From: Centroscyllium fabricii | Lineage: Eukaryota | Assembly (NCBI GenBank): GCA_051313645.2 | Contig: JBNRSN020000022.1 | Coordinates: 3,844,001 to 3,908,000, forward strand | Length of the DNA: 64,000 bases | Direction of reading: 5' to 3' | Shown: one piece after another, positions 1 through 64,000 of the stretch | Position numbering within the stretch: the first letter of the stretch is position 1 | Layout: each line of letters starts with the position of its first letter | The notes under the pieces: generated by a model | The model's input: the letters and a program-made list of their open reading frames with translations, nothing else | What the model was told of the DNA's origin: nothing | The model's database searches: none | Position numbers and translations under genes: made by a program

Positions 1-3000
1 CTCCCCGATCACACACCCCATCACACTCCTTGATCACACTCCCCCGATCACACTCGCCCCAATCACACACCCCATCACACTCCCTGATCTCACTGCCCCC
101 AGATCACACACCCCCTGCTCAAACTCGCCCCGATCACACTCCCCCGATCACACTCCCCCCGATCACATTCCCCCTGCTCACACTCCCCCGATCACACTCC
201 ACCATCATACTCCCTGATCACAGCCCTCCAGATCACACTCCACCGATCACACTACCCCCGATCACACTCCCCCAGATCACACGCCCCCGATCACACTCGC
301 CCCGAACACACTCCCCGATCACACTCGCCCCGATCACACTCCCCCGATCACACTCCCCCTGCTCACACACGCCCCGATCACACTCCCCCGATCACACTCC
401 CCCCAATCACACTCCCCCCGATCACACACCCCATCACACTCCCTGATCTCACTGCCCCCAGATCACACACCCCCTGCTCAAACTCGCCCCGATCACACTC
501 CCCCGATCACACTCCCCCCGATCACATTCCCCCTGCTCACACTCCCCCGATCACACTCCACCATCATACTCCCTGATCACAGCCCTCCAGATCACACTCC
601 ACCGATCACACTCCCCCCGATCACACTCCCCCCGATTACACGCCCCCGATCACACTCGCCCCGAACACACTCCCCGATCACACTCGCCCCGATCACACTC
701 CCCCGATCACACTCCCCCCGATCACACTCCCCCCGATCACACTCCTCCCGATCGCACCCCCACCGATCACATTCCCCCAATCACATTCCCCCAATTACAT
801 TCCCCCAATCACATTCCCCCAATCACATTCCCCCCAATCACACTCCCCCCGATCAGACTCCCCCGATCACACTCCCCCCGATCACACTCGCCCCGATCTC
901 ACTCGCCCCGATCTCACTCGCCCCGATCACACTCCCTGATCTCACTCCCCCAGATCACACTCCCCCGATCACACTCGCCCGATCACACTCCCCTGATCAC
1001 CATCCCCCGATGACACTCCCCCGATCACACTCCCCCGGTTCACACTCGCCCCGTTCACACTCCCCACGTTCACACTCCCCCCGTTCACACTCCCCCCGAT
1101 CACACTCCCCCTGCTCACACACGCCCCGATCACACTCCCCCGATCACGCTCCCCCCAGATCACACTCCCCCGATCACACTCGCCCAATCACACTCCCCCG
1201 ATCACACTCCCCCCAGATCACACACCCCTTGCTCAAACTCGCCCCGATCACACTCCCCCGATCACACTCCCCTCCGTTCACATTCCCCCTGCTCACACTC
1301 CCCCGATCACACTCCACCATCATACTCCTTGATCACAGCCCTCCAGATCACACTCCCCCAATCACACTCCCCCATCACACTCCCCCGATCACACTCCCCC
1401 GATCACACTCGACCCGATCACACTCCCCGATCACACTCGCCCCGATCACACTCCCCCGATCACACCCCCCCCGATCACACTTCCCCCGATCACACTCCCC
1501 CCGATCGCAACCCCCCCGACCACATTCCCCCAATCACATTCCCCCAATCACATTCCCACAATCACATTCCCCCAATCACATTCCCCCCGATCACACTCCC
1601 CCCGATCACACTCCCCCGATCAGACACCCCATCACACTCCCTGATCTCACTCCCCCAGATCACACTCCCCCGATCACACTCGCCCGATCACTCTCCCCCG
1701 ATCACCATCCCCCGATGACACTCACCCCAATCACACTCCCCGATCACACTCGTCCCGATCACATTCCCCCGATCACACTCCCCCGATCACACTCTCCCCC
1801 GATCACACTCACCTCGATCACATTCCCCCCTATCAGACTCCACCAATCACACTGCCCCGATCACACTCCCCCCGTTCCCACTCCCCCGATCACACTCCCC
1901 CGATCACACTCCCCCCGATCACACTCGCCCCGATCTCACTCGCCCCGATCACACTCCCCGATCACACTCACCCCGATCACACTTCCCCGATCACACTCCC
2001 CCCCGATCACACTCCCCCCGATCACACTACCCCCGATCGCACCCCCCCTATCACATTCCCCCAATCACTTTCCCCAATCACATTCCCCCAATCACATTCC
2101 CCCAATCACATTCCCCCCGATCACACTTCCCCCGATCACTCTCCCCCGATCAGACACCACATCACACTCCCTGATCTCACTCCCCCAGATCACACTCCCC
2201 CGATCACACTCGCCTGATCACACTCCCCCGATCACCATCCCCCGATGACACTCACCCCAATCACACTCCCCAATCACACTCGCCCCGATCACACTCCCCC
2301 GATCACACTCCACCGATCGCACTCTCCCCCCGATCACACTCCCCCCCGATCACATTCCCCCTGATCAGACTCCCCCGATCACACTACCCCCGAGCACACT
2401 CCCCCCGATCACACTCCCCCCGAACACACTCCCCCCGATCACACTCCCCCCGATCACACTCCCACCGATCACACTCCCCCCGATCACACTCCCCCCGATC
2501 ACACTCGCCCCGATCACACTCCCCCGATCACACTCACCCGATCACACTCACCCGATCACACTCCCCCCGAACACACTCCCCCCTATCACACTCCCCCCGA
2601 TCACACTCGCCTCTCTCACACTCCCACGAATACACTCCCCCGATCACACTCCCCCTGTTCACACTCCCCCGATCACACTCCCCCGATCACACTCCCCCCG
2701 ATCACACTCACCCGATCACACTCGCCCCGATCACACTCCCCCGATCACACTGCCCCCCGATCACACTCTCCCCGATCACATTCCCCCCGATCGCACCCCC
2801 CCATCACATTCCCCCAATCACATTCCCCAATCACATTCTCCCAATCACATTCCCCCAATCACACTCCCCCCGATCACACTCGCCCCGATCACACTCCCCG
2901 ATCACACTCGCCCCGATCACACTTCCCCGATCACACTCCCCCCCGATCACACTCCCCCCGATCACACTCCCCCCGATCGCACCCCCCCTATCATATTACC

Positions 3001-6000
3001 CCAATCACTTTCCCCAATCACATTCCCCCAATCACATTCCCCCAATCACATTCACCCCGATCAAACTTCCCCCGATCACTCTCCCCCGATCAGACACCCC
3101 ATCACACTCCCTGATCTCACTCCCCCAGATCACACTCCTCCGATCACACTCGCCTGATCACACTCCCCCGATCACCATCCCCCGATGACACTCACCCCAA
3201 TCACACTCCCCAATCACACTCGCCCCGATCACACTCCCCCGATCACACTCCCCCGATCACACTCTCCCCCCAATCACACTCCCCCCCGATCTCATTCCCC
3301 CTGATCAGACTCCCCCGATCACACTACCCCCGAGCACGCTCCCCCGATCACACTTCCCCCGATCACACTCCCCCCGATCACACTCCCCCCGATCACAATC
3401 CCACCTATCACACTCCTCCCGATCACACTCCCCCCGATCACACTCGCCCCGATCGCACTCCCCCCGATCACTATCCTCCCGATCACACTCACCCGATCAC
3501 ACTCACCCGATCACACTCCCCCGATCACACTCCTCCGATCACACACACACGATCACACTCACCCGATCACACTCCCCCGATCAAACTCCCCCGATCACAC
3601 TCCCCCCGATTACACTCCACCCTCTCACACTTGACCCGATCACACTCCCCCCAATCACACTCCCCCGATCACACTCGCCCCGATCACACTCCCCGATCAC
3701 ACTCGCTCCGATCACACTCCCCCGATCACACTCCCCCCCGATCACACTCCCCTCGATCACACTCCCCCCGATCGCACCCCCCCGATCACATTCCCCCAAT
3801 CACATTCCCCCAATCACATTCCCCCAATCACATTCCCCCAATCACATTACCCCCGAACACACTCCCCCCGATCACACTCCCCCGATCAGACACCCCATCA
3901 CACTCCCTGAACTCACTCCCCCAGATCACACTCCCCCGATCACACTCGCCCGATCACACTCCCCCGATCACCATCCCCCGATGACACTCACCCCAATCAC
4001 ACTCCCCGATCACACTCGCCCTGATCACACTCCCCCGATCACACTCCCCCGATCACACTCCCCCCGATCACACTCCACCCTCTCACACTCCACCCGATCA
4101 CACTCCCCCCGATCACACTCCCCCGATCACACTCCCCCCGTTCACACTCGCCCCGTTCACACTCCCCCCGTTCACACTCCCCCGATCACACTCCACCCGA
4201 TCACACTCCACCCGATCACACTCCCCCTGCTCACACTCGCCCCGATCACACTCCCCCGATCACACTCGCCCGATCACACTCCCCCGATCACACTCGCCCC
4301 ATCACACACCCCATCACACTCCCTGATCTCACTGCCCCCAGATCACACACCCCCTGCTCAAACTCGCCCTGATCACACTCCCCCGATCACACTCCCCCCC
4401 GATCACATTCCCCCTGCTCACACTCCCCCGATCACACTCCACCATCATACTCCCTGTTCACAGCCCTCCAGATCACACTCCCCCGATCACACTCCCCCCG
4501 ATCACACTCCCCCCGATCACACTCCCCCGATCACACTCCCCCGATCACACTCGCCCCGATCACACTCCCCGATCACACTCGCCCCGATCACACTCCCCCG
4601 ATCACACACCCCCCCGATCACACCCCCCCCGATCACACTCCCCCCGATCGCAGCCCCCCCGATCACATTCCCCCAATCACATTCCCCCAATCACATTACC
4701 CCAATCACATTCCACCAATCACATTCCCCCCGATCACACTCCCCCCGATCACACTCCCCCGATCAGACACCCCATCACACTCCCTGATCTCACTCCCCCA
4801 GATCACACTCCCCCGATCACACTTGCCCGATCACACTCCCCCGATTACCAACCCCCGATGACACTCACCCCAATCACACTCCCCGATCACACTCCCCCGA
4901 TCACCATCCCCCGATGACACTCCCCCGATCACACTTGCCCGATCACACTCCCCCGATTACCAACCCCCGATGACACTCACCCCAATCACACTCCCCGATC
5001 ACACTCGCCCCGATCACAATCCCCCGATCACACTCCCCCGATCACAGTCTCCCCCCGATCACACTCCCCCCGATCACATTCCCCCTGATCAGACTCCCCC
5101 GATCACACTCCCCCCGATCACAACCGCCCCGCTCACAGTCCCCCGATCACACTCCCCCCGATCACACTCCCCACCGATCACATTCCCCCCGATCACACTC
5201 CCGCCGATCACAATCCCCCCGATCACACTCCCCCCGATCACACTCCCACCGATCACACTCCCCCCACTCACACTCCCCCCGATCACACTCGCCCCGATCA
5301 TACTTGCCCCGATCACACTCGCCCCTCTCACACTCCCCCGATCACACTCACCCGATCACACTCACCCGATCACACTACCCCGATCACACTCCCCCGATCA
5401 CACTCACCCGATCACACTCACCCGATCACACTCCCCCGATCACACTCCCCCGATCACACTCCCCCCGAACACACTCCACCCTCTCACACTTGCCCCGATC
5501 ACACTCTCCCTGATCACACTCCCCCGATCACACTCCCCCCGTTCACACTCGCCCCGTTCACACTCTCCCCGTTCACACTCCCCCGATCACTCTCCCCCCG
5601 ATCACACTCCCCCTGCTCACACTCGCCCCGATCACACTCCCCCGATCACACTCCCCCCGATCACACTCCCCCCGATCACACACCCCATCACACTCCTTGA
5701 TCTCACTCCCCCCGATCACACTCACCCGATCACACTCGCCCGATCACACTCCCCCGATCACACTCGCCCCAATCACACACCCCATCACACTCCCTGATCT
5801 CACTCCTTCCAGATCACACACCCCCTGCTCAAACTCGCCCCGATCACACTCCCCCCGATCACACTCCCCCGATCACACTCGCCCCGATCACACTCCCCGA
5901 TCACACTCGCCCCGATCACACTCCCCCGATCACACCCCCCCCCGATCACACTCCCCCCGATCACACTCGCCCCGATCGCACCCCCTATCACATTCCCCCA

Positions 6001-9000
6001 ATCACATTCCCCAATCACATTCCCCCAATCAAATTCCCCCAATCACATTCCCCCCGATCACACTCCCCCCGATCACTCTCCCCCGATCAGACACCCTATC
6101 ACACTCCCTGATCTCACTCCCCCAGATCACACTCCCCCGATCACACTCGCCTGATCACACTCCCCCGATCACCATCCCCAATCACACTCGCCCCGATCAC
6201 ACTCCCCCGATCACACTCTCCCCCCGATCACACTCCCCCCGATCACATTCCCCCCCGATCAGACTCCCCCGATCACACTACCCCCGAGCACACTCCCCCC
6301 GATCACACTCCCCCGATCACACTCCCCCCGATCACACTCACCCCCTATCACACTCCCCCCGATCACACTCCCCCCGATCACACTACCCCCGAGCACACTC
6401 GTCCCCCGATCACACTCCCCCCGATCACACTCCCCCCGATCACACTCCCCCCGATCACACTCCCCCCGATCACACTCGCCCCTCTCACACTCCCACGAAT
6501 ACACTCCCCCGATCACACTCCCCCCGTTCACACTCCCCCGATCACACTCCCCCCGATCACAATCGCCCCGCTCACAGTCCCCCGATCACACTCCCCCGAT
6601 CACACTCTCCCCCCGATCACACTCCCACCGATCACACTCCCCCCGATCACACTCCCCCCGATCACACTCGCCCCGATCACACTCACCCCGATCACACTCT
6701 CCCCGATCACACTCCCCCGATCACACCACCCGATCACACTCACCCGATCACACTCTCCCGATCACACTCCCCCACGATCACACTCCCCCCGATCACACTC
6801 CACCCTCTCACACTATCCCCGATCACACTCCCCCCGATCACACTCCCCCGATCACACTCCCCCCGTTCACACTCGCCCCATTCACACTCGCCCCGTTCAC
6901 ACTCCCCCCGTTCACACTCCCCCGATCACACTCCCCCTGATCACACTCCCCCTGCTCACACTCGCCCCGATCACACTCCCCCGATCACACTCCCACCAAT
7001 CACACACCCCATCACATTCCCTGATCTCACTCCCCCCAGATCACACACCCCCTGCTCAAACTCGCCCCGATCACACTCCTCCGATCACAATCCCCCCCGA
7101 TCACATTCCCCCTGCTCACACTCCCCCGATCACACTCCACCATCATACTCCCTGATCACAGCCCTCCAGATAACACTCCACCGATCACACTCCCCCCGAT
7201 CACACTCCCCCCGATCACACGCCCCCGATCACACTCGCCCCGATCACACTCCCCGATCACACTCGCCCCAATCACACTCCCCCGATCACACTCCCCCCCG
7301 ATCACACTCCCCCCGATCACACTCCCCCCGATCGCACCCCCCCGATCACATTCCCCCAATCACATTCCCCCAATCACATTCCCCCAATCACACTCCCCCC
7401 GATCACACTCCCCCCAGATCACACTCCCCCGACCACACTCCCCCCAATCACACTCCCCCCGATCACACACCCCATCACACTCCTTGATCTCACTCCCCCC
7501 AGATCACACTCCCCCGATCACACTCCCCCCGATCACATTCCCCCTGCTCACACTCCCCCCGATCACACACCCCATCACACTCCTTGATCTCACTCCCCCC
7601 AGATCACACTCCCCCGATCACACTCACCCCGATCACACTCCCCCCGATCACACTCCTCCGATCACACTCGCCCCGATCACACTCCCCGATCACACTCGCC
7701 CCAATCACACTCCCCCGATCACACTCCCCCCATCACACTCCCCCCGATCACACTCTCCCCGATCGCAACCCCCCCAATCACATTCCCCCAATCACATTCC
7801 CCCAATCACATTCCCACAATCACATTCCCCCAATCACATTCCCCCCGATCACACTCCCCCGATCAGACACCCCATCACACTTCCTGATCTCACTCCCCCA
7901 GATCACACTCCCCCGATCACACTCGCCCGATCACACTCCCCCGATCACCATCCCCCGATGACACTCACCCCAATCACACTCCCCGATCACACTCGTCCCG
8001 ATCACGCTCCCCCGATCACACTCCCCCGATCACACTCTCCCCCCGATCACACTCCCCCCGATCACATTCGCCCCTATCAGACTCCCCCGATCACACTCCC
8101 CCCGATCACAATCGCCCCGCTCACAGTCCTCCGATCACACTCCCCCGATCACACTCACCCCCTATCACACTCCCCCCGATCACACTCCCCACCGATCACA
8201 TTCCCCCCGATCACACTCCCCCCGATTACACTCCCCCCGATCACACTCCCCCCGATCACACTCCCCCCGATCACACTCGCCTCTCTCACACTCCCACGAA
8301 TACACTCCCCCGCTCACACTCACCCCGTTCACACTCCCCCGATCACAATCCCCCGATCACACTCCCCCCGATCACACTCCCCCGATCACACTCGCCCCGA
8401 TCACACTCCCCGATCACACTCGCACCGATCACAATCCCCCGATCACACTCCCACCCGATCACACTCCCCCCGATCACACTCCCCCCGATCGCACGCCCCG
8501 ATCACATTCCCCCAATCACATTCCCCCAATCACATTCCCCCCATCACACTCCCCCCGATCACTCTCCCCCAATCAGACACCCCATCACACTCCCTGATCT
8601 CACTCCCCCAGATCACACTCCCCCGATCACACTCGCCTGATCACACTCTCTCCCAATCACCAGCCCCCGATGACACTCACCCCAATCACACTCCCCGATC
8701 ACACTCGCCCCGATCACACTCCCCCGATCACACTCCCCCGATCACACTCTCCCCCCGATCACACTGCCCGCCGATCACATTCCCCCCGATCAGGCTCCCC
8801 CGATCACACTCCCCCCGATCACAATCGCCCCGATCACACTAACCCCGAGCACATTCGCCCCCCGATCACACTCCCCCCGATCTTACTCCCCCCGATCACA
8901 CTCCCCCCGATCACACTCCCACTGATCACACTGCCCCCGATCACACTCCCCCCATCACACTCGCCTCATCACACTCCCCCCGATCACACTCCCCACGATC

Positions 9001-11000
9001 ACACTACCCCGATCACAATCGCCCCGCTCACAGTCCCCTGATCACACTCCCCCCGATCACACTCACCCCCTATCACACTCCCCCGATCACACTCCCCCGA
9101 TCACACTACCCCCGAGCCCACTCGACCCCGATCACACTCCCCCCGATCACACTCCCCACCGATCACATTCCCCCCGATCACACTCCCCCCGACCACACTC
9201 CCCCCGACCACACTCCCCCGATCACACTCCCCCCGATCACACTCACCCCTCTCACACTCCCACGAATACACTCCCCCGATCACACTCCCCCGATCACACT
9301 CCCCCCGATCACAATCGCCACGCTCACAGTCCCCCGATCACACTCCCCCCGATCACACTCACCCACTATCACACTCCCCCCGATCACACTCCCCCCGATC
9401 ACACTACCCCCGAGCACACTCGCCCCCGATCACACTCCCCCGATCACACTCCCCACCGATCACATTCCCCCCGATCACACTCCCCCCGATCACACTCCCC
9501 CCGATCACACTCCCACCGATCACACTCCCCCCGATCACACTCCCCCCGATCACACTCGCCCCTCTCACACTCCCACGAATACACTCCCCCGATCACACTC
9601 CCCCTGTTCACACTACCCCGATCACACTCCCCCGATCACACTCCCCCCGATCACACTCCCCCGATCACACTCGCCCCTATCACACTCCCCGATCACACTC
9701 GCCCCAATCACACTCCCCCGATCACACTCCCCCCCGATCACACTCCCCCCGATCCCACTCCCCCCGATCGCACCCCCCCGATCACATTCCCTCAATCACA
9801 TTCCCCCAATCCCATCCCCCAATCACATTCCCCCAAACACATTCCCCCCGATCACACTCCCCCCGATCACACTCCCCCGATCAGACACCCCATCACACTA
9901 CCTGATCTCACTCCCCCAGATCACACTCCCCCGAACACACTCGCCCGATCACACTCCCCCGATCACCATCCCCCGATGACACACACCCCAATCACACTCC
10001 CCGATCACACTCGCCCCGATCACTCTCCCCCGATCACACACCCCCGATCACACTCTCCCCCCGATCACACTCCCCCCCGATCACATTCCCCCCGATCAGA
10101 CTCCCCCGATCACACTCCCCCCGATCACAATCGCCCCGACAACACTCCCCCCGATCACACTCCCCCCGATCACACTCCCCCCGATCACACTCCCCCTGAT
10201 CACACTCCCACCGATCACACTCCCCCCGATCACACTCCCCCCGATCACACTCGCCCCGATCACACTCCCCCCGATCACACTCCCCCCGATCACACTCCCC
10301 CGATCACACTCACCCAATCACACTCACCCAATCACACTCCCCCGATCTCACTCACGTGATCACACTCCCCTGATCACACTCCCCCCGATCACACTCCACC
10401 CTCTCACACTTGCCCCAATCACACTCCCCCCGATCACACTCCCCCGATCACACTCCCCCTTTCACACTCGCCCCGTTCACACTCCCCCTGTTCACACTCC
10501 CCCGATCACACTCCCCCCGATCACACTCCCCACCGATCACATTCCCCCCATCACACTCCCCCCGATCACACTCCCCCCGATCACACTCCCCCCGATCACA
10601 CTCCCCCGATCACACTCACCCCGATCACACTCGCCCCTTTCACACTCCCACGAATACACTCCCCCGATCACACTCCCCCCGTTCACACTCCCCCGATCAC
10701 ACTCCCCCCGATCACAATCGCCCCGCTCACAGTCCCCCGATCACACTCCCCTGATCACACTCTCCCCCCGATCACACTCCCACCGATCACACTCCCCCCG
10801 ATCACACTCCCCCCGATCACACTCGCCCCGATCACACTCACCCCGATCACACTCTCCCCGATCACACTCCCCCGATCACACCACCCGATCACACTCACCC
10901 GATCACACTCACCCGATCACACTCCCCCCCGATCACACTCCCCCCGATCACACTCCACCCTCTCACACTATCCCCGATCACACTCCCCCCGATCACACTC
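1..11000. repeat. Satellite/minisatellite array of 13-16 bp units, consensus GATCACACTCCCCCC (variants GATCACACTCGCCCC, AATCACATTCCCCC); probably continues left of the window
   Basis: Directly visible tandem units across 11 kb. One strand is C-rich and the other carries G4-7 tracts. The Pro/His/Ser-rich ORFs here are by-products of the repeat. Confidence 0.97.
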
Positions 11001-11473
11001 ACAATTCACAATTCAAAAAGCTTTATTGGCATGAATGATATCAACCGTTGTTGCCAAAGCAGTGCAACATACATAAGAATATTACATTAGTAGAGCATTG
11101 TAACATACATAAAAATAATACATTAGTAGACGTACTACATAGAATAATACATTAGTAGACTTATTGACAACCGTACATTAGTTACGCACACATGTACATT
11201 TATACCCGCATATAGAGCTTGTATGCTCATCCTAGCTTCAATGTCAATGGTCACTGGTTGTCCCTCTGCTTATGACAAGCTGTGACGTAGTTTGCCGCTA
11301 GTTTTATACATTCCCTCTGTTCCCCTAGTAGGTATGGGAGTTTCTGGTGGTCGGTCAAATTTTTGAATTCAGGGCATGCTGTTGCAAATTTTGGGAAGAA
11401 ATTTCCCCTTATTCCCTGATAATTTTCGCAAGTTGTGAGGAAGTGCAGCTCTGTCTCCACCACTCCCTGACTG

Positions 11474-12454
11474 TGTAACGGATTGGTGTAATCGGAATGA
11501 GGGCGGGGCCCAAATGCAGAGACACTGAAACATCCTTTATAACTAACTCCTTTATACACAACCCCATAAAATAGCATACAAATATATAATTATATAAGAA
11601 ACATATTGAACACAAGTCTTATCTAAAGACCGGCACAGACTTCCCAAAATAGTGAGTAATGGATAGAGGGGTGCCACGCAACCAAGCGCGTCATTCTCCC
11701 GAGGAATACAAGTCCAGGCATAACTGTCCAACTTAAAACGAGCTCTCCTCTAGAAGCAGGACATCCCAATCCAAATACTTAAAGAGAAACGAACAAGTCC
11801 TCCTCTGCGAGTAGGACATCACAATCCAAATACATCGTAGAGGATTTGGGAACAGCTTCTGCATACAGGTATCAAATGTCCAAACCTGGATTCGGATGAA
11901 GAAACGAATGTCCAAGTAGTGGATTCAGATCCACAAGCAGGGGAACGCCCTTACTCCACATATGAGTTGTCCATTGCTGGGTTCCCGATAGCAGGGCGCA
12001 CTGTCAAGGCAGAGTGATATGAGTTCCACCCCAATGCCCCTGTCGGGCAACTCAGCCTGAGCACCTGAAATAGCAGAGTGCAAAGTAAAGGCTGAGTCAG
12101 TCGATCTCCAACCTCCTTGCCTCTGACGGCCACTCAGCTCAGCAGCAGTAACCACTTCGTCCAGTGGCCTGAAGAATGTGTGGTAGAAGTCCAGTTCAGT
12201 AACACATTACAATACAATGCAATACAATGATCCCGCGCTGCTCTCATGCCTAACTCCAGTTTATGAACTAAAACCAGCAAGCAAACCCTTTGGTGATAGC
12301 CAATAACTTGGAGGCCATGAGAGCAGGACACAACTAGCAATAGACAGATAATAGAAACAATTAATGACATAACAAGGGAACCCAGTCCTCAAAACAGCTG
12401 TGAAGCACCACAAAAACTGTTCTTCATTCTTAAAGGAACAGGCACCCTGTGACA
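11474..12454 (-). mobile_element. Solo LTR or non-coding LTR element (981 bp) inserted in the LINE
   Basis: Termini TGTAAC...GTGACA and 5-bp TSD GACTG (11469-11473 and 12455-12459). The empty site is visible in the second LINE copy near 63893. Confidence 0.85.
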
Positions 12455-14519
12455 GACTGCAGTGGGAGCACAGCCTTTCCTCTCTGGGCAACCAAGTCTT
12501 TCTGTGTCTGCCTTTTTCGATGGCTAGGCTGTGCTCGCAAAGTCTGTACATTGTCAGAGTTTTTCTCAGTTTGCTATCTTTCACCATGGACAGGTAGTCC
12601 GCCATGGTGTACTGTCTGTTTAGGGCCAAGTAGCAATCTAGTTTGTTTTGGGTTTTTGTCGTTTCTGTCCAGTAGTTCAGGTATTTTTCTTTTTGTTGAG
12701 TAATAATTGTGTTGGGTCGGATTCTGAGTGCTAGGGCGTCACTGTCCAGGGGCTGGTTGTTACCAGTAGTGTTAGTAGTTTTTCCGCTAAGTTGGTTGTT
12801 AACAGTAGTGTTATTAGTTACTTCGCTAAGTCCTAGGACTAGTTGGTTGATGGGACTTCTTTTTATGTTCGCTTCTTGGCATTTCAGGGCTTTGTAGTGA
12901 TAACTGTGAGGGTTGCTCAGTTTTAGATGTTTCCAGAATTTGATTGCTCTTTTTTGGATTTTAAATAGTAGTGGGTATTGGCCTAACTCTGCCCTGCATG
13001 CATTGTTTGTGGTTTTCCTCTGAGTCCGAAGGATACTCTTACAAAACTCAGCATGCAGGGTCTCAATTGGGTGTTTGTCCCATTTTGCAAATTCGTGGTG
13101 TGATAGCAGACCCCACACCTCGCTGCCATAAAGTGCAATTGGTTCAATTACTGAGTTAAAAATTTTGATCCAAATGCCAGGTGGAATTTCTATTTGGATT
13201 GACTTCTTAATGGCATAGAATGCCCTTCTCGCTTTCTCTTTCAGTTCGTTCACGGCCAAGTGAAAATTTCCCGTGGAACTGATTTTTAACCCTAAGTATG
13301 TGTAGTTTGTAGTTTGTTCAATTTGTGTTGCTCCTAGTGTGTAGTTTGTTTTGGTTCCCTGATGTCTGGTTCTTTGCTGGAATACAAGAACCTTGGTTTT
13401 TTTGGGGTTTATTTTCAATGCCCAATTCTGGCAGAATGACTCTAACCGATCGAGGTTCTGCTGTAGACCCTCCTCTGTCGGTGACAGCAGGACTAGATCA
13501 TCTGCATACAGGAGGAATTTAACCTCGGAGTCATGTAGGTCGAGGCCCGGTGCTGTAGATTGTTCCAGTGTTTTTGCCAGTTCATTTATATAGATGTTAA
13601 AAAGAGTTGGTGAGATAGACGAGCCCTGTGCCACGCCACGCCCCTGTGGGAAGTATTTTGTTTGTTTATCTCCGATTTTAACTGCACATTTGTTTCCTGT
13701 GTACATTGATTTAATCACGTCATACGTTTTTCCCCCTATCCCTCCTTCGATGAGTTTTAGGAATAGACCATCGTGCCAAATAGAGTCGAATGCCTTTTGG
13801 AAATCTATAAAGCAGGCAAAAATTTTGCTTTTATTTTGGTGGACATGTTTGTCTATTAGGGTGTGGAGGGTGAAAATATGGTCAGAGGTTCTATAGTTTG
13901 GTAGGAATCCAATTTGGCTGTTACTCAGGACATTGTGCTCCGTGAGAAAGCTTGTGAGTCTTTTGTTTATGATACTACAGAATACCTTCCCCAGGTTGCT
14001 GCTCACACAGATGCCTCTGTAATTGTTTGGGTCAAGTTTGTCTCCACTTTTAAATATGGGTGTTATGAGTCCTTTGTTCCAGACTTCAGGGAAGTAACCG
14101 GCACTCAGAACCAAGTTGAAGAGTTGTAGGATAGCCGATTTCATTTTATCATCTGTGTGTTTTAGCATCTCGTTTAGTATGCCGTCTGCGCCACCTGCTT
14201 TTCTTGGTCGCAGGTCCCTAAGTTTTTCGGCTAGCTCTCTTTCAGTGATTAAGGAGTCTAGGGGGTTTTGGTAATCCTTTATGATCAGTTCGAGGTCGTG
14301 CAATTTTTTACATATTTGTTCTTGCTCTGGGCTTAGTGTGTGTTTCTGGTACAATTGGACAAAATGTTTTTCCCATATTTCACCATTTTGAATGGGCAGT
14401 TCGTCTTGTTGCTTTCTGTGTAATGCGTTCCAGTTGTCCCAGAAACTATTGGAATCAATAGATTCTTCAATGTCACTAAGTTTTTTCTTAGTATACTGTT
14501 CTTTCTTAGTTCTGAGTGT
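12455..14519 (-). CDS. LINE ORF2 reverse transcriptase region (no endonuclease; continues at 11468-11251 after the inserted LTR)
   Basis: Frame is open from TLRTKKEQY through YADD to RLCSHCS (ORF 12261..14354). Removing 11474-12459 restores ...SHCSQGVVETELHF..., as in ORF 63675..63989. Confidence 0.85.
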
Positions 14520-15222
14520 CTGTTACAAAGAGCAGTGCTCCTGTGTGGCCTACAGACCGCGTGTTGTAGTAGCACCAGCCGGTGCTAGAGGGACGCGGTT
14601 GCCTAGGTGGGCGCGGGGCCCTAGGTTCAGGCGTAAAATTAGGCCTGGGGGGTGATTGGCTGCGCTCCACCGATGCAGAGTTAGGGTCGCACGTGGTTGA
14701 GCGGGTGCGCTGCGCCTCCATGAGCCTGTCGGCTTCCTCCGCGAGCTCGTCATCGCTCCGTTGGCCAAGGGCCGCCAAGGCCGGTCTGATGGAGCGGGGC
14801 AGTTTAAGGAGGAAGACGGTGCGGAACAGGGAGGCCGGATTGGGTGTAAGCGCTTGCATCTGACCTAAGAGGTCCGATGGGTCTGCGTCCCCGATTTCGG
14901 GGAGGTCGAGGAGCTGGCAGTCGCGCTCGAATTGGGAGGGGGTAAAAAAATTTATAAGCGCGGCCTTAAGGGATTCGTACCTGCCTGTAGTGGGCACATG
15001 CTGTATTTTTGACCACATCCGATCGATCGTCGATTGCGGTAGGGCTGAGAACACCAGGTCGTAGCGGTCGTCCCCCTGGATGCCATGTGTGCGGCAGCTG
15101 GTCTCGATGCACATAAACCAGGCCGCTGGCCGTTGCTCCCAGAACTCCGGTAGAGTTAGTCCACGTCCGAGGTTCTGGCCAAGTCCTTGCGTTCGTGGAG
15201 CTTGGTTCCTTGCTCTTGCCAT
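14506..15222 (-). CDS. Gypsy (CsRN1-like) Gag, truncated after WCYY, running through LLFVTD into the LINE junction
   Basis: The 238-aa ORF has the gag motifs LPEFW..P.AWF, Y..LK.AL and GD..PS.LL..M..L. The Zn knuckle breaks off after WCYY. Confidence 0.75.
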   Translation of the reverse strand: MARARNQAPRTQGLGQNLGRGLTLPEFWEQRPAAWFMCIETSCRTHGIQGDDRYDLVFSALPQSTIDRMWSKIQHVPTTGRYESLKAALINFFTPSQFERDCQLLDLPEIGDADPSDLLGQMQALTPNPASLFRTVFLLKLPRSIRPALAALGQRSDDELAEEADRLMEAQRTRSTTCDPNSASVERSQSPPRPNFTPEPRAPRPPRQPRPSSTGWCYYNTRSVGHTGALLFVTDTQN

Positions 15223-15558
15223 GTTTTCTGTTTAAAATGTTCTTTGGCTGGTGGTCCCAGATCCTGCGGCAGCTTTTCTTCTTTGGAAGTCGTTCCAATT
15301 CGGGGTCACCACTGTAGCGCCAGCAAGGCCTAGGAACCACACGTGAGCCAGAGCTAGAGAAAACACAACTTTAATACACTAGAGCTAAACAAGAAAGAGA
15401 GTGAACCACTCGCAACAAGCATATTTAAACAGTCCCGCGGTTGGTGACGTCATCGCGTCGGCCGACGTGGTGACGTCGTCACGTCACCCGGATGAGCGGG
15501 GCTCTGCTCTGCGGAGTTCCCGTGGCGGATTCGGTGTCCCAGTGGGCGTGCCGCCACA
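14521..15558 (-). mobile_element. 5' half of a CsRN1-like Ty3/Gypsy element: LTR 15313-15558, tRNA-Trp PBS, gag, start of protease
   Basis: The 246-bp LTR has termini TGTGGCG...CGCTACA (- strand) and is followed by TGGTGACCCCGA, the complement of the tRNA-Trp 3' end. A gag ORF follows. Confidence 0.85.
15300..15311 (-). promoter_or_regulatory. Primer-binding site for tRNA-Trp
   Basis: TGGTGACCCCGA one nucleotide downstream of the LTR terminal CA. Confidence 0.85.
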
Positions 15559-16310
15559 GCGGGCTTTTTTCAAAGCCAGTCGAGAGCGGGGCCGAGGAGT
15601 CGGACCTGCGGGGAACCCGAGGAGCGGCGGGAGCAGCATAAAAGGAGCCCGAGAAGGCAGAGAGGCCTTCAGACGAGAGCGGGGCACAGGCAGAGCAGCG
15701 GCAGAGGCCGCAGTTTCGCGGGCTTTTTTCAAAGCCAGGGGGCGGGGCCAATCCATTGGTACCTGTATATAGGTGGAGCAGTTGCTATACCCGAGACACT
15801 ACACTAGTAGTGTCTCCCACCCTTCCACCTCCTCTAACCTTTAGGGGTAGAGGGAATTTAAAAGGTAGGTGATTTATTGTTTATTTTCAGAGACTGAACT
15901 TAAGTGGAAGGGGCTCCTGGACAGAGGTAGCAGTCGGTGGCAGCAGCAGGACCAGGGCAGGAGTTTTTCGCGGGTCTTTCTTTTCAGGAGCAGGCAGCGG
16001 GACGGTACTAGGAGGAGACAACAGGAGGCGGCGGCTATAAAGGCAAGCAGGGTAAGTGATTTATTTATTTTTATTCTTTTTCTGAGGTCTCTGTGGTATA
16101 ACGGGGACTTCTGATAGACTAGCACCCTAGTATATATCTTGTTTCTTTGGTGGTGTTAAATTTTTTGTAAAAGTAATTAGAGGGGTACGTCATGTCAGTG
16201 GAGCTCGGTCCCGTGCTTTGCTCCTCCTGCCACATGTGGGAAGTCAGGGACACCACTGGAGTCCCTGACGACCATGTGTGCGGGAAATGCGTCCACCTTC
16301 AGTTACTGAC
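15559..16310 (+). mobile_element. CR1 LINE 5' UTR and ORF1 N-terminus, cut by an LTR insertion
   Basis: GC-rich UTR with repeated GCGGGCTTTTT(T)CAAAGCC. The ORF at 16192, MSVELGPVLCSSCHMWEV...HVCGKCVHLQLLTD, matches the CxxC..CxKC zinc finger of CR1 ORF1. Confidence 0.75.
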
Positions 16311-16543
16311 TGACGTATCGTCAATTTACTCAATAAAGTCAAAGACGAGTAGTGACCTTAACTACAGGCTTTTATTGACTTACTTTGGAGCTATACTCCG
16401 AACGAACAAACAGGAACAGAATGAGTGAGCCCGGTCAGTCCTCACCTATAAAGGGCCTCACCTGGGGGAGGAGTTAGAGGTGTGGCTGACCTGGCTCCAC
16501 GACAGTGTCGCAACATGTTCAACTATATACATGGCAATATTGG

Positions 16544-19500
16544 TGTGACCGAAATAACGACCTCGTGGACGAGTAGTTAGAAAGAGAAACAATGCGGCTT
16601 TTATTAACTAAATGGTGGGACATGCACCAGCTAGTCGACTGTCCCCAGGTATGGCCGGGGGATGGGGGACAGCCACTTATATACCCCCTCCTGGGAGGGA
16701 GGAGTCGCGGGCGGAGCCAGCCTGGGCATGTCCCGGTAATCGTATAACAGGTTATGTACAACATGGCATTAGGTACGATTACATAGATACAAACAGGGTG
16801 AGTATATACAATAAGAAACAGTGGGAAACAGTGGTTTATCACATTCACCCCTTCTTTAAAACAAAAGTCCGGTGGGGTCAATGCAACAGTTCTTTTATTT
16901 ATTTATTTAATCATAAATTAAGTCGCTCCGGCAGCCTGGTGATCCTAGTCGAGCATCGCACCGCTGGTGGTGTCCGCGGTCGCGGAGTGACCGGCCGAGT
17001 CGGTTGTAGCGATGGTGCTGATGCAGGTTGGCGAGCGGTGATCGTCGGTTGGTTTCTGGGTGGTGGTGCCCTTATACTGACAGTAGGAGGCGCGCTCTCT
17101 CCCTCGTCGTCTGACTCTAGAGGGCGTGCACTGTGGAGCCATGCTGGAGGCCATGCCGTGCTGCTCGCAGGTGCCGGGTGGACGTACTGGTATACTGGGT
17201 CCTCGTGCCAGGGAGCGTACCTTGGCGCCAGTGGCTGGGGTGGCGTGGCTGGCCGCGAAGGCCCGGGTGGGGTGGCAGGCCGTCTTGGGTGCACGGGCTG
17301 CTGGGCGGGGCGTCTTGGGTGCGCGGTCTGCTGTGCGGGGCTGGGTTTGGGGACTCCTGCTGGCGCCAGGTCCTTGATGGACACTGTGTCCTCCCTCCCG
17401 TCGGGGTACACCACGTAGGCGTACTGGGGATTGGCGTGCAAGAGGTGGACCCGTTCGACCAGGGGATCTGCCTTGTGGCCCCTCACATGCTTCCATAGTA
17501 GGACCGGTCCCGGGGATAGCAGCCACGATGGTAGCGAGGTCCCGGAAGCCGACTTCCTGGGGAAGGCAAAAAGTCGTTCGTGAGGGGTGGCATTAGTGGC
17601 AGTACACAGGAGGGACCGGATAGAGTGGAGCGCTTCGGGGAGGACGTCCTGCCATCGGGAGACTGGGAGGCTTTTAGACCGTAGGGCTAACAGGATGGCC
17701 TTCCAGACAGTGGCGTTCTCCCTCTCTACCTGCCCGTTCCCCCGGGGGTTGTAGCTGGTAGTTCTGCTAGTCGCGATGCCTTTGGCTAGCAGAAACTGAT
17801 GCAGCTCGTCACTTATAAAGGACGCTCCCCGGTCACTATGAATATAGTTGGGATAGCCGAACAGGGAGAAGATGCTGTGGAGGGCTTTGATAACAGTGGC
17901 TGAGGTCATGTCCGGGCAGGGGATGGCAAAGGTGAAGCGGGAGTACTCATCGATCACATTAAGGAAGTACACATTCCTGTTGGAGGAGGGAAGGGGCCCT
18001 TTGAAATCGACGCTGAGTCATTCAAAGGGGCGAGTGGCCTTAATCAAGTGCGCCTGGTCTGGCCGGTAGAAGTGCGGCTTGCACTCCACGCAGACCTGGC
18101 AGTTGCTGGTCAGAGTCTTGACCTCCTCGATGGAGTAGGGGAGGTTGCGGGACTTCATGAAGTGAACCAACCTAGTGACCCCCGGGTGGCAGAGGTCATT
18201 GTGAAGGGTTTGGAGGCAGTCTGTCTGTGCGCTGGCACATGGACCGTGGGATAGGGGTCTGGGGGTTCATTAAATTTCCCGGGCCGGAACAAGATATCGT
18301 AATTAAACGCGGGGAGTTCAATTCTCCACCTCAATATCTTGTCGTTCTTGATTTTACCCCGCTCTTTGTTGTTGAACATAAAAGCGACTGATCGTTGGTC
18401 AGTCAACAGGGTAAAACGCTTGCCGGCCAGGTAGTGCTTCCAGTGACGCACTGCTTCAACGATGGCCTGGGCCTCCTTCTCGACTGAGGAGTGGCGGGTC
18501 TCGGGGCCCTGGAGGGTATGTGAGAAGAAGGCCACGGGTCTGCCCGCCTGGTTAAGGGTGGCGGCCAGGGCAAAGTCCGATGCATCGCTCTCTACTTGGA
18601 ATGGGTCGGACTCGTCCACAGCGTGCATTGTGGCTTTTGCGATGTCATTCTTAATGCCGCAGAATGCCGAGCTGGCTTCTGCGGACAGGGGAAAAGAGGT
18701 AGATTTAAGCAGTGGGCGAGCTTTGTCCGCGTAATTGGGGACCCACTGGGCGTAATACGCAAAGAAACCCAAGCACCGTTTAAGGGCCTTGGGGGAGTGG
18801 GGGAGGGGAAGCTCCATGAGGGGGCGCATGCGGTCCGGGTCGGGACCGATGACCCCATTCTCCACAACACTGCCGAGGATGGCCAGGCGGGTGGTATTGA
18901 ACACACACTTTTCGGTGTTATAGATCAAATTAAGTGTTTTGGCGGTGTGGAGAAATTTCTGGAGGTTGGCGTCATGGTCCTGCTGATCGTGGCCGCAGAT
19001 GGTCACGTTATCGAGGTACGGGAAAGTGGCTCGCAGCCCGTACCGATCGACCATTCGGTCCATCTCCCTTTGGAAGACCGAGACCCCATTCGTGACGCCG
19101 AACGGGACCCTAAGGAAGTGATAGAGGCGACCGTCAGCCTCAAAGGCAGTATAGAGACGGTCCTCCGGGCGGATGGGAAGCTGGTGATAAGCGGACTTCA
19201 GATCTATGGTGGAGAACACCCTGAACTGTGCGATCTGGTTCACCATGTCCGCTATCCGGGGAAGGGGGTAAGCGTCTAACTGGGTGAACCGGTTTATGGT
19301 CTGACTGTAGTCAACGACCATCCGGTTCTTCGCTCCGGTTTTTACCACCACTACCTGCGCCCTCCAGGGGCTATTACTGGCCTCGATAACCCCCTCCTTC
19401 AGGAGGCGCTGCACCTCGGACTTAATAAAGTCCATGTCCCCAGCACTGTAGCGCCTACTCTTGGTGGCAACGGGCTTGCAGCCTGGGGTGAGGTTGGCAA

Positions 19501-21243
19501 AAAGCGAGGGAGGGGCGACCTTAAGGGTCAAGAGGCCACAGGTAGCGTGCCGGGGGTGCTGTGCTGAGCGGCGGTTGCTGACCGTGAGCGAGGGAAGGGG
19601 GCCACCGTACGCCATGGTAACACTCTGGAGGTGGCACTGAAAGTCCAGACCCAATAGTAATGGGGCGCAGAGCTGCGGCAGCACGAAAAAGCTAAAATTA
19701 TCAAAATGCACGCCCTGTACAGTTAGGGCCACTGCGCAACGCCCAGAGACGTCCGCAGATTCCGATTTAGAAGCCATCGAAATTCTTTGGCTCGCAGGCA
19801 TAACCTTAAGGGAGAGGCGCTCTACTGTCTCAGGATGAATAAAACTCACTGTGCTCCCATTGTCGAAGAGGCACCCCACGTCTTGTCCGTTCACTTCCAC
19901 CGGCATCATCGATTTCCCAAGCGATTGGGTCTTGTTCTGGTCAAGAGTTACTGATGCTAAAATTGGGTCAGCCGATTCCTCTTGATCCGCAGTGAAGTCC
20001 TCCGGGGCCGGTCCCCAAGATGGCTGCTGCCATGTGGTGTACAGCGGAGGGGGTGGCTGGGTCCAATATGGCGACTGCTGCCACGCGGGGTGCTGAGTGG
20101 GGGATGGTTGAGTCCAATATGGCTGCTCCCATGTTCCGCACGCGGCGCTGCCCGGTTTCGGTTTAGGGGCTGATGTGGTCGCCTTACAGACTTTCGCGTA
20201 ATGTCCTTTTTTACCACATTTTGAGCAGGCCGCTTCTCTTGCCGGGCAGCTACGTCTCTGATGCTGAGACTGCCCGCAGAAGTAACATTTAGCCGTCTTT
20301 GCGTGAGCGGCTGCTATCATTTCTTCCGCCGGCCATTGCGCCGGCATTGTCCAAGATGGCGGGGCTGGGCCCGCATAGTTGCCGGAATAAGATGAGCGGT
20401 TTAGCGAGGCCACGTCCAGCGCGTGTCCCAGATCCGTAGTTGCCTGCCGGTCAAGGCCGTTCTGCTCTAACAGCCTCTGTCTTATATAGTCCGACCTGAG
20501 GCCTGTGACATATGCATCTCTAATGAGACTGTCCGCATGGATCAGGGCCGTTAGCGCTCTGCAGTCACAGGCCCGTGAAAGCACTCTCAGCGCCCTTAAA
20601 AATTCCACGCTGGACTCACCGGGTTGCTGCTTCCTGGTGGCTAGGAGATGTCTGGCGTGGACGATATTGGGTGCCCGGTTGTACTCCGCCTTGAGGATCC
20701 TGATGGCATCCAGAAACGATGATGCCTCCGCGATCATGGAGTACACCTGAGGGGCCACCCAGGCGTTGAGGAGCCGTCGTTTGTCCTCTTCGGTCCTGAC
20801 GACCACAGCGTTCGCTCGCAGGTACGCATCGAAAACACTGCACTAGTGTGTAAAAGTGTTTGATGCGCCTGGTGTCCGGGGGTCCAGTTCAAACGTCGCT
20901 GGCTTGAGCATCGCTTCCATCTTCAAAATTTAGTTAATAAAATTGTGACCGAAATAACGACCTCGTGGACGAGTAGTTAGAAAGAGAAACAATGCGGCTT
21001 TTATTAACTAAATGGTGGGACATGCACCAGCTAGTCGACTGTCCCCAGGTATGGCCGGGGGATGGGGGACGGCCACTTATATACCCCCTCCTGGGAGGGA
21101 GGAGTCGCGGGCGGAGCCAGCCTGGGCATGTCCAGGTAATCGTATAACAGGTTATGTACAACATGGCATTAGGTACGATTACATAGATACAAACGGGGTG
21201 AGTATATACAATAAGAAACAGTGGGAAACAGTGGTTTATCACA
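16544..21243 (-). mobile_element. Gypsy element A, full length (4.7 kb), nested in the 3' LTR of element B
   Basis: 300-bp LTRs at 16544-16843 and 20944-21243 differ at 3 positions. TG...CA ends, TSD ATTGG (16539-16543 and 21244-21248), PPT at 16844-16857. Confidence 0.95.
16911..20920 (-). pseudogene. Element A single gag-pol ORF, disabled
   Basis: ATG at 20920, TAG at codon 26 (20843-20845), frameshift near 18250 and TGA at 18018-18020. Domains: CYFC..H..C/CSKC..GH..C, FDNGS protease, YLDN RT, ESDASD RNase H, and integrase SDRG...GNGQVER. Confidence 0.92.
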
Positions 21244-21313
21244 ATTGGCACCAATATTGTAGTGGTAAACTATGGACAATTATGGTTACCACATTCACCC
21301 CTTCTTGAAAAAT

Positions 21314-24300
21314 TTAAGTCCGGCAGGGTGAATGGACAGCGCAGTTCATTATCAGTTTGTCCGGCGGTCGCGTCTGTCTGGAGGACCGCCGGGGCTCTGG
21401 CAGAAGTTCCGTCTGGTCCGTCCCGCTCGGATTCGGTGGTGGTGACAGCGGCGCTGGTGCCGAAGCTTCAGATGCTGGTGGTATCGCTTGATCCGTGCCA
21501 TCTGAATGGTGGTCTTGCGCTGGCCACGGCTGGGGCTCTGCATACCTCGGTGGCCACTGTAGGTGCAGGGGGTGTTCGAAATATTGTGGCTGGGCGGGCT
21601 GCTGCCTGACCAGTGGCTCTGCTAGGTCCCTGATGGAGACGGTGTCCTCACGCCCGTCCGGGAACTGCACGTATGCGTACTGTGGGTTAGCGTGCAGGAG
21701 CTGCACCTTGTCCACCAGGGGGTCGGACTTGTGGCCGCGGACGTGTTTTCTAAGGAAGACCGGCCCCGGTGTCGTGAGCCATGGAGGAAGAGCTGTCCCC
21801 GAAGTCGACTTCCTGGGAAAGGAAAACACATTAAATCATGAGGGGTGGCGTTGGTGGCCGTACATAGCAGAGAGCGTATCGAGTGCAGCGCGTCGGGGAG
21901 GACTGCCTGCCAATGGGACACTGGAAGGCCTCTGGACTTCAGAGCCAGGGTGACCGCCTTCCAGATGATCCCATTCTCCCTTTCTACCTGGCCGTTCCCC
22001 CGGGGGTTGTAACTGGTCGTTCTGCTCGAGGCAACCCCTTTCTGGAGCAGAAACTGACGCAGTTCATCGCTCATGAACGATGACCCCCGGTCACTATGAA
22101 TGTAGCTGGGGAGACCGAAAATGGCGAACAGCGTGGTGAAGTGTTTTATCACCGTTGCGCTCGTCATATCTGGGCAGGGGAAGGCGAAGTGGAAGCGGGA
22201 GAACTCATCTACGACCGTGAGGAAGTATGAGTTGCGGTCGGTGGAGGGGAGGGGGCCTTTGAAGTCCACGCTCAGACGTTCAAAGGGGCGGGTGGCCTTA
22301 ATGAGGTGCGCCGTGTCTGGCCGGAAAAATTGGGGTTTGCACTCGGCGCAAACAGGGCACTCTCGGGTCATAGCCTTGATCTCCGTGATGGAGTAGGGGA
22401 GGCTACGGGATCTAACGAAGTGGGCGAGTCTGGTGACACCCGGGTGGCAGAGGCGATCGTGGAGATCCTTCAGCCTGTCTAGCTGAGCACTGGCGCACGT
22501 TCCCCTGGACAGTGCGTCCGGGGGATCATTGAGTTTGCCTGGTTGGTAAAGAATGTCGTACTCGTAAGTCGAGAGCTCGATCCGCCACCGCAGGATCTTA
22601 TCATTCTTGATTTTACCCTTTTGTTTATTATTAAACATAAACGCCACCGACCGCTGGTCGGTGAGTAGGGTAAAATGCTTACCGGCCAGGTAATGACGCC
22701 AGTAGCGCACGGCCTCCACGATGGCCCGGGCCTCCTTTCCCACTGCAGAGTGGCAAATTTCGGGTCCCTGTAAGGTGCGGGAGAAAAGCGCTATGGGCCT
22801 GCCTGCCTGATTCAGGGTGGCGGCAAGGGCAAAGTCCGAAGCGTCACTCTCCACCTGGAAAGGGATGGATTCATCAACGGCGTGCATGGTCGCCTTGATG
22901 ATGTCTTCCTTTATCCGGACGAATGCCGTTTGGGCTTCTACCGAGTGGGGGAAGGCGGCAGCCTTGAGGAGTGGTCTAGCCTTGTCCGCGAACTGTGGGA
23001 CCCATTGTGCGTAGTAGGAGAAAACTCCTAGGCATCTCCTCAAGGCTTTGGGGTTGTGAGGAAGGGGCAGTTCCTGTAAGGGGCGCATACGCTGTGGGCC
23101 GGGGCCGAGGACCCCGTTCTCCACCACGTATCTGAGGATGGCGAGCCGATCTGTATTAAAGACACATTTGTCCTTGTTATACGTAAGTTCTAGCCGTTCC
23201 GCCGTGTTGAGGAATTTGGCCAGATTGGCATCGTGGTCCTGCTGGTCATGGCCGCAGATAGTCACATTGCCCAGGTAAGGGAAGGTGGCCCGCAACCCGT
23301 TCTGGTCAACCATGCGGTCCATCTCCCGTTGGAACACTGACACTCCGTTGGTCACGCCGAAGGGGACCCGGAGGAAGTGGTAGAGCCAACCGTTCGCCTC
23401 GAAGGCGGTGTACGGGCAGTCGGCTTTCCGGATCGGGAGTTGGTGACACGCCGACTTAAGGTCGATCATGGAGAACACCTTATATTGGGCGATCTGGTTG
23501 ACCATGTCCGAGATGCGGGGGAGGGGGTAGGCGTCGAGCCCGGTGTAGCGATTAATAGTCTGGCTGTAATCGATAACCAGCCGCTGTTTCTCGCCAGTCT
23601 TCACCACTACAACCTGGGCCCGCCAGGGGCTGGTGCTGGCTTCAATTATCCCTTCCTTCAGCATACGCCCGACCCCCGACCTGATAAATGTCCGATCCCC
23701 CACACTATACCGCCGACTCTTGGTAGCAATAGGCTTGCAGTTGGGGTCGAGATTGGCGAACAGTGAAGGGGGGTCGATTTTCAGGGTGGAGAGGCCGCAG
23801 GCCGGGCTCCGCTTTGGGAAGGGATTGTCCCAGCTACTGACGGTGAGGGGGTGCAGGGTCCCGCCGAACTCCATTGTCACGCTCTTGAGGTGGCACTGGA
23901 AATCCAGTCCCAGTAAGGCTGGGGCGCACAACTGCTTGAGGGTGTTCAACTTAAAGTTACGGTACACACAACCCTTGACTGTGAGGGTGACGGAGCAGTA
24001 GCCGGTGACGTCCGCGGTGTGGGACTGTGAAGCAAGGGAGACTTGGTAGCGCGTGGGCAGGATCTGCAGTCCGTAGCACTGCGCTGTATCGGGGTGGATG
24101 AAGCTCTCTGTGCTTCCAGTGTCGAACAGGCAATTAGTAGTATGGCCGTTAATTTTGATCGGCATGATCGAGTTCGATAGGGTGTGCGGCCTAGCCTGGT
24201 CGACTTTTGGTATGGCTGAGGCCGAAATGTGTGTTTGTGTGTGGGGGCCCCCTGCTGGTTGGGGCTGTACACAAGATGGCGGCGCCCGTGGTTCGCACAT

Positions 24301-24994
24301 GGCGGGCCGCTGGGGACAAGATGGTGGTGCCGAGGGATCGCACATGGCGGGCCGTTGGAGACAAGATGGCGGCGCCCGTGGTTCGCACGCGGCTGACCGC
24401 TGTGAGCGCGCTGGTGGCGCCCGTGGTTCGCACGCAGCGGGCCGCGGTGGCTGGGTTGGCGGTGCCCGTGGTTCGCACGCAGCGAGCCGCGGTGGTTGGG
24501 TTGGCGGTGCCCGTGATTCGCACGCAGCGGGACGCGCTGGGTGTGCTGGCGGCATTGGGGGGTCGCGCTTGGCCGGCCGTGGCTGAGCTTGGCGTGCCGT
24601 GGATGCAGCCGGCCTTTGCCGCATCAGGGTGGGAGATGGGGGTGCTTTTCCTCTACCCCCGGACCGTCGCTGGATCGGGCTGCAATTGCAGCTTACCTGA
24701 GGCCTGGCGGAGCTTTCGCAGGCTGCGCTGTTGTACCTGGAGTTGGGCGCCAGGGCTGATCTGCAGGCCTTTGCATAGTGTCCCTTCTTGGAGCACCTTC
24801 CGCAGGTCGCGGTCTTCGCTGGGCATCTCGCCCGTGGATGTAGTCCCTGGCCGCAGAAGTAGCACCGTCTGTCCGCCTGCGTCTTTGCGGCTGTCGCTGC
24901 CATTGTGGGGGTCTCGTCCCGTTGTGGTGCTGCCCAGGCCTGGGCCCTTTGTGGCGCGGCCCACGCGTCGTAGACCTGCGGGTTTGTGCCGCTG
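21314..24994 (-). pseudogene. Element B gag-pol (double Zn knuckle, protease FDTGS, RT, RNase H, integrase)
   Basis: ORF 21622..24903 (1093 aa) plus frameshifted tail 21314..21829. The RT motif has decayed to YLGN. Confidence 0.9.
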
Positions 24995-25247
24995 GAAATT
25001 TGGATTCTCTTCTGCCTGAACTCTGTTTTGGATTTGTCGCTCCCGTGGACGGACTACCCGGTATTATACTGTTTCTGAATTTGGATTCTCTTCTGCCTGA
25101 ACTCTGTTTTGGACTTGTTGCCTCCGTGAACTTTCTGCCGTTATTGACCTACTGTTTCCTATGTCTTTTACTGCTCAGAAATAAAGGAGTTTACTTCTAC
25201 GTATGTTTTCGGTGTATTGCATTTGGGCCCAACCTACAACCGTTACA
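24995..25247 (+). mobile_element. 3' fragment of an LTR related to the 11474-12454 element
   Basis: AATAAA, then GCATTTGGGCCC...CCGTTACA, matching the reverse complement of 11474-11520. Contains an internal direct repeat of about 36 bp. Confidence 0.7.
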
Positions 25248-26740
25248 GAAATATTGATTTATTTCAGTTCCTCCCTTACATTAGTCCCTATGTTTCCCGA
25301 CATTTCTGGGAGGTTATTTGTGTCCTCCTTTGTGAAGACAGAACCAAAATATGAATTTAATTGGTCCGCCATTTCCTTGTTCCCCATTATATATTCTCCT
25401 GATTCGGACTGCAAGGGCCCGACTCTGGATTTCACCAGTCTCTTCCTTTTAATGTATCTATAAAAGGCTTTGCAGTCAGTTTTTATGTTTGCCGCAAGCT
25501 TTCTTTCATAATCTATTTTCCCCTTCTTAATTAAACCCTTTGTCCTCCTTTGCTGTATCCTGAATTGTTCCTAATCCTCAGGTTTGGTGCTTTTTTTGGC
25601 CAGTTGATATGTCCTTTCTTTGAATTTTATGTTATCCCTAATTTCCCTTGTTATCCACGGTTGAGTCACCTTTTTTGGTTTATTTTTATGCCAAACTGGT
25701 ATAAACAAGCTCTGCACTTCTTCCATTCGATCTTTGAATGCCTGCCATTGTTGATCCACCGTCAGCCCCCTGAGCGACACCCCCCAATCAATTGTACCCA
25801 ACTCTCGTCTCATACCATCATAGTTCCCTTTTCTTAAATTCAGGACCTTAGTCTTTGAGTCAATTTCTTCGCTCTCCATCTTGAGTGAGAATTCGATCAT
25901 ATTATGATTGCTCTGACCCAATGGGCCTCATACAACAAGATTGCTAATTAATCCTTTCTCATTGCACAGTACCCAGTCTAAGATGGCATGATCCCGAGTT
26001 GGTTCCTCAACATACTGGTCCAGGAAACCGTCTCGTATACACTCCAGAAATTCCTCCTCCATCGTGTTGTTACTAATCTGGCTAGTCCAATTTATATGTA
26101 AATTAAAGTCACCCATGATGACAGCTGTGCCCTTATTGCACGCTTCTTTAATTTCCCTTTTTAGGCCTTCCCCAACCTCCATATTACTATTTGGCGGTCT
26201 ATATACCACTCCCACCAACGTTTTCCGCCCCTTGCTATTCCTCAGTTCTACCCATACAGATTCCGCATCATCTGAGTTAATATCAGTCCTTTCAATTGAG
26301 TTAATCCCCTCCCTCACCAGTAATGCCACCCCACCTCCCTTTCTTTTTTGCCTATCCTTCCTAAATATTATATACCCTGGGATATTAAGTTCCCAGCCTT
26401 GTCCACCCTGCAGCCATGTTTCTGTAATCCCAACCAAATCATATTTGTTTGCCTCTATTTCCACAGATAATTCATCTACCTTGTTCCGAATGCTTCTTAC
26501 ATTAAGATACAAGGCTTTCAGGATGTTTTTTCACTTTCCCCGACCATTGTGCATTTTTATTACCTGCGATCCTGTTTGATTTTACCCATTGATCTCCCTG
26601 CCTTATACTTTTGCTTTTCTCCTTTCTGTCTTTAGCTTTTTTTCTCATTGCCCTTTCATCTGCCTCCTTGCTTGTTTTTTCCTCTATATTAGCCTTTTCG
26701 TCACCCCCTATTTTTGCTCCACTCTGTATCCCAACCCCCT
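25248..26740 (-). mobile_element. CR1 LINE fragment: ORF2 AP-endonuclease and linker
   Basis: ORFs 25928..26512 (YLNVRS, GITETW, YRPP, GDFN, LDWVL) and 25571..25921. Confidence 0.9.
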
Positions 26741-26984
26741 GAGAAGAACCATAAGGCTTATCCCCTTGTCCAAAAGATTAAGTTACAAGAAAAAAGTGCA
26801 GAAACTGAGACTCTTTAGCCTTAAAAAGAAGTGACTGAGTGGGGACCTTATAATATAGGCAATATTAAATGGAATAGATAAGGTATATCCAGAACACTAC
26901 TTCAGGGTGTACCAGGACACCAGAACAAAGGGCATATGTTAAAACACTGGTGGGGGGAAAACTTTAGAACATTGCCAGGAAAAA

Positions 26985-27290
26985 AGAACTTGCATATATG
27001 TTGCATCTTCCAGAACATCGCAAAGTATCTCACAGGCAACTAATTTACTTTAGAAGTGTAGATACGGTTGTTATTCAGGCAAATATGGCAGCCAGTCAGT
27101 GTGCTGCATTGTCCCATAAACAACAAATGAACAAGTGGCCAAATAACGTGTTTTTGATGATGTTGTCTAAGGGAGGAGTGTTGACGAGGACACCAGAAGA
27201 GTATCTGCTTGAACTGGAGCCATGGGTTCTTACACATCCACCTGAACAGGTAGATGGGACCTCAGTTTAATCAAAAAGATGGCACCTTCA
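26985..27290 (-). mobile_element. Degenerate Deu-domain SINE (SacSINE1-like)
   Basis: Reverse complement resembles the SINE bodies at 36935-37288 and 50830-51086. Confidence 0.55.
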
Positions 27291-27639
27291 TCTGAAGAAT
27301 GATCAACACTTGGAATGGCCTTCTGGGTAGGGTAGTGGGGGCCAAAAACCTCAGACTTATACAAGAGTCAGTTGTATGATTAGATGGGCGAGAGCTTTTA
27401 TTCTCTCAGGGGGAAAAATTGGGCATCGGCCATTTTGGGGCTCTAATACCGTCCGCGTGTAAAGTTTAGCGCCTGCCACTAATTATTACCTCTGACAGCA
27501 AAATTCACCTCTATTGTGCGCAGTGGCCATTTTGAATGGTTTGCACATGCGCTTGCCGAAGCTTCAGTCGTTCGGATTTTTCACTAGTCCGGCATCAGCC
27601 TGGTCCCGACCATGCCGGATTAACGGTGTCGGACCTGTA

Positions 27640-27910
27640 TATGGGGGTGGTGCCAGAGGACTGGAGAATTGCAAATGTTACACCCCCATTTAAAAATAAG
27701 GGGAGAGGGAGAAACCCGGAAACTTTTGGTGGTTGGGCAACTTTTAGAGACAATAATACGGGAATAAATGTATTGGCATTTGGTAAAATATGGGCTAATA
27801 AATGAAAGTCAGTACAGATTTGTTAAAGGCAAATCGTGTTTGACTAACTTGATTGAGTTCTTTGATGAAGTAACGGCGAGGGTTGATGAGGGTAGTGCGG
27901 TTGATGTTCA
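27640..27910 (+). mobile_element. CR1 RT fragment
   Basis: VPEDWRIANVTP and GKSCLTNLIEFFDEVT. Confidence 0.8.
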
Positions 27911-28474
27911 AATGGTCTTCCTTGTCCATAATTATCTCCTAAGCTTTTGAGCCAACTTGTGAGGTAAGCTGCTAAAAGCATTGTTGTTTTGTTACACTAC
28001 TGTGGCATTGCCACATTGGGGAAGCACTGTGTGTACGTAGATAAACCTGTATAATCCCCTTTTAACTGCTGTATTCACCTCCCCCCGCAAGACAGTTGCA
28101 AGCTGAGAGGAATAGGGCATGTTCAGACTTGCCTGCTGCTGAGAGATGAGAGAAGGAAAACCAATCAGTTTCCAGCAGATGACCAACCCGTGAGTCATCA
28201 CAGGTTCGCGGGCTTTACGAATTCAGTACTGTATTGTGAGAGTTGGAGTAAAGACCCATTTCATGTAGCTCGCTGTGTTGACTATTTCTTTACGCGGAGG
28301 ACCGTAGCCTCCCACACTACAGTCTTTTTGTGTGTCCATCGTACCTGTCAAACTCTTTCAGGGTAACTCGCAGTCATCCCCCTGCACTTTGCAAACCCAG
28401 GAGCGTGATTGACATAAACCAATTGTAAGAAGTCACACAACACCAGGTTATAGTCCAACAGTTTTATTTGAAAT

Positions 28475-28509
28475 CACAAGCTTTCGGAGCGCTGCTCCTT
28501 CGTCAGGTG
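28475..28509 (-). ncRNA. Minimal type I hammerhead ribozyme motif (inverted copy)
   Basis: Exact reverse complement of 28632-28666. Confidence 0.7.
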
Positions 28510-28631
28510 CAAGTAAAAGAGATTCATTTAAGCACAGCATATATATATATATATAGGGAGAGAACAATGTTGTCTTTCCAACTGTTCTCTCCCTCTATAT
28601 ATGCTGTGTTTAAATGAATCTCTTTTACTTA

Positions 28632-28666
28632 CACCTGACGAAGGAGCAGCGCTCCGAAAGCTTGTG
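28632..28666 (+). ncRNA. Minimal type I hammerhead ribozyme motif
   Basis: CAC-CTGACGA-A-GGAGC agc GCTCC-GAAA-GC-TT-GTG: catalytic core boxes, stem II, stem I CAC/GTG, and a vestigial stem III with an AGCT palindrome. Confidence 0.7.
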
Positions 28667-28870
28667 ATTTCAAATAAAACTGTTGGACTATAACCTGGTG
28701 TTATGTGACTTCTTGCAATTGTCCACCCCAGTCCAACACCAGCACCTCCACATCATGACATAAACCAAGACACACCTCTGTACTGTTTGGTTGGTCGATG
28801 CCTCATTAAATTGTCAGTGTCGATTGCTCAGAGCTGTTGTCAATCATTTAGTGTGCCTCACCCGGATAGT

Positions 28871-28933
28871 TATTTAAATCCATTGCTGTCAAGGGAGAAG
28901 CGCATTTCAAGTTCATAAGACACCTTGGTAAGT
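28871..28933 (+). promoter_or_regulatory. Probable perilipin core promoter and non-coding exon 1 (ends at 28927)
   Basis: TATTTAAA at 28871-28878 and consensus donor TTG|GTAAGT at 28928, about 480 bp upstream of the ATG-exon acceptor. Inferred, with no transcript evidence. Confidence 0.5.
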
Positions 28934-29426
28934 TCCGAAACTTTTTGCTTTGTAGGTTTTAGAGTTTTTTGTTCCAAAGTAACTTTTACCATTGTAAGAG
29001 TCTTCATTTCCGGCGTATGTTATATTCTTGGTACTGGCGGACTTTTAAACTTTTTGTTGAAGACTTTGTGGGATTTCGCCCAATTTTAGTAAACTGGTTA
29101 ATAAACTTAACAGGAAAAACTCAGCAGGCCAGGCAACATCCTTGGAGAGAAAGAGTCCCCTATATTTCTCTCCACTGATGTTGCCTCCTGACCTGAGTTT
29201 TTCCAGCATTTTGTTATTTCGGATTTCCCGCATCTGCAGGATTTTGCTACCGTGGTTAATAAAGTTGTTGCTCTGATTCTGCACCAGTTGCTGTTCCCTT
29301 CACTCGGTGAACAGTGACTTACCCCGGCTCTGTCCCACCCTCGGCAGTTCCCGGATAGATGAGTGAGTTAGACCGGCTGCTTTTAATCCTAATTTATTTA
29401 TTTCCAACAGACTTTGACCATTTGTT

Positions 29427-29498
29427 ATGGCGTCAGAAGCGGCCGAACAAGTTGATGTCTCCAAGAGCGAACAGCAGCAGGAGGAGGGCGAGCAGCAG
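29427..29498 (+). CDS. PLIN3: Perilipin-3-like, coding exon 1 (exon starts at 29411)
   Basis: Acceptor tttccaacag at 29410. Encodes MASEAAEQVDVSKSEQQQEEGEQQ, donor CAG|gt, phase 0 matching the next exon. Confidence 0.75.
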
Positions 29499-29687
29499 GT
29501 ACTTTAACTCCTGGGTGGGGAGGTGTCCCTGTCTCCAGCTCTCTGACCTGCTCACCTGGTCACTGTTTGCTGACCATTGCAATCTGAGCACTGACCTGAG
29601 AAATCTTCTAGTTGTGCAAGATCAGGAGTTCGGGGTCAGTAGTTCGGGAATTGCTCTCTGCTCTATTAGCTCACTCACTCGATGTTG

Positions 29688-29705
29688 CGACCTTTGACCT
29701 ATTTT
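29688..29705 (-). promoter_or_regulatory. Candidate PPRE (DR1) in perilipin intron 2
   Basis: The - strand reads AAAAT-AGGTCA-A-AGGTCG, one mismatch from consensus DR1, with an A/T-rich 5' extension. Confidence 0.55.
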
Positions 29706-29853
29706 GGAATGGCCTGCAATGTTCATGGCCCTGAAATGGAAAGCCGCACAGTTCCTGTATATAGCGGCTTCTAATGCAACGTTAAAACTCAGGGTGCCAA
29801 GAGCAAATTTTAAATCTTACCTTTCTTCAAAACTTATGAATAGTTGGCTTTGA

Positions 29854-30410
29854 TGGAGCAGGCCAGTGTTTCCACTGGTGGGGTGGAGCAGGCCGGTGTT
29901 TCCACTGGTGGGGTGGAGCAGGCCAGTGTTTCCACTGGTGGGGTGGAGCAGGCCAGTGTTTCCACTGGTGGGGTGGAGCAGGCCAGTGTTTCCACTGGTG
30001 GGGTGGAGCAGGCCAGTGTTTCCACTGGTGGGGTGGAGCAGGCCAGTGTTTCCACTGGTGGGGTGGAGCAGGCCAGTGTTTCCACTGGTGGGGTGGAGCA
30101 GGCCAGTGTTTCCACTGGTGGGGTGGAGCAGGCCAGTGTTTCCACTGGTGGGGTGGAGCAGGCCAGTGTTTCCACTGGTGGGGTGGAGCAGGCCAGTGTT
30201 TCCACTGGTGGGGTGGAGCAGGCCAGTGTTTCCACTGGTGGGGTGGAGCAGGCCAGTGTTTCCACTGGTGGGGTGGAGCAGGCCAGTGTTTCCACTGGTG
30301 GGGTGGAGCAGGCCAGTGTTTCCACTGGTGGGGTGGAGCAGGCCAGTGTTTCCACTGGTGGGGTGGAGCAGGCCAGTGTTTCCACTGGTGGGGTGGAGCA
30401 GGCCAGTGTT
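29854..30410. repeat. 30-bp minisatellite (TGGAGCAGGCCAGTGTTTCCACTGGTGGGG), about 18.6 copies
   Basis: Perfect tandem copies except one substitution at 29895. Confidence 0.97.
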
Positions 30411-30459
30411 GCCAATTCCCTGAGTGGTGAGCATATGTCACGCTCTACCACAAGGAGTA

Positions 30460-30960
30460 CATAGAACATAAACATAGAACATACAGCACTGTACAGGCCC
30501 TTGGGCCCTCAATGTAGTGCCGCCCTTAGTCCTTTTCTGATTTTTGCTTTCCCCCCTACTGTTCCTTCCCCTCCATGTACCTGTCTATCATCCTTTTAAA
30601 AGCACCCAGACTGTCCGCATCCACTATTTCAGATGGTAGCCTATTCCATTCCCCGACCACTCTCTGTGTAAAGAACCTGCCCCTGCCATCCCTTCTGAAT
30701 CTTCCTCCTTGAATCTTGTGCTCGTGTCCTCTTGTTGACGTTCTTCCCGCCCGGGGAAACAGTCTTTGCACATTTACTCTATCGATCCCCTTCATCATTT
30801 TAAACATCTCTATCAAGTCCCCCCTCTTCCTTCTCCGTTCCAGTGAGAAGAGTCCCAGCTCCCTCAACCTCTCCTCGTATGACCTTCCTCCCATTCCCGG
30901 CAGCATCCTGGTGAATCTCCTCTGCACCCTCTCCAGCGCCTCCACATCTCTCCTGGAGTA
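30460..30960 (-). mobile_element. CR1 3' end
   Basis: LERVQRRFTRMLPG...RGDLIE and an (ATGTTCT)n-like tail. Confidence 0.88.
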
Positions 30961-32570
30961 GTTTGACTATAGATGCATTTAAAGGGAAGCTAGATAACAA
31001 ATGAGGAATGGAATAGTGGGTTATGCTGATTGAGGGGTGGTGTGTGATTGGTGCATCAACTCTGTCATGGGCTGACTGGCCTGCTGCTGTGCTGTATATT
31101 GTCATTCTTCCAAAAGGTGTGCTTTCTCCAACTTCAGAGGCACTAGCCCCTTTTTTTAGTTCTACTCCTTTTATTTTTCCCGTCTCCAACTATTGAACCA
31201 ATTAACTTTCATTTCTGGAGTATTAATATAGTAAGTGTCTCAAGTGCTTCAGAGACATGGACACTGAAGAGATGACCAGATGTGACTTGCAGTTTTGAAG
31301 GATTTGTGGAGATATCCATGGCAGGGCTGAGATACCTGAAGGCCTGTTCCTGGCATGAAGCAAAGCATTCAGTATAAACTTGTATCCAGTAGCTGTGGTG
31401 AGAAGCATGTAGACAAGCCAGGCTCTGCCTGTTGCTGAGTCTTGTGCCCGGGCAGGTCTGTCAGAAGTCCTTGGGTAAGGTGTCACATAAGATACCCATG
31501 GCAAAAGTCAGGGTATGTGGAGTTTGGTCCAATAACTGAAATAGATTGAAAAATGCCTACATGAGGGTGAGAATTTTTGCGGACTAGTAGAAAGTGGGAA
31601 ATGGTGTCCTGCTGAGATCACTTGTTCACTAATACGTAAATGATTTGGACTCTGGAATGGGGGGGGGGTCAAATTGAGGTGTATAGCAACACACAGATGA
31701 CATGACAAGCTAGTAAAATGGATGGTTAAATGGCAGAGAGGTGGTTGGCCACTTGAAAGATCAACTAAGGGGATGGGTGGGGGGAGGTTGTCTGATCTGA
31801 ATAGATGTGTGCATTGCTAAAAGTAGCAACATTTAGCTGATTAGATCCTAAAGAATGCAAACAAAGTACTAGCAGTCATTTCTGGAATATTAGAATGCAA
31901 AAGCAGGTAGGGGTTTTCCAATTGAGCTTCAGTGCCTTGAACTCTTCATGTGCTCTGCAGTCTTGTAACATCCAATTTCTTTTGTTGGGTGGAATGAGAA
32001 GCCAGCTGCTTGATTTTTGTCTCTTGTGCTTTGTCATGTGCTCTTAATGCTCTAAGCCAGTCCAAAATGGGCCAGCTGCCTTTGCCCTGTAAGAAGTAAT
32101 GTTTTAATTGGTTGCACTAGCAGTAGGTATGCAACTAGACTGCACCGTCTAATCTTTTTTGGTTTTGTGGGGTGGTTTTCAGCTTCTGCACCTGGGTGCT
32201 AGAAGAAAATTTTCACTTGCTGAGTCGGGCAAGTGGATTTCTAAAGCACTTGCCTACTGGGCAAGTAGATTTCTAAAGCACTTGCCCGAACACAAATTTC
32301 ACTTGCCTGAAATTTTTAAAGAAATAAAGAAAGATTTATTTTTAGTTAAAATGCTTCAGTATAATGCCATAGATTGTGATTGTGCCTTTAGTTCCATTGG
32401 CCTGGTTTCTGCCCCTCCCTAAAACTATTGGCCTCTCCATCCTATTCCACCTTTAAAAATCTATTTCCTCAAGCATTCACTCCATTTCTTCATTTGGCTC
32501 TTCCAAACTTTCTGAAGCTTCTGCAAGCTGCGGGCTCCCTCTCTCTCTCTCTCTCTCTCTCCCTGCTTAA

Positions 32571-32712
32571 CTTCATCCAGCAGCCGCTCCAGGTGTGTGA
32601 AGATGCCACAAAAGTTGGGCAGGCTCGACATCTGTTTCTTGTCATTCATCAGCTGCATCAAATAGTCAGGACTGGGTCTAGGCTTCTCCTTCACTTCCAT
32701 TTCCCCCACCAT
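32571..32712 (-). pseudogene. QKI: QKI (quaking) exon 1 duplicate with a broken splice donor; 5' UTR/promoter extends to about 33060
   Basis: [47 protein letters not shown] matches the QKI N-terminus. Similarity stops after 142 nt at GAAG|ttaagc (GT replaced by TT). Confidence 0.85.
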
Positions 32713-33243
32713 TCTTTTATATATATTTTCACCCCTCTGAGCAGTAATTAAAGATTTTATAATTGTTCAAAAGAATAAAGACCGAGTTGTTTCTTTTTCT
32801 TCTCCGAAGCCGCTCCGGTTTTCTCCTTTTTTCCCCCCCGCCCGCCCGCCCAAAGCGGGTCGATGACACCGACCCACTCTTGCCGTGCTGCACCAGCCCG
32901 CTCCACCTAACCTCACTGCTGCCCCGTCCCGATTGACACACCGCCGCCTCCAATCCCTGCCGCCTGCCTTCAGGGTGGGAATCCACCGACCCGTTACCAT
33001 CGTCGTCAACCAATCAATTTGACACACCGCCTCCTCCAATCGACTGCTGCGGCAAACCGAGACGTAAACATGATCATCCTGTGGCCTCTATCATCGATAA
33101 CCCTTTATCCCAAACCCTTGGGACCAGATGTTTTTCGGATTTCGGAGTGAAATTACAAAATAACAAAATATCCGAGCAGCAGACTGGTGGCAGCGCTGGT
33201 CTTCAGGTTTGCAGCCTCTCTTGCACTCTGCCTGTGTATGGGG

Positions 33244-33525
33244 TGACGTATCGTCAATAAGGCAAAAGACGAGTAGTGACCTTAATTACAGGCTTTTATT
33301 AACTTAAAGATGGAGCTAGTCTCTAGTTGAACATCAGGCACAGAATGACTGGGGGCAGGGCAGACCTCACCTATAAGGCTCCCACCTGAGGGGAGGAGTT
33401 AGAGGTGTGGCTGACCTGGCCTTACAACCGTGTTCTACATCCAATGCACCAATCAACTATACACATGTCATGTGGTGCAGTACAACGACAATACAACTAT
33501 ATACAATGGTAATATGATTACCACA
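33244..33525 (-). mobile_element. Solo LTR (B/C family)
   Basis: TGACGTATCGTCAAT...TTACCACA with TSD TGGGG on both sides. Confidence 0.92.
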
Positions 33526-34549
33526 TGGGGAAAAATTATTGCAAACACCAACTGGCACTGACTGATTCCAGGCTCCCCCCGTGCACACCCATTATTCCAT
33601 CCGGTGGCCTTGGTGAGGAGGAGGCCACTGACCCGGGACATGAAGTACTCCCCTGGCCCGCACAGCAGGGCTGCACTGCTGGCTGGCCAGCCGCCCGCCC
33701 CCTATAGTGTGCCCGGCCCAGCACTCACTGATGAGCCTCCACACTTCCTCCACACTCAAGTACATGTTGACCCTGGGACTGCCCCGAAGCACACTCCTGA
33801 GCAGCAGCAGCTCCATGCCACCATCCGGGCCCGCCAGAGGAGCAGCGCCAACCCCTGGCCCCAACTGGGGCCTGCCATTCAACAGCGGTGCCTGGCCAAA
33901 TGAGCAAGTGAGAGCGTGGCTTCACCCCATGGCGGGTAATCTCGGGCAGTCTCTCTGCCTCTTCATCACCGTTTGCTGCCTGTCTGCACGTGCACACCTC
34001 TCCTCCAACCCTCAGCGCTATTGCCGGACCCAGCCACTGCGCAGGCGCCGGGAGGTGCAACTCTGGTCATGTCTGTACATCGCACTTGCCTGGTCGGGCA
34101 GAGATATTTTGATTTGCTTGCCCTTGGTGCATTTTGCTTGCCCCAGGCAAGTGGTTTTGTCATGCTCTGGGCACCAGCTAGCCCACTTTTACATAAACTG
34201 ATGTCTAAAAGTGGCAGCTTGTCGCTCACTTGCTTTATATCCAATTGCAATCAACAATCTCTCGTGGTGTGTTAATCTTTGATGTTACAGCACCAGGTGC
34301 TTTCATGGAGAATTGGATGCTGAGCGGGGTCCCTACTGAGTGACTCTGGCTGCTGTAAATTGCAGGCCATTTCGGGTGTTTAACTGTCTTGGCTAGTCTT
34401 GTGGGAGATCTGTGCTGTAAAGTTATTCCACGGGAAACTAGACTGACTTCTACAGTTGAGACCTTTTGCACTACAAATCTGGAGTACCCATCTTTAGGAT
34501 GGTTGCTCAATCTTTCTTGGCAAAGTATTCCCAATGCCCATATGGGCAC

Positions 34550-34810
34550 TGATGTGCTATCAATAATCTCAAAGACTAGAAGTTATGTGAATAAACAATA
34601 GGCTTTTATTAGCTAAAGAACAGGAGCAGACCTCTGCTGATCGACTGGTCCAGAACTGAGTGGGGTTGACGGCCAGCCTTATACCTGGGTCCAGGGGAGG
34701 AGCCACAGGCGGATTCGGCAGGGGCATGCCCAGGCAGGTTACATGCAGGCAGATATAGTGAACTGGTATAGTGAACTATAATACAATATATACAATAGTG
34801 GTTTACCACA
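34550..34810 (-). mobile_element. Solo LTR (related to the A family)
   Basis: TGATG...GTTTACCACA, GGCTTTTATT motif, TSD GGCAC/GGCGC. Confidence 0.85.
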
Positions 34811-34935
34811 GGCGCTTGCTATAAATTTCAACCCTTAGTCTCTCGAGTTGTACTGAGATGAGTTCCTTCTGGCCCTTGAGTCACTGGAATGAATTACCGT
34901 GCAACGACCTGTTGATTCCATGACTTGTGTTTCAG

Positions 34936-35131
34936 AATGTGGTGAACCGGGTGACGAGTCTGCCTCTCGTAAGCTCCGTGTATGACATGATGATGGCTGC
35001 ATACAACAGCACTAAGGAGAACCTCCCGTATGTGAAGACTGTCTGTGATGTTGCTGAGCAGGGAGTGAAGACCATCTCGGCTATGGCTGTCAGTGGTGCC
35101 AAACCAATTCTAGACAAGCTGGAGCCTCAAA
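34936..35131 (+). CDS. PLIN3: Perilipin-3-like, coding exon 2 (PAT domain)
   Basis: [17 protein letters not shown]...[11 protein letters not shown]...KLEPQ; AG/GT boundaries, 196 bp. Confidence 0.92.
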
Positions 35132-36324
35132 GTAAGATTGGGGTGTATCTTGGCAAAATGAAATTGGTGATATTTGGATTAAAAGGCTAAAGTTTGCCTC
35201 CATAATGGTGACTGTACATTGAAAAAAATAATTGGATGTGTTGCTTTAGGACCCCCTGGACATATGGGACTTTAAAAAAATAAAATGTATGTAAGCTTGT
35301 TCAAGCCTGTCTATTGGGCTAAAGAAAGCTAAGCTTGGTACCCAGCAATAATTAAAAGGAACTGAATTCTCTCCAGTAAACTGCAAATGATACTATTTTC
35401 TTTGTATTCTGACTTTTTTTTAAGCTCTTCAAAACCAGCTATGGCAGCAATTAGTTACCAAATATGATCAAGCTAAGATTCTAACCCTGCCACTTGGGTT
35501 TAAGTGTTAATTCCCCTATACTGCGGTCTAGAATGTTGGTGTCCTAAATGGTATAGTTCTAGCTGTCCCTTGAGGTGAGGGTGGGGTGGGGTGGAAATCC
35601 AGGTACTTGAGACTTGACCACATAATCTAGGCTGAGACTTCACTGCAGTACTGAGGGAATGCTGCACTGTCTTTAGGATGGAGACGTTTGGGTGTCTGTA
35701 AAATATGGCACTTTTCCAGGGGTAGGGGTGAAGCGGGGAGTTGTGCTGGTATCTTTCATCGCAAAACAAATTCTGATAATTTCTCATTGCTGCTTTGGGA
35801 GGCCTTGCAGTGTGCAGTAACATGTGTCTCAATCAGTTGACAGCCCAACTTGCATTTTAATTGGTCCAATACATTAGTGGGATTACTGTTGACCTGCAGT
35901 GCTAATTGCAACATAATTTGGAATGTTGCACTCGGCTTCAGATTATTCATTGTTGCAAATAAAATTGGTATGTCCTGTCACTGAATATTGGCCAGCAGCC
36001 TACTAAAATGTGAACTTCTAAATAAATAAAAGTAGTAGTTATAACTCTGGTGGAGGACTGACTCTAGCTTCCATTCTTCTGACTCATTTTCTTGTCTGGT
36101 CTGCACTAGGGTCACGGCCATGATTGTGGCTATTAACTATTGCACACTTTACTTCCTGTACTGACATGCAACTACTAGAAGATCTGGTTCAGTATGCTAA
36201 CCAAGCCAATTGGAGCTTCACGACCACCATTTTGTTTTTTTTAAACTAAAGCTTAATGTGTAAAATAAGGACAATGTGGGCACTTTACATTTGTTTGTCT
36301 CTAAGCCAAAGTTCTTGTGCTCAG

Positions 36325-36407
36325 TTTCAGCAGTTAACGAATATGCCTGTGTCGGCTTGGATAAACTGGAAGAGAAGCTGCCAATCCTTCAACAGTCCAC
36401 ACCCCAG
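36325..36407 (+). CDS. PLIN3: Perilipin-3-like, coding exon 3
   Basis: (I)SAVNEYACVGLDKLEEKLPILQQSTPQ; 83 bp, phases 1/0. Confidence 0.92.
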
Positions 36408-36934
36408 GTAAGGAATTATCTACCAAATGACCTGCAGATGGTACTTGGCCTTCCGAAAGATTGTCATAGACCATGGCTATAGGAACATTGCACTTCCAAT
36501 CCACTGAAGCCTCCTTTACTTTAGTGGCAGTGAAGCCACCAACTTGCAAGTTCTAATTCTGTATTAAATGTCTGTTTGGATGGTGTCACCAGCTAAGATG
36601 CCTGACAGATGTGCATGTGTCCCCTGTGAATGCTAAACTAAATTAAAGCCCTGACTTTGAATTTCCCTTATTTCTTTTGCAGCAAGTTCAATTTAATTTG
36701 AGTCTCTCCCTAATGATGACTTTGTCTTCTATCCAAATTGAAACATTAGAAGTGGGCATAATTGGCTGATTTTTTTTGTATAGTGGTTGGCCATGGTCAC
36801 TAAGATTGTAACCTTTCACTCAACCTCAAAGATCAGCAGTCACTGGATTAGATCATCCATTCATCAATTGCATGTGAATGCAGACTAACTTTTTTGTGGA
36901 GATTGAGGCAGTCTCGTGTGGATTAGGAAGCTGA

Positions 36935-37288
36935 AGTGACCGTTGTGCTCAGTTGGTAGCACTTTTGCCTTGTCAGATTGTGGGTTCAAGTCCCACTCTA
37001 AGTGAGCACAAAATCTAGGCTGACGGTCTGGTGCTGTGCTGTCTTCAGGTGAGACATCAAACTGAGGCTCTGTCTGCCCCCGTGATGTAAAAGATCCCAG
37101 GCACTATTTTGAAAGCAGGGAAGTTTTCCCATATGCCCTGGCCAATATTTATCACTCAACCAGCATCATTAAAATTGATTTATCTGGTCATTATCTCATT
37201 GATGGTGCAATTTGTGGGAGCTTGGCTGTAAGCACTTTTGGGATGTCCTGAGGTGAAAGGTACTATATAAATGCATGCCTTTCTTTCT
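36935..37288 (+). mobile_element. tRNA-derived Deu-domain SINE (SacSINE1-like)
   Basis: A box (GCTCAGTTGG), B box (GGTTCAAGTCC), Deu-like body and GCTATATAAATGCA-type end. Confidence 0.75.
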
Positions 37289-37393
37289 GGATAAGGAAAC
37301 TCAAGTTCTCCTCAAACCAGTGTTGACTTTATCTTGAATGTTTGGACTCTTGACTCTGCATTAAATAGATTGTCTTTTTTTAGTGTACTGAAT

Positions 37394-38636
37394 TAGAAAC
37401 ATAGAAGATAGGAGCAGGAGTAGGCCATTCGGCCCTTTGAGCCTGCTCCGCCATTCAATTAGATAATGACTGATCTTTCAGATTCAGTACCCTGTCCCTG
37501 CCTTCTCCCCATATCCCTTCAGCCTGAAGAAATATATCCAACACCTTCTTGAATATATTTAATGAACTGGCCTCCACCACCCTCTGGCAGAGAATTCCAC
37601 AGGTTCACCACTCTGGGTGAAGAAATTCCCACTCATCTCTGTCCTAAATGGCTTTCCCCTTATCCTTAGACTATGGCCCCTGGTTCTGGACTCCCCTTTC
37701 ATCAGAAACATCCTTCCTGCATCCAGTCTGTCCAGGCCTGAAAGAATCTTGTAGGTTTCGATGAGATCCCCTCTCAATCGTCTGAACTCCAGTGAGTATA
37801 AGCCCAATCGACTCAATCTCTCCCCATACGTCATTCCTGCCATCCCAGGTATCAGCCTGGTGAATCTTCGCTGCACCCCTTCCATGGCAAGAATGTCCTT
37901 CCTCAGATGAGGTGACCAAAACTGCACACAATACTCGGTGTGGTCTCATCAAGGTCCTGTAGAGCTGCAGCAAGATATCCTTGTTCTTGTATTCGAACCC
38001 TCTTGCTAAGAAACATAGAAACTAGGAGCAGGAGTAGGCCCTTCGAGCCTGCTCCGCCATGCAATGAGATCATGGCTGATCATCCAAACCCAGTACCCCG
38101 CCCTCGCCCTCGCCCTCGCCCTCGCCCTCTCCCTCTCCCCATATCGAGCCTGCATCGACACATATCCCACCCTATCCCTGTAACCCCACATATTAAATCC
38201 CCCTAACACTAAGGGTCAATTTATCATGGCCAATCAACCTAACCCGCACATCTTTGGACTGTCATACCATTTGTCTTCTTAACCGCCTGTTGCACCTGCA
38301 TGCTTGCCTTCAATGACTGGTGCACAAGAATGCCCAGGTCTCTCTGCACTTCCCCATCTCCCAATCGATTGCCATTCAAATAATAATCTGCCCTCCTGTT
38401 TTTGCCACAAGTGGATCACCTCTCATTTATCCACACTATAGTTCATATATACACTATAGTGCCTTTGCCATGTATCTGCCCAATCCCCCCCAACCTGTCC
38501 AAATTGCATTTGAGTTTCTCGACATCCTCCTCACCGCATAACCTCCCACCCAGCTTTGTGTCGTCTGCAAATTTGGAGATATTACATCCAATTCCCTCGT
38601 CCAGATCATTAATATATATTGTGAACAGCTGGGGTC
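37394..38636 (-). mobile_element. 5'-truncated CR1 with an HE1-like SINE 3' half inserted at about 38007-38262
   Basis: GPQLFTIYINDLD..ISKFADDTK and QFWSPHLRKD..RRFTRLIPG, with a (TTTCTA)-type tail. Confidence 0.88.
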
Positions 38637-38648
38637 CTCTCTTTACAG

Positions 38649-38913
38649 GTTGTTGCTGATACCAGAGAGTTGGTTTCATCCACAATAACTGTTGCCAAAG
38701 ATGTGGTCTCCAGCACGGTGACTGATGTAGTGGACATGGCCAAGGAAGCAGTGAATGATGGCATTGAAAAAACCAAAACTGTGATGGTTGAAGGAGTTAA
38801 AACCATCATTGCATCCAGAGCAGCCCAGATGATGGTCACTGGTGTGGACAGTGCACTCAATAAATCTGAAGACATGGTTGATCACTATCTTCCTATGACT
38901 GAGGAGGAACTGG
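38649..38913 (+). CDS. PLIN3: Perilipin-3-like, coding exon 4 (11-mer repeat region)
   Basis: VVADTRELVSS...KSEDMVDHYLPMTEEEL; 265 bp, phases 0/1. Confidence 0.92.
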
Positions 38914-39845
38914 GTAAGTAAGAACTGATCTATTTTACTACCTCGCATGGTCTAGGGTACTTTTGTATCTGCTTCAGTGGCCCTAAATATTTCTGAAGTT
39001 GCAAGTTGGGCACATTTAGTTGAGGTTGGGTTGGGTGCAGATCAGTGGTTACTCTACTGTCAACCTTGAGCATGTGCACTCTTTGAATTTCAAAGTTGTT
39101 CCTCAGAAGTGTGGTCATGAGAAATATGAAGGCACTTCAGAAGTGCAGAATGTTTTTATAGGTACTACTACTTATTACTTATAAACTACAAGCAGCAAAT
39201 GTTTTTCTTAAACTAAATGTTTAGTCCCATTAGCTATCTCCATTTTCTGTGCCCCTTTCCCCCCCCCCGCCTTTTCCTCCTCCTATACTCTAGTCAAATA
39301 CAGGTTCAATAGCTGAAGTGTTCCAGGTTATAATGCTGCTTTTAGGAAAGATTGAAGTTGCTCTAGTTTCAAGCATTCAATGGGCAAGGAAGTGGCTTTG
39401 AGCCCAATCAGCCATGACATTATTGAATGGCCGAGCAGGCTCGAGGGGCCAAGTGGCCTATTCTTGCTCCTATTTATGTTGTGTAACCTAAACACTGAGC
39501 CTTGTTAACATTTGCCATTAGTCCAACATTGTAATGTTTGTTTATGGCCCTCTCCCACAGTTCTAACTTTGAGGGCATTGTACTTGTGGCCAGGCGCACA
39601 AGGCTAAGTATAGGAAGCCTCAGGAAGTTGCAACAGTGTGCTCTACCTGGTGTAATCCACCTTCAATTAGAAATTTCTTTCAAACAACTAAAAATGCAGA
39701 TTTGACTTGATGCATTCCATTATGTGAACAGCTTATAACTGAGGAAATTCTTGATCAGATTTGGGGGGGGGTGAGGAAATTGAACAGTAATGTCACCTAA
39801 TGTTGTCTTGAATAACCACCTTGATTGTAAACTCTCATGCTTCAG

Positions 39846-40033
39846 CAAAACTGGCCACTTCTGTTGAAGACTTTGAGCTGGCCCCAGCACAGGAGCAGAG
39901 TTACTACGTGCGCTTGGGATCTTTATCTTCAAAAGTTCGTCATCGAGCCTACCAGCACTCCACATCAAAGATGCAGCAGGTCCGGCAAAGCAGCCAAGAC
40001 ATCATGTCTCAGCTTCACAACACGATGGATCTG
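39846..40033 (+). CDS. PLIN3: Perilipin-3-like, coding exon 5
   Basis: (A)KLATSVEDF...QEQSYYVRLGSLS...HNTMDL; 188 bp, phases 1/0. Confidence 0.92.
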
Positions 40034-40381
40034 GTAAGAATACAGACTGCTGGTGCTCTGTGCTGCTGGGTGGTTTTGACATGGACTGGATTTTATTCCT
40101 TGCAACAAACTACTTTCAGACCAAAATCATGTGCAGCCTTGATGAGCAGATTTGCACACACTAGATATATTTTGGGTTCAGTGTGACCAGTCACTTGCAT
40201 TGTGTGTACCCTCCTTTGTTGCAGAGTGCACTTGTTCATCCTCAGTAATTGGGTAAATGATAGCTGGACTCTAGGCTAATGAAAGGTTCCTTACTCTGCA
40301 CCTACCACATGAAGGGAATGTGCTGCTCCTGATTATTCTTCTCCTTGCAAATTGAGATGATGCTGGCTTTGAATCAGTAAG

Positions 40382-43300
40382 TGACGTATCGTCAATATCT
40401 TCGATTTAAAAGAGTCGACGAGTAGTTACCGTAACTAAAGGCTTTTAATCGCTAAGTTTGGAGCTACCCTCCGGAACGAACTTCTGTACAGGAATGAGGA
40501 GCCTCGGTCAGTTTCCACCTATAAAGGGCCTCACCTGGGGGAGGAGTTAGAGGTGTGGCTGACCTGGCTCCCAACAGTATTACACAGGTTACAGGGCTGT
40601 GCCTTACATCTGCACAGCCCATTATTGTTACAATAATACAGTGGTAATCAATCACATAATACGGTTACCACATTCACCCCTTCTTGAAAATTTTAAGTCC
40701 GGGGGGGATGAATGGGTCGAACAGGTTACGATCAGTCTGTCCGGCGGTCGTGTCTGCCTGGAGGACCTCCGGCGGTGGTGGTGGTGCCTCCTGGTCTGCA
40801 CCACTCGCGTCTGCCGGTGGTGACCGCTGATCAGGTGCCGTGGCTTCTGGTGGCGATGGATCCGGCTGGTCCACGCCGTCCGGGTGGTAGTTTTGTGCTG
40901 GCCACTGCTGGGGCTCTGGGAAACTCAGGGGCCATCGTGTGTCTGGTGGGTTCACTGGATACAGCGGCTGAGCGGCCTGCTGGCCAACCAGGGGCTCTGC
41001 GGTGGTGCTTCCTGCGGGAGCCAGGTCCCTGATGGACACGGTGTCCTCACGCCCGTCCAGGAACTGCACGAATGCATAGTGTGGGTTTGCGTGTAGGAGC
41101 TGCACCTTGTCCACCAGGGGATCTGTCTTGTGGCTCCAGACATGTCTCTTAAGGAAGACCGGCCCCGGTGTCGTCAGCCATGGAGGGAGAGCTGTCCCCG
41201 AAGTCGATTTCCTGGGGAAGGAGAAAATCAGTTCATGCGGGGTGGCGTTAGTAGCAGTACATAATAGCGAGCGTATAGAGTGCAGCACGTCTGGGAGGAC
41301 TGCCTGCCAATGGGCCAATGGAAGGCCTCTGGACTTCAGAGCCAGGGTGACCGCCTTCCAGATGATCCCATTCTCCCTTTCTACCTGGCCGTTCCCCCGG
41401 GGGTTGTAACTGGTCGTTCTGCTCGTGGCAACCCCTTTCTGGAGCAGAAACTGACGCAGTTCATCGCTCATGAACGATGACCCCCGGTCGCTATGGATGT
41501 AGCTGGGGAGACCGAAAATGGCGAACAGCGTGGTGAAGTGTTTTATCACCGTTGCGCTCGTCATATCTGCGCAGGGGAAGGGGAAGCGGGAGAACTCATC
41601 CACTACCGTGAGGAAGTATGAGTTGCGGTCAGTGGAAGGGAGGGGGCCTTTGAAGTCCACGCTGAGACGTTCAAAGGGGCGGGTGGCCTTAATGAGGTGC
41701 GCCGGGTCTGGCCGGAAAAAGTGGGGTTTGCACTCGGCACAGACAGGGCACTCTCTGGTCATAGCCTTGATCTCCGTGATGGAGTAGGGGAGGCTACGGG
41801 ATTTAACGAAATGGGTGAGTCTGGTGACACCCGGGTGGCAAAGGCGGTCGTGGAGGTCCTTCAGCCGGTCTAGCTGGGCACTGGCGCACGTTCCCCTGGA
41901 CAGTGCGTCCGGGGGTTCATTGAGTTTACCTGGTCGGTAAAGAATGTCGTACTCGTAAGTCGAGAGTTCGATCAGCCACCGCAGGATCTTATCATTCTTG
42001 ATTTTACCCCGTTGTTTATTATTAAACATAAACGCCACCGACCGTTGGTCGGTGAGCAGGGTAAAACGCTTACCGGCCAGGTAATGACGCCAGTAGCGCA
42101 CGGCCTCCACGATGGCCTGGGCCTCCTTTTCCACTGCTGAGTGGCGAGTTTCGGGTCCCTGTAAGGTGCGGGAGAAAAACGCTATGGGCCTGCCTGCCTG
42201 ATTCAGGGTGGCAGCAAGGGCGAAGTCCGAAGCGTCACTCTCCACCTGGAAAGGGATGGATTCATCAACAGCGAGCATGGTCGCCTTGATGTCTTCCTTT
42301 ATCCTTGCGAATGCCGTTTGGGCTTCTACAGAAAGGGGGAAGACGGCAGCCTTGAGGAGTGGTCTAGCCTTGTCTGCGAACTGTGGGACCCATTGTGCAT
42401 AATAGGAGAAAAATCCTAGACATCTCCTCAAGGCTTTGGGATTGTGAGGTAGGGGCAGTTCTTGCAGGGGTCGCATACGCTGTGGGTCGGGGCCGAGGAC
42501 CCCGTTCTCCACCACGTATCTGAGGATGGCGAGCCGGTCTGTATTAGACACATTTGTCTTTGTTGTACGTAAGGTCCAGCTTAGCCGCCGTGTCGAGGAA
42601 TTTGGCCAGATTGGCATCGTGATCCTGCTGGTCGTGGCCGCAGATGGTCACGTTGTCCAGGTAGGGGAAGGTGGACTGCAACTCATTTTGGTCAACCATA
42701 CGGTCCATCTCCCGTTGGAACACTGACACTCCGTTGGTCACGCCAAAGGGGACCCGGAGGAAGTGGTATAGCCGACCGTTCGCCTCGAAGGCGGTGTAGT
42801 GGCAGTCGGCTTTCCGGATCGGGAGCTGATACGCCAATTTAAGGTCGATCGTAGAGAACACCTTGTACTGGGCGATCTGATTGACCATGTCTGAGATGCG
42901 GGGAAGGGGGTAGGCGTCGAGCCCGGTGTAGCGGTTGATAGTCTGGCTATAATCGATCACCAGCCGTTGCTTCTCGCCAGACTGTCCCGGCTACTGACGG
43001 TGAGGGGGGGCAAGGTCCCGCCGAACTCCATTGTCACGCTCTTGAGGTGGCACTGGAAATCCAAGCCTAGTAAAGCTGGGGCACACAACTGCTGGAGGGT
43101 ATACAATTTAAAATGATGGTACACGCGCCCCTTGACTGTGAGCGTGACGGAGCAGTAGCCGGTGACGTCCGCGGTGTGGGACTGTGAAGCTAGGGAGACT
43201 TGGTAGTTAGTGGGCCGGACCTGCAGTCCGCAGCGCTGCACTGTATCTGGATGTACAAAGCTCTCAGTGCTTCCTGTGTCAAACAGGCAGTTAACAGTAT

Positions 43301-44930
43301 AGTCGTTAATCTTAATCGGCATGATATAATTAGACAGGGTATGTGGCCTGTCCTGGTTCACTCTGAGTCTGGCCGCAGCCGTGCGTTTCCGTGTGTGGGG
43401 CCCTTGCTGGTCGGGGCCGCACACAAGATAGCGGCGCGCCTGGCTCGCACATGGTGGGGCCCTGGATACAAGATGGCGGCGCCCCTGGCTCGCACATGGT
43501 GGGGCCCTGGGTACAAAATGGTGTCGCCGAGGGGTCGCACATGGTGGGCCGCTGTGAACGCGCTGGCGGCGCCCGTGATTCGCACGCAGCGGACCGCGGT
43601 GACTGGGTTGGCGGTGCCCGTGATTCGCACGCAGCGGGCCGCGGTGGTCGGGTTGGCGGTGCCCGTGATTCGCACGCAGCCGGCCGCGTTGGGGGGTCGC
43701 GCTTGGCCGGCCTTTGCCGCATCGGGGTGGGAGATGGGGGCGCTTGTTTTCTACCCCCGGACCGTCGCTGGATCGCGCTGCTATTGCAGCTTACCTGGTG
43801 TCTGTTGGTGCTCTCTCAGGCTGCGCTGTTGTACCTTGGGTTAGGCGCTGCTGGAGCTGATCTGCAGGCTTTAGCATAGTGCCCTTTCTTGGCGCACCTC
43901 TCGCAGGTCGCTGTCCTGGCTGGGCATTTCGCTCTTGGGTGCAGTCCTTGGTTACAGAAGTAACAGCGCTTATCTTTAGTGGCTGTCGCAGCCATCGTGG
44001 GGGTCTCGGCCCGTTGCGGTGCTGCCCAGACCTGGGCCCGTTGTGGCGCGGCCCATATGTCGTAGGCATGCGGGTTAGTGCCGCTGTACGCCTGCAACTT
44101 GTTTCGTGCCCCCTCTACCGAATTGGATATCTTGATCGCATCCTCGAGGGACAGAGTGTCTTTCTCCAGCAGCCGCTGGCGGGCTTCCACACACCTTAGT
44201 CCAGTAACGTAAGCGTCCCGAACGAGGAGGTTCGCCTCCTCTTCAGCTGTTCTGGCTTGGCAGCCACAGACCCGTACCAGGGCCTGGAGCGCTTGCTCGA
44301 ACTGCTCGTTGGTCTCACCCGGTAGCTGAGATCTGGTAGCAAGCACATGTCTGGCGTAGACCAAATGTACCGGGCGCTCGTAGCACTTCCTTATCTTCTC
44401 CACGGCCACTGGGTAGGTTGCGCCGTTCCTGATGAGGGAGAATACCCTGCTGGAGATCCTCGACCGGAGGACCTGTAATTTGTTCCCGTCTGTTGTAGCC
44501 TTGTCGGCGTCCATGTAGGCCTCCAGGAGGCCGAACCAGTGTTCGAACGTGGTAGCAGCGGCAGGGTCCTGGGGACTGATGTCCAGTTTCTCTGGTTTGA
44601 CTGCGCTGCTCTCCATTTTAAAATACTTAGCGATTAAAATTGACGTATCGTCAATATCTTCGATTAAAAGAGTCGACGAGTAGTTACCGTAACTAAAGGC
44701 TTTTAATCGCTAAGTTTGGAGCTACCCTCCGGAACGAACTTCTGTACAGGAATGAGGAGCCTCGGTCAGTTTCCACCTATAAAGGGCCTCACCTGGGGGA
44801 GGAGTTAGAGGTGTGGCTGACCTGGTTCCCAACCGTATTACACAGGTTACAGGGCTGTGCCTTACATCTGCACAGCCCATTATTGGTACAATAATACAGT
44901 GGTAATCAATCACATAATACGGTTACCACA
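40382..44930 (-). mobile_element. Gypsy element C with both LTRs, in perilipin intron 6
   Basis: LTRs 40382-40672 and 44641-44930 differ by 3 substitutions and 1 indel. TSD GTAAG (40377-40381 and 44931-44935), PPT at 40673-40685. Confidence 0.95.
40674..44616 (-). pseudogene. Element C gag-pol, frameshifted and with a deletion of about 226 bp before RT
   Basis: ORFs 43816..44616 (gag), 42957..43424 (protease), 42544..42960 (RT, YLDN) and 40674..42617 (RNase H, integrase). The segment equivalent to 23598-23823 of element B is absent. Confidence 0.92.
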
Positions 44931-45455
44931 GTAAGTAGTTTCATTCACCGGATGGGTGCATAAACAGTGAAATTTAATTTCTCTACACTGTGCAGAGCTA
45001 GAAGTGTGAAACAGGTGGCTTGGTGAACAGTGGCTGGGAATTTGGGCTACAGATTAAACATATTTGGGGGGTGGGGGGGCGGTGGTGGAGGAGAAAAAGG
45101 AAGCGCATCCAAAGCTAGAGCTCCTTGATGTTAAAAGGAGGCTAAAGTCAGCATGGATTTTTTAAAGGCAACTTGTTTGATTAAGGATTGTGTGTGTGTG
45201 GACAAGATGTTTGACAAAGTACCACATAATAGACTTGTTAGCAAAATTCATACTCATGGAATTAAAGGGACAGTGGCAGTGTGGACACACAATTGGCTAA
45301 GGGACAAAGCCGAGTAATGGTGGACAGTTGGGCCTCAGACTTGAGGGATGTATACAGTGCCTGGCCCCAAGGGTTGGTATTGGCACCACTGCTCTTGATA
45401 CATTAACCTGGCCTTGGTCTACAGGGCGTCATTTCAAAGTTTACAGATGACACTA

Positions 45456-46291
45456 CAGATTGAGCACTGGTAATCCGGCATCCTCTGGACCAGGCTGGTG
45501 CCAAATCATAAATTCCAAACCACTGAAGGTGTAAACATGAAGGGCATTAACTCCACATTCAAACCTGACCTGGCTCCAGCTTGCACCCCAAGACACTCAC
45601 TCCGGGCAAATCCCTGACAATATAAAAAAAAAAGAAAAAAATAGCAAATGACTTGTAAAGACAAAGGATGCGGATGCAATGACTGGAGAGGGTTGGACTA
45701 GTTTCCCTCCACGCTTCCGACTCGACGATTTCTAAAGCACCTGACATGGCTCACAAATTAGATGATACATTCCGCAATTGTATTTTGAGAGAAAAACAGA
45801 ACCTGGAGTATCTATTTCCCTGAGAATCATTTGCAACTCTGTTGCACCAAACAATGCAACCCGCAGCAGCTGACATGCGGAGTCCTCTCAGCCAGGTGAG
45901 GGTCTAACCTCCATTTCCCCCCTCCCTGCCTTCAGCCCTTCTCGATGCCGCTACAAACCACACCGGGAGTCCAGGACAAAGTGGCGTGGGCAGCGGCAGC
46001 TAACCCAGAGTAACCACACGGTGCCACGGCCACCACTTTAAACACTGCCCAGGGCCTGGAGCGCACGGGTAGAACACTCCCCAGGGCCCGGAGCGCACGG
46101 GTAGAACACTCCCCAGGGCCCGGAGCGCACGGGTAGAACACTCCCCGGGAGGGAGCCTGGGGATAGAATACTTAAAGAACCTAAAAAAGCAGCAACCTGA
46201 CACCTTCGGCGCTTGCCCACCCTTGGTGGGAAACAGTGGCGCCACCGAGCGGCTGCTCCGTAAACTGAATGACTGCCGGTTTCAATTCATG
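45456..46291. mobile_element. Probable Tc1/mariner-pogo non-autonomous element with an internal 32-bp x3 repeat (46049-46147)
   Basis: The left end TA|CAGATTGAGCACTGGTAATCCGGCA resembles the TIR at 49863. The right end is degenerate (TGCCGG...TG|TA). It interrupts the CR1 at DDT|K. Confidence 0.5.
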
Positions 46292-46556
46292 TAATTGGAA
46301 TTGTAGTAAACAAAGTAATAAATGACCTCGAAGATATAGCCAGACTGGGAAATGGGAAGACCCATGGCAGATTAGATTTAATGCAAGAGAAATGTGAAGT
46401 CATGCATTTTTGTCAGAAGAATGAGGTAATGTAACTAAATGGTGGTGGTTTGTCGGGGGCGGGCGGGCGGGGGGGGGGTTGTTACGCAGGGACCAAGAAA
46501 CCCAGGTGTATTTACACTTATTTTGAAACCAGGCCAAGTTGAGAGCTGTTTGTTAA

Positions 46557-47674
46557 TGTTGTAAACCTGTTTTGTATTATATTGGGCCAGAAATTCGGGT
46601 GCCTGGGAGTAGCTGCACCCGCACGGAGAGGTGCCAATATGCCCCGTGCGATGATCGCACGGGGCATGCCCATGGATCGGAGTTTTCCGATGCCGAGGGA
46701 GAAGAGGCCTCAGCATGGAACGCACAAGAATTGCACCCAAAAATCCCGATGTTTTTGGGTGTGATTCTGTGCGTGAATCTGTGGGCAACTGGGCCTGGGG
46801 CTGCACGAGAAAATAGGAGTCGTAACTTGTGCATTCCTAAACGCAGGTAATGGACTTTTTTACCTTTAATTTTAAGTTTGTTTTTTGGAGTAATGTGGCC
46901 AGATCGCTATCATTAAATTTTGCTGTTAAAGTTTTTTTTTTAATTTTAAAAATCCAAATTTCAATTGCTATACCTATTCCAAATCGCTTATTTTTAAATT
47001 TAAAGTTCAGAAATTTTTAGCTCTTTCCTTAATTTAAAAAACGAAGAGAAAAAATATAAGACTTACCGACATTGAAAAGCTGCTCTGGCCGCAGTGCTCA
47101 TTGCCGAGTCTGTGGGTGCAGCAGTGGGCGTGGTCCTAATAACGGCCTCGCGTCCCTGCTCTCTCAGAAGTCCAACTGTGAAGCAGGGGGCGTTTTTTAT
47201 TTAAATTGGGGATCTGTGGGCGGGGCATCACTGCTATGCACGCACGACGGCAGCGCATATACTGCGCTCCTAGCGTGGCTGGACTGCCACGCAGCGCAGG
47301 AACGGGGCGGAGCCAACAGGAAGGTCTGGACGTAAAAAAAGTGAGATGATGGTGCGGTGCTATAGGTGTCCACTGGGTCCTTGCACCCGCAAAAACCGGC
47401 ACACTGGAATTTCTGGCCCATTGTATCATAGTTCACTATACCTGTTTGCATGTAACCCGCCTGGGCATGCCCCTGCTGACTCCGCCTGTGGCTCCTCCCC
47501 CGGACCCAGGTATAAGGGTGGCCGTCTCCCAACCCCCTCTCAGTCTTGGACCAGTCGATCAGCAGAGGTATGCTCCTGTTCTTTAGCTAATAAAAGCTCC
47601 TGTTCTTCAGCTAATAAAAGCCTATTGTTTATTCACATAACTTCTAGTCTTTTGAGGTTATTGATGGTGCATCA
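46557..47674 (+). mobile_element. Solo LTR (same family as 34550-34810) split by a MITE
   Basis: TGTTGTAAACC...GCATCA with TSD GTTAA (46552-46556 and 47675-47679). Confidence 0.85.
46584..47419. mobile_element. MITE, probably PIF/Harbinger type
   Basis: Perfect 13-bp TIR GGGCCAGAAATTC and 3-bp TSD ATT. Confidence 0.85.
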
Positions 47675-48855
47675 GTTAAAGCATATGGGATCCTTGGTTT
47701 TATGAAGAGGAATAAAGTACAAAAGCAATGAAGTTATGCCACACTGGTTAGGCCTCAGCTGGATTATTCAATTCTGGGCACCACCCTTATGAAGGCCTTT
47801 GAGAGGGTGCAGAGGAGACTTGTAGAATGGTATCAGGAATTAGGGGCTTTTGCTCTCCTTGGAGCAGAGAAAGTTAAGAGATGATGTGATGCAAGTGTTA
47901 GAATAAATGAGAAATTGTTTCCAGCAGCAGAACTGTCAGTTAGAGGACACTGATTTGAAGTGGATTAGCAAAAATCCAGAGGCAACATTAAGCATTTTTG
48001 ATGCAGTGAGTTAAGATCTGGAATGCACTGACTGAAAGGGTGGTGGAAGCAGATTCAATAAGAACTTTCAAAAGGGAATTTGCTAAATACTTGAAGGGGA
48101 AATCTGCACCGCTATTGGGGGAGGGGGGAGCAGCAATGAGCTAATGACCAGATAATAAATTTTAGCAATGTTGGCTGAGCAGAATTCCTCTGCTCTAAAG
48201 AGGCAGCACTGGCACAATGGGCCAAATGCTCTATGGTACAGAATCATAAACTCCTCTATCTTGAAGCACAGACTTTAAACAGAAGTTTACTTGCAGTGCC
48301 ACAGTCTAGTCTAGCCCCTCTAGCTTGGACCAGCTTTCAATAGTAGGAACTGGCCACTGAATTGTCATTTGTGCTCTAATTGATTGCCCTGTTGCCACTC
48401 TAGCGCCAGTCCATCAAAGCCACTACCCCAGGCGATGGCCTGCCTGTCCTTTGATCTGTGGCTTGGAAGCATCCTGACAGCTATTCTGAAGAAAAACAGC
48501 TGCACCTTGCACCTTGAATACCTTATTCTAATCATTCAGTATTCATTGTACACAATCCTTGAACTCACCAGATGTTTCCAATTTCCCTGGGTTTAACTAA
48601 CGCATTAACACTGCCAGTTTAAACCGCTTGCACGCTGAATCCATCAGACAACTGTTCTGAGCTGCATCTATTCAGAAGATGCTTTGATCTTGAGTGTTGC
48701 AGTACAAAATGCACTTTTAAAATTCAATTTTTGCAAAGATCCAGTTTTTCCACATGGATTTGGACCAACCACCATTAGCCTATTGTCTCTTGGACATAAC
48801 TACTTCAACCTTGTAAACAATTAACTTTTATTTAGGTGGTCCAGTAGCACTCTTA

Positions 48856-49575
48856 TGCCCCAGTTTCACTGGAGGCTAAGAATGTCAAGAATCTCAAGAA
48901 TCGTCAAGAATCGAAATTCTTGGCGATTCTGCAAAAAATGCGAAAATTCTTGGTTGATTCTTGGCGATTCTTGGTGAATTCTTGGCGATTCTGGACAAGG
49001 TTAAGAATCTATCACGAATTATTGTAGGAATGAGGTACGAATCACTCACGAATATGAAGAATTAATTTACGAATCCACTACGACCTCCACGATTAAGTTA
49101 CGAATTCTACGATTTAGCTACGAATTATCTACGAATTGCATTCGTAGTGCATTCGTAGTGCATTCGTGGACATTCGTGGACATTCGTGGACATTCGTGAT
49201 GAATTCGGCGTTTTTCCACGAATTTGAGAAAATCAAGAATGCCCAAGAATAGGCAAGAATGCACTACGAATCCACTACGAATCAGTTACGAACGGTAAGA
49301 AAGGGTCACGAACGGTAAGAATGGGTCACGAATTGTTTAGGAATCTATCACGAATTGGACATTCGTGAACCCTCCCACGAAATTTTTTGACAAACAAAAA
49401 CTTTCTTGAAAACTCAAAGAATTCCCGCGAACTTCCGCGAACTCTACGAATCCGCTACGAATCCACTACGAATCCACTACGAATCAACCACGAATTGCAA
49501 GAATGACCCACGAATCGGGCAAATTTCACAATCGGCACGATTCGGCAATTCGTAGCCTCCAGTGAAAAGAGTGCA
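48856..49575. mobile_element. PIF/Harbinger-type non-autonomous element filled with (A/C)GAAT motifs
   Basis: 28-bp TIR (23/28 match, core TTTCACTGGAGGCTA) and TSD TTA. It sits inside a SINE head. Confidence 0.85.
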
Positions 49576-49678
49576 TTACCTGAGTCAGAAGGTTGTGGGT
49601 TCAAGCTGCACTCCAGACACTTAAGCACATAATCTAGGCTGATACTTTGGTGCAGTACAGAGTGCTGTGCTGTCGGAC

Positions 49679-50828
49679 GACACGGTGGCACAGTAGTTAG
49701 CACTGCTGCCTCGCAATAAGGAGTTCCTGGGTGCGAATCCTGCTTGGCCCAGGACCTCTGTGTGGAGTTTGCATGTTCTCCCCATGTTCGTGTGGGTTTC
49801 CTCCGGGTACTCCAGTTTCCTCCCACCACCCAAAGACATGCAGGTTAGGTGAATTGGAGATACAGGTTGTGCACTGTTAATTCGGCACGGACGGGACTAG
49901 TCCCATGCTGGGAAAGTGAAAACCGGGAGAATGAAGTCGGACAGTGCGCGCACCATTCAAAATGGCCACGCGCATGTGCGCAAAATTGGAAATGGCTGCC
50001 AGAACGGCATGCGCAGATCATGCAATAATGGCCACCGCAAAGTTTTTTGACTGGTCGGCCTACGGGCTCAGGCTTTCGTGGTGTTCCGTTGAGCTTTTAG
50101 GGCTGTCGGGCAGCAGTGTAAGGCCGGTCTTGCAGGGGAGGGAGGAGGGTTGCGCGGGTCGGGCCCAGTAGGTCCGCCTTCCATCGCCTTTGGGGTTGCT
50201 GCTGCCACCGAGCTGGTTTGTGACGGGAGCTCGGGCTGACAGCTGCAGCCTGGTGACTGTCTGCCTCAGTCAAGGGGCTCAGCTGCTTGTGCTGAATCTG
50301 CAGTCCACTGTTGAACACACTAACCCTGCCCCTGTAAGTGGGCTGTGGATCGAGATGCTTTCTCTCCCACTTCACACTTTACAAAGTATTAGTAATTGTA
50401 TTAAAAGTATTGCAGTGTAGCTGCAGCCGCCCAAGCCCACTGTGCTCGGCAGATCCATACTGTTCGGCAGCGCACGAATGAGGAGGCAAAGGTCGGTCCA
50501 GCCTCCGGTGGCCGTTTTGAATGATCTGCGCATGCGCAGATCATTCCCCGAAGCATCGATCATGGCGGCAATTTTGAGCATGCGCAGGGCAGTCGGGTCA
50601 ATTCGTTCCGGAAGACTGAAGCTGCCGGCTTATCGGGTAACTGATTACCGGTGCACCACCTGTACTAAAAATTGCCCATGAGTGTGTGAGATATAGTTCT
50701 TGGAGTTGGGGGTGGCAGGGGATATAGGGAGAGGGTAGGAGGGGGTACTAGGTTTGGATGATCAGCCATAATCTCATCAAAATGGCGGAGCAGGCTCGAA
50801 TGGCCTACTCCTATCTTCTGTGTTTCTA
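49679..50828 (+). mobile_element. HE1-like V-SINE interrupted by a TA-flanked element
   Basis: tRNA-like head, V domain TGTGTGGAGTTTGCATGTTCTCCCC...GGGTTTCCTCCGGG, and a CR1-like tail at 50760-50828. Confidence 0.8.
49863..50662. mobile_element. Tc1/mariner-pogo (Tigger-like) non-autonomous element
   Basis: TIR CAGGTTGTGCACTGTTAAT / CAGGTGGTGCACCGGTAAT (16/19 match) and TSD TA. Confidence 0.8.
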
Positions 50829-51265
50829 CGTCATTGGATGAGTTGTTAAACTGTTGGACATAAATGCCACTTTCGCAGAAGAGCAGGGGAATTCTCCTGG
50901 GGTCTTTGCTAACCTTTACCCCTTGACCAACATTGCTTAAAAAAATAATGATCTGGTCATTATCTCATTGCTGTTTGTGGGACCTTGCTGTGTACAAATT
51001 GGCTGCAGCATTTCAGACATTAGTGACTATACTTCAAAAGTACTTCATTGACTGGAGGTCATGAAAGGTGCTATATAAAGTTCTTCTACCCCAGACTTGT
51101 GACCAAGGACCAAATCATGTGATTGGATAGTAAAAATAGCCCCAGTAGCCAGCTGAATAGTTTAGTGTATTTGACTTGAAGCATTGAACCTCTTGTAAAT
51201 TTTAAATAGTTCAATTTCATCTGTAGAGCTCTAGAATCCTTCCATGGTATCTGTGTGGGGTCTGT

Positions 51266-53925
51266 TAGAAACAGATAGGAGCAGGAGTAGGCCATTTGGC
51301 CCCTCAAGCCTGCTCTGCCATTTAATGAGATATGGCTGATCTTCCAAATTCAGTACCCTGTTCTGCCTTCTCTCCATATCCCTTGATCCCTTTAGCCTGA
51401 AGAAATATATCTAACTCCTTCTTAAATATATTTAATGAATTGGCCTCAACTGCCTTCTGTGGTAGAGAATTCCACTGGTTCACCAATCTCTGGGTGAAGA
51501 AATTCCTCCTCCTCTCTGTCCTAAATGGCTTGCCCCTTATCCTTAGACTGTGACCCCTGGTTCTGGACTCACCGACCATCCGTCCTCCATCTGGTCTGTC
51601 CAGTCCTTTAGAATTTTATAAGTTTAAATGAGACCCCCCTTTCATCTAAACTCCAGCGAGTATAAGCCCAATCTCCCCTCATGCATCATTCTTGCCATCC
51701 CAGGTATCAACCTGGTGAATCTTCGCTGCACTCCCTCCATGGCAAGAACATCCTTCCTCAGATAAGGTGACAGTGTGCACAATACTCAAGGTGTGGTCTC
51801 ACCAAGGCCCTGTACAACTGCAGCAAGACATCCTTGTTCCTGTACTCAAACCCTCTTGCTGCGAACATATCTTTTGCCGCCTTCACTGCCTGCTGCACCT
51901 GCATGTGTACCTTCAACTGGTGCACAAGGACACCCAGGTCTCGTTGCACTTCCCCTTCTCCCAATCGATTGCCATTCATATAATAATCTGCCTTCCTGTT
52001 TTTATCCATGTTGTATTGCATCTGCCATGCTTCTGCTCCTGATCCCAACCTGTCCAAATCATACTAGAGTTTCTCTGCATCCTCCTCGCAGCACATGCCC
52101 ACACAGCTTTGTGTTGTCTGCAAACTTGGAGATATTACATCTAGTTCTCTCGGCTAGATCATTAATATATATTGTAAACAGCTGGGGTCCAAGGACCGAT
52201 CCCTGCGGTACCCCACTAGTCACTGCCTGCCACTTGGAAAAAGACCTGTTAATTCCTACTCTGCCAACCAGTTCTCTATCCAAGTCAATACCTTTCCCTC
52301 AATCCCATGTGCCTTAACTTTACATGCTAATCTCTTATGCGGGACCTTATCGAAACCTTCTGAAAGTCAAAATACACCACCTCCACTAGTTCTCCCTTCT
52401 CTATTTTACCAGTTACATCCTCAAAAAATTCCAGATTAGTCCAGCACGATTTGCCCTTTGTAAACCATGTTTACTTTGTCTGATACGATCACTGTTTTCC
52501 AAGTGCTCTGCTATTACATCTTTTAAAATGGACTCTAGCATTTTCCCCACTACCAATGTCAGGCTGTAATTCCCTGTTTTTTATCTACCACCTTTTTTTG
52601 AGCAGTGGGGTAACATTAGCTACCCTCCAATCCATAGTGAAGATGACCAGCAATGCAGCTACTATTTCTAGGACCACTTTCTTAAGTACCCTAGACTGTA
52701 GATTATCAGGTCCAGACTATTTATCTGCCTTCAATCCCATCAATTTCCCTGCAAATACTGATTTCTTTCAGTTCCTCCCTCATTAGACCCCATGTTCCCC
52801 GACATCTCTGGGAGGTTATTTGTGTCCTCCTTTGTGAAGACCGAACCAAAGAATGTATTTAATTGGTCTGCCATTTCTTTGTTCCCCATTTATAAATTCC
52901 CCTGATTCTGACTGCAAGGGCCCTATGCTTGATTTCATAATCTTTCTCTTCACATATCTAAAAACTTTTACAGTCCGTTTGTATGTTCCCTGCAAGCTTA
53001 CACTCGTACTCTATTTACCTCCTTAATTAATCCCTTTATCCTCCTTTGTTGAATCCTAAACTGCTCCCAATCCTCAAGTGTACTGCTTTTTTTCTGGCCA
53101 ATTTATATGCCCTCTCCTTGGATCTTATGCTATCTCTCATTTCTCTTGTTGGCCACGGTTGAGTCACCTTAATTTTTATGCCAAACTGGGATGAACAAAT
53201 TCTGGTTCATACATGCGATCTTTGAATGTTTGCCATTGCCTATCCACCATTGACCCTCTGAGTGACATTCCCCAATCAATCTTGCCCAACTAGTGCCTCA
53301 TACCATCGTAGTTTCCTTTATTTAAATTCAGGACCTTGGTCTGAGTCAACTACTTCACTCCATCTTAATGAAGAATTTGATTATATTATGATCGCTCCTC
53401 CCCAAGGGGCCTCAAATAAGATTGCTAATTAATCCTTTCTCATTACATAATACCCAGTCCAAGATGGCCTGATCTCTAGTTGGCTCCGACATATTGGTCC
53501 AGGGAAACCATCCTGTGTACACTCTAGGAATTCCTCCACCACAGTATTGTTACTAATTTGGTTAGCCCAATCTATATGTAGATTAAAGTCACCCATGATA
53601 ACTGCTGTGCCCTTATTGCACGCATCTCTAATTTCCCTTTTTAATGCCATTCCCGACCTCCGCATTGCTGTTTTGGAGGTCTATATACCACTCCCACTAA
53701 TGTTTTCTGTCCCTTGGTATTTCTCCGCTCTACCATACAAATTCCACATCAGCTAATATCCTTCCTTACTATTAAACTCCTCTTTAACCAGCAAAGCTAC
53801 CCCCCTCCTTTTCCTTTTTTGCCTGTCTTTCCTGAATATTGAATACCCCTGGAGCCATGTTTCTGTAATCCCAATCATATCCTATTTCTTTACCTCTGTG
53901 CAGCTAATTCCTCCACCTTATTACA
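51266..53925 (-). mobile_element. Decayed CR1 ORF2 (endonuclease to 3' end)
   Basis: GDFNLHIDW, SGVPQGSVLGP, LVRPHLEYC and RTRGHSL fragments; homologous to 25248-26530. Confidence 0.9.
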
Positions 53926-54232
53926 GTAGTTCTGCAATACTGAATTTTTAAAGCAGACCATTGCCTGAAGTGTTCCACTTTTGAATTTGCAACTTTAAAG
54001 ATTCTAAGACTAGGTGCTAGCCCTCTCAACACTAACTGGATCTTTAACTTAACTGTAAACACAGGTTAAGTAAATGGCTCGTCTCGACTGCTCAAATTCT
54101 ACACAATTTTTGCAATAAAGCACTTGTGGAGAAGTCATTTACACTTGAAAATGGGGTATGGAGACTGCACTGGGAGCTGGTTTGTCAGTCAGTGCTATTT
54201 TCAGCCTTTTCTGACCAGTTATGTATTTGCAG

Positions 54233-54364
54233 ATTGAATTGGCAAAGAAGGGAGTAGATCAGAAGCTGCATGGTGTTCAGGAGAAACTACATCAGACCCG
54301 GGTTGATTGGCAGAAGAAACAGCCTGAAGGTCAAGTGGAGGAAGCAGGTGCTCCGAAACCGGAG
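54233..54364 (+). CDS. PLIN3: Perilipin-3-like, coding exon 6
   Basis: IELAKKGVDQKLHGVQEKLHQ...PKPE; 132 bp, phases 0/0. Confidence 0.9.
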
Positions 54365-54377
54365 GTAAGAACTCCAT

Positions 54378-55058
54378 GGCCAAAAAATTGGTCAGACCTG
54401 GGCAATGCGCTATTTATAGCGTCCGCTCATCGCTGGTGCTAAAAATCCCGGTATTGGCCGCATCGCATATTCCATTTGGGCGGGCGATGAATCGGGCGGG
54501 CCGCCTCGCTCTTGGTGCGAGGTGGCCAAAACCTGGCGTCGGCGCCGCGCGAGGGAGGCTGCAGCAACAGCCTGCGGAACAGCAGGCCAGCCTCTCCCGT
54601 TAAAGGGGAGGGGCCTAGCACGGCTGCGGCCAGAGCCCCGAGGGACCGGGAGCTGCAGAACGTGCAGGGCACTCTGGGGAAGTGCCAGGCTCAGTTGAGG
54701 GAGGCCTCACCCTGCCGGGGAGCAGCAGGGGTGGCCGAGGGGCAAGGTGCTGGCGGTTGGCCAGCAATAAAAATGGTTGACAGCCGCACTTCCCTTCAAG
54801 CAGTGCTCTGGCGCTGCTGTTAAGAAAGCTGGCGCGGGCAGAGTGCTGCGAAATAACGGCGGGTGCTGCCCACTTTTGGCCGTGCCTGATGACATCATTC
54901 ATGACTTCTAGCTGAGTGCTAAATTTGTTGGGGCGCTACCAGTTAGCGCCCAGCTGAAGTTAGCGTGGGGTGCTATATTTGGCGCTAATTCGGCACTGGC
55001 CCATTAGCGCCCATTTTGGGTGCTAATGGGCCGGCGCTGGAGTGCCAATTTTTCAGCC
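54378..55058. mobile_element. GC-rich MITE, probably Harbinger type
   Basis: TIR GGCCAAAAAATTGG / GGCTGAAAAATTGG (12/14 match) and TSD CAT. Confidence 0.7.
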
Positions 55059-55528
55059 CATGACTTTTACTCGGGTTGGTGGGCGAGGAGCCAGCAGCGT
55101 TTAAGGAAGGGTGGAGATCTGGACGTTCAGAAACTGTTGCAACTATGGAACAAAACTTTACTTCCAAGGAAGGATAAACTAGTCCAGCCTCCTTACCTTT
55201 GCATTCAAATTGCCACCAGACATTTTGTTCCCTAGTGTGCTGAAGGATAAATTCTTTTCACTTCAATGCTATTAGAAAATTGAGTGCTTGTAATCATAGA
55301 ATCCCTACAGTGCAGATAGAGGCCATTTCGGCCTATCGAGCCTGCACCGACATATATCCCACCCTATCCCTGTAACCCCACATATTTAATTCCCCCTAAC
55401 ACTAAGGGTCAATTTATCATGGCCAATCAACCTAACCCACACATCTTTGGACCATAATCTACCTAGCCTGTCCAGACAGTGGCAAAGTAAATCCAGCCTG
55501 TGCCAGTACAAAGTGCCATATTGTGTCT

Positions 55529-55807
55529 TGCTGCACAATCAGTCACAATCAGTCGAAGGTTTGATGCAACCGAGGCTTTTATTGACTTAGAACTGTTGCT
55601 ACAGGCCTAGGCGATCTTCAGGGTCAAAGTGAAAGCACAAGGGTGTGCAAGCACATTTATACCCAGGTTGTGGGCGGAGCCTGGAGAGGAAGCTAAGAAG
55701 CTGAGTCCTCCCAGACAAGACAAGGAGTCACAACTATACATACAGACACCGTAGTTACAAGGAGGGGACACAAGGGGAGACACTATACAATATGGTGGTT
55801 TACCACA
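55529..55807 (-). mobile_element. Solo LTR of the same group
   Basis: GGCTTTTATTGAC motif, TTTATA box and GGTTTACCACA terminus. The left boundary and TSD are uncertain. Confidence 0.7.
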
Positions 55808-56422
55808 GTGTTTCCCTAAAATGTAACCAGTCTGGTCAATGTATTTAGACTAGAGCCTAGTATGGTTGCAAATTTTGACTTCATACAAAGTCTAATGGGC
55901 ATTTTAAATGCTAGTGGTTTAATTGTGTTGTACAGCTGCTCTTGTATTCCTTGTTGAGAATGGGTTATTGTGCATATCACTATTTAGCATGTGGTGCTGT
56001 TGAAAGAAGACATTCATTTATCTAGCACCTTTCACGACCACCAGATGTCTCGCACTTTACAGTCAATGAAGTATTTTTGAAGTGGAGCCGCTTGTAATGA
56101 AGGTTGGGTGGAGGGGGAGAGGTGATCATTTACTTAACAATTCCATGGTGTGGCTGTTGCCTGTGTCAGCCCAAACACAGGAGTCACTGGTTGGATGGTG
56201 ATCATGAGTTAGATCACTGACCTTTGCATCTACTCTTCCTGCTTGCCCCACTCCCCACCCATTGCTGCCTGGTCAGCTGAGTAACAAGGTTTATGACTTT
56301 CATACCACAATACATTCTTTATTCAAAATAAATCTTATGGGTTGGTTGTTTTACTACTTGGATGGCTTTTAAATGAGGCCAGAAAGTAACCAAATTCTAA
56401 GTGTCTTTTTGTATTGCAACAG

Positions 56423-56785
56423 GTTGAATCTCAAACCCTAACCATGACTCGCAGTCTCTCCCAGCAACTGCAGACTACCTGTTTGACCTTGGTTTCGAGC
56501 GTCCATGGTCTCCCTCAGCACATTCAAGATAAAGTACAGCAGATCCGCAAAACAGCAGAGACCATCCGCACCTCGTTCTCCTCTGCCAATTCCTTCGGCG
56601 ATCTCTCTGGGCAGCTCATGGCGCAAAGCAGAAAGCAAATGCTGACTATTCGGGAGTCCATGGATGGGGTGATGGAATATGTGCTTAACAACACTCCTCT
56701 CAACTGGCTGGTAGGTCCTTTTGCCCCACAGCTGACTGAGCACCCTCCATCACAGGAGATGATTGCAATGGATAAAGTTCAATAA
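56423..56785 (+). CDS. PLIN3: Perilipin-3-like, last coding exon (four-helix bundle and C-terminus)
   Basis: VESQTLTM...NNTPLNWLVGPFAPQLTE...stop. The joined CDS is 1299 nt (432 aa) without disablements. The perilipin family is certain; PLIN3 versus PLIN2 is about 0.7. Confidence 0.92.
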   Translation, partial: VESQTLTMTRSLSQQLQTTCLTLVSSVHGLPQHIQDKVQQIRKTAETIRTSFSSANSFGDLSGQLMAQSRKQMLTIRESMDGVMEYVLNNTPLNWLVGPFAPQLTEHPPSQEMIAMDKVQ

Positions 56786-57704
56786 TAGATTCGACCTGCC
56801 TATTGCTATTAACCTTGCCAGGTGGATGGTTGGTCCAGAGCATTAAACATGTCCGATTTAGATTAGTTCAGTGAAAATATTGCCCTGTTTGAGAGCAATA
56901 GCACGTCCATGAATAAGCGGTATTAACCACATCACTTGACTTCAGTCTTGAATAATTACTGTACCCAACAATCTTTCCTTGTAAAAGCTACTTTATTTTT
57001 CCTCCTTTGGATAGTGCCATCCATTCGATGGACTCTTGCTGCCATATTGTGCCATCTAGACAAAGCTACTTGCCTTGACCTTTCCAATTAATATCCTAAT
57101 TGCATTCATGCATGCACTCTTGAATTTGAAGGGACACCAGCCCTTGTGTTTAGTGAGCAGAAGTTTTAAAGCATGTCAGTGAGCTGGAACTTGGTGGACA
57201 CCTACAAATCCTAAGTACTTTTGCTTGAATTTAATTGCCAGAAATGTACCTTTTTTGGTGCATTAAATGCTATTCACACCTTCATTTACTACTACAGCCA
57301 TAGAAGTTTCCCCCACACTGAGTTGGATTTATGTATCCAGTTTTGCAGCCAAGCTGAAGTTCACAATGTTATGTATAGACATTGAACTATGCCTGTGGTG
57401 TGGATTCTTGTCAACTCAGCTGAACTGGAATGTAAACTGAATTTTTAGTGTCTAAAGTAGATTTTTTTTTCTTCCAATACTGAACTATCTTCCTCCCCAC
57501 CACCCCATCCAAATGTTCAGCATATTCATCTAGTGTCTAGATTAGAGCCAAAGAAACAGGTTTGAGGTGATCTACTGTATTCTAAATAGGCCTTGCAGAG
57601 TCATATTATATTTCTAGTTTTGCTGTCCTTGAAGATAACTACCTTCCACCAGTGATTGTATTGTGTATGGAATCTAACTACAGGATGCCCATGTGTGCAG
57701 TTTA

Positions 57705-57940
57705 TAGAAACTAGGAGCAGGAGTCGGCCATTTGGCCCTTCGAGCCTGCTCTGCCATTCATGAGATCATGGCTGATCATCCAAACCCAGTACCCTGCCCT
57801 CTCCCCATATCCCTCGATCCCTATCGAGCCTGCACTGACACATATCCTACCTTGTCCCTGTAACCCCACATATTCAATCCCCCCAAACACTAAGGGTCAA
57901 TTATCCTGGCCAATCAACCTAACCCACACATCTTTGGACT
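57705..57940 (-). mobile_element. HE1-like SINE 3' half (a similar piece lies at 55292-55452)
   Basis: Close match to 38007-38262. Confidence 0.7.
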
Positions 57941-58719
57941 TATAATCTAGTTCTCCCCACTAGAGACTTGGTCAATTATCACCACACTAATGAGCTGTAA
58001 ACTCTTACAGCACTTGTCGGAGTTAACACATCCAGTAGCATATTTTGTCTGTTTGTGCAGCTAGCCCAGCTAGCCCAATTCCTGTCGTAGTGGGGAAAAT
58101 GCTAATCTAGTTTGACACATCAGGACCGAGTAGGTCAGCTGCAGTCCTCTGAGCAAGTTGCTGTAATTCATAATGATGGAAACTTGATGGGATTGAATCA
58201 ATACCATGGCAGAGGGACAGCGACACTACTGACTCTTCTATTTGCTTTAATGGCTCACTTGTCCTAGTTGTGCTTTCAGTACAAGTAAATATTCTGTTTA
58301 AACCCGAGACACTATGGGTGGCAAGTTTTTTTTGCACTAGGTGTTCTGTTTCATTTCAGTTTGTATTGGTAGCAAAGAACTTGACTGGTTTGTCCCAAAG
58401 CATGTTTTGATCGCTGACTGAAGGTATCTAAAGTAAAATGAGAAGGGGCTGGAAAAGTCCTAGTTTAAAAAAAAAAAAAAAAAAAAACATTTTTAAAATT
58501 GACCTTATTTCTACCTTGCACAGGGGAACGCCAGGTAATAATTCACAAAACACTTTGGAAATTAATTTCCAGTGACACCTTTCACTTCTAACCATCCAGA
58601 CATTTTAGATTTAATATTTTCCTGCATTTAATGGCAGCATCGAGTGCCACCTAATGTGACGTGGCACATAAAGGATGTTCAATGTTTGTGTAACTGCAGT
58701 AAGTGGCATTGTTTTATTA

Positions 58720-58725
58720 AATAAA
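58720..58725 (+). terminator. Candidate perilipin polyadenylation signal
   Basis: AATAAA in an AT-rich context about 1.9 kb after the stop codon. Inferred. Confidence 0.35.
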
Positions 58726-59379
58726 AGTTTATAATTCAACCTCTGGTTTAGATTAGTTGGTATGAAAATGTGCACTACCTTGAGCTTAACTGGAGACACA
58801 AGGCTCTGATCAGGGCCAAACTGTATGGACTTGTCATCTTGGTCAGAGCCTCCATCAGTGCTTTATGTACTCAACGCTTACTTAAATATTGGCTGACTTG
58901 AATATTGGCCTACTGTGTTCCTTTCAGTCCCTGAAGCCTGTTCCACCATTCGGTTAGCTCATGGCCACCTAACTTTGTGGTGTCACAAGGTGGGAAAACA
59001 GCCCTCTGACTTCATCCAAGTCATTGATAAATAGTGAAGGTGAGTGCTCCAGTACAGATCCCAGGGGGACACCATGTCCTTTTCTGCCACTTGACATACA
59101 TGCCCATTATCCCTACCTCTTAACAATTCTATACCAACGTTAATGGGTTTCTGCTAGTTCCTTGCGCCTTCACTTTTGCTAATTGAGTGTGGAACCTTAT
59201 TGAATGCCTTCTGGAAGTCTGTATAAATAACATCCATAGACACTCACTAAACTGCCACATTAGTGACAGACCTCAAATATTACTTGGACGTGATTTGCAT
59301 TTACAGATCCATGCTGGGTCTCTACGCAGTTCATTTGTCTGGTGATCAGCCATTCTCCCTAATGACACCTGTTCAACCA

Positions 59380-60910
59380 ACATAAGAACTAGGAGCAGGA
59401 GTAGGCCAATCAGCCCTTCAAGCCAGCCTCGCCATTCAATGAGATCATTGCTGATCTGATCCTAACAACCAACCTACTATCACAGAAGCATCTCCTGCAT
59501 CTAACAGAATTCGTCACAGGAAATAGGAGCAGGATCAGGCTACACGGTCCCTGGGCCCGCTCCACTACCCACAGGGCCATGACCGATCTGAACCTAGACT
59601 CCTGTCCAAATTCCTGCCTGCTCCCTGTAACCTTTAATCCCTTTTACTACTAGTTCCTGGGACTAGGGGCAGGGCCACTGGCAAGGCTTGGAAGCTAAGC
59701 AGAGCCAGGCCTGGTTAGTACTTGGAGGGGCGACCACCAGGGAATGCCAGGTGCAGAAGGTCACGAAAGGAGCCCCGGGGAGGGGCGGTTGGCTGAAGAT
59801 TGGCGGAAGGATGGAATGGCGGCGCGCACAGACGCAGCGGCTTTGCTGGACTCTTGGGAGCTTGCAAGATCACATTTCATTGTTCATGTACTTGTACATT
59901 GTATAATGACAAAGTTGAATTATTATTATTACTAGGAAACTGGCTGTTTTAAATTTATGTAATGAAGTAGCTTCTACAGCTTTTTGGGGCAGCATGTTCC
60001 ATGGACCTACTACCCTCTGAGTGAAGTAGTTTCTCCTCATCTCAGTTTTGAAAGAGGAGCCCCTTATTCTAAGTTTATGCCCCCTAATTCTAGTTTCACC
60101 CATCATTGGGAACATCTTCCCCGGATCCACCCGATCCAACCCCTTCACAATCTTGTATGTTTCAATAAGATCTCCCCTCATTCTTCTAAACTCCAATGAG
60201 TAGAGTCCCAATCTACTCAACCTCTCCTCATATGTCCAACTCCTCATCCCTGGGATTAACTGAGTGAACCTTCTTTGTACTGACTCGAGAGCGAGTATGT
60301 CCTTAAGTATGGACACCAAAATTGTATGCAGTATTCCAGGTGCGGTCTCACCAATACCTTGTACAACTTAAGCAATACCTCCCTATTTTTATATTCTATC
60401 CCCCTAGCAATGAAAGCCAACATTCCATTGGCCTTTTTAATTACTTGCTGCACCTGCATACTAACCTTTTGAGTTTCGTGCACCAGGACACCCAGATCGC
60501 TTTGTACTGCAGTACTTTCCAGTTTCTTGCCATTAAGATAATCGCTCTACGATTTTTCCTGCCAAAATGCATAACCTCACACTTTCCTGTATTGTACTCC
60601 ATCTGCCAAATCTCTGCCCACTGACTTAGCCTGTCTATGTTCCCCTGCAGGTTCTTTATGTCCTCCTCATTCACCACTTTCCCTCCCAGCTTAGTATCAT
60701 CTGCAAACTTTGATATATTACACTCGGTCCCCTCCTCCAAATCGTTAATATAAATTGTAAAGAGTTGGGGACCCAGCACTGACCCCTGCGGAACACTAAT
60801 AGGTCTATTGTTTCCTGGATATGTTTTTCCACCTTTCTTGGAGTGGCATTGGTAACTTTCCAGTCCAAGGGGACAATTCCTGAAATGGAAGATCATGATG
60901 AAAGCATCTG
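59380..60910 (-). mobile_element. CR1 RT and 3' end, interrupted by a 5S-derived SINE
   Basis: VPQGSVLGP, FADDTK, LVRPHLEYC and RRFTQLIPG. Confidence 0.9.
59654..59930 (+). mobile_element. 5S rRNA-derived SINE (SINE3-like)
   Basis: 59687-59760 matches the 3' part of 5S rRNA (GGAAGCTAAGCAG...GGCCTGGTTAGTACTTGGA...GGGAAT). A unique body, a (TTA)n tail and flanking TACTAG repeats follow. Confidence 0.75.
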
Positions 60911-61929
60911 CAATTTCCTCACCTACTTTAATAACCTTAACAAGCTGCTAGGTATAATTTCAATGTTGGAAATATCCATTAGGTCACTCACTTGATGAGG
61001 AAATAATAAATTAGCATTTCTTTATACTACAAGGGGTATATGCTTTGAGCTTCAATCTATTGATGCTCACTGACCTGTGTATCTCTGCCATTTTTTGGAG
61101 ATTTCAGATTTTTAACATGTGCTGTTAAACTTTGTAAAAAAAAAATCGAACTACCCAACAAAATAACTGACCAAGATTCACATGGGCATATGAAGACTGA
61201 TTTCCATCACTGCTACACACTGCAATTTTGGAGATATTTCCTATTTAACCAGTTCTTTACATTTACCATTTGACCTATAACTTGGTAGGATTGATTACAA
61301 GTATTAACAATCCAACCATAACTGACTATTCCCAGTTTGGCACCAATTGATGGGGACAACAGCATATGTATGAGAACATAGGGCTAGGTATTCTGTCCAT
61401 CGACCATGGATGGCTACTGCAAGAAGACTCTTGGAGGCCAACTCTATCCAATAGTTTCTGTGCTAAATTAGTCACAGAATTTCTAAAGTGGAGAAATCAA
61501 ACAACTGGTTCTACTAGGCTTTTGATTTTTGTAAAGGTGTTTCTTTAGCAGCACTATGCAGTTTTGCACAGGTTAAAGGGATTAGGAAAAATCTATTCTG
61601 ACTAGGACCATCCACAAGGTGCAATCAAAAGTTCAGCAACTCGTGATCTGTTCAAGCCAATTTAGTGTATTCTCCCAGGCAACCATCCACAGTAAGATGA
61701 ATTGGATCACCATGGTAAGGTAGAGTCTAGAAGTAGTCAATCTCATGGCACTCATCCATGAGTGAAGTCGATCTATGGCATCCAGTGCAAAGCTTCGAGC
61801 AAACTAGCTAGTAGATGGTAAGAATCTGCTGAGTACATACCAAAGTATGGAACCTGACAACTCCAACTGTGACATTCTGCCTGGTTGTGAATGACTGTCT
61901 GTCAAGCCTAGGATCAGATAAGCCATGAG

Positions 61930-62470
61930 GTCCTCTGAAATGCATGCTGTCAGTTCTTGGATAGAGCCATTTCAGTAGTAAACAATACAGGAGATCATCA
62001 TTCCTGATACCCTGATATTAATTGGACAGAAGAGGTAGGTAAAGGGAATAGGGTTCCTACAATATGTACAGGACTCCTTTCTGATCCAGTATGTAAAAAG
62101 CCCAACAAGGGAAGATTCAAATATTGGATCTAGCAATGGGGAATGGACCAGAGCAGATAAAAGTGAAGGGTAGGGGAACATATAGGCAATAGTGGCCATA
62201 ATATAATATACTTTAAAATGATAATTGAGAAGGATTAAGTATGATGAAAACTAGGCTAATATATTGGAGAAAAGCTAATTTTTGAGAAGCTGAGAATAGA
62301 ACTTGGAAATAAAACTGGGCAACTATTGGCAAACAATGATGTAGAATAGCAATGGGAAACATTTAAAATGGTGTTCAAGAGTGCAGGAGAAATATATTCT
62401 GCTAAAAGGAAAGAACAAACTAAACAACAATGAGACGCCATGGATGAATAAAACCATGAGAACAATTGAA
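61930..62470 (+). mobile_element. Old CR1 endonuclease/linker fragment
   Basis: Decayed FL.YVQDSFL.QYV..PTR and PW.NK motifs. Confidence 0.6.
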
Positions 62471-62472
62471 GG

Positions 62473-63296
62473 TAAGAACATAAATAGGATCAGGAACACG
62501 CCACTTGCCCCATCGAGTCTGCTCCGCCATTCAATAAAATCATAGCTGATCTTGGGCTCAAAGACACTTCCCAGCCCACTCCCCATAACCCTTCACTCCC
62601 TTATCTTGCAAAAATGTGTATCTCCACCTTTAAACGTATTTAATGACCTAGCCTCTCTGGGGCAAAGACTGCCACAGATTTACAACCCTCCGAGAAGAAA
62701 TTCCTCCTCATCTCAGTTCAAAATTGGCAACCCTTTATTCTGAAACTATGACCCATAGTTCTAGATTCCCCAACAAGGGGAAACATCCTCTCTGCATCTA
62801 CCTTGTCGAGCCCCCTCAGTATCTTATGTTTCAATAAGATCACCTCTCATTCTGCTCAATTGCAATGAGTATAGGCCCAGCCTGCTCAACCTTTCCTCAT
62901 AAGTCAACCCCCTCATTTCTGGAATTAACCTAGTGAATCATCTCTGAACTGCCTCCAATGTGTGTATATCCTTCCTTAAACAAGGAGACCAAAACTGTAC
63001 ACAGTATTCCAGGTGTGGTCTTGCCAATACCCTGTACAGTTGTAGCAGGACATCCCTGCTTTTATACTCCAATCCCCTTGCAATAAAGGCCAACACTCCA
63101 TTTGCCTTTTTGATTACTTGCTGTACCTGCATGCTAACTTTTTGTGTTTCATGTACAAGGACCCCCAGGGCCCTCTGAACTGTAGCATTTTGTAATCTCT
63201 CTCCATTTAAATAATAGTTTGCTCTCTTATTTTCCTGCCAAAGTGGATAACCTCACACTTTCCAACATTATACTTCATCTGCCAAATGTTTGCCCA
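62473..63296 (-). mobile_element. CR1 3' region
   Basis: KKANGVLAFIARG and RPHLEYCVQFWSP. Confidence 0.88.
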
Positions 63297-64000
63297 TCAA
63301 TTCAATTCAATTCAAATCAAGTTGCTTTATTGGCATGACAAGATACATCCTATGTTGCCAAAGCACAAAAAAGAACATATACAGTTGGACATACAAATGC
63401 ATAACTAGATGTATTGAATGAATAACTATGCATACACATACACATAAAAACCCGCATATAGATCTAATACAGTTGGACATACAAATGCATAACCAGACGT
63501 ATTGAATGAATAACTATGCATACACATACACATAAAATCCCGCAGATAGATCTAAAAAGAACATATACTATTGGACATACAAATGCATAACCAGACGTAT
63601 TGAATGAATAGCTACGCACACACACACATATATACCCGCATATAGAGCTTGTATGCTCTTCCTGGCTTCAATGGTCACTGGTTGTCCCTCTGCTTATGGC
63701 AAGCTGTGACGTAGTCTGCCGCTAATTTTATACAGTCCCTCTGTTCCCCCAATAGGTATGGGAGTTTTTGGTGGTCGTTCAAATTTTTGAATTCAGGGCA
63801 TGTTGTTGCAAATTTTGGGAAGAAATTTCCCCTTATTCCCTGATAGTTGTCGCAAGTTGTGAGGAAGTGCAGCTCTGTCTCCACCACTCCCTGACTCCAG
63901 TGGGAGCACAGCCTTTCCTCTCTGGGCAGCCAAGTCTTTCTGTGTCTGCCTTTTTCGATGGCTAGGCTGTGCTCGCAAAGTCTGTACATTGTCAGGGTTT
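63297..64000 (-). mobile_element. 3' end of a second RTE-X-like LINE copy
   Basis: ORF 63675..63989 is nearly identical to the first copy. AATAAA at 63326-63331, a (TTGAA)n tail, and an approximately 90-bp x3 repeat in the 3' UTR. Confidence 0.9.

Follow-up and report, generated by a model that had tools for sequence, protein, structure and literature searches.

A multicopy non-autonomous hAT family carrying the 5′ end of a quaking gene in Centroscyllium fabricii

In the genome of Centroscyllium fabricii, a hAT family has spread the 5′ part of a quaking gene (promoter region, exon 1, and the beginning of the first intron) to more than 600 places, and more than 1,600 further places keep only the presumed promoter region and the splice signal. 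The window (the whole stretch of 64,000 nucleotides that was analysed) holds one member of this high-copy, non-autonomous family, a block of 1,978 bases at 32192–34169. The ends of the elements, their target duplications, the donor locus, the copy numbers, a transposase-coding partner, and neutral change are observed directly. The history that probably joins them is that of a multicopy non-autonomous hAT element whose quaking 5′ end would have been captured a single time by template switching and mobilised by a ZNF862-like transposase, the window copy now being a neutral passenger in a perilipin intron. The initial annotation had envisaged a single capture in that intron; capture stands, but the family has thousands of members and several cargos, and the block is a single, decayed example.

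Architecture of the window element and its host intron

As first proposed, the element lies inside a perilipin intron (29499–34935), with the quaking piece antisense to its host. The features are as follows.

29427..29498, + strand: likely first coding exon of a perilipin-family gene, predicted from an ATG, 24 codons, and a GT donor whose phase fits the next exon
32187..32191, + strand: left copy of the target-site duplication, TGCAC (4/5 bases agree with the right copy; the family mode is 5 bp)
32192..32206, − strand: terminal inverted repeat of the transposase 3′ end, decayed (identical end type in transposase-coding copies)
32207..32373, − strand: hAT 3′ subterminal region with CACTTGCC/GGGCAAGT repeats, from alignment to the transposase-coding copy L236
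32374..32502, − strand: subfamily-typical spacer, common to sister copies
32503..32570, − strand: start of quaking intron 1 with a (GA)n tract, donor GT changed to TT at 32570–32569 (aligned to the donor gene over 32531–32570)
32571..32712, − strand: quaking exon-1 coding part, 47 codons and 1 base, corresponding to roughly two thirds of the QUA1/STAR dimerisation region
32713..33052, − strand: quaking 5′ UTR and GC-rich, CCAAT-containing upstream region, the presumed promoter, from alignment to the donor gene
33053..33244, no strand: family junction sequence and a short transposon-end-like piece, common to sister copies
33245..33528, no strand: later solo-LTR-like insertion, TG...CA, with TGGGG on each side (present in the segmental duplicate)
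33529..34075, no strand: GC-rich module, also in family members without quaking (16/46 end-anchored elements)
34076..34169, − strand: hAT 5′ end, with subterminal repeats and terminal inverted repeat (34155–34169); 77 matches and 13 mismatches to L236
34170..34174, + strand: right copy of the target-site duplication, GGCAC
34936..35131, + strand: next coding exon of the perilipin-family gene (Pfam Perilipin, E 8.6e-31)

The limits originally given to the block are exact, 32192 and 34169 being the outermost bases of the 15-bp terminal inverted repeats, and the bracketing motif clusters are hAT ends, of which a transposase-coding form is present in the genome. Positions 32247–32373 align to that form (L236) with 111 matches and 13 mismatches; a short local duplication within 32207–32373 is private to the window copy and its segmental duplicate. 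The block had been described as 2 kb of QKI-bearing DNA: the quaking piece is there, but quaking accounts for no more than about 550 of the 1,978 bases, and the remainder comprises hAT ends, the solo-LTR-like insertion, a piece resembling the end of another transposon, and the GC-rich module.

The spacer finds no match in the donor DNA compared. A sister subfamily with an extra stretch between two donor-matching parts suggests that 32503–32530 represents ancestral intron since lost by the donor. The junction sequence at 33053–33244 is absent from the transposase-coding hAT copy compared, and its short piece resembles what we take to be a Tc1/mariner-type transposon end. The solo-LTR-like insertion, missing at that place in 18 independent copies, is 74%–80% like sequence adjoining the window's Gypsy-type ORFs.

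For the GC-rich module, Pfam, a representative library, and the Atlas provide no identification of a source, the one Atlas match (at 0.78) being a lead only; all 29 further loci found by a neighbouring module are family members. The module was also considered as an exon, a candidate rejected on finding that the splice donor beside it in locus L014 belongs to a separate capture from contig C113. A 110-residue window frame has no matches in the representative library.

A segmental duplication takes in the element together with 25 kb or more of the perilipin locus. In two samples of one organism, contigs with 0–2 differences span each of the two window junctions. Among the 15 joints listed (of 50), in one organism, none crosses the whole element as would be expected of an empty site; in four other organisms, the flanks have no coverage.

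The quaking cargo, its donor gene, and sequence evolution of the copies

The antisense QKI piece reported initially is borne out: the minus strand of 32712–32571 encodes 47 codons and one base matching Quaking. The frame matches PDB 4jvh (E 9e-21) and 592 proteins at E ≤ 0.001, the best named being quaking/QKI; in sister copies, the exon covers positions 1–35 of the 53 in Pfam STAR_dimer. The identification as QKI holds at the level of the quaking family, but the donor is a paralogue called quaking-A or quaking-like in shark annotations, and not the locus nearest human QKI. An intact donor lies on another contig: its exon 1 is at C834:40,914,380, and seven further matches follow it collinearly on that strand. 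This is the parental locus sought at the outset, and family ends do not flank its exon 1: none occurs in 30 kb (C834) and 12 kb (C916) around the two assembled exon-1 copies. At a second quaking locus (C1044), exon 1 was not found in the 20 kb upstream of exon 2.

The exon-1 boundary, previously taken from human QKI, is confirmed by the donor, which reads GAAG/GTAGGC at the same point. The alignment to the donor spans 33052 to 32531 (386 matches, 83 mismatches), the UTR and promoter reach having first been estimated at about 33060; three CCAAT/ATTGG words, also anticipated, lie at 32950, 33010, and 33036, and CpG observed/expected over −330 to +142 is 0.86, as in the donor. The cargo includes the upstream region, the donor site, and the intron start, with homology ending inside intron 1, which upholds the view that it is not a spliced retrocopy. 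The window does read TT for GT at 32570–32569; this is, however, a late change of one copy and not a family trait, private to the window copy and its segmental duplicate, and GT is retained in 47 of 53 other copies. Identity between element and donor is about 82%. The donor locus contains large repeat expansions, and the element copies retain what appears to be an older state of the quaking intron, predating a 5-kb repeat expansion.

The copies evolve neutrally. In a sample of 53 copies not picked by protein match, 20 have exon indels and 4 have stops, and pN/pS is 1.08 at non-CpG codons (0.64 with CpG codons included); protein-selected copies give 0.2–0.32, as expected from how they were chosen. 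Decay at CpG sites is three times as fast as elsewhere, and the window exon part differs from the family consensus at 10 of 148 bases. QUA1 mediates dimerisation, according to the accessible part of one report (PMC5626755). The exon-1 peptide was also considered as a dominant-negative factor; with only 35 of the 53 profile positions covered and no constraint on the copies, this idea was set aside.

Copy number, subfamilies, and the partner transposase

Copy numbers are exact-pattern counts, with summed contig depths left out. A 21-mer in the quaking exon occurs 609 times (two donor copies included), the coding-deleted junction with GT 1,687 times, and a 26-mer of one element end 1,984 times, each with a reversed control of 0. 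All 40 DNA candidates scored (of 4,800) and all 150 protein candidates scored (of 1,187) match. Many copies with the same cargo and termini are what the initial annotation had looked for; differing flanks and distinct target duplications likewise accord with its proposal of capture by a TIR element. Four other organisms carry the family. A literature search, with Repbase, Dfam entries, and subscription journals outside its scope, returned no report of this quaking-carrying hAT family, which may be catalogued in Repbase or Dfam without its cargo having been recognised.

The copy samples are biased toward low-divergence copies, and the end-anchored sample (46 elements) comes from one contig. Quaking upstream DNA is present in 33 of these 46, of which 29 are without the coding part, and 27 of the 29 have GT. 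An inner 5′ end in the same orientation marks 25 of the 46 as composites. The subfamily with the longest quaking piece has no leftover inner ends, its 5′ end and its transposase tail coming from one and the same element. In locus L026, in keeping with internal replacement, quaking follows the 5′ end, and a repeat fragment and then the transposase tail precede the 3′ end. Among the sister copies, further cargo is found, including exon 1 of CENPW, frequently in nested composites; the CENPW cargo, too, consists of promoter and exon 1. A third promoter-like cargo ends in a short M-N-R-W frame and GT, and its donor was not found among 30 loci. Part of the family cargo is AT-rich, intron-like DNA. 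Element interiors have a median GC of 0.60 and CpG observed/expected of 0.74, versus 0.44 and 0.38 for the window background. Pfam searches with 300 of 510 representative interior frames return nothing beyond quaking, a single hAT tail, a LINE insertion, and four weak matches below threshold.

A more far-reaching suggestion, and a speculative one, is that host-promoter cargo drove the success of the family: one transposase with a variable 5–7 bp stagger would have spread thousands of promoter-plus-first-exon cassettes, some of which might serve as alternative host-gene starts. The CpG-island promoter region and GT donor would have been kept, and often doubled, as the coding part was shed; the counts of upstream DNA and GT in the end-anchored elements, the GC- and CpG-rich interiors, and the similar make-up of the CENPW cargo are consistent with such a role. 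A founder effect, however, accounts for the same counts, and both the AT-rich part of the cargo and the rapid decay of CpG sites argue against a promoter-driven success.

The family ends are 15-bp imperfect terminal inverted repeats starting CAGGG, with GGGCAAG repeats at both ends. Short inverted repeats with subterminal repeats are hAT superfamily traits, as is the C-terminal dimerisation region found in the partner described below. Target duplications in hAT elements are typically 8 bp. Among 102 complete elements from 260 loci, with only exact duplications counted, 56 have a duplication of 5–8 bp: 36 of 5 bp, 11 of 6 bp, 8 of 7 bp, and only 1 of the canonical 8 bp, against at most 0.42 per length in shuffled flanks. 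The other 46 elements have no exact duplication, which weighs against the history proposed here.

The partner consists of ZNF862-like hAT copies of about 2.8 kb, now broken, with the family's own ends. Twenty loci with the transposase tail were examined, and 13 of the 19 others align to the N-terminal transposase region of L228; all 20 copies are broken, the longest frame having 558 codons. The best relative of this 558-residue frame is ZNF862-like (53%), and the partner frames match zf-C17orf113 (E 5.9e-10) and Dimer_Tnp_hAT (PF05699; E 8.3e-5, 22.7 bits versus a cut-off of 21.4), with one weak, unrelated family as their only other Pfam match. The 96-residue transposase tail has no longer relatives among 95 candidates (0/95). 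Exact 5-bp duplications flank 8 of the 20 loci, 6 of the 8 being long-transposase copies, in which 5 bp is the sole exact length of 5 or more and neither 6 nor 7 bp occurs. Shared ends and duplication length, the two features used for this attribution, indicate that a ZNF862-like hAT transposase likely moved the family. Two other affiliations were considered and rejected. A Tigger/pogo (Tc1/mariner) MITE, which would have a TA target duplication at its outer ends, is contradicted by 2-bp exact matches in only 3 of 58 cases (3.64 in shuffles) and by outer ends held in common with the hAT transposase. The P superfamily makes 7–8 bp target duplications; such lengths occur in only 9 of the 102 elements, and Pfam finds no P-type transposase in the partner frames.

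Origin of the family and comparison with known systems

The quaking 5′ end would have been acquired once, through template switching during DNA repair or replication, whereby quaking DNA (the promoter region, exon 1, and some 370 bases of intron 1) took the place of about 2.2 kb of the interior of one hAT copy. In this step, the final 96 codons of the transposase would have stayed in place, a layout that one subfamily retains, and the loaded element would then have been amplified in trans. The mosaic subfamilies with more cargo may have arisen as copies lost internal segments, switched template again, and moved jointly with their neighbours; in the commonest subfamily, the coding part was presumably lost between two similar short words, leaving the promoter region and GT donor. 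The window copy would have landed in the perilipin intron, lost its donor (GT to TT), and taken the solo LTR before the locus was duplicated. The template-switching route is a matter of inference, since the original capture junctions are overwritten and the first capture has no donor-checked microhomology; nor is a neighbouring element at capture seen, given that no family end lies near the quaking donor.

That same absence weighs on the leading alternative, in which two hAT copies flanking exon 1 first captured quaking by moving together as a single unit. Such joint movement has been described for plant Pack-TYPE elements (PMC8903248) and is in keeping with the inner same-orientation ends of the composites, with a family member that ends about 1.2 kb upstream of CENPW exon 1 at the CENPW donor, and with another that lies about 21 kb from the donor of a different cargo. 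The member beside CENPW, however, already holds quaking-derived parts and may be a later insertion, and the longest-quaking subfamily has no leftover inner ends, which makes the two-element route unlikely for the first capture.

Co-option of the window copy, for instance as an antisense promoter regulating the perilipin gene, is improbable. The upstream region has kept its CpG richness and CCAAT words, the 47-codon frame is open, and both copies of the duplicated locus keep the element; yet the window branch (0.087) is longer than most (median 0.039), the splice donor is lost, the exon CpG sites are decayed, and the LTR sits some 190 bases upstream of the part that matches the donor gene. The window copy is instead likely to be a decaying neutral passenger in the perilipin intron and is probably inert.

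Slightly less credible still is a foreign source, with the loaded element arriving by horizontal transfer or hybridisation and the resident gene not the direct donor. The family consensus and the resident donor exon show five differences, all synonymous and none non-synonymous, and their non-coding distance is about 0.15, compared with about 0.04 among copies. The donor branch is 0.13 against the median copy branch of 0.039, and this length, combined with the five synonymous differences, counts against the resident gene as donor unless the rate at the donor locus has been faster. The window branch indicates, however, that rates differ at least two-fold by locus; the donor locus contains large repeat expansions, five changes carry a wide error, and presence of the family in four other organisms fits vertical descent. 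The true duplication of the wider region notwithstanding, an unspliced retrocopy, a plain segmental duplicate between unrelated repeats, or an assembly error can be set aside, given hundreds of copies with common cargo–end junctions, different flanks, and target duplications, an upstream region and intron with no poly(A) tail seen, and independent contigs across both junctions.

In copy number, the family stands apart from what is reported for animals. In the accessible parts of a Pack-TIR survey, almost all animal cases are single-copy and arise without transposition, 4 (1.4%) are multicopy, with 3 to 5 copies where stated and a median cargo of 224 bp, and elephant shark, the only shark-named row of the supplement, has 0 (PMC8277862). 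Multicopy cases there (frog Pack-hAT-N8_XT with the CAPSL 5′ UTR; fly Ssk-FB4) resemble the quaking family in having TIR ends around a 5′ piece of a host gene, and further likenesses are GC-rich cargo, target duplications that differ between insertions, a donor located on a different chromosome-scale contig, and hAT as the commonest carrier (PMC8277862). The family has the traits of a Pack-TIR: TIR ends on both sides, a parental copy that is not transposon-flanked, cargo that is not intronless, and multiple copies with distinct duplications. Its identity of about 82% to the parent falls below the survey's filter of at least 90% for young cases, a search setting and not a biological trait (PMC8277862). 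Unlike the animal elements described there, it comprises more than 600 exon-bearing and more than 1,600 promoter-plus-donor copies, several cargos, and nested composites (PMC8277862), a copy number far above the handful reported for animal gene capture by DNA transposons.

With hundreds to thousands of copies, the 5′ ends of several genes, composites nested within one another, and a transposase partner, this vertebrate family behaves like plant Pack-MULE and Pack-CACTA elements. Large clusters, stepwise cargo gain, and fusion of same-orientation neighbours are shared with plant Pack-MULE, Pack-CACTA, and Pack-hAT, as far as the accessible text describes them; besides the vertebrate host, a difference is that the plant hAT elements studied there all have 8-bp duplications, as opposed to 5–7 bp here (PMC8903248). 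The family offers a large sample for tests of capture mechanism and of the use of dispersed CpG-island promoters with live splice donors. For quaking and CENPW, its copies would overwhelm both the annotation of exon 1 and the mapping of reads.

The accessible accounts of the hAT5, hAT6, and hAT7 groups define each by one target-duplication length below 8 bp and report hAT5 (5 bp) from invertebrates and fish (PMC12730594, PMC9004415). Compared by duplication length alone, the quaking family is like hAT5 in its 5-bp mode (36 of 56 exact duplications), but it differs from all three groups as described there in that one set of ends gives 5, 6, and 7 bp (36:11:8), 19 of the 56 exact duplications being 6 or 7 bp long (PMC12730594, PMC9004415).

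The window copy and its quaking donor

The element lies in the intron just before the exon at 34936, which belongs to a perilipin-family gene (Pfam E 8.6e-31). Its quaking piece is antisense to this host gene. The parts are as follows:

32192 and 34169: outer bases of the hAT element, flanked by TGCAC and GGCAC
32712-32571, minus strand: quaking coding part, first 47 codons, by protein match to Quaking
up to 33052, minus strand: GC-rich region upstream of the quaking exon, by alignment to the donor

The initial annotation had read these parts correctly. The 47 antisense QKI codons are indeed encoded, with shark and skate proteins among the closest by identity (94-96%). The GC-rich, CCAAT-bearing upstream region, placed to about 33060, aligns to the resident quaking gene (the donor) as far as 33052 and holds three CCAAT/ATTGG words; the alignment of window copy and donor has 386 matches and 83 mismatches. 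The proposed bounds of the terminal-inverted-repeat element also stand, as the similarity between the window copy and 18 independent copies runs within the element and breaks off at its termini. Both junctions are spanned by contigs with 0-2 differences (two samples, one organism).

Directly after the quaking exon the window copy reads TT where the donor gene reads GT, the mutated exon 1 donor site that had been suspected. L002, a segmental duplicate of the window copy, shares both the TT and the LTR; thus, the change is genuine and predates the duplication. Window 24,992-50,265, the perilipin locus, has an inverted second copy at C734:36.03-36.05 Mb with 96-99% identity (within the 30 kb fetched), 32 Mb away, and the duplication may be longer than those 30 kb. 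The window copy is probably inert.

At two of 30 loci from the protein search, L027 (contig C834) and L028 (C916), the exon lies without transposon ends. The former carries seven later matches to quaking, in order and on the same strand, and is therefore the intact gene, providing the parental locus for the alignment initially proposed; its later exons are matched by shark and skate proteins, which, with the identities above, suggests a cartilaginous fish as host. C916, which ends about 2.6 kb into quaking intron 1, was taken to represent the donor's 5′ end assembled a second time, and upstream comparisons are based on it; the two loci agree across exon 1 and the UTR and diverge further upstream. 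Donor exon 2 resembles shark proteins named quaking-A or quaking-like; for a second quaking locus, on C1044, the resemblance is to the human sequence in 4jvh. No family end occurs in the DNA fetched around donor exon 1. In donor intron 1 (C834, L053), the first 30 bases are followed by a GA-rich repeat of about 5.2 kb. Sequence from both flanks of this repeat is matched in one subfamily, and the unexpanded form of the intron is kept in the transposon copies.

Family size, cargo and neutral decay

The window copy belongs to a real multicopy, gene-carrying hAT family; the many copies with shared cargo and termini that had been proposed as support for capture are the 18 above and those counted by exact pattern. 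Within the 7.2-Gb genome, all scored candidates matched in searches with the quaking part as DNA (40/40; 4,800 candidates in all) and as protein (150/150; 1,187 in all). Exact-pattern counts are lower bounds, with every reversed control 0. A 21-mer in the quaking exon, carried exactly by 14 of 18 sampled copies, has at least 609 matches. The GT-retaining junction of derivatives that lack the coding part has at least 1,687, a near-identical pattern matching 14 of 29 sampled derivatives, about half. A 26-mer of one element end has at least 1,984, nested inner ends counted in; of 12 quaking-anchored copies, only 2 have it without a mismatch. Four other organisms (two studies) also possess the two ends together with the quaking-derived part. 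At L019, L005, L220, and L244, a further family copy is found within a few kb, either next to the first or nested in it; in one case the two neighbours have opposite orientations.

The cargo decays neutrally. Among 53 copies not picked via protein match, the quaking exon has indels in 20 and stops in 4, with GT retained in 47; pS is 0.056 and pN 0.036, pN/pS is 1.08 for non-CpG codons, and CpG sites diverge by 0.103 versus 0.032 for others. A 56-row tree, in which bootstrap is unsettled and placement of the donor beside a long row unreliable, has three star-like subfamilies with a median end branch of 0.039. Translated, the family consensus gives the same 47 residues as the donor (five differences, all synonymous), at a non-coding distance of about 0.15. 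Faster change at the donor locus would be the simplest explanation of these differences, given that the window copy itself has a branch of 0.087.

An end-anchored sample comprised 46 complete elements from the first 80 of the 1,984 end-pattern matches, all on contig C1: 4 hold the quaking coding part, 29 only the upstream region and donor site, and 13 neither. A second, internal 5′ end, oriented like the outer one, occurs in 25, the window's GC-rich module (33529-34075) in 16, a third promoter-like module in 15, and CENPW cargo in 2. The gene CENPW was located via exon 2; the captured piece shares 91.7% identity over 181 bases with its exon 1 and the DNA upstream, and terminates at the exon 1 donor site. 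The 31 residues of this piece score below the Pfam cut-off (E 0.0023). A family member with quaking-derived sequence, lacking both termini, lies at C1:428,956,600-428,957,600 and stops about 1.2 kb short of CENPW exon 1, on the upstream side. Another subfamily acquired intron-like DNA from C113. The third cargo (L105, element bases 110-520) consists of a CCAAT/GC-box region, a short frame whose last residues are M-N-R-W, and a GT donor; its donor gene was not found among 30 loci from 1,203 candidates. At L076, a truncated family copy lies immediately upstream of an exon that we take to resemble ENAH/EVL exon 2, and is probably an insertion in an intron of an ENAH/EVL-like gene.

Target duplications and the transposase partner

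Exact target duplications were counted at 102 complete elements from 260 loci (donor, paralogue, CENPW, and duplicate loci excluded): 5 bp at 36, 6 bp at 11, 7 bp at 8, 8 bp at 1, and none at 46, with at most 0.42 for shuffled pairs. One copy (L010) has a 7-bp duplication inside an open reading frame, presumably that of a Harbinger-like transposase, and the interrupted frame confirms the 7 bp. The family thus has mostly 5-bp, and also 6- and 7-bp, duplications, whereas 8 bp is usual for hAT elements; hAT5, hAT6, and hAT7 are named for 5, 6, and 7 bp (PMC12730594; PMC9004415). A literature search found no report of a single set of ends giving such varied lengths. Tigger/pogo identity was rejected, as the outer ends and target duplications do not fit.

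The transposase-coding partner came from locus L026, in which about 370 bases of quaking intron are followed by a fragment of a common repeat, the final 96 codons of a hAT transposase, and the 3′ end. A search with this tail matched at 150/150 scored candidates, and 20 loci, chosen for longer frames or a different start, proved to be elements of about 2.8 kb and longer with the family's two ends. The N-terminal region of one of them, L228, aligns with 13 of the remaining 19. Their frames match zf-C17orf113 and Dimer_Tnp_hAT (Pfam), the best of four relatives (7,997 candidates) being a sea-urchin ZNF862-like protein at 53%. All 20 copies are broken; eight have an exact 5-bp duplication, six of these being long-transposase copies. 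Six tail matches clustered within about 0.5 Mb (C823:32.59-33.10 Mb) suggest local tandem duplication.

Origin of the family and neighbouring repeats

The quaking piece was probably captured when template switching placed it in one hAT copy, since the longest-cargo subfamily keeps a single element's 5′ end and transposase tail. The loaded element was then probably amplified in trans, and later growth may have involved joint mobilisation of neighbouring copies, a process that PMC8903248 (section 9) reports in plant Pack-TYPE elements.

The family fits the biological definition of a multicopy Pack-TIR. A survey of 100 animal genomes lists 370 Pack-TIRs, of which 4 are multicopy (3-5 copies in the cases that give a number), and a term search of its supplement returned none for elephant shark (PMC8277862); the quaking exon, in contrast, has its several hundred exact matches. 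The survey's 90% identity filter and unique-parent rule would, however, miss this family, and the contrast in copy number is therefore partly methodological. A literature search, with repeat databases outside its reach, found no paper on a shark or quaking capture case.

Other repeats accompany the element in the window. Two elements with long gag-pol frames (895 and 1,143 codons), at 16300-25100 and 40400-44900 on the minus strand, are presumably Gypsy-type retroelements, and a reverse-transcriptase-like frame of 753 codons spans 12261-14522. Positions 1-11040 are taken up by a degenerate short-unit satellite, about 11 kb long, whose GC skew is near -0.75. A near-perfect 30-bp tandem repeat occupies 29850-30410 in the same perilipin intron, and a second solo-LTR-like repeat lies at 34549-34760, just beyond the element's edge.
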